Made by a program: the position numbers and the translations under genes
Notes under the pieces: generated by a model
The model's input: only the letters and a program-made list of their open reading frames with translations
Databases searched by the model: none
Told to the model about the DNA's origin: nothing
Shown here: positions 1-64,000 of the stretch, in pieces
How positions within the stretch are numbered: the first letter of the stretch is position 1
Layout: the number at the start of each line of letters is the position of its first letter
Assembly (NCBI GenBank): GCA_036501385.1
Contig: DASYAK010000013.1
Span: 21,023-85,022 of the forward strand
Direction of reading: 5' to 3'
Source: Gemmatimonadales bacterium
GTDB lineage: Bacteria; Gemmatimonadota; Gemmatimonadetes; Gemmatimonadales; GWC2-71-9
Length of the DNA: 64,000 nucleotides

Positions 1-267
1 CGGCACTTCTCGCCCGAGGAGACAGTCGCCGAGGTCGCGGTCAACTGCCGCACCGCCGGGTGGGGATGCATCGACTGCAAGCGAGTGCTGGCCGATAACA
101 TGAGCGAGACGCTGGCGCCGGTTCGCGAGCGCGGACACGAGCTCGCGGCGCATCCCGGCCGGGTCGACATAGCGCTCGCCGAGGGGCGCAAGGCGGCCAC
201 GCGCCACGCATTACGGACCATGACGACGGTGAGGCGACGGATGGGCTTTCTCCGGGAGGCGGAATGA
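1..267 (+). CDS. trpS: tryptophan--tRNA ligase, C-terminal fragment (gene starts upstream of the window)
   Basis: Frame 1 is open from base 1. The translation ...CRTAGWGCIDCKRVLADNMSETLAPVRERGHEL... fits the conserved TrpRS C-terminal block (GC.DCK..L......L.PIRER). The TGA at 265-267 overlaps the next ATG (ATGA). Confidence 0.75.
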   Translation, partial: RHFSPEETVAEVAVNCRTAGWGCIDCKRVLADNMSETLAPVRERGHELAAHPGRVDIALAEGRKAATRHALRTMTTVRRRMGFLREAE

Positions 268-1274
268 CCAACAGCTCGCCGATGCTGGCGCGCGTGCTGA
301 AGGCGGCGGTGCTTCGCGGCGCGTCGGATGTGCACGCCAAGGCCGGCGATGTCTTTCGCGCGCGGGTCGAGGGCGAACTCGTCCCGCTCACCAAGCAGCG
401 GCTCACGCCGCAGCAGACGCGCGCCTTGGCGGCGATGTTCGCCGGGATGTCGTCCGAGGACCCGCGGCTGGAGACGCTGCGCGACTTCGACTGCTCGTGG
501 GGTGTTCCGGGCGTCGGCCGGTTCCGCATCAACGTGCTGCGGCAGCGTTCGTCGTTCATGATGGTGCTGCGGGTGATTCCGTTTTCGGTGCCCACGCCCG
601 AAGGACTCGGCCTCCCCGATATCGTGACACACCTGGCGGAGACGCCGTCGGGGTTGCTGCTGGTGACCGGTGCGGGTGGCTCGGGGAAGACGTCGACGAT
701 CGCCGCGATGGTGCATCATATCAATCGCAGCCAGAAGCGGCACATCGTCACGCTGGAGGATCCGATCGAGTTTCTCCACCGCGACCTGTCGAGTTCGATC
801 TCGCAGCGCGAGATCGGCACCGACACCGACGACGTGGCCACCGGGCTGCAGGCCGCGCGGCGACAGGATTCCGACGTGATCGTCCTGAGCGACCTGCGCG
901 AGGCGATGGCGATCGACCGCGCCATCCGCGCCTCGGAGTCGAGCGCGCTCGTGCTGGCGTCGGTCACGGCCTTCGATTGCGTCGCGGCGATCCTGCAGAT
1001 GATCGCGACGCTCCTCCCCGATGAACGCGAAGTGGGACGCACCCGGCTGGCCGAAGTGCTCCGCGGCATGGTCGCGCAGCGACTGGTGCCGAAAGGGAAG
1101 GGGGGCGGGCGCAAGGTCGTGATCGAATGGTTCGAGATGACGCCGGCGATTCGCGAGGCGATCACCGCCGGCGCCGATGCGCCGACGCTGCGGAAGGCGA
1201 TCGAGAAGGCGGCGAAGGACGGCAAGGCCGAACTCTTCCCGCGCGGTCCCGACGCCGTGCGCGAGCCGGGTTGA
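264..1274 (+). CDS. pilT: PilT/PilU-family type IV pilus retraction ATPase-like protein with divergent catalytic boxes
   Basis: 336 aa. It aligns without gaps, from memory, to PilT. Walker A is GAGGSGKTST and the Asp box is TLEDPIEFLH. The Walker B region reads DSDVIVLSDLRE and the His box reads SESSALVLASVTA, with both His absent. The start overlaps the trpS stop, and the stop (1272-1274) overlaps the purA ATG. Confidence 0.8.
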   Translation: MTNSSPMLARVLKAAVLRGASDVHAKAGDVFRARVEGELVPLTKQRLTPQQTRALAAMFAGMSSEDPRLETLRDFDCSWGVPGVGRFRINVLRQRSSFMMVLRVIPFSVPTPEGLGLPDIVTHLAETPSGLLLVTGAGGSGKTSTIAAMVHHINRSQKRHIVTLEDPIEFLHRDLSSSISQREIGTDTDDVATGLQAARRQDSDVIVLSDLREAMAIDRAIRASESSALVLASVTAFDCVAAILQMIATLLPDEREVGRTRLAEVLRGMVAQRLVPKGKGGGRKVVIEWFEMTPAIREAITAGADAPTLRKAIEKAAKDGKAELFPRGPDAVREPG

Positions 1275-2554
1275 TGTTCGACCGGAAGCACAATTGCGTC
1301 GTCGTGGTTGGCGCGCAGTGGGGCGACGAGGGGAAGGGGAAGCTCGTTGACGTCCTCGCCGAGCAGGCGGACCTCGTGGTTCGCTACCAGGGCGGGGCCA
1401 ACGCCGGACACACCGTCGTCGTGGGCGAGCAGCAGGTGGTGCTGCACCAGATTCCCTCGGGGATCCTGCACCCGGGGGCGCGCTGTGTCGTCGGCAACGG
1501 CGTGGTGCTCGATCCCGAGACCTTCTTCGGCGAACTCGATCAGCTGGCGGCGCAGGGGATCGACGTCGCCGGCCGGCTGTTCGTCTCGGACCGGGCCCAT
1601 GTCGTCCTGCCGTATCACAAGCTCCTCGATCAGGCGAGCGAGAAGCAGCAGCAGATCGGCACGACCGGCCGCGGGATCGGCCCGGCGTACGAAGACAAGA
1701 TCGGCCGGCGCGGCGTGCGCGTCACCGATCTCTGCCGCGACGCCGACGCGCGCGATTTTCTCGCACCCCGCGTCGAACGGGCCAACGCGATGCTTCGCCT
1801 CATGGGCGCTCCTCCCGCCGCCGATCTCGACGCGCATGTCGAGCTCTTCCAGCGGCTCGGCACCAAGCTCCGTCCCCTCGCGACCGACACGGGGCTGCTG
1901 GTGCATCAGGCGCTGCGAACGTCGCAGCGAGTCCTCCTCGAGGGCGCCCAGGGTGCACTCCTCGATGTCGATCACGGGACCTACCCATTCGTGACATCGT
2001 CGAATACGACGGCGGGTGGTGCCGCAATCGGCGCCGGGATCGGTCCGACCGACATCGACGGCGTCCTCGGCGTGGTAAAGGCGTACACGACCCGGGTTGG
2101 GAACGGACCGCTGCCGACCGAGGCGACGGGCGATCTCGAAACCCGGCTGCGCGATCTTGGTGGCGAATTCGGCGCGACGACGGGGCGGCCGCGGCGCTGC
2201 GGGTGGTTCGATGCAACGGTGGTTCGCTATTCGGCGAGAATCAACGGGCTGACCGGTCTCGCGGTGACGAAGCTCGACGTCCTCGACACCTTCGCCGAGA
2301 TCCCGGTCGGCGTGTCATACCGGCTAGATCGTGCCGAATGTGCCGAGGTGCCAAGCGACGTGGAGACGCTGGAGCGCGTGGAGCCGGTCTACGAGGTCCT
2401 TCCGGGATGGCAGAAGCCCACGTCGGCGGCGCGGCGGCTGGCCGATCTGCCGCCTGCCGCGCGCGCCTATCTCGATCGCCTCGAGGATCTCGCCGGCCAG
2501 CCGATCCGGTACGTGAGCGTCGGGACCAGGCGCGATCAGATTATTGAAGTGTAA
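1274..2554 (+). CDS. purA: adenylosuccinate synthetase
   Basis: 426 aa from the internal ATG at 1274. The N-terminus is MFDRKHNCVVVVGAQWGDEGKGKLVDVL, followed by GGANAGHT and GTTGRGIGPAYEDK motifs. The upstream part of ORF 1127..2554 lies inside the pilT-like gene. Confidence 0.95.
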   Translation: MFDRKHNCVVVVGAQWGDEGKGKLVDVLAEQADLVVRYQGGANAGHTVVVGEQQVVLHQIPSGILHPGARCVVGNGVVLDPETFFGELDQLAAQGIDVAGRLFVSDRAHVVLPYHKLLDQASEKQQQIGTTGRGIGPAYEDKIGRRGVRVTDLCRDADARDFLAPRVERANAMLRLMGAPPAADLDAHVELFQRLGTKLRPLATDTGLLVHQALRTSQRVLLEGAQGALLDVDHGTYPFVTSSNTTAGGAAIGAGIGPTDIDGVLGVVKAYTTRVGNGPLPTEATGDLETRLRDLGGEFGATTGRPRRCGWFDATVVRYSARINGLTGLAVTKLDVLDTFAEIPVGVSYRLDRAECAEVPSDVETLERVEPVYEVLPGWQKPTSAARRLADLPPAARAYLDRLEDLAGQPIRYVSVGTRRDQIIEV

Positions 2555-2565
2555 GAAAGAGAGAA

Positions 2566-2607
2566 GAGAGACGAGAGAACGTAACAGGCAGACTTCTCTC
2601 GTCTCTC
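2566..2607. terminator. bidirectional hairpin of GA/TC repeat element A, between convergent purA and the pilX-like gene
   Basis: There is a perfect 14-bp stem, GAGAGACGAGAGAA (2566-2579) with TTCTCTCGTCTCTC (2594-2607), and a 14-nt loop. T/C-rich runs follow on both strands. The whole element spans about 2553-2630. Confidence 0.6.
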
Positions 2608-2626
2608 GTCTCTCGTCTCTCTTCGT

Positions 2627-4639
2627 TTACTGCGACTGCAACCTCGTGAAATACGCGGCGATTCCAATGCTGTTGAGCCACACCGGATCGATCTCGTAGT
2701 ACCGGCTGGGAATGAAGCGGCCGGTGGTCGGGAAGTACGGCGGCGGATTGACCGAGCCGCACGCATCGTAGGTATGTGCCTCGGCCCACCCGTAGTACCC
2801 GGATCCATAGTACGTGGCATCATCGACGCGCCCCTCGGCGAGGCCACCGGTGACGCGCACGCAGCCGTTGACCGCGGTACCGCATGACTGGTTGATCGCG
2901 GAGATGTCCCAGTTCGAGTTGGCGCTGCCCGGCTCCGCGCCCGAGGTGGGGAAGACGCTGGTGTAGTAATTCCACGGCGACGTGACTCCTTCGCCGTACC
3001 AGTTGCCGTTCGTCCCGGATCCATCACCGGCGGCGAGGAGGAACATGTTGTAGTTGGCATCGTTGGTGTCGTCGAATCCGCCGTACACCTTGCCGTTGAC
3101 GCCGAATGGTGTCTGGAGATTGTTGTCCTCGATCACCACGTCCTTGGTGGCGATGGCGCCGAAGATGTCGCCGGTGGCGCTGCAGTTGGTGCCGGGAGGA
3201 TTCTGGTAGAGAAGGTCGTCGGCCATCACGATGTTGCCGGTGGCGAAGACCGACACGCGGCCGCGCAGCTTGCCGCTGAGTGCCACGTCGCCGTTGACGT
3301 AGATCACGCCCTTGAAATTGGGGTTGGCGCCCAGGGGAATCAGGTACGACGCGTCGCCGGCCCGGACGCCGGTGAGCGAGGCGAATGCTCCGGAGCGACG
3401 CTTCCGCCACCATCCGAAATTGTTGGAGGCGAGCGGGAGATTGGTGATCGTCGAGTCGGGCGTCAGCGTGTCATGGGTGACGCCGGTGAAAAGATGCGGG
3501 TCGCCACCCAGGTAGCAGCGCCGCTGATCGGTGGTGCTGCTGAGAAGGGCGCGGACCGCCGTGCGCCCGCCGGAACCTCCGCCGGTGCCGTCGTAGACGC
3601 TGTCGGCCGTGAAGAATTGCGTCGGCCCGGTCCCGTTGATCTGGGTGACGCCGCCGCAGTTGCGCGAGATCATGTTGGGGTCGTCCGACTGTGTCGTCCC
3701 GCCCGGGACCGACGGCCAGCGCCGGCCGGTGGCGTAGGCGAGCACCGAATCGCCGGTGTTTGCCGGTATCCAGACCCGCATGAATCCTTCGTCCCAATCG
3801 ATCAGCCCGTTGCCGTTGACGTCGATCGTCACGAACTCGATGCGCAGCCCCGGCTTGGTCGAACCGGTGGTGAGCGAGGTGAGGTCGTAGTCACCGCCCG
3901 CCGCGTCGCCGTCCTGGGCATACTGCTGCATCAGCGCGATGCGGGCCGGCGTCGGCCAGGGAATCGGCGCCACGCCGGTCTTGAAGCCGAGATCGAAGCG
4001 TCCCGACCCCGATCCGGTGATCGAGCCGACCACGTTCACCGAGTTGGTGAAGAGGGTGCCGCTGCCGGCGCCGCAGCCGGTCTGGATGATCAGCCCGCTG
4101 TTGGAAAAGAATGGCCCGTTGACCGATTCGCCGCAGCCATATTCGGCGCTGCCGCTCCAGTTGTTGATGGCAACCGCGAATTTCGCCCACGATTCCTGGG
4201 TCAGCAGGAGGCGCCGCGCGGCGACGGCGCCGCGGGTGTCGCTGATGATCGACAGCGCGCTCGCGAAGTTGCTGCCGTACTGACCGGCCGTTGCGGCTCC
4301 GCCAGTGCGTCCACCGGTGCGGCCGACGTAGAGCGAGAGATTGATGCGCGGCTCGGCGTTGCCCAGGGCGTCGAGAACGGGGACCTGCGACGCCAGGGTG
4401 GTAAATCCGGTCGCGGGGAGGAGTGAATCGAAGACTCCGCGATTGAGCGAGTCGCGAATGATCTCGAGCCCGCCGTCGGCCGACGATTGCAGCAGCGCTT
4501 CCTTGGCGTTGTACCGTGTCGACAGGTCGGCGCCGGATGAGAGGAGCACGCCGCCGAGCGCGATGCCCGCGACGGCGATCGCGATCAGCATGGCCATGAA
4601 AAGGGCAGCGCCGCGGCGATTCAGGGATCCGGTCAGCAT
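2627..4639 (-). CDS. large PilX_N-domain protein, putative pilus-tip or minor-pilin-associated adhesin
   Basis: 670 aa. The N-terminus NRRGAALFMAMLIAIAVAGIALGGVLL resembles the PilX N-terminal hydrophobic segment. The rest is Gly/Asn/Thr/Ser-rich. It is the last gene of the minor-pilin operon, 16 nt after the pilW-like gene. Confidence 0.55.
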   Translation of the reverse strand: MLTGSLNRRGAALFMAMLIAIAVAGIALGGVLLSSGADLSTRYNAKEALLQSSADGGLEIIRDSLNRGVFDSLLPATGFTTLASQVPVLDALGNAEPRINLSLYVGRTGGRTGGAATAGQYGSNFASALSIISDTRGAVAARRLLLTQESWAKFAVAINNWSGSAEYGCGESVNGPFFSNSGLIIQTGCGAGSGTLFTNSVNVVGSITGSGSGRFDLGFKTGVAPIPWPTPARIALMQQYAQDGDAAGGDYDLTSLTTGSTKPGLRIEFVTIDVNGNGLIDWDEGFMRVWIPANTGDSVLAYATGRRWPSVPGGTTQSDDPNMISRNCGGVTQINGTGPTQFFTADSVYDGTGGGSGGRTAVRALLSSTTDQRRCYLGGDPHLFTGVTHDTLTPDSTITNLPLASNNFGWWRKRRSGAFASLTGVRAGDASYLIPLGANPNFKGVIYVNGDVALSGKLRGRVSVFATGNIVMADDLLYQNPPGTNCSATGDIFGAIATKDVVIEDNNLQTPFGVNGKVYGGFDDTNDANYNMFLLAAGDGSGTNGNWYGEGVTSPWNYYTSVFPTSGAEPGSANSNWDISAINQSCGTAVNGCVRVTGGLAEGRVDDATYYGSGYYGWAEAHTYDACGSVNPPPYFPTTGRFIPSRYYEIDPVWLNSIGIAAYFTRLQSQ

Positions 4640-4655
4640 GGGATGTCTCGCGGAC

Positions 4656-5846
4656 TCAGGGGGTCGAAGGGGTGACGTTCAGCGTGGTGATCGTCGATTC
4701 CGACGGGGTGCAATCCTGGGCGGAAACGCCAAAGGTGTAAGGCGTGCCTGGCGTGTTGTCCGAGATTTCTTCGGTGTAGCTCGTCTGGCCCGCCGAGCGG
4801 CGGACCACGGCAAGCGGATCGGACCAGGTCGTGGCGCCCTGGAGCTTGCGGTAGAGGATGTACTGCAGCACATCCTGCTCGCCCCCATCCTGGTCGACCG
4901 ACCGGTTCCACGTCAGCCAGAGACGCCCGCTTCCGGCGACCGTATCGACCACGGTGAAGGTGGTTGGCGAGAGCGGCGCACGCCCGCAGACGGTTGGAAC
5001 CGGGATGCCGTTGTTGGGCACCTGGATCGTCGTCTGGACATCGCGGAATCGCTCGGTCGTTCCGGACTGGCCATTGGTGAATCGCATGTTCAGTTCGATG
5101 GCGCGCACCGAATCGGGGCGCACATAATTGCCGCTGTCGCTGGCGGAGATCCCGGCGATCAGCGTCCGGCGCTCGAGCGGAAGATTGCCGGCCGGTTCCA
5201 CGATCAGCGTGTCACCTGTGGTCAGGGTGCGGCGCTGGAGGTACATGAAGAACGGCTTGCCGTTCGGATGCGGCAGAATGTTGCGCGCGACGAGCGCCGG
5301 CGTGCCATTGTTGATCCGCTGCCAGAGGATATAGTCGTCAGTCCGTGCCGTTGACGAGTCGGGCGAGAAGTAGAGGATGTATGTCTCGGCCGGCGACGGG
5401 TCGCCGCTGGGCAGGGTGTAGCTGGTCGGCGGATAGGAGTACCCAGTCCCGGGGATCACGCCGGAATTGGTGACGTCCCATGCGATCGTCTCGGCGGTTG
5501 GCGTCTCGGCATTGAAGTACGCGGCCCAGCGGGTGTCGACCGTGTCCCGCTCGATGTAGTCGGTATTGAACGCCAGGATGCTGCTATCGCCGTAGACGAG
5601 GACCGGCTGGTTGTTGGGTACGCCGGCTCCCATCGTGCGCACGACGCGCTCGGCGTCCTCCAGGGCGCCCCGGGCATTCTGGAGCATGTCGTAGCGCTGC
5701 TCGTTCGTGCCGAAGAAGCTCGACTGCGAATGGAAGAGCGCGAACGCCGCACCGGTCACGGCGACGGCCATCGTCATCGCGATCAGGAGTTCGACCAGGG
5801 TGAATCCCGACCGGCGTCTGCGGAATGGTGATCGCATGGCGCGCAT
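4656..5846 (-). CDS. PilW-like type IV pilus minor pilin (prepilin-type N-terminal methylation domain)
   Basis: 396 aa from the ATG at 5846. The sequence MRAMRSPFRRRRSGFTLVELLIAMTMAVAV has the G/FTLxE prepilin motif. The upstream 159 codons of ORF 4656..6323 overlap the pilV-like gene in another frame. The start overlaps the pilV-like stop (ATGA). Confidence 0.7.
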   Translation of the reverse strand: MRAMRSPFRRRRSGFTLVELLIAMTMAVAVTGAAFALFHSQSSFFGTNEQRYDMLQNARGALEDAERVVRTMGAGVPNNQPVLVYGDSSILAFNTDYIERDTVDTRWAAYFNAETPTAETIAWDVTNSGVIPGTGYSYPPTSYTLPSGDPSPAETYILYFSPDSSTARTDDYILWQRINNGTPALVARNILPHPNGKPFFMYLQRRTLTTGDTLIVEPAGNLPLERRTLIAGISASDSGNYVRPDSVRAIELNMRFTNGQSGTTERFRDVQTTIQVPNNGIPVPTVCGRAPLSPTTFTVVDTVAGSGRLWLTWNRSVDQDGGEQDVLQYILYRKLQGATTWSDPLAVVRRSAGQTSYTEEISDNTPGTPYTFGVSAQDCTPSESTITTLNVTPSTP

Positions 5847-6238
5847 CACGGGCTCGCTACGACGGAGGTGACCGACACGGTATCGCGCAGGCTCGGGTCG
5901 ATGACGCGCACCGTGATCGTGGTCCGGTCGCGAGGTGGCGTACCCGACTGGTCGCGCACCATCGTGGTGATGCGGCGCATGCGCGGATAGTCGGGGAAGC
6001 CGGTCGTATCGGCACCGGCGCCCGCGTTGTACAGCGTGACCAGCGAGGTGTAGCGCGGGTCGGCCCGGATCAGCTGCATCCGGTCGGAAGCGATGCCGGC
6101 AGCCACCACGCGAACCGACGAGGTGCCGAGGGTCTTGCCGAAGAGTGCGGCAAAGCGGGCCACGCCGATGGCGAGCACCGTGAGGACAACGATCGCCACC
6201 AGGATTTCGATGATGGTGAAGCCGCGGCGCTGGTGCAT
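5846..6238 (-). CDS. PilV-like type IV pilus minor pilin
   Basis: 130 aa. MHQRRGFTIIEILVAIVVLTVLAIG carries the prepilin cleavage/methylation motif. It abuts the FimT-like stop at 6239. Confidence 0.7.
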   Translation of the reverse strand: MHQRRGFTIIEILVAIVVLTVLAIGVARFAALFGKTLGTSSVRVVAAGIASDRMQLIRADPRYTSLVTLYNAGAGADTTGFPDYPRMRRITTMVRDQSGTPPRDRTTITVRVIDPSLRDTVSVTSVVASP

Positions 6239-6808
6239 TCAGTTGGCTCGCTTCCAGGAACCGGTCGCGTAGGAGTACCAGACGACGCGGCCGGTCGAGC
6301 GGGAGATGGCGATCGCGCGGCAATGGGCGCAGTTGGGATCGTAGCCCGGGCCATGGACGTAGAGAGTGCCGCTGTGATCAGCCGATCCGTCGCGATGGAA
6401 CGTCACTGTGGAGATGGCGGTGCCGTCATCGGGCGCTGGAATCGCGGGTGCGGTGGACTGGCCGTAGGAGAAATTGTTGTCGAGCGGGACGATCCGGACC
6501 CGTTCGCCGGCGTCGGCGCCGCCGTTGTCGTTGGCATCTTCGAGGATCTCCATTCGCCCGCTGTCGGGGAAGGTGATCACGGTGTTGGTTTGAAGCGACA
6601 GTGCCACGCGCTGCGCAGTGGCGAGTTCAGCCATCGCCCCGCGTGCAGCGGCGTCCGCCTGATAGCGGCGCCAGTCCAGGTGCGTCAGAGCGGCTCCGGA
6701 CAGGATTCCGATCATCACGATCACGATGACGAGCTCAAGCAAGGTGACACCCCGCGTCCCCAGGGTTCGCCCGAGTCTTGCGGTGCGCGTGCGTGGTGTC
6801 TCGATCAT
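6239..6808 (-). CDS. GspH/FimT-family pseudopilin
   Basis: TRGVTLLELVIVIVMIGILSGAAL is a prepilin-type N-terminus. The ATG at 6808 gives a 20-aa leader, and an alternative GTG at 6838 gives a 30-aa leader. This is the first gene of the minus-strand pilin operon. Confidence 0.7.
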   Translation of the reverse strand: MIETPRTRTARLGRTLGTRGVTLLELVIVIVMIGILSGAALTHLDWRRYQADAAARGAMAELATAQRVALSLQTNTVITFPDSGRMEILEDANDNGGADAGERVRIVPLDNNFSYGQSTAPAIPAPDDGTAISTVTFHRDGSADHSGTLYVHGPGYDPNCAHCRAIAISRSTGRVVWYSYATGSWKRAN

Positions 6809-6897
6809 GACAGGTCCGCCCTGATCAGCAAGAAACACGACGGTTTGTTACGTTTTGGCGCCTTACTGCAGTCTTCCACCTTAGCCAGTATCGCCCG

Positions 6898-8246
<1,349 letters not shown>

Positions 8247-8250
<4 letters not shown>

Positions 8251-8519
8251 CGTTCGAGCGATCGACCAGTCTCGGTGCCGCCGAGATCATTGCGCGGGCC
8301 AAGCGATTCTTCGCCGAGCGGGTGCCGCACACGGCGGCCTTTCCCGAACGCGAGGGGCCGACCTTTCTCCTGTTGCGCGGGCAGGGAGGCGAAGAGGTCT
8401 CGCTCGCCGTTGTGGCCAAGGACGGCATCAGTCATGTGCGGGCGTCGACGCTGCTCTTCGATCAGGCCGTCGACCGCTTCCTCTCCACCTTGCCCGACGC
8501 CGCCGGAGCGATCCCGTGA
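8247..8519 (+). CDS. hypothetical 90-aa protein
   Basis: The ATG at 8247 overlaps the glyQS stop (ATGA). The stop overlaps the next GTG (GTGA). I recognised no motif. Third codon positions are G/C-rich by eye. Confidence 0.5.
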
Positions 8520-8776
8520 GCGACGAGATTCCCGTGCGGGTCCGGGTGCTCGAGGCGTGGGAAGACATCGTGCTGCACGTCGCACCGCCGACCCGGATCG
8601 GCGATCTCAAGCGCCAGGCGCTCGACGCAGCCCGCGTCACCGAGCCCGCGACGCATTTTCTCGTCAAGTTCCGCGGCGCCGAACTGCGGGATGAATCGCG
8701 GTCGGTCGCCGACGAGCGCGTTCCACCCGATGCCGCGTTGATCGTGCTCCGTCGTCGGCGAGTGCCGGTGCGCTGA
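8516..8776 (+). CDS. small ubiquitin-like (beta-grasp pattern) protein, 86 aa
   Basis: The GTG at 8516 is overlapped by the previous stop. The sequence VRVRVLEAWEDIVLHVAPPTRIGDLKRQ...LVKFRGAELRDESRSVADERVPPDAALIVLRRRR follows the ubiquitin pattern. There is no C-terminal GG. Confidence 0.45.
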   Translation: MSDEIPVRVRVLEAWEDIVLHVAPPTRIGDLKRQALDAARVTEPATHFLVKFRGAELRDESRSVADERVPPDAALIVLRRRRVPVR

Positions 8777-8782
8777 CGCGCG

Positions 8783-9673
8783 ATGCGCGTCTTCACGTCA
8801 GCGGCCACCCTGCTGCACGATCCTGGTCACGGTCATCCTGAGCGGCCGGCGCGCCTCAACGCGGTGCTCGCGGTACTTCGTTCGCGCCCCGACATCCAAC
8901 TGATTGAAAGCGCACCCGCCGCGCTCGATGCACTCGCCGGCTGTCACGACCCCGCGTATCTCGGACGAGCTCGCGCGCTGAGTGCCGCGGGTGGTGGTGA
9001 ACTCGGTCCCGACACGATCCTGGGGCGCGCCAGCTGGGATGCGGTGCTGGGCGCATCCGGTGCGGCGCTCGCCGCGCTCGATGCCGCGCTCACCACCGGC
9101 GTGAACACCTTCGCTGCAATCCGGCCTCCCGGGCACCACGCCCTTGGCAATCGTGCGATGGGCTTCTGCGTCGTGAATCACGCGGCGGTGGTGGCCCACA
9201 CCGCCCGTCGGGCCGGTCGGGATCGTGTGCTGATCGTCGACTGGGACGTACACCATGGCAACGGAACGCAAGCGCTCGTGGAGGACGAACCCGGAATCCG
9301 GTTCGTCTCGATGCATCAATGGCCCTGGTACCCCGGAACTGGCGCGGCGGATGAGCGCGGGGTGGGGAACATCTTCAATGTGCCGATGCCGCCCGGGCTT
9401 CCAGCGGCGACGTACGTGACGGCACTCTGGCGCGCGATCGAGCGCGCGACGACGGACTGGGCGCCGGACCTGCTGCTGATCTCGGCGGGTTACGACGCGA
9501 TGCGCGGCGACCCGCTCGGCGGATTCACGCTCGAACCCGGTGATTTCGCGACCTGGGTCGACCGGCTGCGCGATCGCTTCCCCGGCATCCCGATCGTGGG
9601 TCTCATGGAAGGCGGGTACGCACCGGCACGCCTGGCGCAGGGGGTCGCGGCAACGGTCACCGCACTCGCCTGA
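8783..9673 (+). CDS. histone deacetylase-family (arginase fold) deacetylase / acetylpolyamine amidohydrolase-like
   Basis: 296 aa. RPPGHHA, DWDVHHGNGTQ and GYD motifs are present. Confidence 0.85.
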   Translation: MRVFTSAATLLHDPGHGHPERPARLNAVLAVLRSRPDIQLIESAPAALDALAGCHDPAYLGRARALSAAGGGELGPDTILGRASWDAVLGASGAALAALDAALTTGVNTFAAIRPPGHHALGNRAMGFCVVNHAAVVAHTARRAGRDRVLIVDWDVHHGNGTQALVEDEPGIRFVSMHQWPWYPGTGAADERGVGNIFNVPMPPGLPAATYVTALWRAIERATTDWAPDLLLISAGYDAMRGDPLGGFTLEPGDFATWVDRLRDRFPGIPIVGLMEGGYAPARLAQGVAATVTALA

Positions 9674-9713
9674 AGCTGCCATTACCTTCACTGATTCTTC
9701 GACGCGAGACCTC

Positions 9714-10733
9714 ATGCCGCTTCGACTCAGTACCGAGATTCTCACGCTTCACACCCGGCACCCATTCATCATCGCCCGCGGCGGCAACAGCGAGTATCGC
9801 ACGCTGCTGGTGAAGATCACCGATGACGACGGCGTCGAAGGGTGGGGAGAAGCTGCGGCGACGCGATTCTACGGCGAGACCCTCGAGACTGCCGCGGCGG
9901 CGCTGGCCACCTACGCCCCGCTTCTTGGCGATGATCCGTTTCTCCTCGACACGATCGAGCGGCGACTCGAAACGACGTTGCGCGGGAACGCGGCGGCACG
10001 CGTGGCGATTTCGGCGGCACTGCACGACCTGGTGGGAAAGCGGCTCGGCATCCCGCTGTGGCGCTACTGGGGTCTCGATCGTGCGGCGGCGCCGCGGTCG
10101 ACCTTCACGATTGGGATGGACACCGTGGAGATGCTGCGTCGCAAGGTCGCCGAGGCCGCCGAGTATCCGATTCTCAAGGTGAAGCTTGGCGGCGACGACG
10201 ACATCGGCATCCTGCGCACGCTGCGCGACGCCACCGATCGCGAGCTCCGGGTCGACGCCAACTGCGGCTGGACCGCGCCCCACGCGATCCGGATGCTGCC
10301 GGTGCTCGAGGAGTTCGGCGTGACCGTCCTCGAACAGCCGGTCCCGCCGGGCGATCTCGATGGCCTCGCTCGCATCCGCCGGCACGCGAAGATGCCGCTG
10401 ATCGCCGACGAGAGTTGCGTCACCTCGGCCGACATCCCGCGCCTTGCCGGCTGCGTGGACGGCATCAACATCAAGCTCGCCAAATGCGGCTCGCTGCGCG
10501 AAGCGCTGCGGATGATCGCCATGGCGCGCGCGCTGCAGATGACGGTGATGGTCGGCTGCATGATCGAATCGTCGCTCGGCGTCAGCGCGGCTGCGCACTT
10601 CACGCCGCTGGTCGATATCGTCGACCTCGATGGCGCGGCGCTGCTGCGCGACGATCCTTTTGCCGGCGCCACGATTCCCGCGGGCCAGGTCACCCTTCCG
10701 GATGGCCCCGGCCTAGGTGTCGTGCGACGATGA
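9714..10733 (+). CDS. dipeptide epimerase (L-Ala-D/L-Glu epimerase-like), enolase superfamily
   Basis: 339 aa from the ATG at 9714. The KxK motif is LKVKLG, and VDAN, LEQP, ADES and IKLAKCG are the catalytic and metal-binding positions. The stop overlaps the priA ATG (ATGA). Confidence 0.8.
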   Translation: MPLRLSTEILTLHTRHPFIIARGGNSEYRTLLVKITDDDGVEGWGEAAATRFYGETLETAAAALATYAPLLGDDPFLLDTIERRLETTLRGNAAARVAISAALHDLVGKRLGIPLWRYWGLDRAAAPRSTFTIGMDTVEMLRRKVAEAAEYPILKVKLGGDDDIGILRTLRDATDRELRVDANCGWTAPHAIRMLPVLEEFGVTVLEQPVPPGDLDGLARIRRHAKMPLIADESCVTSADIPRLAGCVDGINIKLAKCGSLREALRMIAMARALQMTVMVGCMIESSLGVSAAAHFTPLVDIVDLDGAALLRDDPFAGATIPAGQVTLPDGPGLGVVRR

Positions 10734-13150
10734 CGGCGCGGTTTGCCCAGGTCGCGCTTCCGCTGCCGGTGCCCGACCCATACGTCTACCGGATTCCTGC
10801 GTCACTCACTGATCGCGCGCTCCCCGGAGCGCGCGTTGTCGTTCCGGTGCGGCGCCAGGAGTGGATCGGGATCGTCACCGCCGTCGACGTGGCACCGCCG
10901 CTGGTCGAGGCCCGCGATCTTCTCGCTTCGCCCGATCCGGCGCCGGCGCTGACCGATGCCCTGGTCTCGCTCGCGGGCCAGATGGCTCGCTACTACGGCG
11001 CGCCGCTCGGCATGGTCCTTCGCTCGATGCTTCCGGCGGCACTGTGGGGGCATTCGACGTTGATGCTCGTCATCGAGGGTACCGGCGGAGTCGAGATCGG
11101 CGGCACCGCGGGGCAGCTCCTCGACTGGCTTGCCGGACGCGACGGGCGCGCCAGCGCCAGTGCTGCCTCACGCGCGTTGCGGCGGCCGATCTGGGATGTG
11201 GTCGATAGGTTGCAGCGGGTGGGGATTCTCCGCGTCGACGTGATTCCTCCCGATGCCGGCGGTGGTGTCGCGACGGCCCGGATCGCGCGACTGGTCGGGT
11301 CGCCGCTTTCGCTGGTCGAACGGGAGCAGCGCTTCCGTCGCGCCGCGGCACAGCTGGCATTGTATGGAGCGCTGGAAGAGCGGGGCGGACAGTTTCCGGT
11401 TCGCGACCTGCTCACGCTGGCCGCGTGCACGGCGGCACCGCTCCAGTCGCTGGCACGCGCCGGTCTGGTGGAAATCGTCGAGATGGAAGCTCCGCGCGAT
11501 CCGTTCGCGGGCGATCCACCCGCGGCAGTTCCGCGACAACTCACTCCCGATCAGGCGGCGGCGCTGGCTCGACTCGAGGCGGTCCCGCCGGGGGAGTCGG
11601 CGCTGCTCTTCGGTGTGACGGGATCGGGGAAGACGCAGGTGTACCTCGAGCGGATCAAAGCGGCACGGGCTCGCGGCCAGGGAGCGATCGTTCTTGTCCC
11701 GGAAATTGCGCTGACACCGCAGACGGTGGGCCGCGTCCGCGCGATCTTTCCCGGCGAAGTCGCGGTGTTGCACAGCGGCCTCTCCGACGGCGAACGCGCC
11801 GATGCCTGGCGCAGTGTCCGTCGCGGCGAGCGGCCGATCGTCGTCGGCGCCCGTTCCGCCATCTTCGCGCCAGTCAACCAGCTCGGCGTGATCGTCCTCG
11901 ACGAAGAACACGAATCGACGTACAAGAACACTGAAACGCCGCGCTACCACGCCCGCGAAGTGGCAGCGATGCGCGCCCGGCTCGAAGGTGCCGCGCTAAT
12001 CCTCGGCACGGCAACGCCTTCGCTCGAAAGCTGGACTCGCGCGGTCGCGAGCGATCGTGTGGTTCGCCTTCCCGAGCGGATCGAATCGCGCCCGATGCCG
12101 CCGGTCGAGCTCGTCGATTTGCGCCATGAGCCACAGACCAATGGCGTAAGCGGATTGCCGTGGACTGCCGTCATGGATGTCGCGGTGAACGCGACCCTCG
12201 CCGCCGGGAATCAGGTGCTCCTCCTTCTCAACCGTCGTGGCTGGGCGACCTTCGTCCAGTGCGCTGCGTGCGGCAGCGTGGTGGACTGTCCCAATTGCAG
12301 CATTTCGCTCACCGTTCACAAGCACCCCGATCGACTCCGGTGCCACTACTGCGATCATCATGCGGCGGTGCCGACGCAATGTGCGGTGTGTGGGGGAAGT
12401 ACGACGCGATCGATCGGTGCCGGCACCCAGCAGCTTGAGCGGCTGATCGCCGAAAGACTTCCCACGGCGCGCCTGGCCCGAATGGATCTCGACACAACGG
12501 GGACCCGCTGGTCGCACCACCGGATTCTCGAACGCGTCGAACGCGGTGAGATCGATATTCTCCTCGGCACCCAGATGATCGCCAAAGGAATCGACTTTCC
12601 GGATGTGACGCTGGTCGGCGTGGTCGACGCCGACACGTCGCTTCATCTTCCCGACTTTCGCGCGGCCGAGCGCACCTTCCAGCTGGTGGCTCAAGTCGCG
12701 GGGCGCGCGGGACGCGGTCCCAAAGGGGGGCGTGTCCTGGTGCAGACGAGGCAGCCGGATCATCCGGCGCTCCTCGCTGCTGCGCGTCACGACGCCGAAG
12801 GATTCCTTGCGCTCGAAGCGGAGGCGCGCCGGGCGCCGCCGTACCCGCCGCACCTTTCCCTGGTGCATCTGGTGGCGAGTGGCGTCGATCAGGATGCAGT
12901 GGTGGCGCGGGCGGCAGCGCTGACGGACTGGTGCGAACGCGTCATTGCGCGATGGGGGTTGCCGATTGTCGTGGTGGGTCCCGCGCCGTGTCCGATCGAG
13001 CGGATCAACGATCGCTGGCGGGTGCACCTGCTCCTCAAGGGCCCGCATACAGCGCTCAGTCGCTGGGTTCGCACCGCTGCACCCCGGCTCGCCGTTCCCC
13101 GCGGCGGCGTGCGGATCAGCGTCGACCGTGATCCGGTGTCGCTGATGTGA
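10730..13150 (+). CDS. priA: primosomal protein N' (replication restart helicase)
   Basis: 806 aa from the ATG at 10730. The N-terminus is MTARFAQVALPLPVPDPYVYRIP. Walker A is GVTGSGKT, with a DEEH box and a Cys-rich Zn module (CAACGSVVDCPNCSISLTVH...CHYCDH...CAVCG). Confidence 0.9.
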   Translation: MTARFAQVALPLPVPDPYVYRIPASLTDRALPGARVVVPVRRQEWIGIVTAVDVAPPLVEARDLLASPDPAPALTDALVSLAGQMARYYGAPLGMVLRSMLPAALWGHSTLMLVIEGTGGVEIGGTAGQLLDWLAGRDGRASASAASRALRRPIWDVVDRLQRVGILRVDVIPPDAGGGVATARIARLVGSPLSLVEREQRFRRAAAQLALYGALEERGGQFPVRDLLTLAACTAAPLQSLARAGLVEIVEMEAPRDPFAGDPPAAVPRQLTPDQAAALARLEAVPPGESALLFGVTGSGKTQVYLERIKAARARGQGAIVLVPEIALTPQTVGRVRAIFPGEVAVLHSGLSDGERADAWRSVRRGERPIVVGARSAIFAPVNQLGVIVLDEEHESTYKNTETPRYHAREVAAMRARLEGAALILGTATPSLESWTRAVASDRVVRLPERIESRPMPPVELVDLRHEPQTNGVSGLPWTAVMDVAVNATLAAGNQVLLLLNRRGWATFVQCAACGSVVDCPNCSISLTVHKHPDRLRCHYCDHHAAVPTQCAVCGGSTTRSIGAGTQQLERLIAERLPTARLARMDLDTTGTRWSHHRILERVERGEIDILLGTQMIAKGIDFPDVTLVGVVDADTSLHLPDFRAAERTFQLVAQVAGRAGRGPKGGRVLVQTRQPDHPALLAAARHDAEGFLALEAEARRAPPYPPHLSLVHLVASGVDQDAVVARAAALTDWCERVIARWGLPIVVVGPAPCPIERINDRWRVHLLLKGPHTALSRWVRTAAPRLAVPRGGVRISVDRDPVSLM

Positions 13151-13159
13151 CGGCGTCGA

Positions 13160-15247
13160 TCAGCGCCGGCGCGCTGCTGCGGTAACCGACATTCCGAAGT
13201 AGACGGTTCGTCCCGCCGCCGGTTCGAATACCCGCCCACCCGCGCCGTCGGTCGTGACCGATCCAACATATCGGCGGTCGAAGAGATTGAGCGCCGCGAC
13301 GAACGGGGCGACCTGTACGCCGCCGACCGGACCGTGCCAGCTGAGGCGGGCACCGGTCACGCCGGCGCCCCAGCCCGCGACCGGGATGGTGTTGTCGTCG
13401 TCACCATAGATCGACGACGTGAACCCCTGATCGACGTCGATCGAGAAGCCGCGTCCGATCGAGCCCTGCACGCCGATTCGTCCGACGCTCCGCGGGATGC
13501 CGGCGACGCGGTTTCCGTCAAGTGTGTCGATCGACGTCGGATTCACGATCCGGTACTCGCCAAACCGGGCATCGGTGATCGTCCAGGTGCCGATCACCGC
13601 GAGCGCGCGTGCGACGCGCCAGGTGATCGACCCTTCGACGCCGTTGGTGCGGGTACTGCCGGCGTTGCGATAGTAGGTTCGCCCGCCGACTTCGTTGAAC
13701 GGGACGATCGCATCGTGGGTGACGGTGTGGTACGCCGCGATTTCGTAGTTGACCACCGACGCGGCGCCTCGTATCCCGGCCTCCTCGCTGACGCTCCGCT
13801 CCGGATTGAGATCCGGGTTGAACCCTCCGGCGCCGTCAGGTTGATTGGCGAGCTCGGTCGTGGTCGGGGTCTCGAAGACCGTCGAGATATCGCTCCACAC
13901 CGTGAGATGCGGCGAGGCGCGAAACGCCAGCCCTCCGTTGCCACTCGTCGCCTGCATCGTCCGGTCGCCGCTCGCATCACCATCGCTGAGGAAGTGATCC
14001 GCCACGGAGAAGTGATTGACGTCGCGCCGGATCCCCGCGCGGAGCGAGAGGCGCGGTGTGAGTGCGAGCGATCCCTGGACGAAGGCCGCCGCTTCACTCA
14101 CTCGTTCGGTCTGATCGAGGATCAGCGTGTCGGTCGCCACGCCACCGACCGAGCGGCGGTTGGTGCGATTGTCGCGCAGCGATTGCGCGTCGACACCACC
14201 GGTGATCGACGCCCGCCCCACGTCGACCGTGGCGCTCGCCCGTGCTCCTCCCAGGAGCCGCCCGATTCCGACCCATGTCCCCTCGTTGGCCGCCGCGGGT
14301 GCAGGCGGCGGTGTCGCGAGCGGATTGTCGAGATTGCGCGTCAGGCCAAAGACCGTTGCATCCAGATGCAGGCGCGAGTGGTCGTGGTGCACCCCGATTG
14401 CCACCTGAGTCTGGGTGACGGCCTTGTCGGCGCCGCGACGGATGTTCGCTGCCGACGCCGAGTCGGGGTTGATGGCGAGTTCCGCGGCGGTGAGTGCTCC
14501 GGGATTCTCGGCGTGAGGATCGTCAGCGCTGCTGACGCGAACGGTCAGCGCGGTATTCGACGACGCGGCCCAGTCAAGGCCGAAGTTCAGCCGCCGCTGG
14601 TCGGCGGCACTCTGTTGGCGCGATCCGTCGGTCGAGAATCGTGACAGCGACAGCGTCGCGCCGAGCGGCCCGGTGCGCCCTCCCGCCGTGAGCTCCTCCT
14701 TCGACGTGCCGAAGGGGCCGCCTTCGGCCCCTGCGCTCACGACCCACGGCAGCGTCGGTGCCGCGGTCGTGGTGAACGCGATCACGCCGCCGCCAGCATT
14801 GCCGTAGAGTGCGGAGGCGCCGCTGCGCATCACTTCGACCCGTGAGACGATGGCGAGGTCGAGATTGTTGAGTTGCGTCTGCCCGTCGGGGAGGGTCTGC
14901 GGCACGCCATCGATGAGGACGGTGACGCCGCGGAGGCCGAAGTTGGAGCGGGCACCGAATCCGCGGATCGCGACGCGCTCGTCGACCGAATAGTTCCAGC
15001 GGTTCTCGGCCACGACGCCCGGGACGAAGGCGAGGGTTTCGTCGAGTCCAGTGCCGATTCGTCCGCGTCGGACGCTGGCCGAGTCGATGACGGTGACCGC
15101 AGCCCCGAGACCGGCCAGCGGCGCCGGATTGCGGGTGACGGTGACCTCGAGTCCGGGGATCGCCGCGGCGGAGTCGGGTGTTTGCGCGGCGAGAGGCGCG
15201 CCGATGGCCCCGGCGCCGATGATCAGCCATCCCAGTTGGATTCGCAT
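13160..15247 (-). CDS. TonB-dependent outer-membrane receptor
   Basis: 695 aa from the ATG at 15247. The signal peptide is MRIQLGWLIIGAGAIGAPLAAQ. Plug motifs (VTVID, VPGV, IRGFG, GVPQ) and a long beta-barrel-like region follow. The upper 375 codons of ORF 13160..16372 are antisense to the next gene. Confidence 0.85.
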   Translation of the reverse strand: MRIQLGWLIIGAGAIGAPLAAQTPDSAAAIPGLEVTVTRNPAPLAGLGAAVTVIDSASVRRGRIGTGLDETLAFVPGVVAENRWNYSVDERVAIRGFGARSNFGLRGVTVLIDGVPQTLPDGQTQLNNLDLAIVSRVEVMRSGASALYGNAGGGVIAFTTTAAPTLPWVVSAGAEGGPFGTSKEELTAGGRTGPLGATLSLSRFSTDGSRQQSAADQRRLNFGLDWAASSNTALTVRVSSADDPHAENPGALTAAELAINPDSASAANIRRGADKAVTQTQVAIGVHHDHSRLHLDATVFGLTRNLDNPLATPPPAPAAANEGTWVGIGRLLGGARASATVDVGRASITGGVDAQSLRDNRTNRRSVGGVATDTLILDQTERVSEAAAFVQGSLALTPRLSLRAGIRRDVNHFSVADHFLSDGDASGDRTMQATSGNGGLAFRASPHLTVWSDISTVFETPTTTELANQPDGAGGFNPDLNPERSVSEEAGIRGAASVVNYEIAAYHTVTHDAIVPFNEVGGRTYYRNAGSTRTNGVEGSITWRVARALAVIGTWTITDARFGEYRIVNPTSIDTLDGNRVAGIPRSVGRIGVQGSIGRGFSIDVDQGFTSSIYGDDDNTIPVAGWGAGVTGARLSWHGPVGGVQVAPFVAALNLFDRRYVGSVTTDGAGGRVFEPAAGRTVYFGMSVTAAARRR

Positions 15248-15331
15248 TGGCGCGAAACGTGGACGAGTCCGGGCAGCGCCGCAATCCGTCGCCTTTGCCG
15301 CCGCACCATGCCTCCCTAGCTTTCCGCCCAG

Positions 15332-16396
15332 ATGGCCTGGCTCCCCGACCTCACTCGACCTCCGTTCGCCGGTGCGCCGGTCGCGACCTTCGTTGCGGCC
15401 CCCGCCGACGGCGTTCTCCCCGATCGGTTCTTTTCGACATCGAACCTGCCGACCTACGTCCACCTCGACACGGGTTGGGAAGCACCGATCCGTCCGCGCA
15501 TGGATTGCGTCATCGTGCAGCGTGACGGTCTCCTCGACACCGTCGAACTCCGCAAGGTGCGCCACGGCGAACCGGTGCTCACCGCACTCGACGAACATGG
15601 TAGCGAGGGCGTGGTGGTCTCGACCGACGGTTTTCTCGGCCAGACCTATGGCGCCAACGAGTTCCAGTTCATGGGGACCGAAGTGTCGCGCGAACGCCCC
15701 GTCAATTACGACGATCTTGCGGAGCGGGTGCGCGAAGAAAAACACCAGGGTGGATACCTCATCTGGGTTACCGGTCCAGCGCTGGTGCATGCCCGGGCCC
15801 GCAACGACTTCGAGTGGCTGATCGCCAATGGCTACGTGCAGGCGCTGCTCGCCGGCAACGCCGTCGCGGTGCACGACATCGAGGCGGCGATCTACGGGAC
15901 CACGCTCGGCATGGACAACAGCGGCCGTCCGACGCAGGGCGGTCACGGGCTTCACATGCGGGCCATCAACGCCGTGCGTCGCGCCGGATCGATCAGGGCC
16001 GCGGTGGAATCGGGGCTGATCAAGTCCGGGATCATGCACGCCATCGTGACGCGCAATATTCCCTTCGTCCTCGCAGGATCGATTCGCGACGATGGCCCGC
16101 TGCCTGAAGTGATCACCGATAATCTTCGGGCCCAGGATGCGATGCGCGAACACACGATCAAGGCAACCGGCGCCGTCTTCATCGCGACGGCACTGCACGC
16201 CATCGCGGTGGGGAACATGCTCCCGGCCTTTCACACCCACACCCCAGACGGCCGGCCCACTCCGCTGATGACGATCTGCGTCGATCAGACCGAATTCGTG
16301 GTCAACAAGCTGCGCGATCGCGGGACCCACCAGGCGTTCGGCGTTGTCACCAACGCGCAGGACTTCATGCACATCCTCCGAATGGCGCTCGAATGA
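15332..16396 (+). CDS. TIGR00300 / LOR-SDH-like family protein (possible archaeal-type ornithine cyclodeaminase relative)
   Basis: 354 aa. Blocks such as GPALVHARARNDFEWLIANGYVQALLAGNAVAVHD and LAGSIRDDGPLPEVITD resemble my memory of that family. This is not verified. Confidence 0.45.
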   Translation: MAWLPDLTRPPFAGAPVATFVAAPADGVLPDRFFSTSNLPTYVHLDTGWEAPIRPRMDCVIVQRDGLLDTVELRKVRHGEPVLTALDEHGSEGVVVSTDGFLGQTYGANEFQFMGTEVSRERPVNYDDLAERVREEKHQGGYLIWVTGPALVHARARNDFEWLIANGYVQALLAGNAVAVHDIEAAIYGTTLGMDNSGRPTQGGHGLHMRAINAVRRAGSIRAAVESGLIKSGIMHAIVTRNIPFVLAGSIRDDGPLPEVITDNLRAQDAMREHTIKATGAVFIATALHAIAVGNMLPAFHTHTPDGRPTPLMTICVDQTEFVVNKLRDRGTHQAFGVVTNAQDFMHILRMALE

Positions 16397-16791
16397 TGCT
16401 GACCCAACCGGCGCGTGGCCCGGGAGAAGGACCGCACTGGGAGCGCCTCGCCGTGTGGCTTGCCGGGCAACTCCCCTCGCCTGAAGTGGATGGCGTGTGG
16501 GTCTTCCGGGTTATTCGCCACGAACGCAAGGAATTCGGCACCGCGGTGATCAGCCGCGTCGACGGCGATCGCCGCCGGATCTACACCGCGACCTACACCG
16601 CGACGATCAAGGGAAAGCAGCGCGGCGGCTTCGACACCGACCTGACCGAAGTCGGCAGCGGGCCGCTCGAGGCGCTGCAGGAGCTGCTTGCGCTGGTGCC
16701 GGTGCGCGCCGACGACGAGGAACTGCCGCTTCCCGTGGACTTGCCGCGGTGGTTCCCGCCACCGGTCGAGGTGATGTCGGCCGATGGTTGA
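16393..16791 (+). CDS. hypothetical 132-aa protein
   Basis: The ATG overlaps the upstream stop (ATGA). The 3' end overlaps the fur-family start by 8 nt. No motif recognised. Confidence 0.5.
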   Translation: MMLTQPARGPGEGPHWERLAVWLAGQLPSPEVDGVWVFRVIRHERKEFGTAVISRVDGDRRRIYTATYTATIKGKQRGGFDTDLTEVGSGPLEALQELLALVPVRADDEELPLPVDLPRWFPPPVEVMSADG

Positions 16792-17272
16792 CGCCGGCGA
16801 CGCATCGCTGCAACTGGTCGAGCGGTTCCACCGCTGGTTGCGAGAGCGTCACTTGCCGATCACCCGACAGCGCGACCTCGTTGCCCGCGCGCTCTTTGCC
16901 GGCGGGGAGCATCTCTCGATCGACGGCGTGGCCCGGCGCCTGCGCGAAAGCGGTGCGCGGGTGGGAACCGCCACGATCTATCGATCGATTGACATATTGG
17001 TCGAGAGCGGCCTCGTCCGGGCGCACGATTTTGGCGAGGGATTCAAGCGCTACGAGGCGCTGCTCACGCCCGGGCCGCATGGCCACCTCGTCTGCTCGCG
17101 CTGCGGCCGCATCGCCAGGTTCTCCACCGAGCGCTTCGAACGGCTCCTTCCCATTGTTGCCGACGAAGCCGGGTTCCAGCATCAGACCCACCGGGTCGAG
17201 ATTCGCGGCCTCTGCAGTGTCTGCCGCGAGGCAGATGCTGGTGCGCTGGCGCGCGCGGGACGCACACCATGA
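16784..17272 (+). CDS. Fur-family transcriptional regulator
   Basis: 162 aa. The winged helix is ATIYRSIDILVESGLV, followed by HGHLVCSRCG...GLCSVC (two CxxC pairs). Confidence 0.8.
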   Translation: MVDAGDASLQLVERFHRWLRERHLPITRQRDLVARALFAGGEHLSIDGVARRLRESGARVGTATIYRSIDILVESGLVRAHDFGEGFKRYEALLTPGPHGHLVCSRCGRIARFSTERFERLLPIVADEAGFQHQTHRVEIRGLCSVCREADAGALARAGRTP

Positions 17273-17994
17273 CCGCCAGTGCCGCGGGGCCGATCGTCGC
17301 GTTCGGCGGCGGGCTCCTCTCCTTTCTCTCTCCCTGCGTCCTGCCGCTGGTGCCGAGCTATCTCGGATTCCTGAGTGGTATGACGCTCGACGAAATGGGA
17401 AGCAACCGGCACCGGGCGGTGGCGCATGCACTCCTCTTCGTCGCCGGTTTCTCGCTGGTGTTCATCGCCCTCGGCGCGGGCGCCACGGCCCTCGGCGCGA
17501 GCCTCCGCTTTCACAAGATTGCCTTGGCGCGGGCCGGCGGCGTGGTGGTGATCATCTTCGGGTTGTACACCATCGGCCTCCTCCGGTTCTCGTGGTTCGA
17601 CCGCGAGCGCCGGGTGCATCTCGAAGACAAGCCGGTCGGATACCTCGGCTCGATGCTGGTCGGGATGGCATTTGCCGCGGGCTGGACGCCGTGCATCGGG
17701 CCGATCCTCGGCGGCATTCTCGTCCTCGCAGGAACCAGCGGCGATGTCGCCCACGGCGTGGTGTTGCTGACCGCGTACTCGGCGGGCCTCGCGATGCCGT
17801 TCCTCGTCGCGGCGTTCGCGCTTGACGCCTTTCGCGAAACCTTGCGCCGCTTCAGTGGCTGGATGCCGTGGGTGCAACGTGTGAGCGGTGCCGTGTTGAT
17901 CGCGGTTGGAATTCTTCTGGTGACCGGGGATTTCACCCGCCTTGCCGCGTGGCTGCAAGGGCTCACACCTGAGTTCCTGCGGAAGAGTCTGTAG
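17269..17994 (+). CDS. ccdA: cytochrome c biogenesis / thiol-disulfide electron transfer membrane protein CcdA (DsbD core)
   Basis: 241 aa and multi-TM. LSFLSPCVLPLVPSYLGFLSG and WTPCIGPILGGIL are the conserved Cys-Pro segments. The ATG overlaps the fur-family stop. Confidence 0.85.
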   Translation: MTASAAGPIVAFGGGLLSFLSPCVLPLVPSYLGFLSGMTLDEMGSNRHRAVAHALLFVAGFSLVFIALGAGATALGASLRFHKIALARAGGVVVIIFGLYTIGLLRFSWFDRERRVHLEDKPVGYLGSMLVGMAFAAGWTPCIGPILGGILVLAGTSGDVAHGVVLLTAYSAGLAMPFLVAAFALDAFRETLRRFSGWMPWVQRVSGAVLIAVGILLVTGDFTRLAAWLQGLTPEFLRKSL

Positions 17995-18002
17995 CCGCGA
18001 CG

Positions 18003-19109
18003 TTACGCGTCGCTCCAGTCGATCACGTCCTTGATCATGCCGGTCTCGGTATTGGCGAGCGCGCGGGCGGCGCCGGCGATCGGCGTGTGGTGGATCAGCT
18101 GGGCGACGTGCCCGGGCCAGCGCAATGCGGCGTGCGCGAGGTCTCGCACCGCCATCTCGAAGTGTCCGCGGGCGGCATTCACGCTGCCGAGCAGGAGCTG
18201 GTTTCCCAGCACCAGCCGCCTGACGATCTCTGCACCGGGAATCTGCAACGGGCGGTCGCCGCCCGGGATGCTGGTCAGCACGCAGATGCCGTTCAGCGCG
18301 AGCGCGTCGAGAAGGTTGAACTCCAGGCGGGCGATCCCGGCAGCTTCGACAACCAGGTCCATCGGAGCGACCACGTCGGCAACGCGCGCGGCCGGGACCG
18401 TACGTCCGTCAATGTACCGGCCGCCAATCGCTTCGAGCCAGCGCGGCCGCGCCGAGCCGGCATCAACTACATCGAGGCCGTAGACTTCGGCGCCGCGGAG
18501 GGCCAGCGCCATCGCGGCCAGCAGGCCAACCGGTCCGAGCCCCGCGACCAGCGCACGCCGGCCGGCGAGCCAGTCAGCTGCCACAGCCGCTTCGGGAGCG
18601 CGGGCGATCTGCACCCGCTGCGCGGTGTCGATCGCCTTTTCGACGATCGACAGGGGTTCTGTCAGTACCGCAATCGACGCCAATTCGCAGGGCACGCGTA
18701 CGACATATTCGTCGCGATCGACGACGAACCCGGTCTGGTAGCCGTCGAGTCCCTTGATCCCGCGCTCACGATACTTTCCCGTCTGGCACATGTCCGACCG
18801 CTGCATCCGGCACGACGCGCAGGCCCCGCAGCCGCGACGCACCGTGAACACGGCATGATCGCCGACCGCCACGCGGGTGACTGAGGATCCAATCCCGATC
18901 ACCCGGCCAAGCATTTCGTGGCCGATGACCAGCTCCTGTGCTCCTTCCGGCGCGTCAGCCCGGCCGCCGCCGACCTCCTGGCGATCGGTGCCGCAGATCC
19001 CGACCGAAAGCACTCGCACCTTGACGTCGTTCGCCGTGCGGATGTCAGGCTCCTGGAGCTCGACCAGGTGCGTGCCGGGCGTGCCTGGCGTGATTGCGAT
19101 GGCCTTCAT
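18003..19109 (-). CDS. zinc-dependent MDR dehydrogenase, archaeal glucose-1-dehydrogenase-like
   Basis: 368 aa. Motifs include GICGTDRQEV, GHEMLG, a CGACASC structural-Zn loop and GLGPVG (Rossmann). The overall layout resembles Thermoplasma/Sulfolobus GDH. Confidence 0.75.
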   Translation of the reverse strand: MKAIAITPGTPGTHLVELQEPDIRTANDVKVRVLSVGICGTDRQEVGGGRADAPEGAQELVIGHEMLGRVIGIGSSVTRVAVGDHAVFTVRRGCGACASCRMQRSDMCQTGKYRERGIKGLDGYQTGFVVDRDEYVVRVPCELASIAVLTEPLSIVEKAIDTAQRVQIARAPEAAVAADWLAGRRALVAGLGPVGLLAAMALALRGAEVYGLDVVDAGSARPRWLEAIGGRYIDGRTVPAARVADVVAPMDLVVEAAGIARLEFNLLDALALNGICVLTSIPGGDRPLQIPGAEIVRRLVLGNQLLLGSVNAARGHFEMAVRDLAHAALRWPGHVAQLIHHTPIAGAARALANTETGMIKDVIDWSDA

Positions 19110-22099
19110 GGTCCGCCACTCCGGGCGCCGTCGAGCGCCATCTTGAGGACCTCGGCGATGTGGAGCGCCCGGCGATCGGTGGTCTGCGCGATCTGTTCGC
19201 GACAGCTGAAGCCATTCGCCACAATCAGGGTGTCGGGACTTGCCTCGCGGACCTTCGGCAGCAGCACTCGTTCACCGCACGCGATCGACACCCGGTAATG
19301 TTCGCCTCGCTCAAACCCGAACGCGCCTGCCATCCCGCAGCAGCCGGAATCGAGCACGTCGCTGTCGATGCCGAGTTTCTTGAGCAGCGTCACCTCGTCG
19401 TCGAAGTGGAGCACCGACCGCTGATGGCAATGCCCTTGAACGATGGCCTTGGCGGCGAGCGCGGGCACGCTGAAGCTCGGCGCCTTCGCCGCCAGAAACT
19501 CGCTCAGCAGATATGTCTGTTCGCTCAGGCGTTTCGCATCGGGGTCGTCGGGGAGCATTCCCGGCAGCTCGTCGCGAAAGACGGAGACACAGCTTGGCTC
19601 GAGTCCGACGACAGAGATCCCGGCCCGGATCGGTGGTCGAAGCGTGTCGAGAATGCGGAGCAGCATCTTTTTCGCCAGTGTCAGCATGCCGTAGTCGTAA
19701 AGTGGCCGGCCGCAGCATAGCGAGATCCCCGGCAGCGTTACCTGGAAGCCCGCCGCTTCGAGCACCTCCACCGCCGCCTGTGCCGTGTCGGGATGGAAAT
19801 GATTGTTCCAGGTATCGGGCCAGAGTAGCACCGCCGCCTTGTCGGCATTGCGCACCGGTCGCTTGGCGAACCAGGCCGTGAAGGTCTGTGCGGCAAAGAC
19901 CGGAACCGTTCGATCCGGCGCCATCGTCGCCACCGCCTTGACGGCGTTGCGCAAGCCCGGGGCGTGGCTGACAAAGTTGGCGATCCGCGGGATGTGCGAG
20001 GCAATCCGTGCCCACCACGGCATCAATCCGAAAGCGTAAGCCGCCATGGGCCGGCGATGACCGCGGTAGTAGTGGGCGAGAAACTCCGCCTTGTAGGTTG
20101 CCATGTCGACGTTTACCGGGCACTCGCCTTTGCATCCCTTGCACGAGAGACAGAGGTCGAGCGCCTCCTTGACTGCCGGATCGCGCCACCCGCGGCGTAC
20201 CGGATTGCCCTCCAGCATCTCGAACAGCATCCGCGCGCGGCCGCGGGTCGAGTGCTTTTCCTCGCGCGTCGCCATGTAACTGGGGCACATCGTGCCGCTG
20301 TCATGCTTGCGGCACTTCCCCGTCCCGACGCAGCGGTTGGCGGCGTGGGCGAAGCTTCTGTCGTCATCGCGAAAGGCAAAGTGCGTGTCCGGGTCCCAGG
20401 GATGGTAGTGAGTGCCCCAGCGGAGGTTGGTATCGACCGGATACGCATCGATCACCTTGCCAGGGTTCATCTTCCCGAGGGGATCCCAGAGCGCCTTGAA
20501 CTCGCGGAACGCCTGCATCAGCCGTTCGCCGAACATGATCGGCAACAGCGTGCCACGAGCCTGGCCGTCGCCGTGTTCTCCTGAGAGAGAACCGCCGTAG
20601 CCCGTCACCAGGTGGGCCGCGTCGTGGAGGAATGCCTTCCAGCGCTCGATGCCGTCGGCGGTGTAGAGGTCGAAGTCGATGCTGCAATGGATGCATCCCT
20701 GACCGAAATGCCCATACAGCGATGCAGTGTAGCCGTACTTGTCGAATAACTGCTGCAGCTCGCGCAGGTACTTGCCGACATCCTTGGGTGCGACCGCGGA
20801 GTCTTCCCAACCGGGATAGAAGTCCGGGTCATGTGGAATCTTGGACGTCGAGCCCAGGCCGGATTCCCGGATCTCCCACAAGAGCTTCTCCTCGGCCGGG
20901 TTGTCGAACAGCTTGGCGGCCGGAGCAAGCGGCGTCGCGGCGAACGCCGCCATCAATCCCCGGGCCTGCCTGTCGGCGTCGTCGGTGGTCGCGCCACCGA
21001 ACTCGACGATCAACCAGGCGTTTCCCTTCGGCAGCATGTCGCGTCCTGACGTCGACATCCCCTTGTCGTGCATGTAGGTGAACATGCTGCCGTCGATTCC
21101 CTCGAGTGCAATGGGGTGGTGCGCATTGCAGAACTCGACCCGGTCACCAGCGATGAAAATGTCCTCGAACGCGAAGACGACCAGCGTGCGGCAGGGCGGA
21201 CTTTCGACCAGTCGAAGTTTCGCCTGCAGCACGGTGACGCAGGTATTTTCGGTGCCCACCAGCGCACGGGCGACATGGAAGCCGTGCTCAGGCAGGAGTT
21301 GATGCAGGGGATATCCGGAGACGAGGCGCGGGATCCTCGGGAAGCGAGCGCGAATCTCGTCGCCGTAGGTATCGCGAATCGCCTTGAGCCCGGCATAGAT
21401 CTCGCCGCGGCGGCCGCCGGCGGCAATGATCGTCTCGAGTTCCTCGTCGCTGGTCGGTCCGACCCACATGCGCATGCCGTCGTAGGTGAGGATCTCCAGT
21501 TCGTCGGTATTCTCCTCGACCTTGCCGGCCATCTGGGCGTGCATGCCGCAGGAATTGTTGCCGATCATCCCGCCCAGGGTGTTGCGATTGTGCGTGGCGG
21601 GGTCGGGTCCGAAAGTGAGATGTCGTGCCTCCGCCTCGTCCCGGAGGTCGTCGAGGACAGCCCCGGGTTCCACCAGTGCCGAGCGCGCCGTCCAGTCGAT
21701 GGCAACGATGTGAGTCATATACTTGCTCATGTCGAGTACGACCGCGGCGTTGCAGGTCGAGCCGGCGAGGTCGGTGGCTCCGCCGCGAGCGACGATTGGC
21801 ACGCCGAAGTCGCGACATACCGCTACGGCCTCGACCACGTCATCGGCGTCGCGCGGCAGCACCACACCGATCGGGATCTGGCGATAGTTGGACGCATCGG
21901 TCGAGTAGAGGGCGCGATCACCGTCATTGAAGCGGACCTCGCCGCGAACCCGTTGCGCCAGCGCCCCGGCCAGACGCGCCATCCTGGCCTCCGTCTCGGG
22001 GCCGTAGATCGCGTCGGGCCGGCGCGGCGTTGCCGGCGGGGCGTTGCCGGCGGGATCGGCGTGATTGCGGGTCAGCGTCACCAAAGTCTCTCGCGCCAT
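19106..22099 (-). CDS. fused FAD-binding (GlcD-like) and Fe-S/CCG (GlcF-like) oxidoreductase, YdiJ-like 2-hydroxyacid dehydrogenase
   Basis: 997 aa. The N-terminus is an FAD PCMH-type domain. The central part has CVGTGKCRK...MCPSY and CLSCKGCKGECPVNVD ferredoxin-type motifs. The C-terminus has Cys-rich CCG-like repeats. Confidence 0.85.
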   Translation of the reverse strand: MARETLVTLTRNHADPAGNAPPATPRRPDAIYGPETEARMARLAGALAQRVRGEVRFNDGDRALYSTDASNYRQIPIGVVLPRDADDVVEAVAVCRDFGVPIVARGGATDLAGSTCNAAVVLDMSKYMTHIVAIDWTARSALVEPGAVLDDLRDEAEARHLTFGPDPATHNRNTLGGMIGNNSCGMHAQMAGKVEENTDELEILTYDGMRMWVGPTSDEELETIIAAGGRRGEIYAGLKAIRDTYGDEIRARFPRIPRLVSGYPLHQLLPEHGFHVARALVGTENTCVTVLQAKLRLVESPPCRTLVVFAFEDIFIAGDRVEFCNAHHPIALEGIDGSMFTYMHDKGMSTSGRDMLPKGNAWLIVEFGGATTDDADRQARGLMAAFAATPLAPAAKLFDNPAEEKLLWEIRESGLGSTSKIPHDPDFYPGWEDSAVAPKDVGKYLRELQQLFDKYGYTASLYGHFGQGCIHCSIDFDLYTADGIERWKAFLHDAAHLVTGYGGSLSGEHGDGQARGTLLPIMFGERLMQAFREFKALWDPLGKMNPGKVIDAYPVDTNLRWGTHYHPWDPDTHFAFRDDDRSFAHAANRCVGTGKCRKHDSGTMCPSYMATREEKHSTRGRARMLFEMLEGNPVRRGWRDPAVKEALDLCLSCKGCKGECPVNVDMATYKAEFLAHYYRGHRRPMAAYAFGLMPWWARIASHIPRIANFVSHAPGLRNAVKAVATMAPDRTVPVFAAQTFTAWFAKRPVRNADKAAVLLWPDTWNNHFHPDTAQAAVEVLEAAGFQVTLPGISLCCGRPLYDYGMLTLAKKMLLRILDTLRPPIRAGISVVGLEPSCVSVFRDELPGMLPDDPDAKRLSEQTYLLSEFLAAKAPSFSVPALAAKAIVQGHCHQRSVLHFDDEVTLLKKLGIDSDVLDSGCCGMAGAFGFERGEHYRVSIACGERVLLPKVREASPDTLIVANGFSCREQIAQTTDRRALHIAEVLKMALDGARSGGP

Positions 22100-22117
22100 C
22101 GTGTTTCTCTCCGTGAC

Positions 22118-23224
22118 CTAGATCGCGTACGGCGCGGCGTCGGCGCGTTTGAACTCGAGGCCCATGCCAGGGCGCGCCAGGTCTGGCGCCAGTTGCCCGT
22201 CAACCGGCGTCGCCACGCCGTCGAACAGCAGTTGCTCGATGCGGACGTGATCGTGGAAATATTCCATGTGTCGCAACTGCGTTGCAGCACATGCGACGTG
22301 CAGGTGCAACGCCGGGGCGCAGTGGGTCGAGAGCGGCACCCGCTTTGTGGCACAGAGTGCATCGGTCTGCAGCAGCCCGGTGATCCCGGCGCAGCGCGAT
22401 GCGTCGGCCTGCAGCACGTCTACGGCACCTGCATCGAGCATCCGCTCGAAGTCGACGAGCTGATAGCCGTATTCACCGACCGAGATGTCCATCCCGGATG
22501 GCGCGCGTTTGCGGCAGCGGCGGAGTCCTTCGAGATCCTGGTGGTCGACCGGCTCCTCGAACCACGTCACCTGCGAGGCCGCAATTCGCTCCGCTTGCGC
22601 CACCGCCTGGGTGCGGCCATACGCTCCGTTGGCATCGACGAAGAGCTCGGCCGCGTCTCCGATCGCGCGACGCGCGGCGGCGACGCGCGCAATGTCGGCG
22701 GCCGGATCCCGCCCGATCTTCATCTTGACGCGGGGAATGCCGGCGTCGATCCACCCGGCCAGTTGCGCCTGCAACCGGGCTACCGAATAGGAGGTGAAGC
22801 CACCGCTTCCATATATTGGGGCGGCATCACGGATCTGGCCGAGGAGCGTCACGAGCGGCACCTGGAGCAGGCGCGCCTTGAGGTCCCACACGGCGTTGTC
22901 GACGGCGGCGATCGCCATGGCCGTGATTCCACCGCGCCCCAGATTGCGAACCCGGGCCACCAGCAGGTCGTGGATCGGGCCAATGGCCAGCGCGTTCATG
23001 CCGATGAGCGGAGCGGCGAGGGTGTCGCGGACCAGGATCGCAGTGGCGAGATCGGCGTAAGTGTAGCCCAATCCGGTCACCTCACTCGCGGTCATCTCGA
23101 CCAGGACCAGCGTGGTCGCGTTCCAGACCAGCGTGCCATCGGATTCTTCTGGGGTGTCGGTGGGAACGCGGTATGCCGACACGGCGAGCCGGGAGATCGG
23201 AACGCCATTCCGATCGGGGAACAT
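22118..23224 (-). CDS. enolase-superfamily enzyme (mandelate racemase/muconate lactonizing family, probable acid-sugar dehydratase)
   Basis: 368 aa with an MR/MLE-like capping and barrel pattern (AIAAVDNAVWDLKARLLQVPLVTLLG, VDANGAY, FEEP). The start abuts the ThDP-enzyme stop. Confidence 0.8.
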   Translation of the reverse strand: MFPDRNGVPISRLAVSAYRVPTDTPEESDGTLVWNATTLVLVEMTASEVTGLGYTYADLATAILVRDTLAAPLIGMNALAIGPIHDLLVARVRNLGRGGITAMAIAAVDNAVWDLKARLLQVPLVTLLGQIRDAAPIYGSGGFTSYSVARLQAQLAGWIDAGIPRVKMKIGRDPAADIARVAAARRAIGDAAELFVDANGAYGRTQAVAQAERIAASQVTWFEEPVDHQDLEGLRRCRKRAPSGMDISVGEYGYQLVDFERMLDAGAVDVLQADASRCAGITGLLQTDALCATKRVPLSTHCAPALHLHVACAATQLRHMEYFHDHVRIEQLLFDGVATPVDGQLAPDLARPGMGLEFKRADAAPYAI

Positions 23225-24979
23225 CTAGATCACCTCCCGCACCTTGTCCTTGAGCACCGTCTTGATGATGTCCCACCCGTCGCGCTCGCCGCGAAGCAGC
23301 GCTTCCATGAAGTGCATCGCCTGCCTGGTCGAGATCTTGCCGGGCAGCGGCGGCTCATTGGGATCGACGACCGCTTCGACCAGCGCCGGCCCCGGGTGCG
23401 CCAGTGCTTCGCGCAGCACGGCCTCGGCCTCTTCGGGCCGTTCGATGGTGTAGCCGCCGGCGCCGCACGCCCGTGCGTACGCGGCGAAATCGATCGGCTG
23501 CAGCTCGATGCCGAATTCGGGGTTGCCGTCGAGCACCATCTGCTCCCACTTGATCTCGCCCAGCACGTTGTTCTTGATGACGATGATCTTGACCGGAAGA
23601 TTGTACTTCACCAGGGTGGCGACTTCGCCCATCAGCATCGTGAATCCGCCATCGCCGACGATGCACACCACCTGCCGTCCCGGAAACGCCACCGCGGCGC
23701 CCACGCTGTACGGCAAGCCGTTCGCCATCGTTGCCAGCGACCCGGAGAGCGAGAACTGCATGGTTCCGCGCATGTCGATATATCGTGCCGACCATGTCGC
23801 AATGGTCCCGCTGTCGGACGACACGATGGCGTCGTCGTCGAGCATCCGATTGAGCAGGTACGGTACTACTTGCGGCTTCATCGGCATGTCTTCGCGGGTG
23901 CCGCGGGTGGTCATCACCTGGCGCCAGTCTTTCATCCGCTCCTGGGCCGTCTCCAGGAAGGTGCGATCGCGCTTGCGGATAATCAGCGGCAGCAGGGCAC
24001 GCAGCACGCTGCGGCAGTCGCCCACCAGGCCGATCTCCGCCGGATAGCGGAGTCCGATCCGCGAGGGATCGACATCGATCTGGACGGCTCTTGCCTTGCC
24101 CGGTTCCGGATAGAACTCCATGTACGGGAAGCCGCTGCCCGCGATCACGAGCGTATCGCATTCGGCGAGCGCGTCCTGCGATGGGGCGGTACCGAGAAGG
24201 CCGATCCCGCCGGTAGTGTAGGGACTGTCGTCAGGTACGACTCCCTTGCCAAGTAACGGCTTGATGATGGGGCCGCCGACGAGATCGGCGAGCTGGAGGA
24301 TTTCTTCGCGCGCGCCGAGACAGCCGCGACCAGCCAGGATGGCGACCCGGGCGCCGGCATTGATCAGGGCAGCGGCGCGTTGCATCACACCATCGGGAGG
24401 GACGGGATGCGCCGCCGAGAAGTGGTCGGCACTGTGATCGGCAATGTTGGCGCCCGAACGCTGATGGTCGATCGCCTTCCATTCCTGGATGTCCTTGGGA
24501 ATGGTGATGTGCGTAATCGTGCGACGAGCCAGCGCAGTCCTGATCGCTTCGTCGACCACGTTGTGCACGTGGGCGGGCCCCATGATCCGCTGATTGTACG
24601 CCGCGACATCCATGTACAGCTTGTCGAGATCGACGTCCTGTTGATAGTGCGTGCCGATCAGATCGTGAAAGGTATGGCCGGTGATGGCCAATACCGGCTG
24701 GCCATCGCACTTGGCGTCGTACAGACCATTGAGAAGATGGATGCCGCCCGGTCCCGATGTCGCGAGGCAGACGCCAAGCCGGCCAGTGTACTTGGCGTAG
24801 CCGCAGGCGGCGAATGCAGCCGCCTCTTCGTGGCGCACCTGTATGAAGCGGATCGTGTCCTGGCGGGTTCGGAGCGCCTCGAAGATGCCATTGATGCCAT
24901 CGCCGGGAAAACCGAAGATGGTGTCGATCCTCCACGCGATCAGCCGTTCCACCAGCAAGTCCGCGACGGTGTGCGTCAT
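23225..24979 (-). CDS. thiamine-diphosphate enzyme of the pyruvate oxidase / pyruvate dehydrogenase (quinone) family
   Basis: 584 aa. The N-terminus is TVADLLVERLIAWRIDTIFGFPGDGINGIF...VRHEEAAAFAA. The ThDP-binding motif is GDGGF...N. Confidence 0.85.
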   Translation of the reverse strand: MTHTVADLLVERLIAWRIDTIFGFPGDGINGIFEALRTRQDTIRFIQVRHEEAAAFAACGYAKYTGRLGVCLATSGPGGIHLLNGLYDAKCDGQPVLAITGHTFHDLIGTHYQQDVDLDKLYMDVAAYNQRIMGPAHVHNVVDEAIRTALARRTITHITIPKDIQEWKAIDHQRSGANIADHSADHFSAAHPVPPDGVMQRAAALINAGARVAILAGRGCLGAREEILQLADLVGGPIIKPLLGKGVVPDDSPYTTGGIGLLGTAPSQDALAECDTLVIAGSGFPYMEFYPEPGKARAVQIDVDPSRIGLRYPAEIGLVGDCRSVLRALLPLIIRKRDRTFLETAQERMKDWRQVMTTRGTREDMPMKPQVVPYLLNRMLDDDAIVSSDSGTIATWSARYIDMRGTMQFSLSGSLATMANGLPYSVGAAVAFPGRQVVCIVGDGGFTMLMGEVATLVKYNLPVKIIVIKNNVLGEIKWEQMVLDGNPEFGIELQPIDFAAYARACGAGGYTIERPEEAEAVLREALAHPGPALVEAVVDPNEPPLPGKISTRQAMHFMEALLRGERDGWDIIKTVLKDKVREVI

Positions 24980-25069
24980 GAGAGTTCTTCCTGGAGCAGT
25001 GAGTCATCGGCGCGGGGAATCGCCGCGACAGGCGGGGCGTCAAGCGCGCGCGGAAGAGGCGCAATCATT

Positions 25070-25513
25070 TCAGGCTGGAAACGCCATGGTGCTCATCAGC
25101 GCCAGGGCATCCTGGCGCGAATCGAGGCGAGTGTGCTGCACGATGATCGGCACATCTGATTCGACCACGCTGGCATAGTCCGTGTCGTGCGGGATCGGTG
25201 CCGGGTCGGAAAGCTCGTTGAATCGAAGATGCAGCGTTCGCCGTGCGGTCACTGTGCATCGATACGGACCGGCCGGCGGCTGGCTGGCGAAATAGACGGT
25301 GATCCGGACTTGCGCGTCCTGGTCGCCGGTATTCAGGATGCAGAGGGCGTCGTGGCTGACCAGCGGCCGCGCGGCGCCGGTACTCGATGGCGGGATATAT
25401 CCGTCGGGAATGACCCAGCGCTGGTGGCCGATGGCGACCGTTGCCGATGGGGCTCGCCGGTCGGCAGGTGCTTGACATGTTCGCTCATGGTGCGTTGGCT
25501 GTCCCGCCGACAT
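25070..25513 (-). CDS. ASRT-family protein (sensory rhodopsin transducer-like fold, PF07100-like)
   Basis: 147 aa. WVIPDGYIPP...CILNTGDQDAQVRITVYF...GPYRCTVTARRTLHLRFNELSDPAPIPHDTDYASVVESDVPIIVQHTRLDSRQ matches the ASRT pattern as I recall it. The only in-frame start is the ATG at 25513. Confidence 0.7.
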   Translation of the reverse strand: MSAGQPTHHERTCQAPADRRAPSATVAIGHQRWVIPDGYIPPSSTGAARPLVSHDALCILNTGDQDAQVRITVYFASQPPAGPYRCTVTARRTLHLRFNELSDPAPIPHDTDYASVVESDVPIIVQHTRLDSRQDALALMSTMAFPA

Positions 25514-25582
25514 TGCGTCTCCTCGCGCCAGAGTACGACGGGCGGCGGACGAGGCACACGACAGCGGACGATCAGTGATCGA

Positions 25583-27328
25583 TCACGCCTCTTCGAGACT
25601 CGCCTCGAGTTCCCGGCGCATCAGCAGCTCGACATATCGCCCGCCCCGCGCCACCAGCTCGTCGTGCCGGCCGCGCTCCACGATGCGCCCGTCGTCGAGG
25701 ACCAGGATCTGTTCCGCGTTTCGCACCGCCGAGAAGCGATGCGAAGCAATCATCCGGGTGCAACTCGATGTTGCGGCTTCGAGTTCGGTGAGGATCGCCA
25801 TCTCGGTGGCGGCGTCGACTGCGCTGAGCGCGTCGTCGAGCACCAGGACATCGGGTTCGCGCACCAATGCCCGGGCGATCGCCGCCCGTTGGCGCTGTCC
25901 GCCCGACAGGTTTATCCCGCGCTCGCCGAGAAGCGTCTCCCACCCCGATGGAAGATCGGGCAGGGCATCGCTGAGCCGCGAGACGCGCGCCGCACGCAGC
26001 AATCTTTCGTCGTCGGGCGCTCCGAGGAGGACATTGTCGCGCACCGTTTCGGAGAAGAGAAAGGTCTCCTGCGGCACCATGCCGATGGCGCTATGCAGGT
26101 CGGCGAGTCGCAGATCCCGGATGTCGATGCCATCGAGCATGATTCGTCCGCGATCGGGATCGTAGGTGCGCGCCAGGAGATCAATCAACGTCGTTTTCCC
26201 CGACCCCGTCGCTCCAACGATGCCGACCAGTTCGCCGGCAGCAACCTCAAAGCTGACCGCCTGCAGCACCCACGGCGCATTCTCGATCCCGGGATAGCGA
26301 AACCACACATCCTCGAATGTCACGCGACGCCCGGTGCTCGCCGCCCGAAGATCGATGGCGTGTGCGGGGTCGGAAATATCCGGCGTCACTCCGAACAGGG
26401 CGTCGATCCGGTCGGCCGAGGCGTCGCCGCGCTGCAGCAACGATATCGCCCAGCCCAGTGCGATCATCGGCCAGACGAGCATGCCGAGATAGATGCCGAA
26501 AGCGACGAAGCCGCCGATGCTGATCCGTCCGGCGATCACGCTGCGGCCTCCGATGACCAGCGTGATCACCGCACCGGCGCCGCCGAGGAACGACAGCAGG
26601 GGATTGAAGATTCCCTGCGCCCGCGCCAGCGACATGTTGCGTTGCTGGTAGCCGGCGTCGAGGGCGTGGAATCGGACGGTTTCGGCGTTTTCCTGGGCGT
26701 AAGCCCTGACAACGCGCAACCCAGCGAGGTGTTCCTGTACGAACGAGGAGATGTCGCCGAACTGATCCTGGACGCCGAGCGAGCGGCGATGCACTTCGCC
26801 GCCGAGGAGCAGCATGACCACGGGCAGCCCCAGCGTGGGAAGCAACGCCCACAGGGTGAGCGACGGCGAGATCGCGGCCATCATCGGCACGGTCATGATC
26901 GCCCGTGCACTCGTGTCGACGAGGTACATCACGGCCGGACCGGCGACCATGCGCAAGGCGAGGAGGTCGTTGGTGGCGCGCGCCATGAGGTCGCCGACCG
27001 GATGACGCTGGAAGAAGGTGGCCGACAAGCTGGTGAGATGATCGAAGAGGTCGTCGCGGAGATCGGTTTCCACCCGGCGCGACGCCCCGTTGAGCCGATG
27101 CCGCATTCCGAATCGGAGGACGCCGCCCCCGAGCGCCAGGATGCCGACCCACATCGCCGCCTGCTCGGACCCGCTCCAGTTATGGGCAATCAAGGCGTCG
27201 ACGCCGTGCTGGACGAAGCGCGGGCCCAGCGTCGCGAGCAGGTTGGATCCGAGCATGCACGCAAATCCCAGCGCATACGCTCGCGCGTAGCGCCGAAAAT
27301 ACTGTCGCAGTCGTCGCAGGGATCGCAT
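25583..27328 (-). CDS. ABC transporter, fused permease/ATP-binding half-transporter (MsbA-like exporter)
   Basis: 581 aa from the ATG at 27328. A six-TM N-terminal domain is followed by Walker A GATGSGKTT, signature LSGGQRQR and Walker B VLVLDDALSAVD. The upper 124 codons of ORF 25583..27700 are rejected. Confidence 0.9.
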   Translation of the reverse strand: MRSLRRLRQYFRRYARAYALGFACMLGSNLLATLGPRFVQHGVDALIAHNWSGSEQAAMWVGILALGGGVLRFGMRHRLNGASRRVETDLRDDLFDHLTSLSATFFQRHPVGDLMARATNDLLALRMVAGPAVMYLVDTSARAIMTVPMMAAISPSLTLWALLPTLGLPVVMLLLGGEVHRRSLGVQDQFGDISSFVQEHLAGLRVVRAYAQENAETVRFHALDAGYQQRNMSLARAQGIFNPLLSFLGGAGAVITLVIGGRSVIAGRISIGGFVAFGIYLGMLVWPMIALGWAISLLQRGDASADRIDALFGVTPDISDPAHAIDLRAASTGRRVTFEDVWFRYPGIENAPWVLQAVSFEVAAGELVGIVGATGSGKTTLIDLLARTYDPDRGRIMLDGIDIRDLRLADLHSAIGMVPQETFLFSETVRDNVLLGAPDDERLLRAARVSRLSDALPDLPSGWETLLGERGINLSGGQRQRAAIARALVREPDVLVLDDALSAVDAATEMAILTELEAATSSCTRMIASHRFSAVRNAEQILVLDDGRIVERGRHDELVARGGRYVELLMRRELEASLEEA

Positions 27329-27378
27329 CGAGCACAATGTAGCGGCGACGCGGTGATCCTTCACGCAGGAGCACGACG

Positions 27379-28215
27379 ATGTCCCGACACCTGATTCTCT
27401 CGGCGCTTGCCCTCGCGGGGCTTGGCGCATGCACTCGACCCAAATCGACGACGGTTGCAGTGGCGGATTCGGTCCCCGCAGCACTTCCTCCGGCCCCTCT
27501 CGGTGATACCGCACGGAGTGCTCCGCCACCCGATACGGTGTATGTCCCGCGGCCGGCCCCGGCCCATGCAATGGCGCCACGACGGCCGCGGCGCGAGCCA
27601 TCTTTGCGGCGCGATGAGCCGACGCCGATCGTCGTGCAGCGGACAGCGCCAGCTCCGGTCGCGGACGCACCCAGTCCCCAGGCTCCGCCGGCTCAGGCAC
27701 CGGTCCTGCCGCGCGGGACGGCGATTATCGCCACGGCGATCGATTCGATTCATTCACGATTCAATCAGGCCGGCGACGTCATCCGGGTTCGCGTCGATCA
27801 TGACGTGATGGCCAACGGCGAGACCGTGATTCCGGCCGGATCAGTGGTCGCGCTGGAGATCACCGATATCGCCCGCGCCCCCGAACGCGGCGAAAGGGGA
27901 ACGCTCGAACTCCGCGCCCGTGACGTCGAGATTCGCGGCGAACGCTATCCGATCGCGGCGCATGCCACCGACTATGAGTATGAGATGAAGGCGCGCGGCG
28001 TCGGAACCGGCGAGGTGGCGAAGACCGGCGCCGGTGCCGCAATCGGCGCGATCGTGGGGCATATCCTTGGCGGGAAGACGGGGACCGTGGTCGGAGCTGT
28101 CGGCGGCGGTGCGGCTGGGGCTGCCGTCGCGGCCAAGACCGCCGACCGCGACATCATTGTCCATGCTGGAGCCGAGATGACGCTGGTGCTGGGGGAGGAT
28201 TTTGGTAGAAACTAG
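27379..28215 (+). CDS. lipoprotein with Pro-rich linker and C-terminal glycine-zipper segment
   Basis: 278 aa. The lipobox is LALAGLGAC. The C-terminus is GAGAAIGAIVGHILGGKTGTVVGAVGGGAAGAAVA. Confidence 0.6.
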   Translation: MSRHLILSALALAGLGACTRPKSTTVAVADSVPAALPPAPLGDTARSAPPPDTVYVPRPAPAHAMAPRRPRREPSLRRDEPTPIVVQRTAPAPVADAPSPQAPPAQAPVLPRGTAIIATAIDSIHSRFNQAGDVIRVRVDHDVMANGETVIPAGSVVALEITDIARAPERGERGTLELRARDVEIRGERYPIAAHATDYEYEMKARGVGTGEVAKTGAGAAIGAIVGHILGGKTGTVVGAVGGGAAGAAVAAKTADRDIIVHAGAEMTLVLGEDFGRN

Positions 28216-28232
28216 AAAGAGAGAAGCGAGAC

Positions 28233-28275
28233 GAGAGAAGAGAGACGAAATTGCCTTCGACTTCTCTCTTCTCTC
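28233..28275. terminator. bidirectional hairpin of GA/TC repeat element B, between the convergent lipoprotein gene and ggt
   Basis: There is a 13-bp stem, GAGAGAAGAGAGA (28233-28245) with TCTCTCTTCTCTC (28263-28275), and a 17-nt loop containing a CGAA/TTCG mini-stem. The whole element spans about 28214-28307, from stop codon to stop codon. Confidence 0.55.
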
Positions 28276-28305
28276 TTCTCTCTTCTTTCTTCTCTCTTCT
28301 TCTTC

Positions 28306-30045
28306 TTAATATCCCGCCGGCTTCCCGCCGCCTCTGGGATCACTCACGCCCTGCCATCCGTCCGGGGTGCGGATGATCGCCTGGACATCGCCGCCGCCCT
28401 TGGTGCGCACCGTGTGACCCATCGCCTTGAGCGAATCGATCAACGCCATGGTGAAGCCGCCGTTGTCGAGATCGATCTCATCGGGAAGGCCCTGATGATG
28501 GGTGCGCGGAGCGGCCACGGCATCGGGTAGCGACATCCCGTGGTCGATCACATTGCTGATGACGTGATAGACCTGGGTAATGATCGTCGGTCCGCCGGGC
28601 GTACCGACGACCATATCGAGCTTCCCCGACGGGTCGAGGACGATCGACGGCGTCATCGCCGAGAGCATCCGCTTTCCGGGCTTGATCGCGTTGATCTCGC
28701 CCTGGACCAGTCCGAACATGTTGGGCTTGCCGGGGACAGTGGCGAAATCGTCCATCTCGTCGTTCATGAGGAAGCCGGCGCCGGTGACGAGGACGGCCGA
28801 ACCATACGAATCGTTGAGCGTCGTGGTGGTCGAGACCGCGTCGCCATCGGCGTCGACGACCGAGTAGTGCGTCGTGCTCGGGCCATCCTTGATTGACGGG
28901 TCGAACGGGGGCGTGGGGGTGGCGTGGTTCACGTCGATCGTCTTCCGCACCTCCGCCGCATACTCCTTCGACTCCATCTTCGCGAGCATGGGGAGCTTTT
29001 CGAAATCGGGATCTCCCAGATACCGATTGCGATCGGAGAAGGCGCGGCGCATCGCCTCGGCCTCACGATGAACCAGTGCCGTCGAACCGAACGGCGGGAG
29101 GGGTCCGAACCCCTCCATGATGTTGAGGATCATCGCGAGGGTGGGGCCGCCCGACGATGACGGTGGCATCGAGAAGATGGTGTAGCCGCGATAGGTCACC
29201 TTGACAGGCTCGCGCCACTTGGGCTGGTACGACGCGAGATCGGCTTCGGTGACGATGCCGCCATCGCGCCGCATCTCATCGGCGATGTCCTTGGCAACCC
29301 ATCCCTTGTAGAAGCCGTCACGTCCCTTGTCGCGAATCGCCTCGAGGGTGCGGGCAAGGTCGGGCTGCTTGAGCAGTGCGCCCGGCGCCGGCGGTGCGCC
29401 ATCGATCGAGTACTGCGCCAGGGCGGCAGGCGAGTACTGCTTGAAGCGTCGCGCGGCGCTGGTAAGCGACCGCGCATGGAACGAGTCGACGACGAACCCG
29501 TCACGCGCGAGGCGGATCGCCGGGTCGAGCACCTTCGCGAGCGACAAGCGGCCGAAACGCTTCTCGGCTGCAAGCATTCCCGCCACCGACCCCGGGATCC
29601 CCGATGCGAGTGCTCCCGAAATGCTCTTGCCCGGGATCGCCTTGCCGGTGGAATCGAGGTACATGTTGCGCGTGGCGGCCGCCGGTGCGGTCTCGCGATA
29701 ATCGAGCGCGTAGGTCTTGCCGTCTTTCATCCGGATCATCATGAATCCGCCGCCGCCGATATTCCCCGCTTCGGGGTGTGTCACCTCGAGGGCGAATCCG
29801 GTGGCGACCGCCGCGTCGACTGCGTTGCCACCCGCCTTGAGGATGTCGCGGCCGACTTCGCTTGCGATGGCACTTCCCGACGCCACCATCCCGTGCGTCC
29901 CCGTGGCGACTCGCGCCTTGCCCGCGTAACGCCAGGTCGGCGAAACGTTGACCGACTGGCTCGCCTGGGCTTGCGCGATCGAGGCGAAGGCGGCGAGCAG
30001 CACGATGGCTAGCGCGGACGCGCGGCGAGCGTGGGTGAACGGCAT
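28306..30045 (-). CDS. ggt: gamma-glutamyltranspeptidase
   Basis: 579 aa with a signal peptide. The autoprocessing site is GPSTTHYSVVD, and GGGFMMI and MDDF motifs are present. Confidence 0.95.
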   Translation of the reverse strand: MPFTHARRASALAIVLLAAFASIAQAQASQSVNVSPTWRYAGKARVATGTHGMVASGSAIASEVGRDILKAGGNAVDAAVATGFALEVTHPEAGNIGGGGFMMIRMKDGKTYALDYRETAPAAATRNMYLDSTGKAIPGKSISGALASGIPGSVAGMLAAEKRFGRLSLAKVLDPAIRLARDGFVVDSFHARSLTSAARRFKQYSPAALAQYSIDGAPPAPGALLKQPDLARTLEAIRDKGRDGFYKGWVAKDIADEMRRDGGIVTEADLASYQPKWREPVKVTYRGYTIFSMPPSSSGGPTLAMILNIMEGFGPLPPFGSTALVHREAEAMRRAFSDRNRYLGDPDFEKLPMLAKMESKEYAAEVRKTIDVNHATPTPPFDPSIKDGPSTTHYSVVDADGDAVSTTTTLNDSYGSAVLVTGAGFLMNDEMDDFATVPGKPNMFGLVQGEINAIKPGKRMLSAMTPSIVLDPSGKLDMVVGTPGGPTIITQVYHVISNVIDHGMSLPDAVAAPRTHHQGLPDEIDLDNGGFTMALIDSLKAMGHTVRTKGGGDVQAIIRTPDGWQGVSDPRGGGKPAGY

Positions 30046-30142
30046 GGGGACCTCACGGCAGCGGAATGAGATGGCGAATAGTAGCAGCGAGCGCCCCTAT
30101 ATTGCTCCCGGATTCGTGCAGCTTCCCGCTCACCGGGGCGCC

Positions 30143-31069
30143 ATGACATCACCCACCGAACCCCTCCGCGCCACCGAGCGGCGCAATCCGCGGTCGGCCG
30201 ACATCGACACCTACGACCCGCTGCAGCTGGTCGATCTCTTTGTTGCCGAGGACAGCACCGTCGCCCCGGCCGTGGGGCGCGCCCGCGAATCGGTGGCGGC
30301 CGCGATCGTCCTCATTGAAAAGGCGTTCCGGGACGACGGCCGGCTCTTCTATGTCGGGGCGGGCACCTCGGGCCGCCTCGGCGTCCTCGACGCGTCGGAG
30401 TGTCCACCGACATTCGGCACGCCGCCCAGGATGGTCGAGGGGATCATCGCCGGCGGTACCCCAGCGCTGGTTCAATCGGTCGAAGGCGCGGAGGATGATG
30501 CCGAAGACGGCGCCGCCGCGATCGGCAGGCACGGGATCGGGCCGCGAGACGTGGTGGTCGGGATCGCGGCAAGCGGGACGACGCCGTTCGTGCACGGCGC
30601 ACTGGTCGCGGCGCACGAAGTCGGTGCCCGCACCATCTTCTTCACCTGCGCCGAGCCGCCGTCGGCGATCCGCAAATCGGCCGATCTGATCATCCACGTC
30701 GACGTGGGTCCCGAACTCATCACCGGGTCGACGCGACTCAAGGCCGGTACGGCGACGAAGCTGGTGCTCAACATGCTGACTACGGGCGCACTGGTCCGGA
30801 TCGGGAAGACTTACGGCAATCTGATGGTCGATCTCAACGCCACCAATGCGAAACTGCGCGACCGCGGCGAGCGGATCGTGATGCAAGTCCTCGGCGTGAC
30901 GCGTGATGTGGCGCGAGATGCCATTGCGCGGGCCAATGGAAGCGTGCGCACGGCGATCGTGATGCTGCACGAGCGGGTCGATGCCGCCGGCGCGACGGAA
31001 CGGCTCGACGCGGCCGACCGCCGGCTGCGCGCCATCGTCGGCCCGCCGCCAATCGGAGATTCCCGGTGA
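30143..31069 (+). CDS. murQ: N-acetylmuramic acid 6-phosphate etherase
   Basis: 308 aa from the ATG at 30143. It has the SIS-domain pattern GAGTSGRLGVLDASECPPTFG, GIAASGTTP and GSTRLKAGTATKLVLNM. Confidence 0.9.
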   Translation: MTSPTEPLRATERRNPRSADIDTYDPLQLVDLFVAEDSTVAPAVGRARESVAAAIVLIEKAFRDDGRLFYVGAGTSGRLGVLDASECPPTFGTPPRMVEGIIAGGTPALVQSVEGAEDDAEDGAAAIGRHGIGPRDVVVGIAASGTTPFVHGALVAAHEVGARTIFFTCAEPPSAIRKSADLIIHVDVGPELITGSTRLKAGTATKLVLNMLTTGALVRIGKTYGNLMVDLNATNAKLRDRGERIVMQVLGVTRDVARDAIARANGSVRTAIVMLHERVDAAGATERLDAADRRLRAIVGPPPIGDSR

Positions 31070-32175
31070 GCGAAGAACCAATGATCGTCGTGGGCCTGAT
31101 GTCGGGGACATCGCTCGACGGGATGGACGCGGCGGTGGTGCGGGTGCGCGGCCCGACGCGCCTCGAGCTGATCGGCTTCGCGCATCGCCCGTACACGGTG
31201 GCCGAACGCGGCCGGATCGAAGCGGTGCTGGGCGGCGCCGGAATCGGCGAAACCGCGCGCTTGCATACCGCGCTCGCCGACTGGGCGGTCGATGCCGTCG
31301 AGGTCGCGCTGGAGTTGTCGCACGTTCGCGCCGACGCGGTGGCTGCTATCGCGTTTCCGGGGCAGACGATCTGGCATGAGCCGCCGCTGGTGAGCTGGCA
31401 GCTTGGCGAGCCGGCGCTTCTCGCCGAGCGCTTCGGCGTCAAGGTGATCCACAACTTCCGCGCCCGGGACGTGGCCGCCGGCGGACAAGGAGCGCCGCTC
31501 GTCCCGGTGGTCGACGCCCTCTGCTTCGGCGCCACCGACCATCCTCGCATCCTCCTCAACCTTGGCGGAATGGCCAATGTGACGTGGGTGCGCCGCCGTG
31601 CCGATCTCGATTCGGTCGTTGCCGCCGACACCGGCCCCGGAATGGCGATCATCGATGCCGTAGCGCGCCTGGTCAATCCCGCCCTCACCTTTGACGACGA
31701 CGGCGCCCTCGCCGAACAGGGTCACGTCGACGAGTCAGTGCTGGCCGAACTGCTCCAGGCGCCGTTCTTCGCCGCGGCGCCGCCGCGCAGCACCGGGCGC
31801 GAACTCTTCGGGCAGCGTTATGCGGCGGAGTTGCATCGCCGCGTCCCGGGCCCCGATGGCGTGAGCACCGCGGTGGCACTCACCGTGGAAAGCGTGGCGA
31901 GGTTCTGCGAGACGCATCTTCCCGAGGCACCGGAAGTCGTGGCGGCGGGTGGTGGGACGCAGCATCCGGTGGTGATGCGAATGCTCGCAGCCCGCTTCGC
32001 CGCGCGAGGAATGGAGCTCCGGCGCTTCGACGATCTCTTCTTTGCATCGCAGGCCAAGGAGGCGGCCGCGTTTGCATTGATGGGATGGCTGACGCTGCAC
32101 GGACAGCCGGGGAACGTTCCGAGTGCTACTGGAGCGGATGGCCCGCGCGTCCTCGGATCGATTACCCCGCCCTGA
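31066..32175 (+). CDS. anmK: anhydro-N-acetylmuramic acid kinase
   Basis: 369 aa. GLMSGTSLDGMDAAVV, DVAAGGQGAPLVP and NLGGMANV are present. The start overlaps the murQ stop. Confidence 0.9.
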   Translation: MSEEPMIVVGLMSGTSLDGMDAAVVRVRGPTRLELIGFAHRPYTVAERGRIEAVLGGAGIGETARLHTALADWAVDAVEVALELSHVRADAVAAIAFPGQTIWHEPPLVSWQLGEPALLAERFGVKVIHNFRARDVAAGGQGAPLVPVVDALCFGATDHPRILLNLGGMANVTWVRRRADLDSVVAADTGPGMAIIDAVARLVNPALTFDDDGALAEQGHVDESVLAELLQAPFFAAAPPRSTGRELFGQRYAAELHRRVPGPDGVSTAVALTVESVARFCETHLPEAPEVVAAGGGTQHPVVMRMLAARFAARGMELRRFDDLFFASQAKEAAAFALMGWLTLHGQPGNVPSATGADGPRVLGSITPP

Positions 32176-32178
32176 TGG

Positions 32179-32193
32179 GGCGAAGTTTTCGCC
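32179..32193. terminator. short hairpin between convergent anmK and the PP2C gene
   Basis: The sequence is GGCGAA-GTT-TTCGCC, a 6-bp stem with a 3-nt loop, within a 32-nt spacer. It is weak. Confidence 0.2.
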
Positions 32194-32207
32194 GCGAACC
32201 GGCGGGA

Positions 32208-33128
32208 TCAGCGCCGGAGAAAGAGGGCGATGGCGATCAGCCCCATGACGACGGCAAGCGCGGTCAGCGCCACGCCAGTGGGCGATCCACCGCGCAATGG
32301 CTGCGGCGGGATTTCGATGGGACGCGCCACGGCTGGCATCGCGGCTGTGGGCTGGAGCGCCGGGCGTTCGGCCGAGGTGACGAGTTCGTGATACCCCGGT
32401 TCGTCGCTGGCTGTTTCGGGGAGGCCATCGCCGTCGAAACGAACCACCAGGACCGTGATATTGTCGGGACCGCCGCGTTCATTGGCCAGGTCCACCAGCC
32501 GACGGCAGATTGCGGCCAGGTCCGGCTCCTCGGCGACAGCGCGGGCGAGGTCGTCGCGGCGCACCACATTGGACAGCCCGTCGCTGCATATGATGAGGGA
32601 ATCGCCGCGCTGGAGCGGCTGCCAGCTCAGGTCGACCTTGATCAGGGCGTCGGGGCCGAGCGCCTGAAGAATGATGTTGCGGCGCTCGCTTGCCTCGGCC
32701 TGTTCCTCGGTGATTTCGCCGACGTCGACCAGGCGTTGAGTGAGCGACTGGTCGCGAGTGAGTTGCCGCGCCTCGCCGCCGCGCACGAGGTAGCCGCGCG
32801 AGTCGCCAATCTGCGCGAGATAGAGCCGGTCGCGCCAGAGTCCCGCGACAGTCGCCGTGGTTCCCATGCCGCGGACCTCGGGGTGTTCGCGGGCATAGTT
32901 GTGGATCTGGAGGTTGGCGAGTTCGACCGATTCCTTGAGACGATGGGCGAAGCGGTCCTCGGTGAGTTGCTTGTCGCTGCGCCAGGTGTCGATGAGGTAG
33001 CGGTGGATACCGGTCGCGGCCATTTCGCTGGCGACTTCACCGGCGGCGGCACCACCCATTCCGTCGGCGACGAGATAGAGCGCGCCGCGTTCGCCCACGT
33101 CCGAATCGGCGGTTCGCGACTCACGCAC
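32208..33128 (-). CDS. PP2C-family Ser/Thr protein phosphatase with C-terminal membrane anchor (coordinates to the first canonical start; the domain extends upstream)
   Basis: LVADGMGGAAAGEVAS, GMGTT, SDGL and DNITV are PP2C motifs. The C-terminal TM is GVALTALAVVMGLIAIALFL. The same frame stays open to 33323 and encodes SYFALTDRGRTRDHNEDTF (PP2C motif 1) upstream of the GTG at 33128. Confidence 0.85.
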   Translation of the reverse strand: MRESRTADSDVGERGALYLVADGMGGAAAGEVASEMAATGIHRYLIDTWRSDKQLTEDRFAHRLKESVELANLQIHNYAREHPEVRGMGTTATVAGLWRDRLYLAQIGDSRGYLVRGGEARQLTRDQSLTQRLVDVGEITEEQAEASERRNIILQALGPDALIKVDLSWQPLQRGDSLIICSDGLSNVVRRDDLARAVAEEPDLAAICRRLVDLANERGGPDNITVLVVRFDGDGLPETASDEPGYHELVTSAERPALQPTAAMPAVARPIEIPPQPLRGGSPTGVALTALAVVMGLIAIALFLRR

Positions 33129-33317
33129 CGCCGTCGTGGCGCCAAGATCCGCAATGAGGAAGGTGTCCTCATTGTGGTCCCTGGTCCGACCGCGGTCGGT
33201 GAGCGCGAAGTACGAAGCGCGGACGTGGGGCGTGGCGTCACTCCGGGTCGGGGCGTCCTTGCTGAAGGCGGGAAGATAGGAACCACACCGGGAGGCGGCA
33301 ACCCGAATGGACTGTAA

Positions 33318-35222
33318 GTGACGTCATTCACGAAGCTTACGGGCGTGGTCGCGGCCGTCGCGCTGGGCGTCGGCACCGCCTGCGCGCAGCAGACGCCCGA
33401 TTCATTGCCGCCGGTCCCCCCGGTTCATGGCGCGCTGCACATCGTGGTCGCGTATCCGCAACCCGGTACAGCGCTCGACGTCGGCGACTCGATTTTCCTC
33501 TTCGGAACCGTGGGCAACGGAGACGCCAGCCTCACGGTGGCGGGACAACTGGCCCACGTCGCCCCGAATGGCGCCTGGGTCGCCTGGATCGCCATTCCCG
33601 GTGATTCCACGTTCACCCTTCCCATCGTCGCCCGGCTCGGTCGCGATTCGGCGTCGTCGTCGCTGCGACTGGTTCGCGCCGGCTGGGTGCGTGAGACCGG
33701 CGCCTGGGTCGACCGGCAGTCGCTCTCGCCGACCGGTGATATCTGGATGCCACGCGATGAGCCACTGCCACTCACCGTCAGGGCGGCGCCCGGATCGACC
33801 GTGCGGCTTCTGATGATCGACGGCTCGTTTATTCGCTTCGCCGCGGACTCAATCCCCGCCCCTGTGCGCGAAGGCATTCGCGCCTTCGATCACGACGAAC
33901 GCAACTTCGAACGACCGGTGCGCGATGACCGGTATGTCGCGACGCTGCGAGGCGCGGTCAATCCCGCGCTGCGCGGTGACGTCGGTGCGCCGATGCAGGC
34001 CGGCACCAGCAGAACATCGCCGGTTCTCGAAGTCATCCACGCCGGCGACACGACGCGGGTAGGGTGGCCGCTCAGCGTGACACGAGAGACCACTGGTCCG
34101 ATCTCCGTCGTGCTGTCGAACGATTCGAGCGCCACAGACCATACCACGATCGGCCGCGCGTATCCCGGCGGGACCTATACCTGGTTTTTCGCGCCGGGAA
34201 CGCGCACCCGGGTCGACGGGGCGATCAACGACGAAGTGCGCCTGACCCTTTCACGGGAATCGGTCGCATGGGTCCCGAGGAGTGACGCACATCCGGCGGC
34301 AGCCGCCGACGACGCGCGTCACGCGATCATGGGCTCTCCCGTCCTGACATCAACCGGCTACGGCGCGAGGCTGCGGATTCCGCTCACGCGCGCGGTTCCA
34401 TCGCAAGTGGAAGAATCGGACCGCGGTGTCGTCATCCGGCTCTTCAACGCCGTGTCGAACGTCAACTGGATTCGCTACGGAGCCAACCAGCGTTTCGTCT
34501 CGCTGGTGACACCACGCCAGGAAACGGCCGACGTCGTGGCACTCGAGATCGCCTTCGACCAGCCGCTCTGGGGATGGCGAAGTCACATCGAAGGGACCGA
34601 CCTGATCTATGAATTCCGCCAGCCGCCGCAGATCGATTCGCTCCATCCGCTGGCTGGCCGCCGCATCGTGATCGATCCGGGACATCCGCCCAACGGCGCG
34701 TGTGGTCCTACCGGGCTCTGTGAACCGGAGGCCAATCTCGCTGTCGCACTCGTGGTGCGGGACGAACTCGCGGCCGCCGGCGCCGACGTGCGCCTCACCC
34801 GCACCGACAGTCGTCCCGTGTCGCTCGGCGCACGGGTGGCGTTCGCCGATTCGGTCGACGCCGAAATGCTGGTGTCGATTCACCAGAACGCACTCCCCGA
34901 TGGGCTCAATCCGTTCACCAACAGCGGGACGGCCACCTATTTCAATCATCCGCAGTCGCTTCCCCTGGCGCGCGCCGTTCAGCGGCGCCTGGTATCGCAT
35001 CTCAAGCTCCCCGACCTGGCGGTCACTCGCGGCGACCTCGCCCTGGTGCGCCCGACCTGGTACCCGGCGATTCTGACCGAGGGGCTCTTCCTGATGTTTC
35101 CCGACCAGGAGAACGCCTTGCGGACCGTGCAGGGGCAGCGCGCCTACGCGGCCGGGATCGTCGAAGGAATCACCGACTTTCTCGATGGCGTGCGCGCCTC
35201 CAGGGGGCGTGAGAGACCCTAG
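33318..35222 (+). CDS. N-acetylmuramoyl-L-alanine amidase (Amidase_3 / AmiC-type) with a long N-terminal domain
   Basis: 634 aa with a GTG start and the signal peptide MTSFTKLTGVVAAVALGVGTACAQ. The C-terminal pattern is VIDPGHPP...EANLAVALVVRDELAAAGADVRLTR...ADSVDAEMLVSIHQNA...GTATYF. Confidence 0.8.
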   Translation: MTSFTKLTGVVAAVALGVGTACAQQTPDSLPPVPPVHGALHIVVAYPQPGTALDVGDSIFLFGTVGNGDASLTVAGQLAHVAPNGAWVAWIAIPGDSTFTLPIVARLGRDSASSSLRLVRAGWVRETGAWVDRQSLSPTGDIWMPRDEPLPLTVRAAPGSTVRLLMIDGSFIRFAADSIPAPVREGIRAFDHDERNFERPVRDDRYVATLRGAVNPALRGDVGAPMQAGTSRTSPVLEVIHAGDTTRVGWPLSVTRETTGPISVVLSNDSSATDHTTIGRAYPGGTYTWFFAPGTRTRVDGAINDEVRLTLSRESVAWVPRSDAHPAAAADDARHAIMGSPVLTSTGYGARLRIPLTRAVPSQVEESDRGVVIRLFNAVSNVNWIRYGANQRFVSLVTPRQETADVVALEIAFDQPLWGWRSHIEGTDLIYEFRQPPQIDSLHPLAGRRIVIDPGHPPNGACGPTGLCEPEANLAVALVVRDELAAAGADVRLTRTDSRPVSLGARVAFADSVDAEMLVSIHQNALPDGLNPFTNSGTATYFNHPQSLPLARAVQRRLVSHLKLPDLAVTRGDLALVRPTWYPAILTEGLFLMFPDQENALRTVQGQRAYAAGIVEGITDFLDGVRASRGRERP

Positions 35223-35263
35223 CGGCTGCGGGCCAGCCTCGAACGGGGCGCATAGATTGGATA

Positions 35264-37591
35264 ATGGGTTTGCGTCCCGGCGGCTGGTTGCTGACTGCCC
35301 TCTTCATGATGCCGGTGATCGCTGCGCCGGCCCAATCGACCGCCCAGCGCGCCGAAATCGAGACGTTCCGCGACTCACTTGCGGCGGTCAACGATTCGGT
35401 TTCCCTGCTGGCCGCCGAGAAGCACCTGATTGCGCATGCCAGCCGCGAACTGCGCGACAGTGCCATGGCGCATTTGCGGCTCGGATTCCTCGCATTGCGA
35501 CTCGGCGATGTAGCCGGCCACAAGCATTACGAAGACGCCGCATCAGAATTCCAGTGGGCGGTCGATCTCCAATCCCGGTGGCCGTACGGATGGTTCGGAC
35601 TCGGTCTCGCCGAGCTCGGAGTCGGTGACTCGCCCATGCCCCTCATTCGGGGACTGCAGAACGCGCTGGGGCGGGACGCGCTGACTCGATCGGCCACAGA
35701 CTTTGCCAGGAGTGCCGACGTCGATCCGGCGTTCGTGCGTGGCCTGGTGGAGCTCAGCAACACGGCGCTGCGCCAGCGGATCAACGTCCGGCTGAATGTG
35801 GCCCTCGACGCGCTCCGCCACGCAGCGGCGACGCCGGCCGGTCACAATCCCGAGGTGCTGCTGGCGCGAGCGCGGATCGAGCGCGAGGTTGGCTCGGCCG
35901 ACTCCGCGCTGGCCGCAGCCGACGAACTCGTGGCACTTCGTCCCGACGACGCAGCGGCCCTCCTCGAACAGTCGCGTGCTCGCTTCCGCCTTGGCCGTCG
36001 CGACGGCGGCGATCCATGGTACCGTGGCCTGGCGATCGCCGACCCGGCGACCGTGGCACTCTATCGCAGCGACGTACAGTTCATCCTTCCCGACAGCACG
36101 CTCCGGGCATTCGACGCGGCCGCGGATCCCGCGCGAGTCACCCTGCTGCGGCGTTTCTGGAACCTGCGCGACCGCGACGAGCTGCATCTCCCCGGTGAGA
36201 GGCTGGTGGAACATTACCGGCGGCTCGAATACGCGCGGCGCACCTATCGCGTCGCGTCAACGCACCGGCACTACGACATCATCGAGCGCTACCGTCCGCC
36301 CACAGTGGACTACGACGATCGCGGCGTGGTGTATATCCGCCAGGGTGCTCCGGACGATCGGGCGTCGCTGGAACTTCCCGGCGTTCCGTTCAACGAGTCG
36401 TGGGTCTATCATCGCCCGGGCGGCGATCTTCTCTTCCACTTCGTGGCACAGGAGGGGGTCACCGATTTTCGACTCGTCGAAAGCGCGCTCGACGTGGTCG
36501 GTTACGCCAACGCGGTGCGGCTCGAGAATTCCGGCGATCTACAGGGGACCGAACTGCCGCTGCCGGCACGGATCGGCGCCCGGCAGGTTCGCATCAGCAG
36601 CGACAGCGCGTCGAAGCTTCGTCAGCGTGCCAGCGATGCGGCGCTGTCGCAGCTCGCCGAGCAGATCGTCAGGTCGCGCCAGAATCTCTCCCCCATCTAC
36701 CAGCGAATGCTCGCGTCAGGGCGGGGGAGCGCCTCGGGACTCGAGGCCGAAGAGCGCGACATCGGCAGGCGCAGCATCCGTATCGGGACGTCGACCGACA
36801 GCTGGCCGCTGCGATATTCAACCGCGCTTCCCGTTGCCGCGCAGGTGCTGGCCATTGGCGGTGACAGCACGACGTCGATCGTCCAGGTCGCGTACGCGGT
36901 TCCGGTCGATGCAATCGCAGCGGCACACGCCGATTCCACATCCTCGCTGCGAATCCGGGCGTCGATTCTGGGAACCGACGGTTCGATTGCCGCGACTGCC
37001 GATACATCAGTGGGCCCGGTGGGCGGACTGGCAATCGACCCGGCCCGCGAGCGGATCGGAGTGATAGCGCTCCCGGTCATGTCGGGCCATTACACTGTTC
37101 GGGTTGGGTTCGAACTTGGCCGCGCCGGAGCGGTCAGCACCCGCGACACCATCGATGTTTCTTCCGGCCGGGATACCACGCTGGCGCTCTCGGACGTGGC
37201 CCTCGGTGCGCGGAGCGTTCCCGTCTGGGGAAAGGGCCGCCGGGGTGACACGGTATGGATCAATCCGGGCGCGCAATTCCGGATCGCCGAGCCGCTGGAG
37301 CTGTATTTTGAGGTGAACGGTGTTCCGCGCGGCGCGTCTTACCGCTATGAAGTCAAGGTGACCCACCCGGGCGCGAAATCGTTGTTGAGTCCGCTGCTGC
37401 GATTGTTCGGCAAGGGGAGCTACGACTTCCGTGCGGCCACCACCCAGCGTGGGACGGGCTCGACCGACGTAGTGCACTTCGGCATCGACCTCTCCAACCA
37501 CAATCCGGGAAAGTACCTTTTGCAGGTGACGGTCTCGTCGGGTGGTCATGAAAGGACAAGCCGACGCCAGGAATTCGTGCTGATGCGATAG
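35264..37591 (+). CDS. secreted GWxTD-like domain protein, paralogue 1 of 4
   Basis: 775 aa with a signal peptide ending APAQ. Motifs include HLRLGFLALRL, EFQWAVDLQSRWPYGWFGLG, RRFWNLRDRD, EHYRRLEYARR, DDRGVVYIRQGAPDD and NESWVYHRPGGDLLFHF. The C-terminal block is LSDVALGARSVP...LYFEVNGV. Confidence 0.6.
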   Translation: MGLRPGGWLLTALFMMPVIAAPAQSTAQRAEIETFRDSLAAVNDSVSLLAAEKHLIAHASRELRDSAMAHLRLGFLALRLGDVAGHKHYEDAASEFQWAVDLQSRWPYGWFGLGLAELGVGDSPMPLIRGLQNALGRDALTRSATDFARSADVDPAFVRGLVELSNTALRQRINVRLNVALDALRHAAATPAGHNPEVLLARARIEREVGSADSALAAADELVALRPDDAAALLEQSRARFRLGRRDGGDPWYRGLAIADPATVALYRSDVQFILPDSTLRAFDAAADPARVTLLRRFWNLRDRDELHLPGERLVEHYRRLEYARRTYRVASTHRHYDIIERYRPPTVDYDDRGVVYIRQGAPDDRASLELPGVPFNESWVYHRPGGDLLFHFVAQEGVTDFRLVESALDVVGYANAVRLENSGDLQGTELPLPARIGARQVRISSDSASKLRQRASDAALSQLAEQIVRSRQNLSPIYQRMLASGRGSASGLEAEERDIGRRSIRIGTSTDSWPLRYSTALPVAAQVLAIGGDSTTSIVQVAYAVPVDAIAAAHADSTSSLRIRASILGTDGSIAATADTSVGPVGGLAIDPARERIGVIALPVMSGHYTVRVGFELGRAGAVSTRDTIDVSSGRDTTLALSDVALGARSVPVWGKGRRGDTVWINPGAQFRIAEPLELYFEVNGVPRGASYRYEVKVTHPGAKSLLSPLLRLFGKGSYDFRAATTQRGTGSTDVVHFGIDLSNHNPGKYLLQVTVSSGGHERTSRRQEFVLMR

Positions 37592-37614
37592 CGGTAGGTC
37601 GGACTGCTGCCCGG

Positions 37615-39840
37615 GTGCTGGGCATGGTCATGGCGCTAGCGCTGCTTGGTGAGTCCGCCCACGCCCAGGGTCCGATCGAGCGTGCCGTACTGCGGCAGTG
37701 GCGCGACTCCCTCGAGACGATCGACGACACCACCGCGCTCGAGGCGATCGAAGCCGCCCAGATCGACGCTGCACGCCAGGACCGCAACAATACGATGCGA
37801 CACCTGCGGCTCGGCTACCTCTCGTTGCGCCTCGCAGAGCTCACCACTGGCGCATCGCGCGCCGACGATGCCGCTGGCGAATTCCAGTGGGCCACCGAGT
37901 TGCAGCCAACCTGGCCCTTTCCCTGGTACGGACTCGGCGAAGCCGAACTTCTCGAGGCAGACCGGACCCGCGATGCGGTCAAGTTGCTATTCATGGTGTG
38001 GGGCCACGACATGTTTGGCGCTCCCGCTCGTCATATCGCCCGCAGTGCGGAAGTCGATTCGACCTTCATCGAGGGAGTCCTCGATATTGGCGAGGAGGCA
38101 CTGCGGCGCGGAATCCCCGCCCACCTCACTACCGCGCTCGGAGTGGTCCGCGAGATCGCGGCGTCGCCGGTGGCGCACAACCCGGCGGTTCTCCTGCTGC
38201 GCGGGCGCGTCGAACGTGAAACCGGAGATGTCGATTCGGCCATTGCGGCGTTCCGCGCGCTGACCGAGCGGCCAGGAACCCACGCCGCCGGTCTCTTCGA
38301 ACTCGGGCGCACCGAACTCATCGCGGGCCGGATCGCGGGGGTCGAGCCATGGTATGCGGGCCTCGCCGTCGCCGACACCGCGACGCTCGCGATGTATCGC
38401 TTCGATCTGTCGCTCGTGATGCCGGACACGATGATGCATTCGTTCGACGTGGCGCGGCCCGCGGCACGCGTGGCGCTGGTCCGGAACTTCTGGGACAGTC
38501 GCGATCCGGATGCTGTCGATGCCGGCCCTGATCGACTCCGCGAACATTATCGCCGGATCGATTACTCTCGCCGGCATTACCCCCTGGCGGCAGGGCGCCA
38601 CCGGTACGACTCGCTCCCGATCTACGATCCAACCGGCTCGCAGTTCGACGATCGTGGCCGCATCTATGTGCGTCACGGCGAGCCCGATGACCGCGCGACA
38701 TTGTCGATGATCGGACTGCCGCCCAATGAAAGCTGGGTCTATCGCCACCCCGGCGGCGACCTCCTCTTTCATTTCGCCAAGCCGGATAGTGCCGCCGGAT
38801 GGCGTCTGTACGAGAGCCTGCTGGACATCGCCGGACTGGGTGCCGCGGCCCAGCGCACCGGGCAGGGCAACGTGCGCGCCCGTCTCGAAGGCGGCGGCAT
38901 GATGGAGACCTACGGTGCGGGGTGGACCGCCCGGGCCGCGGAGGAACTCCTCTACTCACGGGAGAAACTCTCGCCCGTATATGGGCAGATGCTCTCGGCA
39001 GGACCGTCCGGCGCCCGCTCCACACAGGTGAGCGAGCGATCGGAGGGGCGCAGGAGCATCAAGGTCGGCCTGCAGACCGACAGCTGGAAGATGGGATATG
39101 AATTGCCGCTCACCGCGACGGTTGACGTTCTCGCTGTCGGATCCATTGGGTCGGCGCCCGAACTTCAGGTTGTCTTCGCCATTCCCGGCACATCGCTGTA
39201 CGCGCCACCATCGACCGGGCGAGTCGTCTATCCGATTCGCACGCGCGTCTCGGTCAAGAACGCCGCCGGCGAGACCATCGCCGCGGTCGATACCACCCGG
39301 AACTTCGTCGCCCCGGGTCCGATACCTGACGCGGACAATCTGCTCGGGCGGCTGCCGATCAGCGTGCCGCCGGGCGATTATGTCGTGCGCGTCGCGGTCG
39401 AGACACCGGGGCGCGGAGTCGTCGCGCAGCCCCACACCGTGCACGTCGCCTCGTTCGCCGCGCCCACGATGACCCTCTCGGATCTCGCGCTCGGCGCCCG
39501 CAGCGTGCCGCTTCCCTGGGCCACCGGCGCGAGCGATACCGCGTGGATCAATCCACTGCACACATTCAGGGTCTCGGAACCGGTGGAACTCTTCTTCGAA
39601 GTTGGAGGAGTGGCCCAGGGCGCACCGTATCACGCCGAGTACCGGATCTTCCGCTCGGGTCACCAGGACGCGGTGCTCGATCTGGGTTTTGACGGTGCGG
39701 CCACCGGCGTTCCCAACCGGGTGCATCGCGAACTCGACATCGGTCGTCTCGGAACGGGCGCCTACACGCTGGAGGTGACCGTCAGCTCTCCATCGGGTGA
39801 GAAGGCCGTCAGGCGGCGCGCGTTCACGGTGATCAAGTGA
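37615..39840 (+). CDS. secreted GWxTD-like domain protein, paralogue 2 of 4
   Basis: 741 aa with a GTG start and a signal peptide ending AHAQ. It has the same motif order as paralogue 1 (DDRGRIYVRHGEPDD, NESWVYRHPGGDLLFHF). Confidence 0.6.
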   Translation: MLGMVMALALLGESAHAQGPIERAVLRQWRDSLETIDDTTALEAIEAAQIDAARQDRNNTMRHLRLGYLSLRLAELTTGASRADDAAGEFQWATELQPTWPFPWYGLGEAELLEADRTRDAVKLLFMVWGHDMFGAPARHIARSAEVDSTFIEGVLDIGEEALRRGIPAHLTTALGVVREIAASPVAHNPAVLLLRGRVERETGDVDSAIAAFRALTERPGTHAAGLFELGRTELIAGRIAGVEPWYAGLAVADTATLAMYRFDLSLVMPDTMMHSFDVARPAARVALVRNFWDSRDPDAVDAGPDRLREHYRRIDYSRRHYPLAAGRHRYDSLPIYDPTGSQFDDRGRIYVRHGEPDDRATLSMIGLPPNESWVYRHPGGDLLFHFAKPDSAAGWRLYESLLDIAGLGAAAQRTGQGNVRARLEGGGMMETYGAGWTARAAEELLYSREKLSPVYGQMLSAGPSGARSTQVSERSEGRRSIKVGLQTDSWKMGYELPLTATVDVLAVGSIGSAPELQVVFAIPGTSLYAPPSTGRVVYPIRTRVSVKNAAGETIAAVDTTRNFVAPGPIPDADNLLGRLPISVPPGDYVVRVAVETPGRGVVAQPHTVHVASFAAPTMTLSDLALGARSVPLPWATGASDTAWINPLHTFRVSEPVELFFEVGGVAQGAPYHAEYRIFRSGHQDAVLDLGFDGAATGVPNRVHRELDIGRLGTGAYTLEVTVSSPSGEKAVRRRAFTVIK

Positions 39841-42068
39841 GCCCACGAGGACCGATCGCCTTCGCCCTTGTCGCGATGGTGCTGCATCGGTCGGCGGCAC
39901 AGACGCCTGTCGACCGGATTGCCGTGAATGCCTTCCGCGATTCGCTGCGAACAATCGCTGACACAGCCAGGCTCGGCACGATGGAGCGTCGGGAACATCT
40001 GGTGCTGCGGGCCCATCCTCGTGACGACGTCGAGCGCCTCCGTCTCGGCTTTACGCAGCTCCGTTACGGTGAGCTGGAACAAGAACACGACGATTTCAGG
40101 GAAGCCGGCGCGACCTTCGACGCAGTGACCGAGGCGCGAGGAGACTGGCCGCTCGCATGGCTCGGTCGGGGCCTGGCGCAGCTCAACATCGTCGACAATC
40201 AATCGGCGCTCGCGAACACTGTCGCCGGGTTCTTCAGCGGCGATCCGGTAGCCGATGCCGCGTCGAAGTTTGAACGGTGCAGCGACCTTGATCCAGGCGA
40301 TTCTGCCGCGCTGCTCACGCTCGCGTCAATCGCACTGGCGGACTATCACCCGGTATCACTCCGCGCCGCACTGCTGGCGCTACGACACGCCGCTGGCCGG
40401 CCGGTGGCTGCGAACCCTGCCGTGGCGCTGGACCGGGTGCGCATCGAACGGGTCGCGGGGAGTGCTGATTCTGCGCGAGCGCTGGCGGCGGCGCTGCTGA
40501 CCCGCGAGCCGGACGATCCCGCGACCCTGCTCGAGTCGGGCCGCGCGGCGTTCATTGAGGGCGACGATCGCGGCGCCAACGACTGGTTTCGCGGCCTCGC
40601 CGCCGCCGACAGCTCAGTCGTCCTCCTGTATCGCGCCGACCTCGCCGGGCTTCTCCCGGATTCGCTGCTGCGGCGATTCGAGCGGAGTGACAATGCCGGC
40701 CGGATCGCCCTGTTGCAGCGGTTTCTGGAGGTCGACGAGTTCGGCCAGCCGCGCGCGGCGGCGGCACGACTGCGCGAACACTATCGCCGGCTGGATCATG
40801 CGCGCATCGCCTTTGCGCGACCGACGCCGCGCTACCTCGGCGACATGGCCCCGGGGTTCCACCCAACCGGACGCGAGATGGACGAGCGTGGCTTGGTCTG
40901 GGTTCTCCATGGTCCGCCTGACGATCACACCTATCTCAACCTGATGGGCGCACCGCCGAATGAGACGTGGCATTACAAGGGGGACGACGGTGGTGAGCTC
41001 CTGTTCAACTTCATCCGTACCGATTCGACGGGATATCGCCGGGTGTCGAGCATCTTTGATGTCCTGGCCATGACCACGCCTCTGCGGGCGACCGGTCAGA
41101 GCGACGTGAAGGCGATGGCGGCGCGCGGCGAGGCGGTAGCGACGTATGGCGCGAGCTGGACGGCGCAAACGGTGCAGGAGATGCTCTACTCGCGGGAGAA
41201 CACCAGCCCGACCTACGCAAAGATGCTCTCGCAAGGAAAGCGCGGCGCGCTGGAATTGCAGCAGCAGGAACGCATCACCGGTGACAGCAGCATTGCTCAC
41301 GGCGAGAGCCGCGCCGTGAGCTACGAGCTGCCGCTCGAGGCACAAGTCGATGCTGTTGCGGTGAGCCGCGACGCGGGAGGAACGTTATTGCATCTGTCCT
41401 TTGCGATTCCGGGGACATCGCTCTACGCCGCGCCTGGCACCGGACCCGTCGTCTACGCGGTGCGGCTACGGGTGTCGGTGCTGCGCCAAGGGAGCGGCGA
41501 AGTTGTCGTGGCGATCGACACGCTGCGCCACTTCGTTGCGAAGCAGGCGATCGGGCCCGAGGGCGAACTCGTCGGACAGCTCCCGATTCATGTTCCCCCT
41601 GGCGATTACTCGGTGCGCGCCGTCGTGGAGACGCCGGGCCGCGGTGTGGTCGTTCCGCGTCAAGTCGTGCGCGTTGCGGCCGACGATGGAACGGCGCTCG
41701 ACCTTTCCGATGTGGCACTCGGGACGCGAAGTGTCCCGCTGCCGTGGCGGACCGGCCGCGGCGACACGGTCTGGGCCAACCCGCTGCGCACCTTTCATCG
41801 CACCGAGGCGATGCAGCTGTACTTCGAGGTCGCAGGAGTTGCCTCCGGGACGAAGTATCACGCATTCCTGGCGGTTTATCGTAAAGGCGCAGACAAGCCA
41901 GCGATTCGCCTCGGCTTCGCTCCGACGGCGTCGTCGGCACCGGACGTGGTGCAGCGCGACGTGGATATCAGCGGGCTCGGGCCGGGGGACTATCGGATGG
42001 AGGTTGCCGTGACCACTGCCGATGGCGCGCGGGCGACGCGACAGCGGGAGTTCACGGTACTCAAGTGA
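39837..42068 (+). CDS. secreted GWxTD-like domain protein, paralogue 3 of 4
   Basis: 743 aa. The GTG start overlaps the paralogue 2 stop (GTGA). The signal peptide ends SAAQ. Motifs include DERGLVWVLHGPPDD and NETWHYKGDDGGELLFNF. Confidence 0.6.
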   Translation: MSPRGPIAFALVAMVLHRSAAQTPVDRIAVNAFRDSLRTIADTARLGTMERREHLVLRAHPRDDVERLRLGFTQLRYGELEQEHDDFREAGATFDAVTEARGDWPLAWLGRGLAQLNIVDNQSALANTVAGFFSGDPVADAASKFERCSDLDPGDSAALLTLASIALADYHPVSLRAALLALRHAAGRPVAANPAVALDRVRIERVAGSADSARALAAALLTREPDDPATLLESGRAAFIEGDDRGANDWFRGLAAADSSVVLLYRADLAGLLPDSLLRRFERSDNAGRIALLQRFLEVDEFGQPRAAAARLREHYRRLDHARIAFARPTPRYLGDMAPGFHPTGREMDERGLVWVLHGPPDDHTYLNLMGAPPNETWHYKGDDGGELLFNFIRTDSTGYRRVSSIFDVLAMTTPLRATGQSDVKAMAARGEAVATYGASWTAQTVQEMLYSRENTSPTYAKMLSQGKRGALELQQQERITGDSSIAHGESRAVSYELPLEAQVDAVAVSRDAGGTLLHLSFAIPGTSLYAAPGTGPVVYAVRLRVSVLRQGSGEVVVAIDTLRHFVAKQAIGPEGELVGQLPIHVPPGDYSVRAVVETPGRGVVVPRQVVRVAADDGTALDLSDVALGTRSVPLPWRTGRGDTVWANPLRTFHRTEAMQLYFEVAGVASGTKYHAFLAVYRKGADKPAIRLGFAPTASSAPDVVQRDVDISGLGPGDYRMEVAVTTADGARATRQREFTVLK

Positions 42069-42072
42069 CGCT

Positions 42073-44379
42073 GTGGGTTACTCTCCTGGCGCAGGTACCG
42101 CACTTCTCCTCTCGGTGACCGCGGTGGCGATCGCGGCCCCGATCGCCGCGCAGACACCCGCCCAGCGACTGGCACTGCGGTACTTCCGCGACTCGCTGCA
42201 GCTGGCGCAGGATACCGTGCCGCTACACGACCTCGAAGTCCGCGGCATCGCCACCGCTCGCGTCGATCGGGACAATGCGATCGTCCATCTGCGACTCGGC
42301 TTCCTCGCACTTCGTATCGACGACCTGAGTGGAAACCACCGCAGGATCGACGACGCCGAGAGCGAGTTCCAGTGGGCGACGGAATTGCGGCCCGGATGGC
42401 CGTATCCGTGGTTCGGCCTGGGTCTGGCTCTCGCGCGCGCGCCCAACCGGGCGTCGGGATTTGCCGGTGGTCTCTGGACGATGCTCGGGATCGATCGCGA
42501 CGCGCGCGCCGGGCAGGCCTTTGCGCGCTCGATTCGCGCCGACCCTTCGTTCGTTGACGGCGTTGCTGCCTTTGCAGAGACGGCGCTCGATCAACGACTC
42601 GCCGCGCCGGTTGACGCAGCGCTCAATGCGCTCCGCCTGGTGCAGGCATCGCCGCTGGGCTGGGATCCGAATCTCCTGCTCGATCGCGGCCGGCTCGAAC
42701 GTCTCGCCGGCCACGCGGATTCGGCTCGCCTCGCATTTCAGCGAGCGCGAATGCTCTCGCCCGATCCGGCGATGGCCGATCTGGAACTGGCGCGAACCCT
42801 TCCGCTCACCGCGGACACGCTTGCGGCGGAGCCCGGTCAGCCGGCACCGCTCGAATCGGCGTATTACGCCGCCGCGGAGAGCGACGATCCCGATGTCGTC
42901 GCGGGATGTCGCCGCGACCTGCATCCGATCGCGCCCGATTCGACGCTGCGGCGGTTCGATGCGGTTCACGGTGCGGCACGCGTTGCCTGGCTCAAGACCT
43001 TCTGGGAGGAACGAGCCGCACCGGACCTGCGAAGCCCGGCGGCGCGGCTGGCGGAACACTTTCGCCGCTGGGATTACGCCGAGCGGCACTTCCGGCTGCC
43101 GCCATTTCATCGCGTCTATCAGTGGGGAATCGAGGTGTATCAGAGTCACGATCCTGACCTCGACGACCGCGGCATCATCTGGATCCGTCATGGCGCGCCA
43201 TCGGTGCGGATTGTCTGGCCGGTGTCACAGCCGCGCGCTCCCCCGCCGGCTCCCACGACGATTTTCTACATTCCGCCACCGCGGCCAGGTTCCCTTCTCA
43301 TCGATCCGCCGGTCGGCGATCAGCCGACGTTCGGCAACGAGACCTGGAGATATCGTCAGCCTGACGGTGACCTCGTCCTGCATTTCGCAGCCAATGAAGA
43401 ACCCGATGATTACCGGTTGATCGAAGGCGTGATGCAACTCGACGTTGGTTACGACGCCCTGGCCGAACGCGAAGGCGATCTTCCCGGTCTCTCCGAGTTG
43501 CTCCACTCCGGTCCGGTGACGCGCGGCATCCTGGCTGAGCGCGACCGGGTGTCGGGAAAGCAGAACATCGCTCGTGCCACCACGACCACCTCCTGGCCGC
43601 GCCGCTATCGAATCACCCTCGGCGGCAGGGCCGAGTGGCTGGCGGCCGGGGTCAAGGATTCGAACGCACTGGTGCACATCATCTTTGCGGTGGACGCGGC
43701 GATGCTCCGCCGGCTTCCCGGCGACCACCGCAACGGCACCGTGCCGATCACGCTGCGCGCCGCATTTGTCGATCGCGCCGGAAACCCGGTCGCGACCCTC
43801 GACACCGTCGAGGTCGTCCGTCAACCCGCGGCGTCGGCCTTCCTTGTTGCGTCGCGCGCCGAGATACCGGTGCCGGCCGGCGCGTACCGGATGCGGCTCA
43901 ACGTCGAGGCGAATCCGCAGGTCGGTGTCGTTTTTCCGCTCGATTCGCTCGACGTACCTGCCGTGCGCGGCGCCGACCTGGCGCTGTCGTCCATCCTGCT
44001 CGGTGTTCCGGGAAAGGTTCTCCCGTGGGTGGCGACACCGGGCGATACCATCTGGATCTCCCCGGACAATATTTATCGCCGCGGCGACACGATGGCGGTC
44101 TTTTTTCAGCTCTATGGCGTCCATCGGGGCGAGTCATATACCGTGCAGCTCGGGCTCCGGCGCCAGCGGAGTTTTCTCTCCCGGCTCATGGGCTCGGCCG
44201 ATGAGTCGGTGATCCTTCGCGAAGAGCTGCATTTTCCCGGTCCCACGGCCGAAATCCGGCGGGCCATTGCCCTGGATGGAGTGGCGGCGGGGAAGTACCA
44301 GCTGGAACTGGTGGTGAGCGGGAACGGGTCGCGGCTGGTCCGTCGGCGGGGCGTGATTGTGGAGAACTCCAGTAAATGA
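42073..44379 (+). CDS. secreted GWxTD-like domain protein, paralogue 4 of 4 (with Pro-rich insertion)
   Basis: 768 aa if translation starts at the GTG at 42073, which gives the signal peptide (M)GYSPGAGTALLLSVTAVAIAAPIAAQ, 4 nt after the paralogue 3 stop. The ORF-track start at 42022 would overlap paralogue 3 by 47 nt. Motifs are DDRGIIWIRHGAP, a Pro-rich insert, then NETWRYRQPDGDLVLHF. Confidence 0.6.
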   Translation: MGYSPGAGTALLLSVTAVAIAAPIAAQTPAQRLALRYFRDSLQLAQDTVPLHDLEVRGIATARVDRDNAIVHLRLGFLALRIDDLSGNHRRIDDAESEFQWATELRPGWPYPWFGLGLALARAPNRASGFAGGLWTMLGIDRDARAGQAFARSIRADPSFVDGVAAFAETALDQRLAAPVDAALNALRLVQASPLGWDPNLLLDRGRLERLAGHADSARLAFQRARMLSPDPAMADLELARTLPLTADTLAAEPGQPAPLESAYYAAAESDDPDVVAGCRRDLHPIAPDSTLRRFDAVHGAARVAWLKTFWEERAAPDLRSPAARLAEHFRRWDYAERHFRLPPFHRVYQWGIEVYQSHDPDLDDRGIIWIRHGAPSVRIVWPVSQPRAPPPAPTTIFYIPPPRPGSLLIDPPVGDQPTFGNETWRYRQPDGDLVLHFAANEEPDDYRLIEGVMQLDVGYDALAEREGDLPGLSELLHSGPVTRGILAERDRVSGKQNIARATTTTSWPRRYRITLGGRAEWLAAGVKDSNALVHIIFAVDAAMLRRLPGDHRNGTVPITLRAAFVDRAGNPVATLDTVEVVRQPAASAFLVASRAEIPVPAGAYRMRLNVEANPQVGVVFPLDSLDVPAVRGADLALSSILLGVPGKVLPWVATPGDTIWISPDNIYRRGDTMAVFFQLYGVHRGESYTVQLGLRRQRSFLSRLMGSADESVILREELHFPGPTAEIRRAIALDGVAAGKYQLELVVSGNGSRLVRRRGVIVENSSK

Positions 44380-44516
44380 TAGATTTGTGATGTGACTCCC
44401 CATCCGGCCGATAGTTGCTGGCGATTCTCCCGCATTGCCGCGTACCCCCGCTTTTCCTACCTTGGAACTCCCTACGCTGTCCCTCGTTCAACCTTGGGCA
44501 TTTGAAGGATCAGATC

Positions 44517-47078
44517 ATGAGCACCGCTGCCTCGCGAGGCGCAGTCGAGCTGTCGCCGAATGCGATTACCGTCCTCGAAAAGCGCTATCTCGTCAAGGAC
44601 GAAGCGGGCCTTCCTGCCGAACGCCCCGAGGATCTCTTCTGGCGAGTGGCCACGACGGTCGCGGCCCCCGACGCCAAGTACGGAGCGTCGCAGGGCGCGG
44701 TGACGGAATTGGCGCGCGCGTTCTACGACCTGATGGCGCAACGGCTCTTCATGCCCAATTCACCGACGCTGATGAACGCCGGTCGTCCCCTCGGCCAGCT
44801 GTCGGCGTGTTTCGTCCTGCCGGTCGATGACACGCTGTCCAACGGTGAGAGCGGGATCTACGACACCCTGCGCTCGATGGCGCTGGTGCATCAATCGGGC
44901 GGCGGCACCGGCTTCTCGTTCTCGCGACTGCGCGCGCGCAACGACATCGTCCGCTCCACCATGGGCGTGGCGTCGGGGCCGGTGTCGTTCATGTCGCTCT
45001 ACGATTCGTCGACCGATGTCGTCAAGCAGGGCGGGACGCGCCGCGGCGCCAACATGGGGATCCTCCGCGTCGATCATCCCGATATTCTCGACTTCATCGA
45101 GTGCAAGAGCGACACGACCAAGATCACCAACTTCAACATCTCGGTGGCGATCACCGACGCATTCATGCAGGCGCTCGCCGCCGACGAGCAGTACGACCTC
45201 GTCGATCCGCGCACGTCACAGGTGACCGGGCGGCTCAGCGCCTCGACAATCTGGCAGATGATCATTCATGGTGCCTGGAAGACCGGTGAACCGGGCGTCT
45301 TCTTCATCGATCGCGCCAATCATTACAACCCGGTGCCGCATCTCGGATCGTACGAGGCGACCAACCCCTGCGGCGAACAGCCGCTGCTGCCGTACGATGT
45401 CTGCAACCTCGGATCGATCAATCTTGGTGCGTTCGTCACCCCGCAGAACGACATCGATTGGGAGCGGTTGCGCCGGGTCGTGCAGTTGACCACGCACTTC
45501 CTCGAAAACGTCATCGACGCGAACCACTATCCGCTCCCCGAAATCACCGCACTCGCCCAGCGGATCCGGCGCATCGGGCTCGGCGTGATGGGGCTTGCCG
45601 ATCTCTTCGTCCGGGTCGGCGTGCCGTACGATTCCGAGGAAGCGGTCAACCTCGGTCGCGAGCTGCAGCAGTTCGTCGACGACGAAGCGAAGAACGAATC
45701 GGAGCGCCTCGCCACGCTGCGCGGTGTCTTCCCCGAATGGGAGCGCAGCATCTGGGGCCCCGATGCCACGTGCGCCCGTGACGCGCAGGGGAATCGCATC
45801 CGCCCGATGCGCAAGTTGCGCAACTGCAACGTCACGACCGTGGCGCCGACCGGCACGATCTCGATCATCGCGAGCTGTTCGTCGGGAATCGAGCCGCTCT
45901 TCGCCGTCGCGTTCATGCGCAACCAGGCCGGCGTTCTCATGCCCGACGTCAACGAGGACTTCGTTGCGATCGCAAAGCGCGAGGACTGGTACAGCGCCGA
46001 CCTGATGCGCCGCATCGCCGAGCATGGGCACATCAATTTCGACGAAGTGCCGGCACGCTGGCAGCGTGTGTTCGTCACCGCCAACCAGATCGCGCCCGAG
46101 TGGCACATCCGGATGCAGGCCGCGTTCCAGGAATACAACGACTCGGCGATTTCGAAGACCTGCAACTTCGCCAACGACGCCACCGAAGAGTACGTCGAAC
46201 AGATCTATCGGCTCGCCTACGAACTCGGCTGCAAGGGCGTCACCGTCTACCGCGACGGATCGCGTGACATGCAGGTGCTCTCGACTGGGTCGACGGCCAA
46301 GAAGGTTCACGAACAGGCCACGACGAGCGGCAAGTCCGAGGCGCGGAGTGACCTGGTCATGGCGACCGGTGAGTTCCCGGCGAGCAGCCCCGAGTTGAAC
46401 GCCCGCGTCGCGGCTGCCGATCAGGCGGCGCATGCCGTCGAGCTCGAGGCTGAGGTGGCGCAGCTCAAGCAGATGGTGCATGAACTCGAAAGCGAAAACC
46501 TGCAGCGTCGTCAGAAGCGGTCGCGGCCCGAACTCCTCCGTGGATCGACGCGCCGGGTCTCGACGCCGCTGGGTGATCTCTACGTCACGATTACCGAGGA
46601 CGACCGGGGCCAGCCATTCGAAGTCTTCATGTCGCTCGGCAAGGCCGGTGGCGCGCTCATGGCTGATGTCGAAGCGGTTGGCCGGTTGATATCGCTCGCG
46701 CTGCGCTCGGGCATCCCTCTCACGGCGATCCATCGCCAGTTGCGCGGCATCTCGTCCGATCGCGCTATCGGACTGGGCCCAAGCAAGGTGATGTCGGTCC
46801 CGGATGCCGTCGGCATCGCCCTGGAGAAGTACGCCGCCGACAAGCAGGGAGTGCAGCAGGAACTTCTCAACCTGCGCAGTGCCCCGCCGGCTGACGCGAT
46901 GTCGTCGAGTGATGTCGCGGCCCCGCCTGCCGCGATCATCGCCGATGGTGGCGAGCAGATGATTCTCGGCGGGACGCAGGAAACACTGGCCGGCGCCTGC
47001 CCCGATTGTGGATCGCAGCTCGAATACGCAGAAGGGTGCGCCAAGTGCCATGTGTGCGGCTTCTCGGAGTGCGGCTGA
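44517..47078 (+). CDS. nrdJ: class II (adenosylcobalamin-dependent) ribonucleotide reductase
   Basis: 853 aa from the ATG at 44517. Motifs are ITVLEKRYL, NSPTLMNAG, NPCGEQPLLPYDVCNLGSINL and VYRDGSR. The C-terminal Zn ribbon is CPDCGSQLEYAEGCAKCHVCGFSEC. Confidence 0.9.
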   Translation: MSTAASRGAVELSPNAITVLEKRYLVKDEAGLPAERPEDLFWRVATTVAAPDAKYGASQGAVTELARAFYDLMAQRLFMPNSPTLMNAGRPLGQLSACFVLPVDDTLSNGESGIYDTLRSMALVHQSGGGTGFSFSRLRARNDIVRSTMGVASGPVSFMSLYDSSTDVVKQGGTRRGANMGILRVDHPDILDFIECKSDTTKITNFNISVAITDAFMQALAADEQYDLVDPRTSQVTGRLSASTIWQMIIHGAWKTGEPGVFFIDRANHYNPVPHLGSYEATNPCGEQPLLPYDVCNLGSINLGAFVTPQNDIDWERLRRVVQLTTHFLENVIDANHYPLPEITALAQRIRRIGLGVMGLADLFVRVGVPYDSEEAVNLGRELQQFVDDEAKNESERLATLRGVFPEWERSIWGPDATCARDAQGNRIRPMRKLRNCNVTTVAPTGTISIIASCSSGIEPLFAVAFMRNQAGVLMPDVNEDFVAIAKREDWYSADLMRRIAEHGHINFDEVPARWQRVFVTANQIAPEWHIRMQAAFQEYNDSAISKTCNFANDATEEYVEQIYRLAYELGCKGVTVYRDGSRDMQVLSTGSTAKKVHEQATTSGKSEARSDLVMATGEFPASSPELNARVAAADQAAHAVELEAEVAQLKQMVHELESENLQRRQKRSRPELLRGSTRRVSTPLGDLYVTITEDDRGQPFEVFMSLGKAGGALMADVEAVGRLISLALRSGIPLTAIHRQLRGISSDRAIGLGPSKVMSVPDAVGIALEKYAADKQGVQQELLNLRSAPPADAMSSSDVAAPPAAIIADGGEQMILGGTQETLAGACPDCGSQLEYAEGCAKCHVCGFSECG

Positions 47079-47178
47079 CGGAATGAGTCGCGTGTCGCCC
47101 TGACGTTTGTCACCCTGAGCAAAGCGAAGGGGCGGAGCTCAACGGCGAAGAGATCCGCACAGTTCGGGCGACCCGCCC

Positions 47179-47222
47179 ACCACAACGGGGACTCCGTCTC
47201 GCGGCGGGGCCCCCGTTGTGGT
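47179..47222. terminator. GC-rich hairpin downstream of nrdJ
   Basis: There is a 12-bp stem, ACCACAACGGGG (47179-47190) with CCCCGTTGTGGT (47211-47222), and a 20-nt loop. No U-tract follows. Confidence 0.35.
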
Positions 47223-47305
47223 ATCACCCGACGACGATGGATCTCGATGTGGCCCGTGGCCGCAGGTGTCACATCCCAACGTCGTCCACCGCTCAGGACA
47301 CCTCG

Positions 47306-47785
47306 ATGACCACCGATCCCAATCCGCTCCTCCGACACACGCTCGCCACGCTCGCCTATCGCGCCGACAAGGCGCTGCGCGACGCACCGCCGGGCTTCAG
47401 CACTTTTCGAGCAGGTCCGTCGTCGCGTTCGCCCGGCGAAATCCTGGCGCATCTCGGCGATCTCCTCGACTGGGCTGCTTTCCTCGCACGCGGTACGCAG
47501 CAGTGGCAGCCAGTCACTCCGGGCGATTGGGACGCTGATGTGCTGCGCTTCTTCGCGGCGGTGCAAGCCCTCGACGTCGTGCTGCAATCGGACTTGGTCA
47601 CCGACGACGCGTCGCGACGCGTCTTTCAGGGACCGATCGCCGATGCGCTGACCCATGTGGGCCAGCTCAACTTCCTGCGTCGGCTCGCGGGAAGCCCCGT
47701 CAAGGCTGAGAACTATGCCCGCGCAAGCGCGATTCGCGCCGGGAATCTCGGCCCCAGATTCGGTGGCCCCCGCGCCGAGTTCTGA
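47306..47785 (+). CDS. DinB-family-like four-helix protein
   Basis: 159 aa from the ATG at 47306 (the ORF-track start at 47216 is possible). Spaced His residues (ILAHLGD, ALTHVGQL) resemble the DinB-type metal triad. This is a weak call. Confidence 0.45.
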   Translation: MTTDPNPLLRHTLATLAYRADKALRDAPPGFSTFRAGPSSRSPGEILAHLGDLLDWAAFLARGTQQWQPVTPGDWDADVLRFFAAVQALDVVLQSDLVTDDASRRVFQGPIADALTHVGQLNFLRRLAGSPVKAENYARASAIRAGNLGPRFGGPRAEF

Positions 47786-47802
47786 CCGACTAACCTTCAG
47801 CC

Positions 47803-49215
47803 ATGCTCCGACATTTCGTTGCGATCCTCCTCTGCGCGGTGCTCGCCGCGCGCCTCGACGCCCAGACACTGACGATCACCAACGCCACGGTCGTCGACGT
47901 GTCCACCGGCGCGATGCACCGCGGTACTACGGTGATCATCGACAGCAATCGCATCGTGAGCGTCGGAACTGCCCGGCCGGCGCGACCACGTGGGCAACTG
48001 GTCGATGCTCACGGGATGTATCTCATTCCGGGCCTCTGGGATATGCACACCCACACCTATTACAGCACGACGGCCGATCTCACCGAGAGCTATACACTCC
48101 CGCTCTTCATTGCGAACGGGATCACCGGCGTGCGTGACATGGGGAGCGCGCTCGACGATGTCCTGCGGGCCCGCGGTGCAATCGCCGCGCACCGGATGGT
48201 CGGGCCGCGGATGGTTGTCGCCGGGCCGATGCTCGATGGTCCGTCGGCTCGCAGTCGAACCGAAATAGCGATCACCACGGCCGAGAGCGGCCGGAACGCC
48301 GTCGATTCGCTGGTGGATCGCGGCGTCGACTTCATCAAGGTGCAATCGGGTGTCCCGCACGACGGTTACCTGGGGATTGCCGCGGAGGCGAAGCGGCGAG
48401 GTATTGTCTTCGAGGGCCACGTGCCCGACGCGGTGACTGCATCGGAGGCGGTCGCCTCGGGCCAGCACACCTTCGAACATCTGATCGGGATCTTCGAGGC
48501 GAGCACCCCGGACGAAGACGAGTACGTCACGCGCCGATATGGTGCGGGGACCGATCCGGCGAAGAACAAGAGTCTGGCTTCGCTACTGCGCGGATACGAT
48601 CCGGCACGCGAAGCGACCATCATCGCACTGCTGGCGAAGAATCAGGTGTGGCAGTGCCCCACGCTCTTCTGGGAGCGCGGGCAGTGGCTCGTCGACGTGA
48701 TCGATTTCACCAAGGACCCGGACTCGGCGTTCATCCTGAAGTCGTGGATGACCCGGCGGTATCCGTCGTCGCAGCGGTCGATCGCCCGGAGCATGGATGC
48801 TGATTCGCTCGCCGTGCGCGAACGATTTGTTCAGCACGAACTCGATATCGTCCACAAGTTGTACGTGGCGGGTGTTCCGCTCCTCGCCGGAACCGACACG
48901 CCGGCAGGTGTCGATCTCGTGCCGGGGATTTCGCTGCATCTGGAGTTGCAGCGTTTCGTCGCCGCGGGGCTCACGCCGCTCCAGGCACTGCGGACGGCGA
49001 CGATCAACCCGGCACGGTTCCTCGGCAGGACCGGCGATTTTGGCAGCGTGCAGGCCGGGCGCATCGCCGACCTCGTGCTCCTGACCGGCAATCCGCTCAC
49101 CAACATCGAGAACACCCGCACGGTCGCAGGGGTTGTTGCCGACGGCCGCTACTGGTCGCAGGCATCGCTCGACTCGCTTCGAAACCAGATCAAGGCGGTT
49201 GCCGCGGCGCATTGA
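47803..49215 (+). CDS. secreted metal-dependent amidohydrolase-family protein
   Basis: 470 aa with a signal peptide ending LDAQ. The metal-binding motif is GLWDMHTHT. There is a TIM-barrel amidohydrolase pattern and a C-terminal GRIADLVLL. Confidence 0.8.
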   Translation: MLRHFVAILLCAVLAARLDAQTLTITNATVVDVSTGAMHRGTTVIIDSNRIVSVGTARPARPRGQLVDAHGMYLIPGLWDMHTHTYYSTTADLTESYTLPLFIANGITGVRDMGSALDDVLRARGAIAAHRMVGPRMVVAGPMLDGPSARSRTEIAITTAESGRNAVDSLVDRGVDFIKVQSGVPHDGYLGIAAEAKRRGIVFEGHVPDAVTASEAVASGQHTFEHLIGIFEASTPDEDEYVTRRYGAGTDPAKNKSLASLLRGYDPAREATIIALLAKNQVWQCPTLFWERGQWLVDVIDFTKDPDSAFILKSWMTRRYPSSQRSIARSMDADSLAVRERFVQHELDIVHKLYVAGVPLLAGTDTPAGVDLVPGISLHLELQRFVAAGLTPLQALRTATINPARFLGRTGDFGSVQAGRIADLVLLTGNPLTNIENTRTVAGVVADGRYWSQASLDSLRNQIKAVAAAH

Positions 49216-49257
49216 TACGCCGTTGCGGAACTGGCGACCGGATGACACCTTTCCGGC

Positions 49258-49653
49258 GTGACGTCGCCCCATCTCAGTTTGGTCCGTCGCGCGGTCAACA
49301 CCCTTGCCGCACTCCTGACCCTCGCCGCACCGGTCACCCCGATGGTGCACGCGGCGGCAATGGAGCGCGGGTCAACGATGGGACACGATCATGTCGCGTG
49401 TGATCACGCCCCCGCGACTAGTCACCACACGGGCACGCCTGGACACCCGGCCCACCAGCACGACGGCAGCTGCTGTGACTTTTGCGGCACCTGTGGCACG
49501 GCGCCGGCGATCTGGACCGGAACAACGCCGGCTATCACCGCGCTGTCCGTTGAACTGTGGCCGGCTCCGATGGCCCCACTCTCGACCATCACCCCATCCC
49601 GTCCTCCCTACTCGCTTCCCCTTCCGCTCGGCCCTCCCGCACTCCTTGCCTGA
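49258..49653 (+). CDS. His/Cys-rich small exported protein (DUF2946-like?)
   Basis: 131 aa with a GTG start and a hydrophobic N-terminus. The metal-binding-like stretch is HDHVACDHAPATSHHTGTPGHPAHQHDGSCCDFCGTCG, and the tail is Pro-rich. It sits directly upstream of CopC and a TonB receptor. Confidence 0.45.
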   Translation: MTSPHLSLVRRAVNTLAALLTLAAPVTPMVHAAAMERGSTMGHDHVACDHAPATSHHTGTPGHPAHQHDGSCCDFCGTCGTAPAIWTGTTPAITALSVELWPAPMAPLSTITPSRPPYSLPLPLGPPALLA

Positions 49654-49755
49654 GACCGCTCCGCGCCGCGGAGCTCCGTCATTCATTGTCAGAACACGCC
49701 GCTCAGTCAGGGCAAATGGTGCCTTGCGCCGACCAGCGCACCGCTGCCGCCCCGC

Positions 49756-49768
49756 TGTGACGGTCACA
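49756..49768. promoter_or_regulatory. 13-bp perfect palindrome TGTGAC-G-GTCACA, a candidate operator upstream of copC
   Basis: The inverted repeat was read directly from the sequence. It lies 15 nt upstream of the copC ATG (49783), immediately before GGAAATGGAG. Confidence 0.25.
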
Positions 49769-49782
49769 CAGGAAATGGAGCA

Positions 49783-50151
49783 TTGCTCATGTTCAAGGGG
49801 ATTCTTGCCCTCGCCGTCGTCACGAGCGCGGCCGGTGCGATGATGTTTCACGCTGGGCTGAAGTCGTCCGTTCCCGCGAAGAACGCGATCCTGGCCGCGT
49901 CGCCAAGGACCATCTCGCTGACGTTTACCGAAGGCGTCATCCTCCCCGCAACCGGCATCTCGATTCTCAAGGCCGACTCGACGCTGGTCGAGAAGCTCGT
50001 CGTCAGAGCGGTGGCCGGTGATACCACCGTCGCGGGCAACGTCACCAGGACGCTGCCGCGCGGAACGTACATCGTCAAGTGGAAAAACGGTGCGAAGGAT
50101 GACGGGCACGCAAACACAGGCACGTTCTCGTTCAAGGTGATGGGGCAATGA
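49783..50151 (+). CDS. copC: CopC-domain periplasmic copper-binding protein
   Basis: 122 aa. The signal peptide is followed by HAGLKSSVPAKNAILAASPRTISLTFTEGV...LPRGTYIVKWKNGAKDDGHANTGTFSFKV, which matches the CopC pattern. The stop overlaps the receptor ATG (ATGA). Confidence 0.75.
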   Translation: MLMFKGILALAVVTSAAGAMMFHAGLKSSVPAKNAILAASPRTISLTFTEGVILPATGISILKADSTLVEKLVVRAVAGDTTVAGNVTRTLPRGTYIVKWKNGAKDDGHANTGTFSFKVMGQ

Positions 50152-52175
50152 GCACTGCATCGATTCGAGCCGCCGCCGCGTTGACGCTGCTGGTTTGTGT
50201 GGCGGCCCGCGGCGCTGCCGCCCAGGATACGACCAAGGTGCGGCATGATACCACTACCGCGTCGGACACACTGACCCGCACACCGGTCACACTCCAGTCG
50301 ATCACCGTGACATCGGCGACGGCGCCACCGCAGGCACCGATCAGCATCACCCGCATCACACCCGCCGTCATCGCCGCGACACCGGCGACGTCGCCATGGG
50401 ATCTCCTCCGGCAGGTGGCGGGGATCGAGGTGCACGAGCAGGGGCAAGGCCCTGGTTTCGCGTCGGATGCGTCGATCCGTGGCTTCTCCTCCGACCACTC
50501 GACCGACATCGCACTCTGGATCGACGGCGTGCCCGTCAATGAACCGGTCAACGGTCACGCCGAGGGATACAACGACTGGAGCCTGCTGATGCCGCAGGCA
50601 GTGCAGAGCATGGAAGTGCTCAAGGGGCCAACCAGCGCGGTCTACGGCAACTTCGCGATGGCCGGCGTCGTCAATGTGCTCACGCGCGAGCGGATGTCGG
50701 GCGAGGAGTTCACGCTCGACGGCGGTGCCAACGGGCGCGCCGACGGAACCTTCTTCACCGGTCTCGACCGGCCGAACACCGGTCTCGTCGTAGGGATTCG
50801 CGGAATGCGCGACGGCGGGTGGCGGCCCAACAGCGAGCAGCATCTGGGACAGTTCTACGGGCGGCTGGTGCAACAGATCTCGCCGTCAGCGACCCTCGAC
50901 GTGGGCACCCAGCTCTACGGCGCTGGATGGGATTCACCAGGGTTCCTGTCGGCCGATCAGTTCGCTGCCGGCGACGTCGATCATGTCTCCGATACCACCG
51001 ACGGCGGCACCAAGCGCCACGCGCTCGAGCGCGCCTCGCTCAGGATGGTGCTCAATCCCAATCTTGCCTGGCGCACCACGACATACGCGACGCAGGGGAA
51101 CTGGAATTTCTTCCTCACCGTCCCGCCCGAACCGGGCGAAGGCGAAGGATCGGGAAGCCAGACGCAGGAAATCGATGTCCGGAACGGATGGGGCGCCACC
51201 AGTGCACTCACCTGGGTCAAGGAACGGATCCAGGTGACGGTCGGTGGCGAAGGGCGGGCAGACTACTCGAACTATCAGCGCTGGTTCACCACCGCGCGGG
51301 TGCACGATTCGTCCGACGCTCTGATCGATGCGCGACAGGTCTCGGGCGCGCTCTTTCTGCAGTCGAGTCTTGACCTGACCCAGCACGTTCGTGTCACGGT
51401 GGGCGGTCGCTACGACGATGTCGGAACGCAATCGGCGCCGGTGGGCGACACCGCCGTGTCGGCATCGCACAGCGTCTTCTCGCCCAAGCTGGGCGCGCTT
51501 CTGCATCTCCCGCACGTCGGCAACGTCTACGCCAACGTGTCCCGCGGATTCCGGAGCACCGACGGAGTGATCGAGGATCCGACGCTGCCATTCATCACCG
51601 AATGGGCATACGAGACGGGAATGCACATCGACGCCGGGCATGTGACCGGGAGTGCGGCGCTCTTCCGCACCGATGTCAGCAACGAACAGAGCTTCGACCC
51701 GATCCTCCTTACCAGCACGAACGGCGGGCGAAGCCGTCGGCAGGGTGTCGAGATTACCCTCGCGACGCCGCTCGGCCAGTACGCGCGGATGACGGGAGAC
51801 TGGACGTTCACCAACGCGAAGTATCTCGATCAGGTGACTCCCGACGGCGACACGCTCAACAGCACGACCGTGGCGAACACCGCAAAGTATGTCGGCGATG
51901 TCGCGCTCGAGATCGGTGCGGTGACGGCGCCGTGGTCGCTGCGGCTCTCATCCAATGTGGTCGGACCGTACACCCCGTTCGATGAAACCGGAGTGGAACT
52001 GCCGGCCTATGCGCTCTTCCACGCATCGGGGCGGCTGATCGTCGGGTCGCGGACAACCTTGCGCCTGGGAATTCGCAATCTCCTGAACAAGGAATATCCC
52101 GAGTTGCGCGCCGGCGGCTTCGTCTCGCCCGGGCAGCCGCGGTCGGTGTACGGCGGGGTGAGCTACGTGATGTAG
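50148..52175 (+). CDS. TonB-dependent outer-membrane receptor
   Basis: 675 aa with a signal peptide ending GAAAQ. Plug motifs are IEVHEQG, IRGFS, DGVPVNEP and KGPTSAVYGN. A beta-barrel region follows. Confidence 0.85.
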   Translation: MSTASIRAAAALTLLVCVAARGAAAQDTTKVRHDTTTASDTLTRTPVTLQSITVTSATAPPQAPISITRITPAVIAATPATSPWDLLRQVAGIEVHEQGQGPGFASDASIRGFSSDHSTDIALWIDGVPVNEPVNGHAEGYNDWSLLMPQAVQSMEVLKGPTSAVYGNFAMAGVVNVLTRERMSGEEFTLDGGANGRADGTFFTGLDRPNTGLVVGIRGMRDGGWRPNSEQHLGQFYGRLVQQISPSATLDVGTQLYGAGWDSPGFLSADQFAAGDVDHVSDTTDGGTKRHALERASLRMVLNPNLAWRTTTYATQGNWNFFLTVPPEPGEGEGSGSQTQEIDVRNGWGATSALTWVKERIQVTVGGEGRADYSNYQRWFTTARVHDSSDALIDARQVSGALFLQSSLDLTQHVRVTVGGRYDDVGTQSAPVGDTAVSASHSVFSPKLGALLHLPHVGNVYANVSRGFRSTDGVIEDPTLPFITEWAYETGMHIDAGHVTGSAALFRTDVSNEQSFDPILLTSTNGGRSRRQGVEITLATPLGQYARMTGDWTFTNAKYLDQVTPDGDTLNSTTVANTAKYVGDVALEIGAVTAPWSLRLSSNVVGPYTPFDETGVELPAYALFHASGRLIVGSRTTLRLGIRNLLNKEYPELRAGGFVSPGQPRSVYGGVSYVM

Positions 52176-52318
52176 TGTCGACGAAACCGGGGGATGGACG
52201 CACGATCGCCGGCTGGTTCGAGACGTCGGTGCGTCGAGGTAATGATTGGCCCTGTCCGGCCATCGCCGCGGTAGATTCTCCCGGTCACCTTCCCCCGAGA
52301 TCATCCCCGGAGCAATCG

Positions 52319-53236
52319 ATGCACCGCCTGTGGCTGCTGCTCTGCACCGCTGTCGTCATCCCGATCGCCCTTGCCGCCCAGGGCGCAACCTTCGACACCG
52401 CCTTCGCCCCGGGCGCCAATTACAACAAGGCTGCGTTCCGATTCTGGTATCCCGGCGGAAACGAGCGCATCCGCACCGTGGTGGCGCTCCTCCCCGGTTC
52501 CAACGGCGACGGTCGCGGAGAGGTCGCCGACACTGTCTGGCAGCGTTTTGCGCGAGAGCATCATGCGGCACTCATCGGCGTGCAGCTCACCGACAAGCCG
52601 CACGACCAGGGATTCATCGAAGAGTATGTCGATGTATCACGTGGCAGCGGCGACACATTCCTGAGCGCGCTCAGCGCCTTCGCGGCGGTTTCTCATCACC
52701 CTGAGATTGCGACGGCGCCGCTCCTCTTGTGGGGGATGTCGGCCGGCGGCGAGTTCAACTACGAGTTCGCCGCCTGGCATCCGGAACGGGTCGCAGCCTT
52801 CGTGGTGAACAAGGGGAACATCTACTACACGGCGCTCACGCCACGAGCCACGCGCAACATCCCGGCGATCCTCTTCGTGGGCGGAAAGGATCTTGCCTAC
52901 CGGATCGAGACAGTGACCGGGCTCTTCGCCGTCAACCGTCGTGCCGGAGCGCTCTGGGCGCTGGCGACCGAGCCCGGTGCCGGCCATATCGTCGGGCGGT
53001 CCCGCGACGTCGCCCTGGTTTTCTTCGATGATGTGCTCCGGCTGCGCCTCCCCGAGTCGACCGACACGCTCCTCCCGGTTTCAGCAGCGAGTGGCGTTCT
53101 CGGCGACCTCGCCGACGATTCATATCACGCCGCCGGGTCCGCCGCGTCGCCGCAGGCACCAACGGCCTGGTTGCCGACCGACCGCGTGGCCCGGGCGTGG
53201 CAGGCGATGATGAAAGACGAGCCCTTCACCCCCTGA
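52319..53236 (+). CDS. secreted alpha/beta hydrolase (esterase/depolymerase-like)
   Basis: 305 aa from the ATG at 52319. The signal peptide is MHRLWLLLCTAVVIPIALAAQ and the nucleophile elbow is GMSAGG. Confidence 0.6.
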   Translation: MHRLWLLLCTAVVIPIALAAQGATFDTAFAPGANYNKAAFRFWYPGGNERIRTVVALLPGSNGDGRGEVADTVWQRFAREHHAALIGVQLTDKPHDQGFIEEYVDVSRGSGDTFLSALSAFAAVSHHPEIATAPLLLWGMSAGGEFNYEFAAWHPERVAAFVVNKGNIYYTALTPRATRNIPAILFVGGKDLAYRIETVTGLFAVNRRAGALWALATEPGAGHIVGRSRDVALVFFDDVLRLRLPESTDTLLPVSAASGVLGDLADDSYHAAGSAASPQAPTAWLPTDRVARAWQAMMKDEPFTP

Positions 53237-53266
53237 CGCGCGGCGCGTCGTGCCGCCGTGCGTCAG
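53233..53266. terminator. GC-rich hairpin overlapping the hydrolase stop codon
   Basis: Bases 53233-53245 pair with 53254-53266 (12 Watson-Crick pairs plus one G-U) around an 8-nt loop. There is no U-tract. Confidence 0.35.
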
Positions 53267-53375
53267 GTCCGCAGGCCTCGCTGCAACCATCGCGGGGTCC
53301 CGAGTGTCCTATCAAGGTTGACCGTCGCATCGTCGAGCGCATTCGCGCCGAGGATCGCGGCGCCTCTTTTCCCCG

Positions 53376-55841
53376 ATGGCGGGCCTCATGGGATCGTTGC
53401 TGAGCGACTTCCGCTACGCCGCGCGCCGCCTCCGGCATTCGCCGGCGTTCACCCTGATCGTGGTGCTGACGCTCGCGCTCGGGATCGGGGCCAATTCGGC
53501 AATCTTCAGCGTGGTGAACACCGTCCTGCTGGTCCCGATGCCGTATCGCGATCCGTCGCGGCTGGTCACGATCTATCACCACTACCCCTCGATCAAGCTC
53601 GAAGCACCGGTTTCCGCCCCGGGCTTCCACGACTATCGCGATCGCACCCATTCGTTCAGCGGGGTCGGCGTCGAGGCGGCGTGGAGCGTCAACCTCACCG
53701 GCGTCGGCGATCCACAGCGCCTGGTGGGCGGTCGCGCGAGCGGCCTCTTCTTCCCGACGCTCGGCGTGACGCCGGCGATGGGGCGGGTCATCTCCAACGA
53801 CGACGATCAGGCGGGGCACAATCAGGTCGTGGTGTTGAGCCACGGCCTCTGGCTCCGCGACTTCGGCGCGAGACCCGACGTGGTGGGGCAACCGGTGCAA
53901 CTCAACGGCGTCGCGTATCAGGTGATCGGCGTGATGCCCAGGGAGTTCATCGATCCGTTCAACCCGAAGGTCGAGATCTGGACCCCGGTCGCGATCGACC
54001 CCGCGCAGTTCGTGCCCAGCAATTACACCTCCGAGTATCTCAACCTCATCGCGCGGTTGAAGCCGGGGACCACTCTCGACGGTGCCCGCCGCGAAATGGC
54101 GGCGTTCGCCACGCGGCTCAAGAAGGACAACCCGACGAACTTCTCGCCCGACTGGACCCTCGAAGTCCGGACCATGAGCGACGTGCAGACCGGGGCGATC
54201 CGCCCGGCGCTCCTCATTCTCCTCGGTGCCGTGGGGTTCGTGTTGCTGATCGCCTGCGGCAACGTGGCGAACTTGATGCTGGCGCGCGCCGCGACGCGTC
54301 AGCGCGAAGTCGCCGTTCGCGCGGCACTCGGCGCCACGCGTTGGCACCTGATGCGCCAGTTGCTTGCCGAAAGCCTGCTGCTGTCGCTATCGGGCGGAGT
54401 CCTCGGTCTTGCCATCGCCTTCGGCAGCGTCAAGGCGCTGATCGCCTCCAATCCGGGCCGTCTCCCGCGCGTCGGCGACCTGGCGATCGACTCGCACGTC
54501 GTCGCCTTCACCCTGGTGATTGCGATCGCGACCGGGATCCTCTTCGGGCTGGCTCCAGCGCTCCGGGCGTGGCACACCGATTTGCAGCCGTCGCTCAAGG
54601 ACGGGGCGCGCGGTGGCACCGCGGATCGAAGCGGACAGCGGATCCGGCGCGCACTCGTGATCGCGGAGATCGCGCTGGCGCTGATGCTGCTCGCCGGCGG
54701 AGGATTGCTGATCCGGAGCTTTGCGCGTCTTGCCGGCGTGTCACCGGGGTTCCAGCCCGATCACCTGCTGACCTTCGCCATCGGGCTTCCTCCGGCCAAG
54801 TACAAGAATGACACCGTGCAGACGGCGTTCTGGTCGGCGCTGATGCCGCGACTCGAGCAGGTGCCCGGCGTGGTGGCAGCCGCTGGGACGACGGTCGTTC
54901 CATTCGGCGGGAACTGGTCGACCGGCAGTTTCAATGTCGAAGGGTATACACCGCCCCAGGGGAGCAACGGACCATGGGGCGACATCCGGACCGTGTCGCC
55001 CGACTTCTTCACGGCGATGCGGATCCCGCGGCACGCCGGACGCACGTTTACCGCGCACGACGATGACCATGCTGTCCCCGTCGCCGTGGTCGACGACCAG
55101 TTCGTGAAGCGGTTCTATCCCGCTGGCGTCGATCCGATCGGCAAGCGGATCTACTTCGGCAGCAGCACGCCCGATTCGACCACGAAATACATTACCATCG
55201 TCGGCGTGGTGGGGCACGCGGCGCACGAAGGGCTCGACGCCGATCTGAGGATTCAGCTGTACCTCAGTCTCCTCCAGCCATCAACGACCGGCGGTGGCGT
55301 CGCTCGCCTCGATATCGTGGTCCGCACCGCCGGTGATCCCCTCGCTGCGACCGGTGCCATCCGGGCTGCACTGCGCGACCTCGATCCCGAACTGCCGATG
55401 GCGCGTGTCACCACACTGGACGAACTCATGTCGGCTTCGATGGGGCAGCGGCGGCTGTCGACGATTCTCCTCGCCGTCTTCGCCGGGCTGGCGCTCCTGC
55501 TGGCCTCGCTCGGCATCTACGGCGTGATGTCGTTCACCGTGGCGCAACGCACCCGCGAGTTCGGCCTGCGCGTTGCCCTCGGCGCTAGCCGTGAGAATGT
55601 CATCGGTCTCGTGCTGCATCAGGGGATCGTCCTCGCGGGAGCAGGCACGCTGATCGGGCTTGCCGGCGCGTTTGGACTCACCCGTCTGATCGCGTCGCAA
55701 CTCTATGGCGTTCGCGCCACCGACCCGGAAACCTTCGCGGCCGTGACCGTTCTGCTCGCCGTCGTCGCACTCGGCGCCACGGTGATCCCGGCCTGGCGAG
55801 CGACCCGCATCGATCCGCTGGTGGCGCTGCGGGATGAATGA
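53376..55841 (+). CDS. ADOP-family duplicated MacB/FtsX-type ABC permease with no adjacent ATPase
   Basis: 821 aa. The N-terminus is [38 protein letters not shown]. There are two FtsX-like four-TM modules. The C-terminus is [18 protein letters not shown]. Confidence 0.85.
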
Positions 55842-56021
55842 ACGCTGTCCGGATTCGGGACGGCGAATTTCGGCTTCGCACAGAAGCTGGTTGCAGCCGC
55901 GCCAGCCTGATGAGCCAAGTCATGATTCGACAAGGAGTTGCCGGAAATGCCGCGCGGCACCCCACTTGCCTTGTTCCGGTATGGGGAATTGCCGTGCTGA
56001 CCGCTGATCTGAGGAATTCGC

Positions 56022-57272
56022 GTGGACGTAGCCCGACCGCCCAGGAAAAAGACCGCTCGCAACATCGCCATTGGCGCCGGCGTCGTCGTCCTCGTAGTCA
56101 TGACGATCATGCTCAGCCGGCTTCAGAAGGCCGCACCGACCGTCGACGGGTCGGTGACGATTCAGGACTCGGTACGGCGTGGTGACATGGTGATCGAAGT
56201 GCGCGGGCCGGGCACCCTCGTACCGGAGCAGATCCAGTTTGTCACGGCGCAGTCCAACGCGCGCGTCGATCAGCTGCTGGTGGTGGCCGGTCAGACGGTG
56301 ACCGCGGGCCAGCCGTTGATCAACATGTCGAGTCCCGACGTCGACATCCAGGCGATGCAGGCCGATCAGGCGATCGCGTCGGCGCAATCCGCGCTGATTC
56401 AGCTGCGGACCGACCTGCAGAGCAACCGGCTGACCCAGCAAGGGGTGGTCGCCACAGCGAACACGCAGTACGTGACGGCGAGTCAGGACGCCGAAGCAGC
56501 GGATTCACTGGCCAAGGAAAAGCTGATCGCGCAGTTCGACGTCAACACGAAGCACGCGGCGGCCGCCGAAGCAACCTCGCGGCTTCAGATCGAAAAGGAC
56601 CGCCTCAAGCTGATCGCCGAGAGCGCCGATTCGCAGGTCATCGTGGCGGCGTCGAACATCGCGAGGCTCAAAGCTGTGGCCGACTTCTATCACGAAAAAC
56701 AGAAGTCGCTGTCGGTGCGTGCTCCCGCAGCCGGCGTGGTGCAAGGGTTGATTTTGCAGCAGGGGGAGTTCGTCACCGATGGGACCACGCTCCTCAAGAT
56801 CGTGCAGCCCGGCAAGCTCAAGGCGGTGCTGCAGATTCCCGAATCCAACGCCAAGGACGTGGTGATCGGCCAGCTGGCGAGCATCGACACCCGGAGCAAC
56901 GGCCTCATCCCGGGACATGTGGCGCGCAAGGATCCGTCCGCCGTTGGCGGCACCGTGACCATCGATGTCGCGCTCGATGGGGCGCTTCCGGCCGGTGCCG
57001 TTCCCGACCTCAGTGTTGACGGGACGATCCAGATCGCGAAACTGCACAATGTGCTCTACACCGGTCGGCCCGGGTACGGCGCGCCGACGGGGCCGGTTGG
57101 CCTGTTCAAGATCGTCGAGAACGGCCATGCCGCCGTCCGGGTGCAGGTCCTGCTCGGCCGGAGTTCGGTGACATCGGTCGAAGTGATGAAGGGGCTCAAC
57201 GCCGGCGACAAGGTGATTCTCTCGGACATGTCGCAATGGGATGGGGTGGACCGCGTTCGACTCAAGCAATAG
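56022..57272 (+). CDS. HlyD/MacA-like periplasmic adaptor (membrane fusion protein)
   Basis: 416 aa with a GTG start and an N-terminal TM (IAIGAGVVVLVVMTIML). It has a coiled-coil hairpin region and a beta-barrel C-terminus. AGGAG precedes the next ATG. Confidence 0.8.
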   Translation: MDVARPPRKKTARNIAIGAGVVVLVVMTIMLSRLQKAAPTVDGSVTIQDSVRRGDMVIEVRGPGTLVPEQIQFVTAQSNARVDQLLVVAGQTVTAGQPLINMSSPDVDIQAMQADQAIASAQSALIQLRTDLQSNRLTQQGVVATANTQYVTASQDAEAADSLAKEKLIAQFDVNTKHAAAAEATSRLQIEKDRLKLIAESADSQVIVAASNIARLKAVADFYHEKQKSLSVRAPAAGVVQGLILQQGEFVTDGTTLLKIVQPGKLKAVLQIPESNAKDVVIGQLASIDTRSNGLIPGHVARKDPSAVGGTVTIDVALDGALPAGAVPDLSVDGTIQIAKLHNVLYTGRPGYGAPTGPVGLFKIVENGHAAVRVQVLLGRSSVTSVEVMKGLNAGDKVILSDMSQWDGVDRVRLKQ

Positions 57273-57282
57273 GAGCAGACCA

Positions 57283-57996
<714 letters not shown>

Positions 57997-58072
57997 ACTG
58001 ACGAGAGAAGAGAGAAGAGAGAATAAAGAAGGGGAAAGGGGAAAGGCGCAGCGACGGAAAGGGGAGCAGTCG
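57997..58072 (+). repeat. one-armed GA-rich polypurine tract (GA/TC repeat family, copy C) between the ATPase and permease genes
   Basis: The interval 58003-58047 is purine-only except for one T (58024). ACGAGAGAAGAGAGA (58001-58015) is identical to 28231-28245. No complementary TC arm follows. Confidence 0.6.
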
Positions 58073-60466
58073 ATGGAGTTCATTCGGCAGGACCTGCGTT
58101 TCGCGCTGCGCCAGCTGATCCGGACTCCGGGGTTCGCTCTCCTCACCGTCGTCACGCTGGCGCTCGGCATCGGCGCGACGACGGCGATCTTCGCAGTGTT
58201 CAACGCAGCGCTTCTCCGGCCGTTGCCGTATCCCGCCGCCGATCGCCTGGTATCGCTCTGGGCCACGCTTCCCGGGCAGCCGCGTCTTCTCGGTGCAATC
58301 CTCGATTTCGACGCCATGCGCGCGCAGGCCCGCACGATTACTGATCTCGGCGTCATCCGCGAGCAGAGCGTCAACATCACCGGAGGCGATACACCGGACC
58401 GGATCACCGGGGCATTTGTCACGGCGAATACGCTGCGACTCCTGGGTGTTCGCCCGGAACGCGGCCGGCTGATCTTGTCCGGCGAGAGTGCTTCCGGGTC
58501 ATCCGGCGCGGTGGCGGTCCTCTCGGATGCGATGTGGCGAACCCGCTTCGGAGGCGCCGACCTGATTGGCCACACCGTGATCCTCGATGGCGCGCCACGG
58601 GTGGTGATCGGCATTGCGGCACCCTATCAGAGTCCATGGGGACCGATCGACGCCTGGATTCCCGTGAGTGGTGCACCCGCGGCGGCCACGTGGCTCGACC
58701 GCGCCAATCGAAATGTGTGGGCGGTGGCACAGTTGCGTGCCGGCGTTCGCGTCGCGGACGCGCAGCGTGAGTTCTCCACGATTGCCGATCGTCTGGCGAT
58801 CGCGTATCCGGGAACCAACGCGGGTCTCGGCGTGCGGCTCACGCCGATTCGCGAGGAGATCGTCGGCTCGAGCGCCCCGGTCCTCTGGATGATGCTCGGA
58901 AGCATCGCGATTGTCCTGCTGATCGCCTGCGCCAACATTGCCAATCTCCAGCTGGTTCGCGCGGCCAGGCGTGAGCGCGAGATCGCGGTGCGGGCCGCAC
59001 TTGGCGCCCGGCGCGGGCGGCTCGTCCGCCAGCTCCTGACCGAAAGCCTGGTGCTCGCCGGGCTCGGGGGAATCGTCGGCCTGGTTGCATCGACCTGGCT
59101 GACCGGCGCCATCGTCGCCCTCATTCCCGGTGGCGTCCCCGCGATTGGCGCGGTCACGTTCGACGGTCGCGTCTTCGGATTCGCGGCAATCGTCGCAGTG
59201 GGCACCGGTCTGCTGTTCGGCGCGTGGCCCGCGCTCCGTAGCACCCGGAGCGACCTGAACCGCGTGCTGACGGTTCGAGGCGCCAGTGGCGGACGCGCGG
59301 CGACGCGTAACCTGCTGGTCGGTGCGCAGCTCACGCTCTGCACGGTGCTTCTCCTCGGCGCCGCCACGCTTGCCCGCTCCCTGATCGCTGCTGAGCAGAC
59401 CACCGTCGGATTCGATCCGCATCACGTGCTCGCCGGCGAGTTCAGGCTGCCGCAGGCGAAGTATCCCACGCCTGACGTCCAGCGCGCGTTCATGGCACGC
59501 GCGCTCGATGCCCTTCGCGCGATTCCCGGTGTCGAGTCCGCAGCGCTGGTCCGGTCGGCTCCGCTCACCGGCAACTTCGGGCAGGCGGGATACCGGATTC
59601 CCGGCACCGCCCCGACCGCCGTTCCCAGCTCGGCGCTGGAGAACGACATCTCCGACGGCTTTTTTCACACCATGCGAATTCCCCTCCTTGCCGGCCGGGA
59701 TTTCACCGCCGACGATCGACCCGGATCGCCGCTGGTTGCCATCGTGGATCAGGACTTCGCGAACCACGCGTGGCCGGGCCAGTCGGCGATCGGGAAGCAG
59801 ATCGTGATCCTTGGTCCACCGGATCAGGTCGTGACGATCGTCGGGCTGGTCGGCTCGATCAAGCAGCGTGGCATCGGCGATCTGCCGATGCCCGAGCTGT
59901 ATCAACCGCTGCGGCAGGCGACGGGTCCGTTTGTCAGCTTCGTGATTCGTGGCGCCGGCGATCCCACTCGTCGCGCACCGGCGGTGCGATCGGCGATCTG
60001 GTCGCTCGACCGCGATCAACCGGTGTGGGGCATCCGGTCGATCGATTCATTCGTCGATTCCAACATGGCGGCGCCACGATTCGCTTTCGCGGTCGGGGGA
60101 CTCTTCGCGATGTTCGCGGCGATCCTTGCGCTGATCGGAGTGTACGGCGTGATGAGCTACGCGCTCACTCTCCGGACCCGGGAACTCGGGATCCGCGCCG
60201 CTCTCGGCGCGCAGGGGCTGCAGCTCGTGCGCCTGGTCCTCGGCGAAGGAGCGGTGATCGTCGTGACCGCGGTGCTCCTCGGCGTGGCGGGAGCGCTCGG
60301 GGCCAGCCAGCTCTTCAGGTCGCTCGTCGCGGGGGCGGGTCAACTCGATCTGATGACGATCGTCGGCGTGTCGGCGGGACTCATCGCCGTCGCGCTCGGG
60401 ACGGCGTGGATCCCCGTCCGGCGCGCGGCACGCGTCGACCCGATCATCGCAATGCGGGCCGAATAG
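58073..60466 (+). CDS. ADOP-family duplicated MacB/FtsX-type ABC permease
   Basis: 797 aa. The N-terminus is [38 protein letters not shown] and the C-terminus is IPVRRAARVDPIIAMRAE. Confidence 0.85.
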   Translation: MEFIRQDLRFALRQLIRTPGFALLTVVTLALGIGATTAIFAVFNAALLRPLPYPAADRLVSLWATLPGQPRLLGAILDFDAMRAQARTITDLGVIREQSVNITGGDTPDRITGAFVTANTLRLLGVRPERGRLILSGESASGSSGAVAVLSDAMWRTRFGGADLIGHTVILDGAPRVVIGIAAPYQSPWGPIDAWIPVSGAPAAATWLDRANRNVWAVAQLRAGVRVADAQREFSTIADRLAIAYPGTNAGLGVRLTPIREEIVGSSAPVLWMMLGSIAIVLLIACANIANLQLVRAARREREIAVRAALGARRGRLVRQLLTESLVLAGLGGIVGLVASTWLTGAIVALIPGGVPAIGAVTFDGRVFGFAAIVAVGTGLLFGAWPALRSTRSDLNRVLTVRGASGGRAATRNLLVGAQLTLCTVLLLGAATLARSLIAAEQTTVGFDPHHVLAGEFRLPQAKYPTPDVQRAFMARALDALRAIPGVESAALVRSAPLTGNFGQAGYRIPGTAPTAVPSSALENDISDGFFHTMRIPLLAGRDFTADDRPGSPLVAIVDQDFANHAWPGQSAIGKQIVILGPPDQVVTIVGLVGSIKQRGIGDLPMPELYQPLRQATGPFVSFVIRGAGDPTRRAPAVRSAIWSLDRDQPVWGIRSIDSFVDSNMAAPRFAFAVGGLFAMFAAILALIGVYGVMSYALTLRTRELGIRAALGAQGLQLVRLVLGEGAVIVVTAVLLGVAGALGASQLFRSLVAGAGQLDLMTIVGVSAGLIAVALGTAWIPVRRAARVDPIIAMRAE

Positions 60467-60475
60467 CAGGGATGA

Positions 60476-60610
60476 CGATGCGCGCCTTTGTCGCCGACTG
60501 CGCTACGCCACACGGGGACCGCTCAGGTCGCCGCTCTTGCCCTCGCCGCGTATCTTCCGGCGCGCCGAGCGGCGCGCATCGATCCGATGATCGCGTTACG
60601 CGCGGAATGA
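60476..60610 (+). pseudogene. remnant of the 3' end of another ADOP/MacB-type permease gene (last ~44 codons only)
   Basis: The frame-2 translation is RCAPLSPTALRHTGTAQVAALALAAYLPARRAARIDPMIALRAE*. It reproduces the family C-terminus (compare the ends of the three full-length permeases). It has no start codon, and a TGA lies immediately upstream in frame (60473-60475). Confidence 0.7.
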
Positions 60611-60632
60611 CCTTGAGAGGGCGGACGAGCCG

Positions 60633-61292
60633 ATGATTTCGTTGCACGACGTTGAAAAGAGCTATCCCCTCGCCGGCGGCCGGAGTTACGTCCTTCGGCG
60701 GATTACGCTGGACATCAAGCAGGGCGAGTTCGTCACGATCATGGGGCCGTCCGGGGCGGGGAAGTCGACGCTTCTCGCCGTGCTCGGCATGCTCGACGGC
60801 CAGTGGACCGGTGAATACACCCTGCACGAACACGCCGTCCATCGGCTCGACGCCAAGAAGCGCGTTGCGCTGCACAAGCAATACGTCGGCTTCGTCTTCC
60901 AGCAGTATCATCTCCTTGACGACCTCACCGTGGCGGAGAATCTCGACATTCCGCTTTCCTATCGCGACATCCGCAAGGCGGAGCGCCAGGCGGTGGTGGC
61001 CGACACGCTCGATCGCTTCGGGATCGTGGCCAAGAAAGACCTCTATCCGACGCAGCTCTCCGGAGGGCAGCAGCAACTCGTCGCGGTGGCGCGCGCGGTG
61101 ATCCACAAGCCGTCGCTCCTCCTCGCCGACGAGCCGACCGGCAACCTCCACTCGGCGCAGGGGCGCGAGATCATGGAGTTGTTCACGGCGCTCAACAAGG
61201 GCGGGACGACGATCATTCAGGTGACCCATTCGGAGACCAACGCGACGTACGGCAACCGGATCATCAATCTCAAGGATGGCTGGGTCGTATGA
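60633..61292 (+). CDS. ABC transporter ATP-binding protein (MacB/LolD type)
   Basis: 219 aa. Motifs are [23 protein letters not shown] and [11 protein letters not shown]. Confidence 0.9.
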
Positions 61293-61315
61293 TCGGCACC
61301 GCGGGGCGTGTGTAG

Positions 61316-63766
61316 ATGAACGCCGCCTCGCGACTCCGCGTCGCCGTGCGCGCCCTGCGACGCAGCCCGGTCTACGCCATCACGGCGGTGCTGACGCTGG
61401 CCCTCGGCATCGCGCTCGTCACCGCGGCGTTCTCGCTCATCGATGCGGTACTGCTCCAGCCACTTCCCTTTGCGAACGCCGATCGCGTCGTCGAACTCGG
61501 ACAGCAGGACGCCCAGGCGCGCACCACCGGCGTCTCGTATCCCAACTTTCTCGATTGGGCGCAGCAGGATCGTGGCGGAGCGATTCTGGATTTCGGATAC
61601 GCGCGGGGTCGCGGGTCGACGATCCGGGTGAAGGGCGAAGCACACCCGGTTCTCGGGTCGGCGGTGAGCGACGAATTCTTCCGCGTGCTGCGGCCGAAGC
61701 TTCTTGCGGGACGCTTCTTCACGCCCGATGAGGCGCACCGGGGCGTACGCGACGTGGTGCTCTCCTACCGCCTCTGGCACGACCAGCTCGGCGCCGATCC
61801 GCGGGTGCTGGGAAGTATCGTGACGCTCGGGGAGGGCGACTTTCTCGTCACCGGAATTCTGGCGGCCGGTCCGGCCTATCCCGACTGGGGCGGCGACGGC
61901 TTCTTCATTCCGATCCCGACCGTGGCCGCGACCGACAGGGTCCTGACGGCGCGGGACTTCCACGCCGATTCGCGCGCCATCGCCCGACTCGCACCCGGCG
62001 CCACTGCCGAGCGCGCCACGATCGAACTCGGCGCGATCGCCAAGCGCCTGGCGGCGGCCTATCCCGCGGAAGATGGTCCGTGGACTGCGGTGGGGATGGC
62101 GACGCTGCGCGACCGGTTGATCGGCGGCGCACAATCGCGGCTCCTGATTCTCGCCACGGCGATGATGCTCGTCCTCCTGATTGCGTGGGTCAATCTCACC
62201 AACCTCGCGCTGGTGCGGGGCAGCGGGCGAGTCCGCGAGATGGCGATCCGCACCTCCCTCGGTGCGTCCCGGTCGCAGATCGTCGGCGACCTGCTGATCG
62301 AGCAGCTGATTCTCGCCGGTGCGGCGGCAGTGGCTGGCGCGCTCGCCGCGACATGGGTTGTCGGACTGATGCGCGGATTCGCCGCCGGTGCGCCGGGATC
62401 GGAGGGGGTGCACATCGACGTCCGTGCGATGCTCTTTGCGGCCGGCATGGCGATCGTGTCGGCGCTGGTGATCGGGGCACTCCCGGCGATGCGTGCCGCG
62501 CGGATTCCGCTCACCGAACCGCTCAAGGAAGGAGGCGGGACCGGATTCAGCGCGCGACAGCAGCGGATCCGCAGCCTTCTCGTCGCGGGGGAGATCGCGC
62601 TCGCCTCGATGCTGGTGATCAGCGCCGGCCTGCTGGTGAAGAGCTTCTGGGCGCTGAGCCACGTCGATCCCGGTTTCAACACCCACGGGCTCGTCGCCAT
62701 CGACTTCTCGCCGCCGGGACCGCGGTACGCCGAGCCGGTGCAGGCCGGGGCGTTCTATACCGCAATGCTCGCGGCGGTGCACGCCGTCCCCGGCGTCGAG
62801 CGTGCGGCGCTGACGAATCACATGCCGCTCAATGGTGCGGCGCTTCCCACCAGTGTTGTGATCCCGGGTCGGGTCGCCGACAGCAGCCGCGATCCGCAGG
62901 TCCTCTTTCGCACGTTGTCGCCCGAGTACACCGGGACTCTCGAAATTCCCGTCGTCCGCGGCCGCAACTTCGACGCGGCCGATCTCGGTGGCGGGAACGC
63001 CGTGCTCATCAACCAGACCTTCGCCAGGACCTTCTTCCCCGGCGTCGATCCACTCGGCCGAAGCGTGATGCTGCGCAAGTCGGCGCAGGGATACCCGGAC
63101 TACGGCGAGCCGCTCCCCGGGGTGATCGTCGGTGTGATCGGTGATGTGCATCACTTCGGCGTGCAGTCGCCGCCAGTTCCCGAGATCTACATCCCCTATA
63201 CCCGGAATCCCTGGGCGCACATGGTCGTCGTGGCGCGCACGGACGGAAGCCCCGCCGCGCTGATTCCGGGAATCCGTCGCGCGATGCTCGCGGTCGACCC
63301 CGCGATAATGGTTTCCGGCGGCGTGTTCGGCGGCTTCGCCGTGATCGACGACATCCGCGACGGCGACGTCTCCGGTCAGCGGTTCAACATGCTCCTCCTC
63401 GGTGGGTTCGCGTTCTGTGCGTTGCTGCTCTCCGCCGTGGGGATCTATGGACTGGTCGCCTATGCCGTGGCGCAACGCACCCGCGAGCTCGGCATCCGCA
63501 TGGCACTTGGTGCTTGCGCCCGCGACGTGGTGCAGCTGATTCTGGGGAACGGCGGTCGATTGATTGCGGGCGGCATTGTCGCCGGGCTCGCTGGCGCGGT
63601 CGCACTGACACGGTTGATCGCCAGCATGCTCTTCGGAGTGAGCGCCACCGACCTGGCCACATTCGGGATCACCACGGTGATCCTGGCTGCGGTCGCACTG
63701 GTGGCGTGCTACGTCCCGGCGCGGCGCGCCAGTCGCATCGATCCGGTGGTCGCACTGCGGGAATGA
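61316..63766 (+). CDS. ADOP-family duplicated MacB/FtsX-type ABC permease
   Basis: 816 aa. The N-terminus is [37 protein letters not shown] and the C-terminus is YVPARRASRIDPVVALRE. Confidence 0.85.
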   Translation: MNAASRLRVAVRALRRSPVYAITAVLTLALGIALVTAAFSLIDAVLLQPLPFANADRVVELGQQDAQARTTGVSYPNFLDWAQQDRGGAILDFGYARGRGSTIRVKGEAHPVLGSAVSDEFFRVLRPKLLAGRFFTPDEAHRGVRDVVLSYRLWHDQLGADPRVLGSIVTLGEGDFLVTGILAAGPAYPDWGGDGFFIPIPTVAATDRVLTARDFHADSRAIARLAPGATAERATIELGAIAKRLAAAYPAEDGPWTAVGMATLRDRLIGGAQSRLLILATAMMLVLLIAWVNLTNLALVRGSGRVREMAIRTSLGASRSQIVGDLLIEQLILAGAAAVAGALAATWVVGLMRGFAAGAPGSEGVHIDVRAMLFAAGMAIVSALVIGALPAMRAARIPLTEPLKEGGGTGFSARQQRIRSLLVAGEIALASMLVISAGLLVKSFWALSHVDPGFNTHGLVAIDFSPPGPRYAEPVQAGAFYTAMLAAVHAVPGVERAALTNHMPLNGAALPTSVVIPGRVADSSRDPQVLFRTLSPEYTGTLEIPVVRGRNFDAADLGGGNAVLINQTFARTFFPGVDPLGRSVMLRKSAQGYPDYGEPLPGVIVGVIGDVHHFGVQSPPVPEIYIPYTRNPWAHMVVVARTDGSPAALIPGIRRAMLAVDPAIMVSGGVFGGFAVIDDIRDGDVSGQRFNMLLLGGFAFCALLLSAVGIYGLVAYAVAQRTRELGIRMALGACARDVVQLILGNGGRLIAGGIVAGLAGAVALTRLIASMLFGVSATDLATFGITTVILAAVALVACYVPARRASRIDPVVALRE

Positions 63767-63950
63767 GGCCGGTGGACACCACACTGTCCGCTTCTGGCAC
63801 TGTCATTCGCGTCTTCGCACACAGCGGTCTGGTCGCCTTCCCGGGATAATTCGCAAAGCCCGTCGCCTCAATGACTTGCGGATCGATCGCAAGGCACATC
63901 GCTTGCGTTACCGAGTGGGTGTCTCGTGGCATCTACCTGTCGAGGTCACC

Positions 63951-64000
63951 ATGCCAGGCTCGCTGATTCAGGACCTCCGCTACGCCGTCCGCGGACTGCG
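63951..64000 (+). CDS. ADOP-family permease, N-terminal fragment (continues beyond the window)
   Basis: The ATG at 63951 begins MPGSLIQDLRYAVRGL, which is the family N-terminal signature. Confidence 0.6.
   Translation, partial: MPGSLIQDLRYAVRGL

Follow-up and report, generated by a model that had tools for sequence, protein, structure and literature searches.

Four tandem paralogues assigned to the GWxTD family downstream of an exported amidase gene in a Gemmatimonadales genome

The four-gene array and its neighbourhood

The window analysed here, a stretch of 64,000 nucleotides from a Gemmatimonadales bacterium, carries four consecutive paralogous genes on the plus strand (copies 1 to 4; Table 1). 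The four ORFs and their spacers had been described in an earlier note made from the sequence alone, and both were confirmed by translation, by alignment and by reading the junctions from the DNA: 41 nt separate the amidase gene from copy 1 and 23 nt copy 1 from copy 2, copies 2 and 3 overlap by GTGA, and 4 nt lie between copies 3 and 4. The 4-nt overlap of copies 2 and 3 is also present in the related locus L001, there as ATGA. The longest ORF of copy 4 begins at ATG 42022, an alternative start that would yield a product of 785 aa. The in-frame GTG at 42073, 4 nt past the copy-3 stop, agrees with the L001 orthologue, which begins 15 nt after copy 3 of that locus.

Table 1. Features of the array, of its upstream neighbours and of the copy-2 product
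Feature	Coordinates	Strand	Remarks
MurQ (MurNAc-6-P etherase)	ORF start 29948	+	true start probably near 30160
AnmK	31066..32175	+	
Stp1/IreP-like PP2C Ser/Thr phosphatase	32208..33128	-	221 bits; curated cut-off 230
Exported Amidase_3 enzyme	33318..35222	+	634 aa; stops 41 nt before copy 1
Copy 1 (G1)	35264..37591	+	775 aa
Copy 2 (G2)	37615..39840	+	741 aa; copy used for the AF2 model
Copy 2, signal peptide			residues 1-17
Copy 2, TPR-like helical arm	37672..38499	+	residues 20-295; AF2, Pfam, PDB profile
Copy 2, GWxTD-homologous alpha/beta core	38398..38814	+	residues about 262-400
Copy 2, helical linker			residues 402-485
Copy 2, beta-sandwiches	39118..39834	+	residues 502-611 and 625-740
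Copy 3 (G3)	39837..42068	+	743 aa; start overlaps copy-2 stop (GTGA)
Copy 4 (G4)	42073..44379	+	768 aa from GTG 42073

The paralogues share 33-41% pairwise identity over ~740 aa, and their four-way alignment contains ~130 invariant columns, far above chance. The motif blocks listed in the earlier note are visible in this alignment, but copies 3 and 4 deviate from some of them. In copy 3 the EFQWA block reads TFDAV and FLEVDE stands in place of FW..RD, which removes the family-invariant W293 and R296; in copy 4 the latter block reads FWEERA, with Ala at D297. Copy 1 retains all the family-invariant core residues. The Pro-rich insert reported for copy 4 is real; it measures ~32 aa and lies in a loop between DDRG and NETW that is longer in all copy-4-type orthologues. 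Copy 1 is probably co-transcribed with the upstream amidase gene. A promoter and terminator scan from 31000 to 47500 gave counts no higher than the shuffled expectation and is thus uninformative on the transcription unit, and an Rfam scan of the whole window gave zero matches.

The cytoplasmic peptidoglycan-recycling genes for MurQ and AnmK lie upstream, in a conserved block, and the PP2C phosphatase gene is divergent from the amidase gene. A plus-strand ORF at 32085-33317 was rejected as a gene, the real gene of this interval being that of the minus-strand phosphatase. With MurQ, AnmK and an Amidase_3 enzyme, the peptidoglycan-turnover neighbourhood proposed earlier stands, whereas the AmiC-type label then given to the amidase had to be dropped: the NCBIfam AmiC model, whose cut-off is 700 bits, gave a score of 24, and the AmiA and AmiB models likewise stayed far under theirs. 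The amidase consists of a signal peptide, an unassigned N-terminal part of ~430 aa and a catalytic domain of 175 aa (residues 450-624) that has neither an insert nor a blocking helix. This domain aligned over its whole length with CwlD, CwlV and LytH, and with AmiA/B/C over the first ~80 residues only; its structural database matches include LytH (chain 7tj4_B, E 7.4e-7) and CwlD (chain 7rag_B). Pfam reports Amidase_3 as the only domain of the amidase, and an AMIN domain was not detected. The zinc site of the enzyme reads SIHQNA, in which Asn takes the place of LytH D195. Both hallmarks of activator dependence, the blocking helix and an Asp as fourth zinc ligand, are absent from it, and the Asn in SIHQNA and the missing helix suggest a self-active type.

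Family membership and predicted architecture

The copies were compared with the two models of the GWxTD family, to which the earlier note had likened them. Copies 1 and 2 scored 31.0 and 35.7 bits with TIGR04514, above the curated NCBIfam cut-off of 28 bits, and copies 3 and 4 remained below it with 19.5 and 21.3 bits (E-values 1e-3 and 3e-4). The gathering threshold of Pfam PF20094 (26.9 bits) was reached by no copy, the sole match being that of copy 3 (13.3 bits, E 0.069). With the core profile A4 as query, 46 proteins annotated as PF20094 were retrieved (lowest E-value 2e-10), and hhalign aligned A4 to the canonical profile A5 over 115 columns with a probability of 99.0% and an E-value of 3.6e-18. 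Furthermore, an HMM of the C-terminal part of the window family matches the continuations of canonical GWxTD genes (L085, E 2.4e-9; L088, E 1.2e-4). Judged by these profile comparisons, the assignment of all four copies to the GWxTD family holds, even though the PF20094 threshold was missed.

The eponymous G-W-x-T-D motif is absent, the canonical PGWKTDRG being aligned to x-x-x-D-D-R-G. Neither G nor W is conserved; the two adjoin an insertion of ~14 residues, and D-R-G is the only invariant part. The loss of GW had thus been recognized correctly, but the residue-by-residue replacement proposed for it was off by about one, because GW adjoins the insertion and T-D-R-G aligns with D-D-R-G.

The closest proteins, encoded by Gemmatimonadales metagenome-assembled genomes, are already named 'GWxTD domain-containing protein' by PGAP and JGI, and at this level the family can therefore not be called undescribed. 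An exhaustive search (E <= 0.001) yielded 1,994 clusters at 50% identity, and a word-indexed search more than 5,000 canonical members. A literature search on GWxTD, TIGR04514, PF20094 and IPR030959 found no paper or experimental work, nor did one on peptidoglycan recycling in Gemmatimonadota bring up anything relevant. What is already known is a family name at the level of annotation, any function of the family being inferred only.

The N-termini of all four copies, and those across the family, carry a hydrophobic segment ending in A-x-A directly followed by Q. By inspection this segment resembles a Sec signal peptide, in line with the earlier note, and would direct the proteins to the periplasm. 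An AF2 model of copy 2 (mean pLDDT 87.6, pTM 0.75) shows, in this order, the signal peptide, a TPR-like arm, the alpha/beta GWxTD core, a helical linker and two beta-sandwiches. The arm, which had been anticipated as a TPR-like N-terminal half, is modelled as at least 15 paired helices. Its Pfam TPR matches are all weak and under the gathering thresholds (the best, TPR_14, with 22.7 versus 23.5), and the family profile matched consensus TPR proteins of the PDB at E 1.8e-15.

The fold of the model is confident, but its core has no relative in the PDB. A PDB search with the canonical-core profile returned none, the full-family profile returned only TPR proteins and one marginal PKD-like match, and Foldseek with the core alone gave no match with E < 0.001, the best one, a cystatin-like protein (E 0.26), being treated as noise. 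The invariant residues of the core, in copy-2 numbering, are R285, R307, H311, R314, D345, R347, G348, G355, P357, N371, W374 and F387. With the full model, Foldseek returned only tandem beta-sandwich proteins with low TM-scores, namely transglutaminase C-terminal barrels, RbmA and VPS26, and the beta-sandwich tail shows similarity to proteins of the matrix or adhesin type, for instance RbmA and AgI/II. TG3 and factor XIII occupied the top rows, over ~285 columns with an rmsd of ~16 Å; since the rmsd is so high and the other top rows are tandem beta-sandwiches, the transglutaminase match is most likely limited to the two beta-sandwiches. A transglutaminase-like enzyme was rejected, as the core-only model matches none and the proteins have neither an invariant Cys nor a Cys-His-Asp triad. 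Searches of Pfam and NCBIfam with the four copies found no T9SS C-terminal sorting domain (TIGR04183/PF18962 or type B) at E <= 1 and no LytM/Peptidase_M23 match.

In two canonical relatives (P0134 and P0152), which are BlaR1-like sensor proteins with an M56 region, the GWxTD domain makes up the C-terminal part; the first of them adjoins a BlaI-like repressor. This shows that GWxTD can be used as a modular extracytoplasmic domain.

Copy number, synteny and selection among relatives

Most Gemmatimonadales genomes contain one copy of the gene, directly after an exported Amidase_3 gene and near MurQ and AnmK. A subclade has two or three copies, and four were found only in the window and in one relative. 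In a tree of 113 copies (neighbour-joining, midpoint-rooted and without support values), the paralogues fall into separate deep clades common to many genomes. Copy 1 is the orthologue of the single-copy post-amidase gene of most Gemmatimonadales, and copy 3, nested in the copy-2 clade, is the youngest duplicate in this tree. The array thus represents the expansion, in one lineage, of what is a single-copy gene in most Gemmatimonadales. It had been put forward as a candidate for an undescribed envelope-associated system, but no sign of a multi-component system was found.

The amidase gene immediately precedes the GWxTD gene in about 65 of 83 related Gemmatimonadales loci. The junction of the two genes is the most stable one in the block, and insertions or losses flank the pair on both sides (NagZ and an AmpG-like MFS gene upstream, ~3 kb including a kinase gene downstream). 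The amidase gene is missing at the site in at least seven loci that retain the gene or the array (L017, L019, L024, L032, L060, L061 and L071), and it is absent from the site in a subclade with two or three copies. As synteny within this one order extends over the entire block from GGT to RNR, the adjacency may be inherited rather than functional. Five canonical GWxTD genes in other phyla (Acidobacteriota) were inspected, and none adjoins an amidase gene; their neighbourhoods contain no recurrent informative partner but one BlaI/BlaR1-like pairing. Several of these five genes are fragmented in their assemblies.

Compared with the L001 orthologues, dN/dS is 0.14 for copies 1, 2 and 4, 0.20 for copy 3, the fastest, and 0.15 for the amidase, at dS values near saturation (0.9-1.4). 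All four copies are under purifying selection, with divergence at specific sites: the core residues are intact in single-copy and copy-1 genes, and the extra copies vary at R296, D297, W293, D346 and Y312. The view that these are old, maintained copies is supported by these ratios and by the separate clades.

Possible functions and comparison with known systems

As a tentative explanation, possible rather than probable, we propose that the array codes for exported proteins that bind or scaffold envelope components, with copy 1 as the ancestral form, possibly a partner of the amidase, and the other copies specialised. The four products would be envelope proteins of three modules. The first is the TPR-like arm of ~270 aa, usually a protein-docking module. 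The conserved R285, R307, E310-H311-Y312-R313-R314, D345-D346-R347 and E372-W374-Y376, whose clustering was deduced from sequence positions alone, could form a binding site in the core; its putative ligand would be an anionic envelope component, most plausibly an element of peptidoglycan or a muropeptide. Because the core lacks a structural relative, the ligand-binding reading is drawn solely from residue conservation. The helical linker and the two Ig-like beta-sandwiches may serve for spacing or attachment. Copy 1, probably expressed together with the CwlD/LytH-type amidase, would serve as an adaptor or scaffold for this enzyme or for other wall enzymes. Copies 2, 3 and 4 would be old duplicates retained by selection; altered in the putative binding site and in one surface loop, they are likely specialised for other ligands or partners, or else they may be non-binding partners of copy 1.

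The proteins may, on the other hand, be unrelated to peptidoglycan and act as general exported proteins, for example in adhesion, in the matrix or in a chaperone-like manner, the amidase adjacency being no more than gene order inherited within Gemmatimonadales. This would fit the conservation of the entire block, unrelated GGT and RNR genes included, the subclade without an amidase at the site, the canonical Acidobacteriota genes without amidase neighbours and the matrix- or adhesin-like tail. The amidase-GWxTD junction, however, is the most stable of the block despite insertions on both sides, and the genes are co-directional with short spacing. We regard this alternative as a possibility short of probable.

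A catalytic role of the core appears rather unlikely. The core would then be an enzyme of unseen fold, for instance one that breaks down an envelope polymer as a hydrolase or lyase and that the TPR arm and the beta-sandwiches only target, and the extra copies would have altered specificity, copy 3 being a pseudo-enzyme. Copy 3, which is under selection yet minus W293 and R296, does show such a pattern; strictly conserved polar residues (E-H-Y-R-R, D-R-G, R-R-D and E-x-W-x-Y) are common to the Gemmatimonadales and canonical subfamilies, and a core without a PDB relative leaves room for an unrecognised active site. Against this, Pfam, NCBIfam and the PDB gave zero matches to catalytic families, the invariant columns hold no conserved Cys or Ser nucleophile, and the sensor position in BlaR1-like proteins suits binding more than catalysis.

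More specifically, copy 1 might activate the upstream amidase directly, with the TPR arm binding the catalytic domain and stabilising the metal site in the manner of ActH and LytH. The TPR domain of ActH binds and activates LytH, a helix-less Amidase_3 enzyme in which Asp195 is catalytically required (PMC9245657), and the ActH TPRs alone suffice for this activation. The amidase of the window matches the LytH and CwlD chains, lacks the insert of AmiB and AmiC, and its adjacency to copy 1 is conserved. However, the Asn in place of D195 is found in activator-independent amidases, there is one amidase gene for as many as four paralogues, the amidase is not beside the array in at least seven loci, and the likeness to ActH is limited to generic TPRs. 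We regard this ActH-like role as distinctly improbable. That the array consists of decaying or recently amplified duplicates without separate functions is most improbable, as dN/dS and the tree contradict it, the four window ORFs are all intact, and the one split copy, the third of the relative L002/L007 (ORFs of 228 and 510 aa), belongs to a metagenome assembly with further fragmented genes.

The proposal of envelope-binding proteins can be carried further, to a version that we consider improbable. The core would be an unrecognised periplasmic fold for recognition or processing of peptidoglycan or muropeptides, and the TPR-GWxTD proteins would be new partners steering the CwlD/LytH-like amidase and other wall enzymes, the copies differing in specificity or forming a hetero-oligomer; in Acidobacteriota the same fold would be a BlaR1-like sensing domain.

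The GWxTD family is large and uncharacterised, without a solved structure, and the locus offers three handles on it. Next to genes of peptidoglycan recycling, the gene is stably paired with that of an exported cell-wall amidase; paralogue numbers vary naturally from one to four, so that one can see which "invariant" residues tolerate change; and there is a confident model of a core without a PDB relative. If the link to the wall is true, these proteins would represent a new type of partner for wall enzymes, in two soil phyla that have been studied little; otherwise they are simply an exported family that has expanded.

Among known systems, periplasmic TPR modules such as NlpI, LpoA and CpoB dock peptidoglycan synthases and hydrolases in diderm bacteria; each of them is a lipoprotein or a small TPR protein and has no GWxTD core, and their likeness to the window proteins is one of description. 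Partner-activated Amidase_3 enzymes are represented by ActH-LytH of S. aureus and GerS-CwlD of C. difficile, and the catalytic domain of the window amidase is likewise short, CwlD/LytH-like and free of a blocking helix. It differs from the activator-dependent LytH, AmiB and AmiC, which have Asp where SIHQNA has Asn. In the window the amidase gene adjoins one for a TPR-containing, putatively exported protein, and the TPRs by which ActH activates LytH are extracellular; ActH, however, belongs to the rhomboid membrane proteins, carries three TPRs and has neither a GWxTD core nor beta-sandwiches. Transglutaminases (TG3, factor XIII) share the two consecutive C-terminal beta-barrels or sandwiches after an alpha/beta domain. 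BlaR1/MecR1-type sensor-proteases can carry a GWxTD domain after the M56 peptidase region, as in P0134 and P0152, whereas an M56 or transmembrane part is missing from the window proteins, and their neighbourhood contains no BlaI-like gene.

The closest comparison is with the canonical GWxTD proteins (TIGR04514, PF20094), mostly from Acidobacteriota such as Terriglobales. The window family lacks their GW, where it has a longer, low-confidence loop, and their Gly-rich insert before the E.W.Y strand, copy-4-type genes carrying a different insert. Its TPR-like arm of ~250-270 aa ahead of the core is an addition that was not detected beside the five canonical acidobacterial genes examined. Both groups share the homologous core blocks FW.RRD, EHYRR, DRG..Y...G.P and E.W.Y, an N-terminal signal peptide and the C-terminal double beta-sandwich module.

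Tandem genes and their duplication history

The four tandem paralogues and spacers described in the earlier note were borne out by ORFs, identities and junctions alike. The copies share 33-41% identity over their full length, with ~130 invariant columns in a four-way alignment, and the DNA shows 41 nt between the amidase gene and copy 1, 23 nt between copies 1 and 2, a GTGA stop/start overlap between copies 2 and 3, and 4 nt between copies 3 and 4. The motif blocks listed earlier hold as a consensus, from which copy 3 deviates at EFQWA and FW..RD and copy 4 at FW..RD. For copy 4 the GTG at 42073 is preferred to the start at 42022, since the orthologue in L001, the sole relative with four copies, begins 15 nt past its copy 3 with a similar signal peptide. 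Judged by eye, all four N-termini, like those inspected in relatives, have a short hydrophobic stretch, ending here in A-x-A↓Q, and the Gln at +1 is invariant among 59 family members. Spacing and the kept 4-nt overlap make co-transcription plausible. A promoter and terminator scan of 31000-47500 gave counts no higher than shuffled expectation, and Rfam had no match in the whole window (G+C 64-69%).

Coordinates of the main features in the window
Feature	Coordinates	Strand	Remarks
ORF, 670 aa	2627-4639	-	no Pfam match
ORF with prepilin-type N-terminal methylation motif (residues 168-193)	4656-6323	-	adjoins the 670-aa ORF; start probably over-extended
PP2C Ser/Thr phosphatase, Stp1/IreP-like	32208-33128	-	between AnmK and amidase; position conserved in relatives
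Amidase_3 enzyme, exported	33318-35222	+	~430 N-terminal residues without assigned domain
Copy 1	35264-37591	+	775 aa
Copy 2	37615-39840	+	741 aa
Copy 3	39837-42068	+	743 aa
Copy 4	42022/42073-44379	+	785/768 aa, by start chosen
MacB-like permeases (three), ~800 aa	53376-55841, 58073-60466, 61316-63766	+	duplicated MacB_PCD and FtsX domains
HlyD-type adaptor	56022-57272	+	interleaved with the permeases
ABC ATPases (two)	57241-57996, 60633-61292	+	interleaved with the permeases

Elsewhere in the window, the two adjoining minus-strand ORFs may encode two pilins or pseudopilin-like proteins.

Close homologues, where named, are called "GWxTD domain-containing protein", and all belong to Gemmatimonadales or Gemmatimonadota MAGs save P0107, which carries an Anaeromyxobacteraceae label. 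With the four window cores as queries, an exhaustive HMMER search gave 1,994 clusters (50% identity) at E <= 0.001, of which 128 reached E <= 1e-30. Among the best 150, most measure 700-790 aa and have their core at residues ~260-430. One 1217-aa representative (P0393) contains two GWxTD-core stretches, perhaps through the fusion of two tandem copies in a single ORF.

The 83 fetched loci share a block of GGT (minus strand), MurQ, AnmK, PP2C (minus strand), Amidase_3, a variable number of GWxTD-like copies and class II RNR; NagZ and an AmpG-like MFS gene lie between AnmK and PP2C in more distant genomes, and a kinase and other genes may precede the RNR. Most genomes have one copy, one subclade has two or three, and only the window and L001 have four (orthologues 63-80% identical). 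In an NJ tree of 113 copies the single-copy genes cluster with position-1 copies, so that copy 1 is, on this tree, the ancestral gene. Copy-2-type and copy-4-type genes form separate deep clades, and copy 3 is nested inside the copy-2 clade, which makes it the latest duplication. In another relative (L002, equal to L007) the third copy (12241-14473) is interrupted and reads as two ORFs, of 228 and 510 aa, either through an assembly frameshift or because it is a real pseudogene; a copy-4-type gene is missing from that genome as well.

Against L001, dN/dS was 0.14 for copies 1, 2 and 4 and 0.20 for copy 3; the amidase, AnmK and the RNR gave 0.15, 0.07 and 0.06 for comparison. These ratios are rough because dS is 0.9-1.4. 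Together with the deep clades they agree with the earlier view of old, maintained copies and contradict a decaying or recently amplified array, the chance of which is close to nil.

Family membership and predicted structure

The proposed GWxTD assignment was upheld by TIGR04514 (NCBIfam, GWxTD_dom; cut-off 28 bits) for copies 1 and 2 (31.0 and 35.7 bits), but copies 3 and 4 (19.5 and 21.3) fell below the cut-off and none of the four reached the PF20094 threshold; Pfam gave weak TPR matches alone, at about residues 190-260. A core-only profile built from 15 sequences retrieved 49 proteins, 46 with a precomputed PF20094 domain, and hhalign matched the window-family core to twelve canonical domains at 99.0% probability (E 3.6e-18). 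Both groups have the blocks FW.RRD, EHYRR, DRG.IYI..G.P, E.W.Y and the last hydrophobic strand. The canonical G-W position is replaced by a longer, low-pLDDT loop (residues 327-340), and only (T/D)-D-R-G of the motif is retained. By these scores, profile matches and the lost G-W, the copies are therefore true but divergent family members without the intact eponymous motif.

The AF2 model of copy 2 (59-sequence alignment; mean pLDDT 87.6, pTM 0.75) contains paired helices (residues 20-295), a core of two helices (a long one at 304-321, another at 346-354) and four strands (359-399), then further helices (402-485) and two beta-sandwiches (502-611 and 625-740). The reading of the N-terminal half as TPR-like is supported by these paired helices and by the family profile, which in the PDB matched designed consensus TPR proteins (E 1.8e-15); the core part had no match there. 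Foldseek with the full model returned only tandem-beta-sandwich proteins (transglutaminase C-terminal barrels, RbmA, VPS26/arrestin, adhesins) at low TM-scores. Modelled on their own, residues 255-495 (pLDDT 85.8) matched no PDB structure at E < 0.001, and the canonical core profile no solved relative in the PDB.

A window-family C-terminal HMM matched ORFs continuing canonical GWxTD genes at two acidobacterial-type loci (E 2.4e-9 and 1.2e-4), and thus, as judged from these matches, the ancestral unit is the GWxTD core plus two beta-sandwiches. An HMM of the N-terminal arm had no match adjoining any of five canonical genes, which suggests that the window subfamily gained the TPR arm. Two canonical proteins (P0134 and P0152) carry the domain after a BlaR1-like M56 peptidase (metalloprotease) region, and the P0134 gene (JGI 3300047160, contig of 209,994 nt) immediately follows the gene of a BlaI/Penicillinase_R-type repressor; at the level of gene architecture, this shows GWxTD used as an extracytoplasmic module at the place of a sensor domain. 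We found no paper on the family, and no function or structure is on record. Annotation pipelines already recognise the family and even the window subfamily, and the array is an expanded form of an already known, uncharacterised kind of protein.

The amidase and possible functions

What is firmly established is a lineage-specific tandem expansion, old and under selection, of a probably exported TPR-GWxTD-double-beta-sandwich protein at a conserved position after a wall amidase. We tentatively favour the reading that the copies could be cell-envelope binding or scaffold proteins, in which the TPR arm would dock partner proteins and the GWxTD core would recognise an anionic ligand of the envelope, copy 1 being the conserved original and the later copies specialised.

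The amidase/copy 1 junction is the most stable of the block. At least seven loci retain the array with no amidase at that site, and none of the canonical GWxTD genes examined in other phyla adjoins one; a rival of similar likelihood is that the proteins are unrelated to peptidoglycan and that the adjacency is merely inherited. The amidase-less loci (L017, L019, L024, L032, L060, L061 and L071) form a subclade with one to three copies and a PP2C-to-GWxTD gap of ~300-400 nt. A plus-strand ORF at 32085-33317 (410 aa, no Pfam match) was rejected as spurious, the conserved PP2C gene lying there on the minus strand; in more distant relatives a Ser/Thr kinase is also present between the GWxTD gene and the RNR. 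As listed, the MurQ ORF starts at 29948, within the 5' part of the divergent gamma-glutamyltranspeptidase gene (minus strand, 28306-30045), but its true start is probably near 30160, as homologue alignments begin at residues 65-75. For the RNR (with a TSCPD domain; 44415-47078) downstream of the array, a start near 44517 is more probable than TTG 44415, since most homologue alignments begin at residue ~35; it has no intein, and the L002/L007 RNR (14666-18304, 1212 aa) contains one with a LAGLIDADG endonuclease.

That the core, with no PDB relative, is a new catalytic fold is unlikely. In single-copy and copy-1 genes all core residues are conserved with almost no exceptions, and the extra copies differ at sites otherwise invariant: R296 to Q or D in extra copies, W293 to L in copy 3, D297 to A or G and Y312 to F in copy 4, and D346 to A in many copy-2-type genes. 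The Pro-rich insert reported in copy 4 is present; the loop ahead of the NE(S/T)W strand is longer in all copy-4-type genes, its Pro-rich version being confined to the window's close relatives.

Nothing about the array is surprising in itself; its testable leads are the amidase pairing, the paralogue series and the core without a PDB relative. As to the pairing, CwlD, CwlV and LytH-type enzymes match the 175-aa catalytic domain of the amidase over its whole length, AmiA/B/C over only ~80 residues; the domain therefore has no AmiB/AmiC regulatory insert, and the AmiC-type label given earlier was abandoned. There is a precedent for pairing a helix-less Amidase_3 enzyme with a TPR partner: the extracellular TPRs of ActH suffice for LytH activation (Page et al. 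2022, PMC9245657). A direct ActH-like activator of the amidase is nevertheless quite improbable: the zinc-site position is Asp in the activator-dependent LytH, AmiB and AmiC but Asn in many self-active amidases (Page et al. 2022, PMC9245657), and the window enzyme, with Asn in its SIHQNA motif, differs from LytH in this hallmark of dependence.
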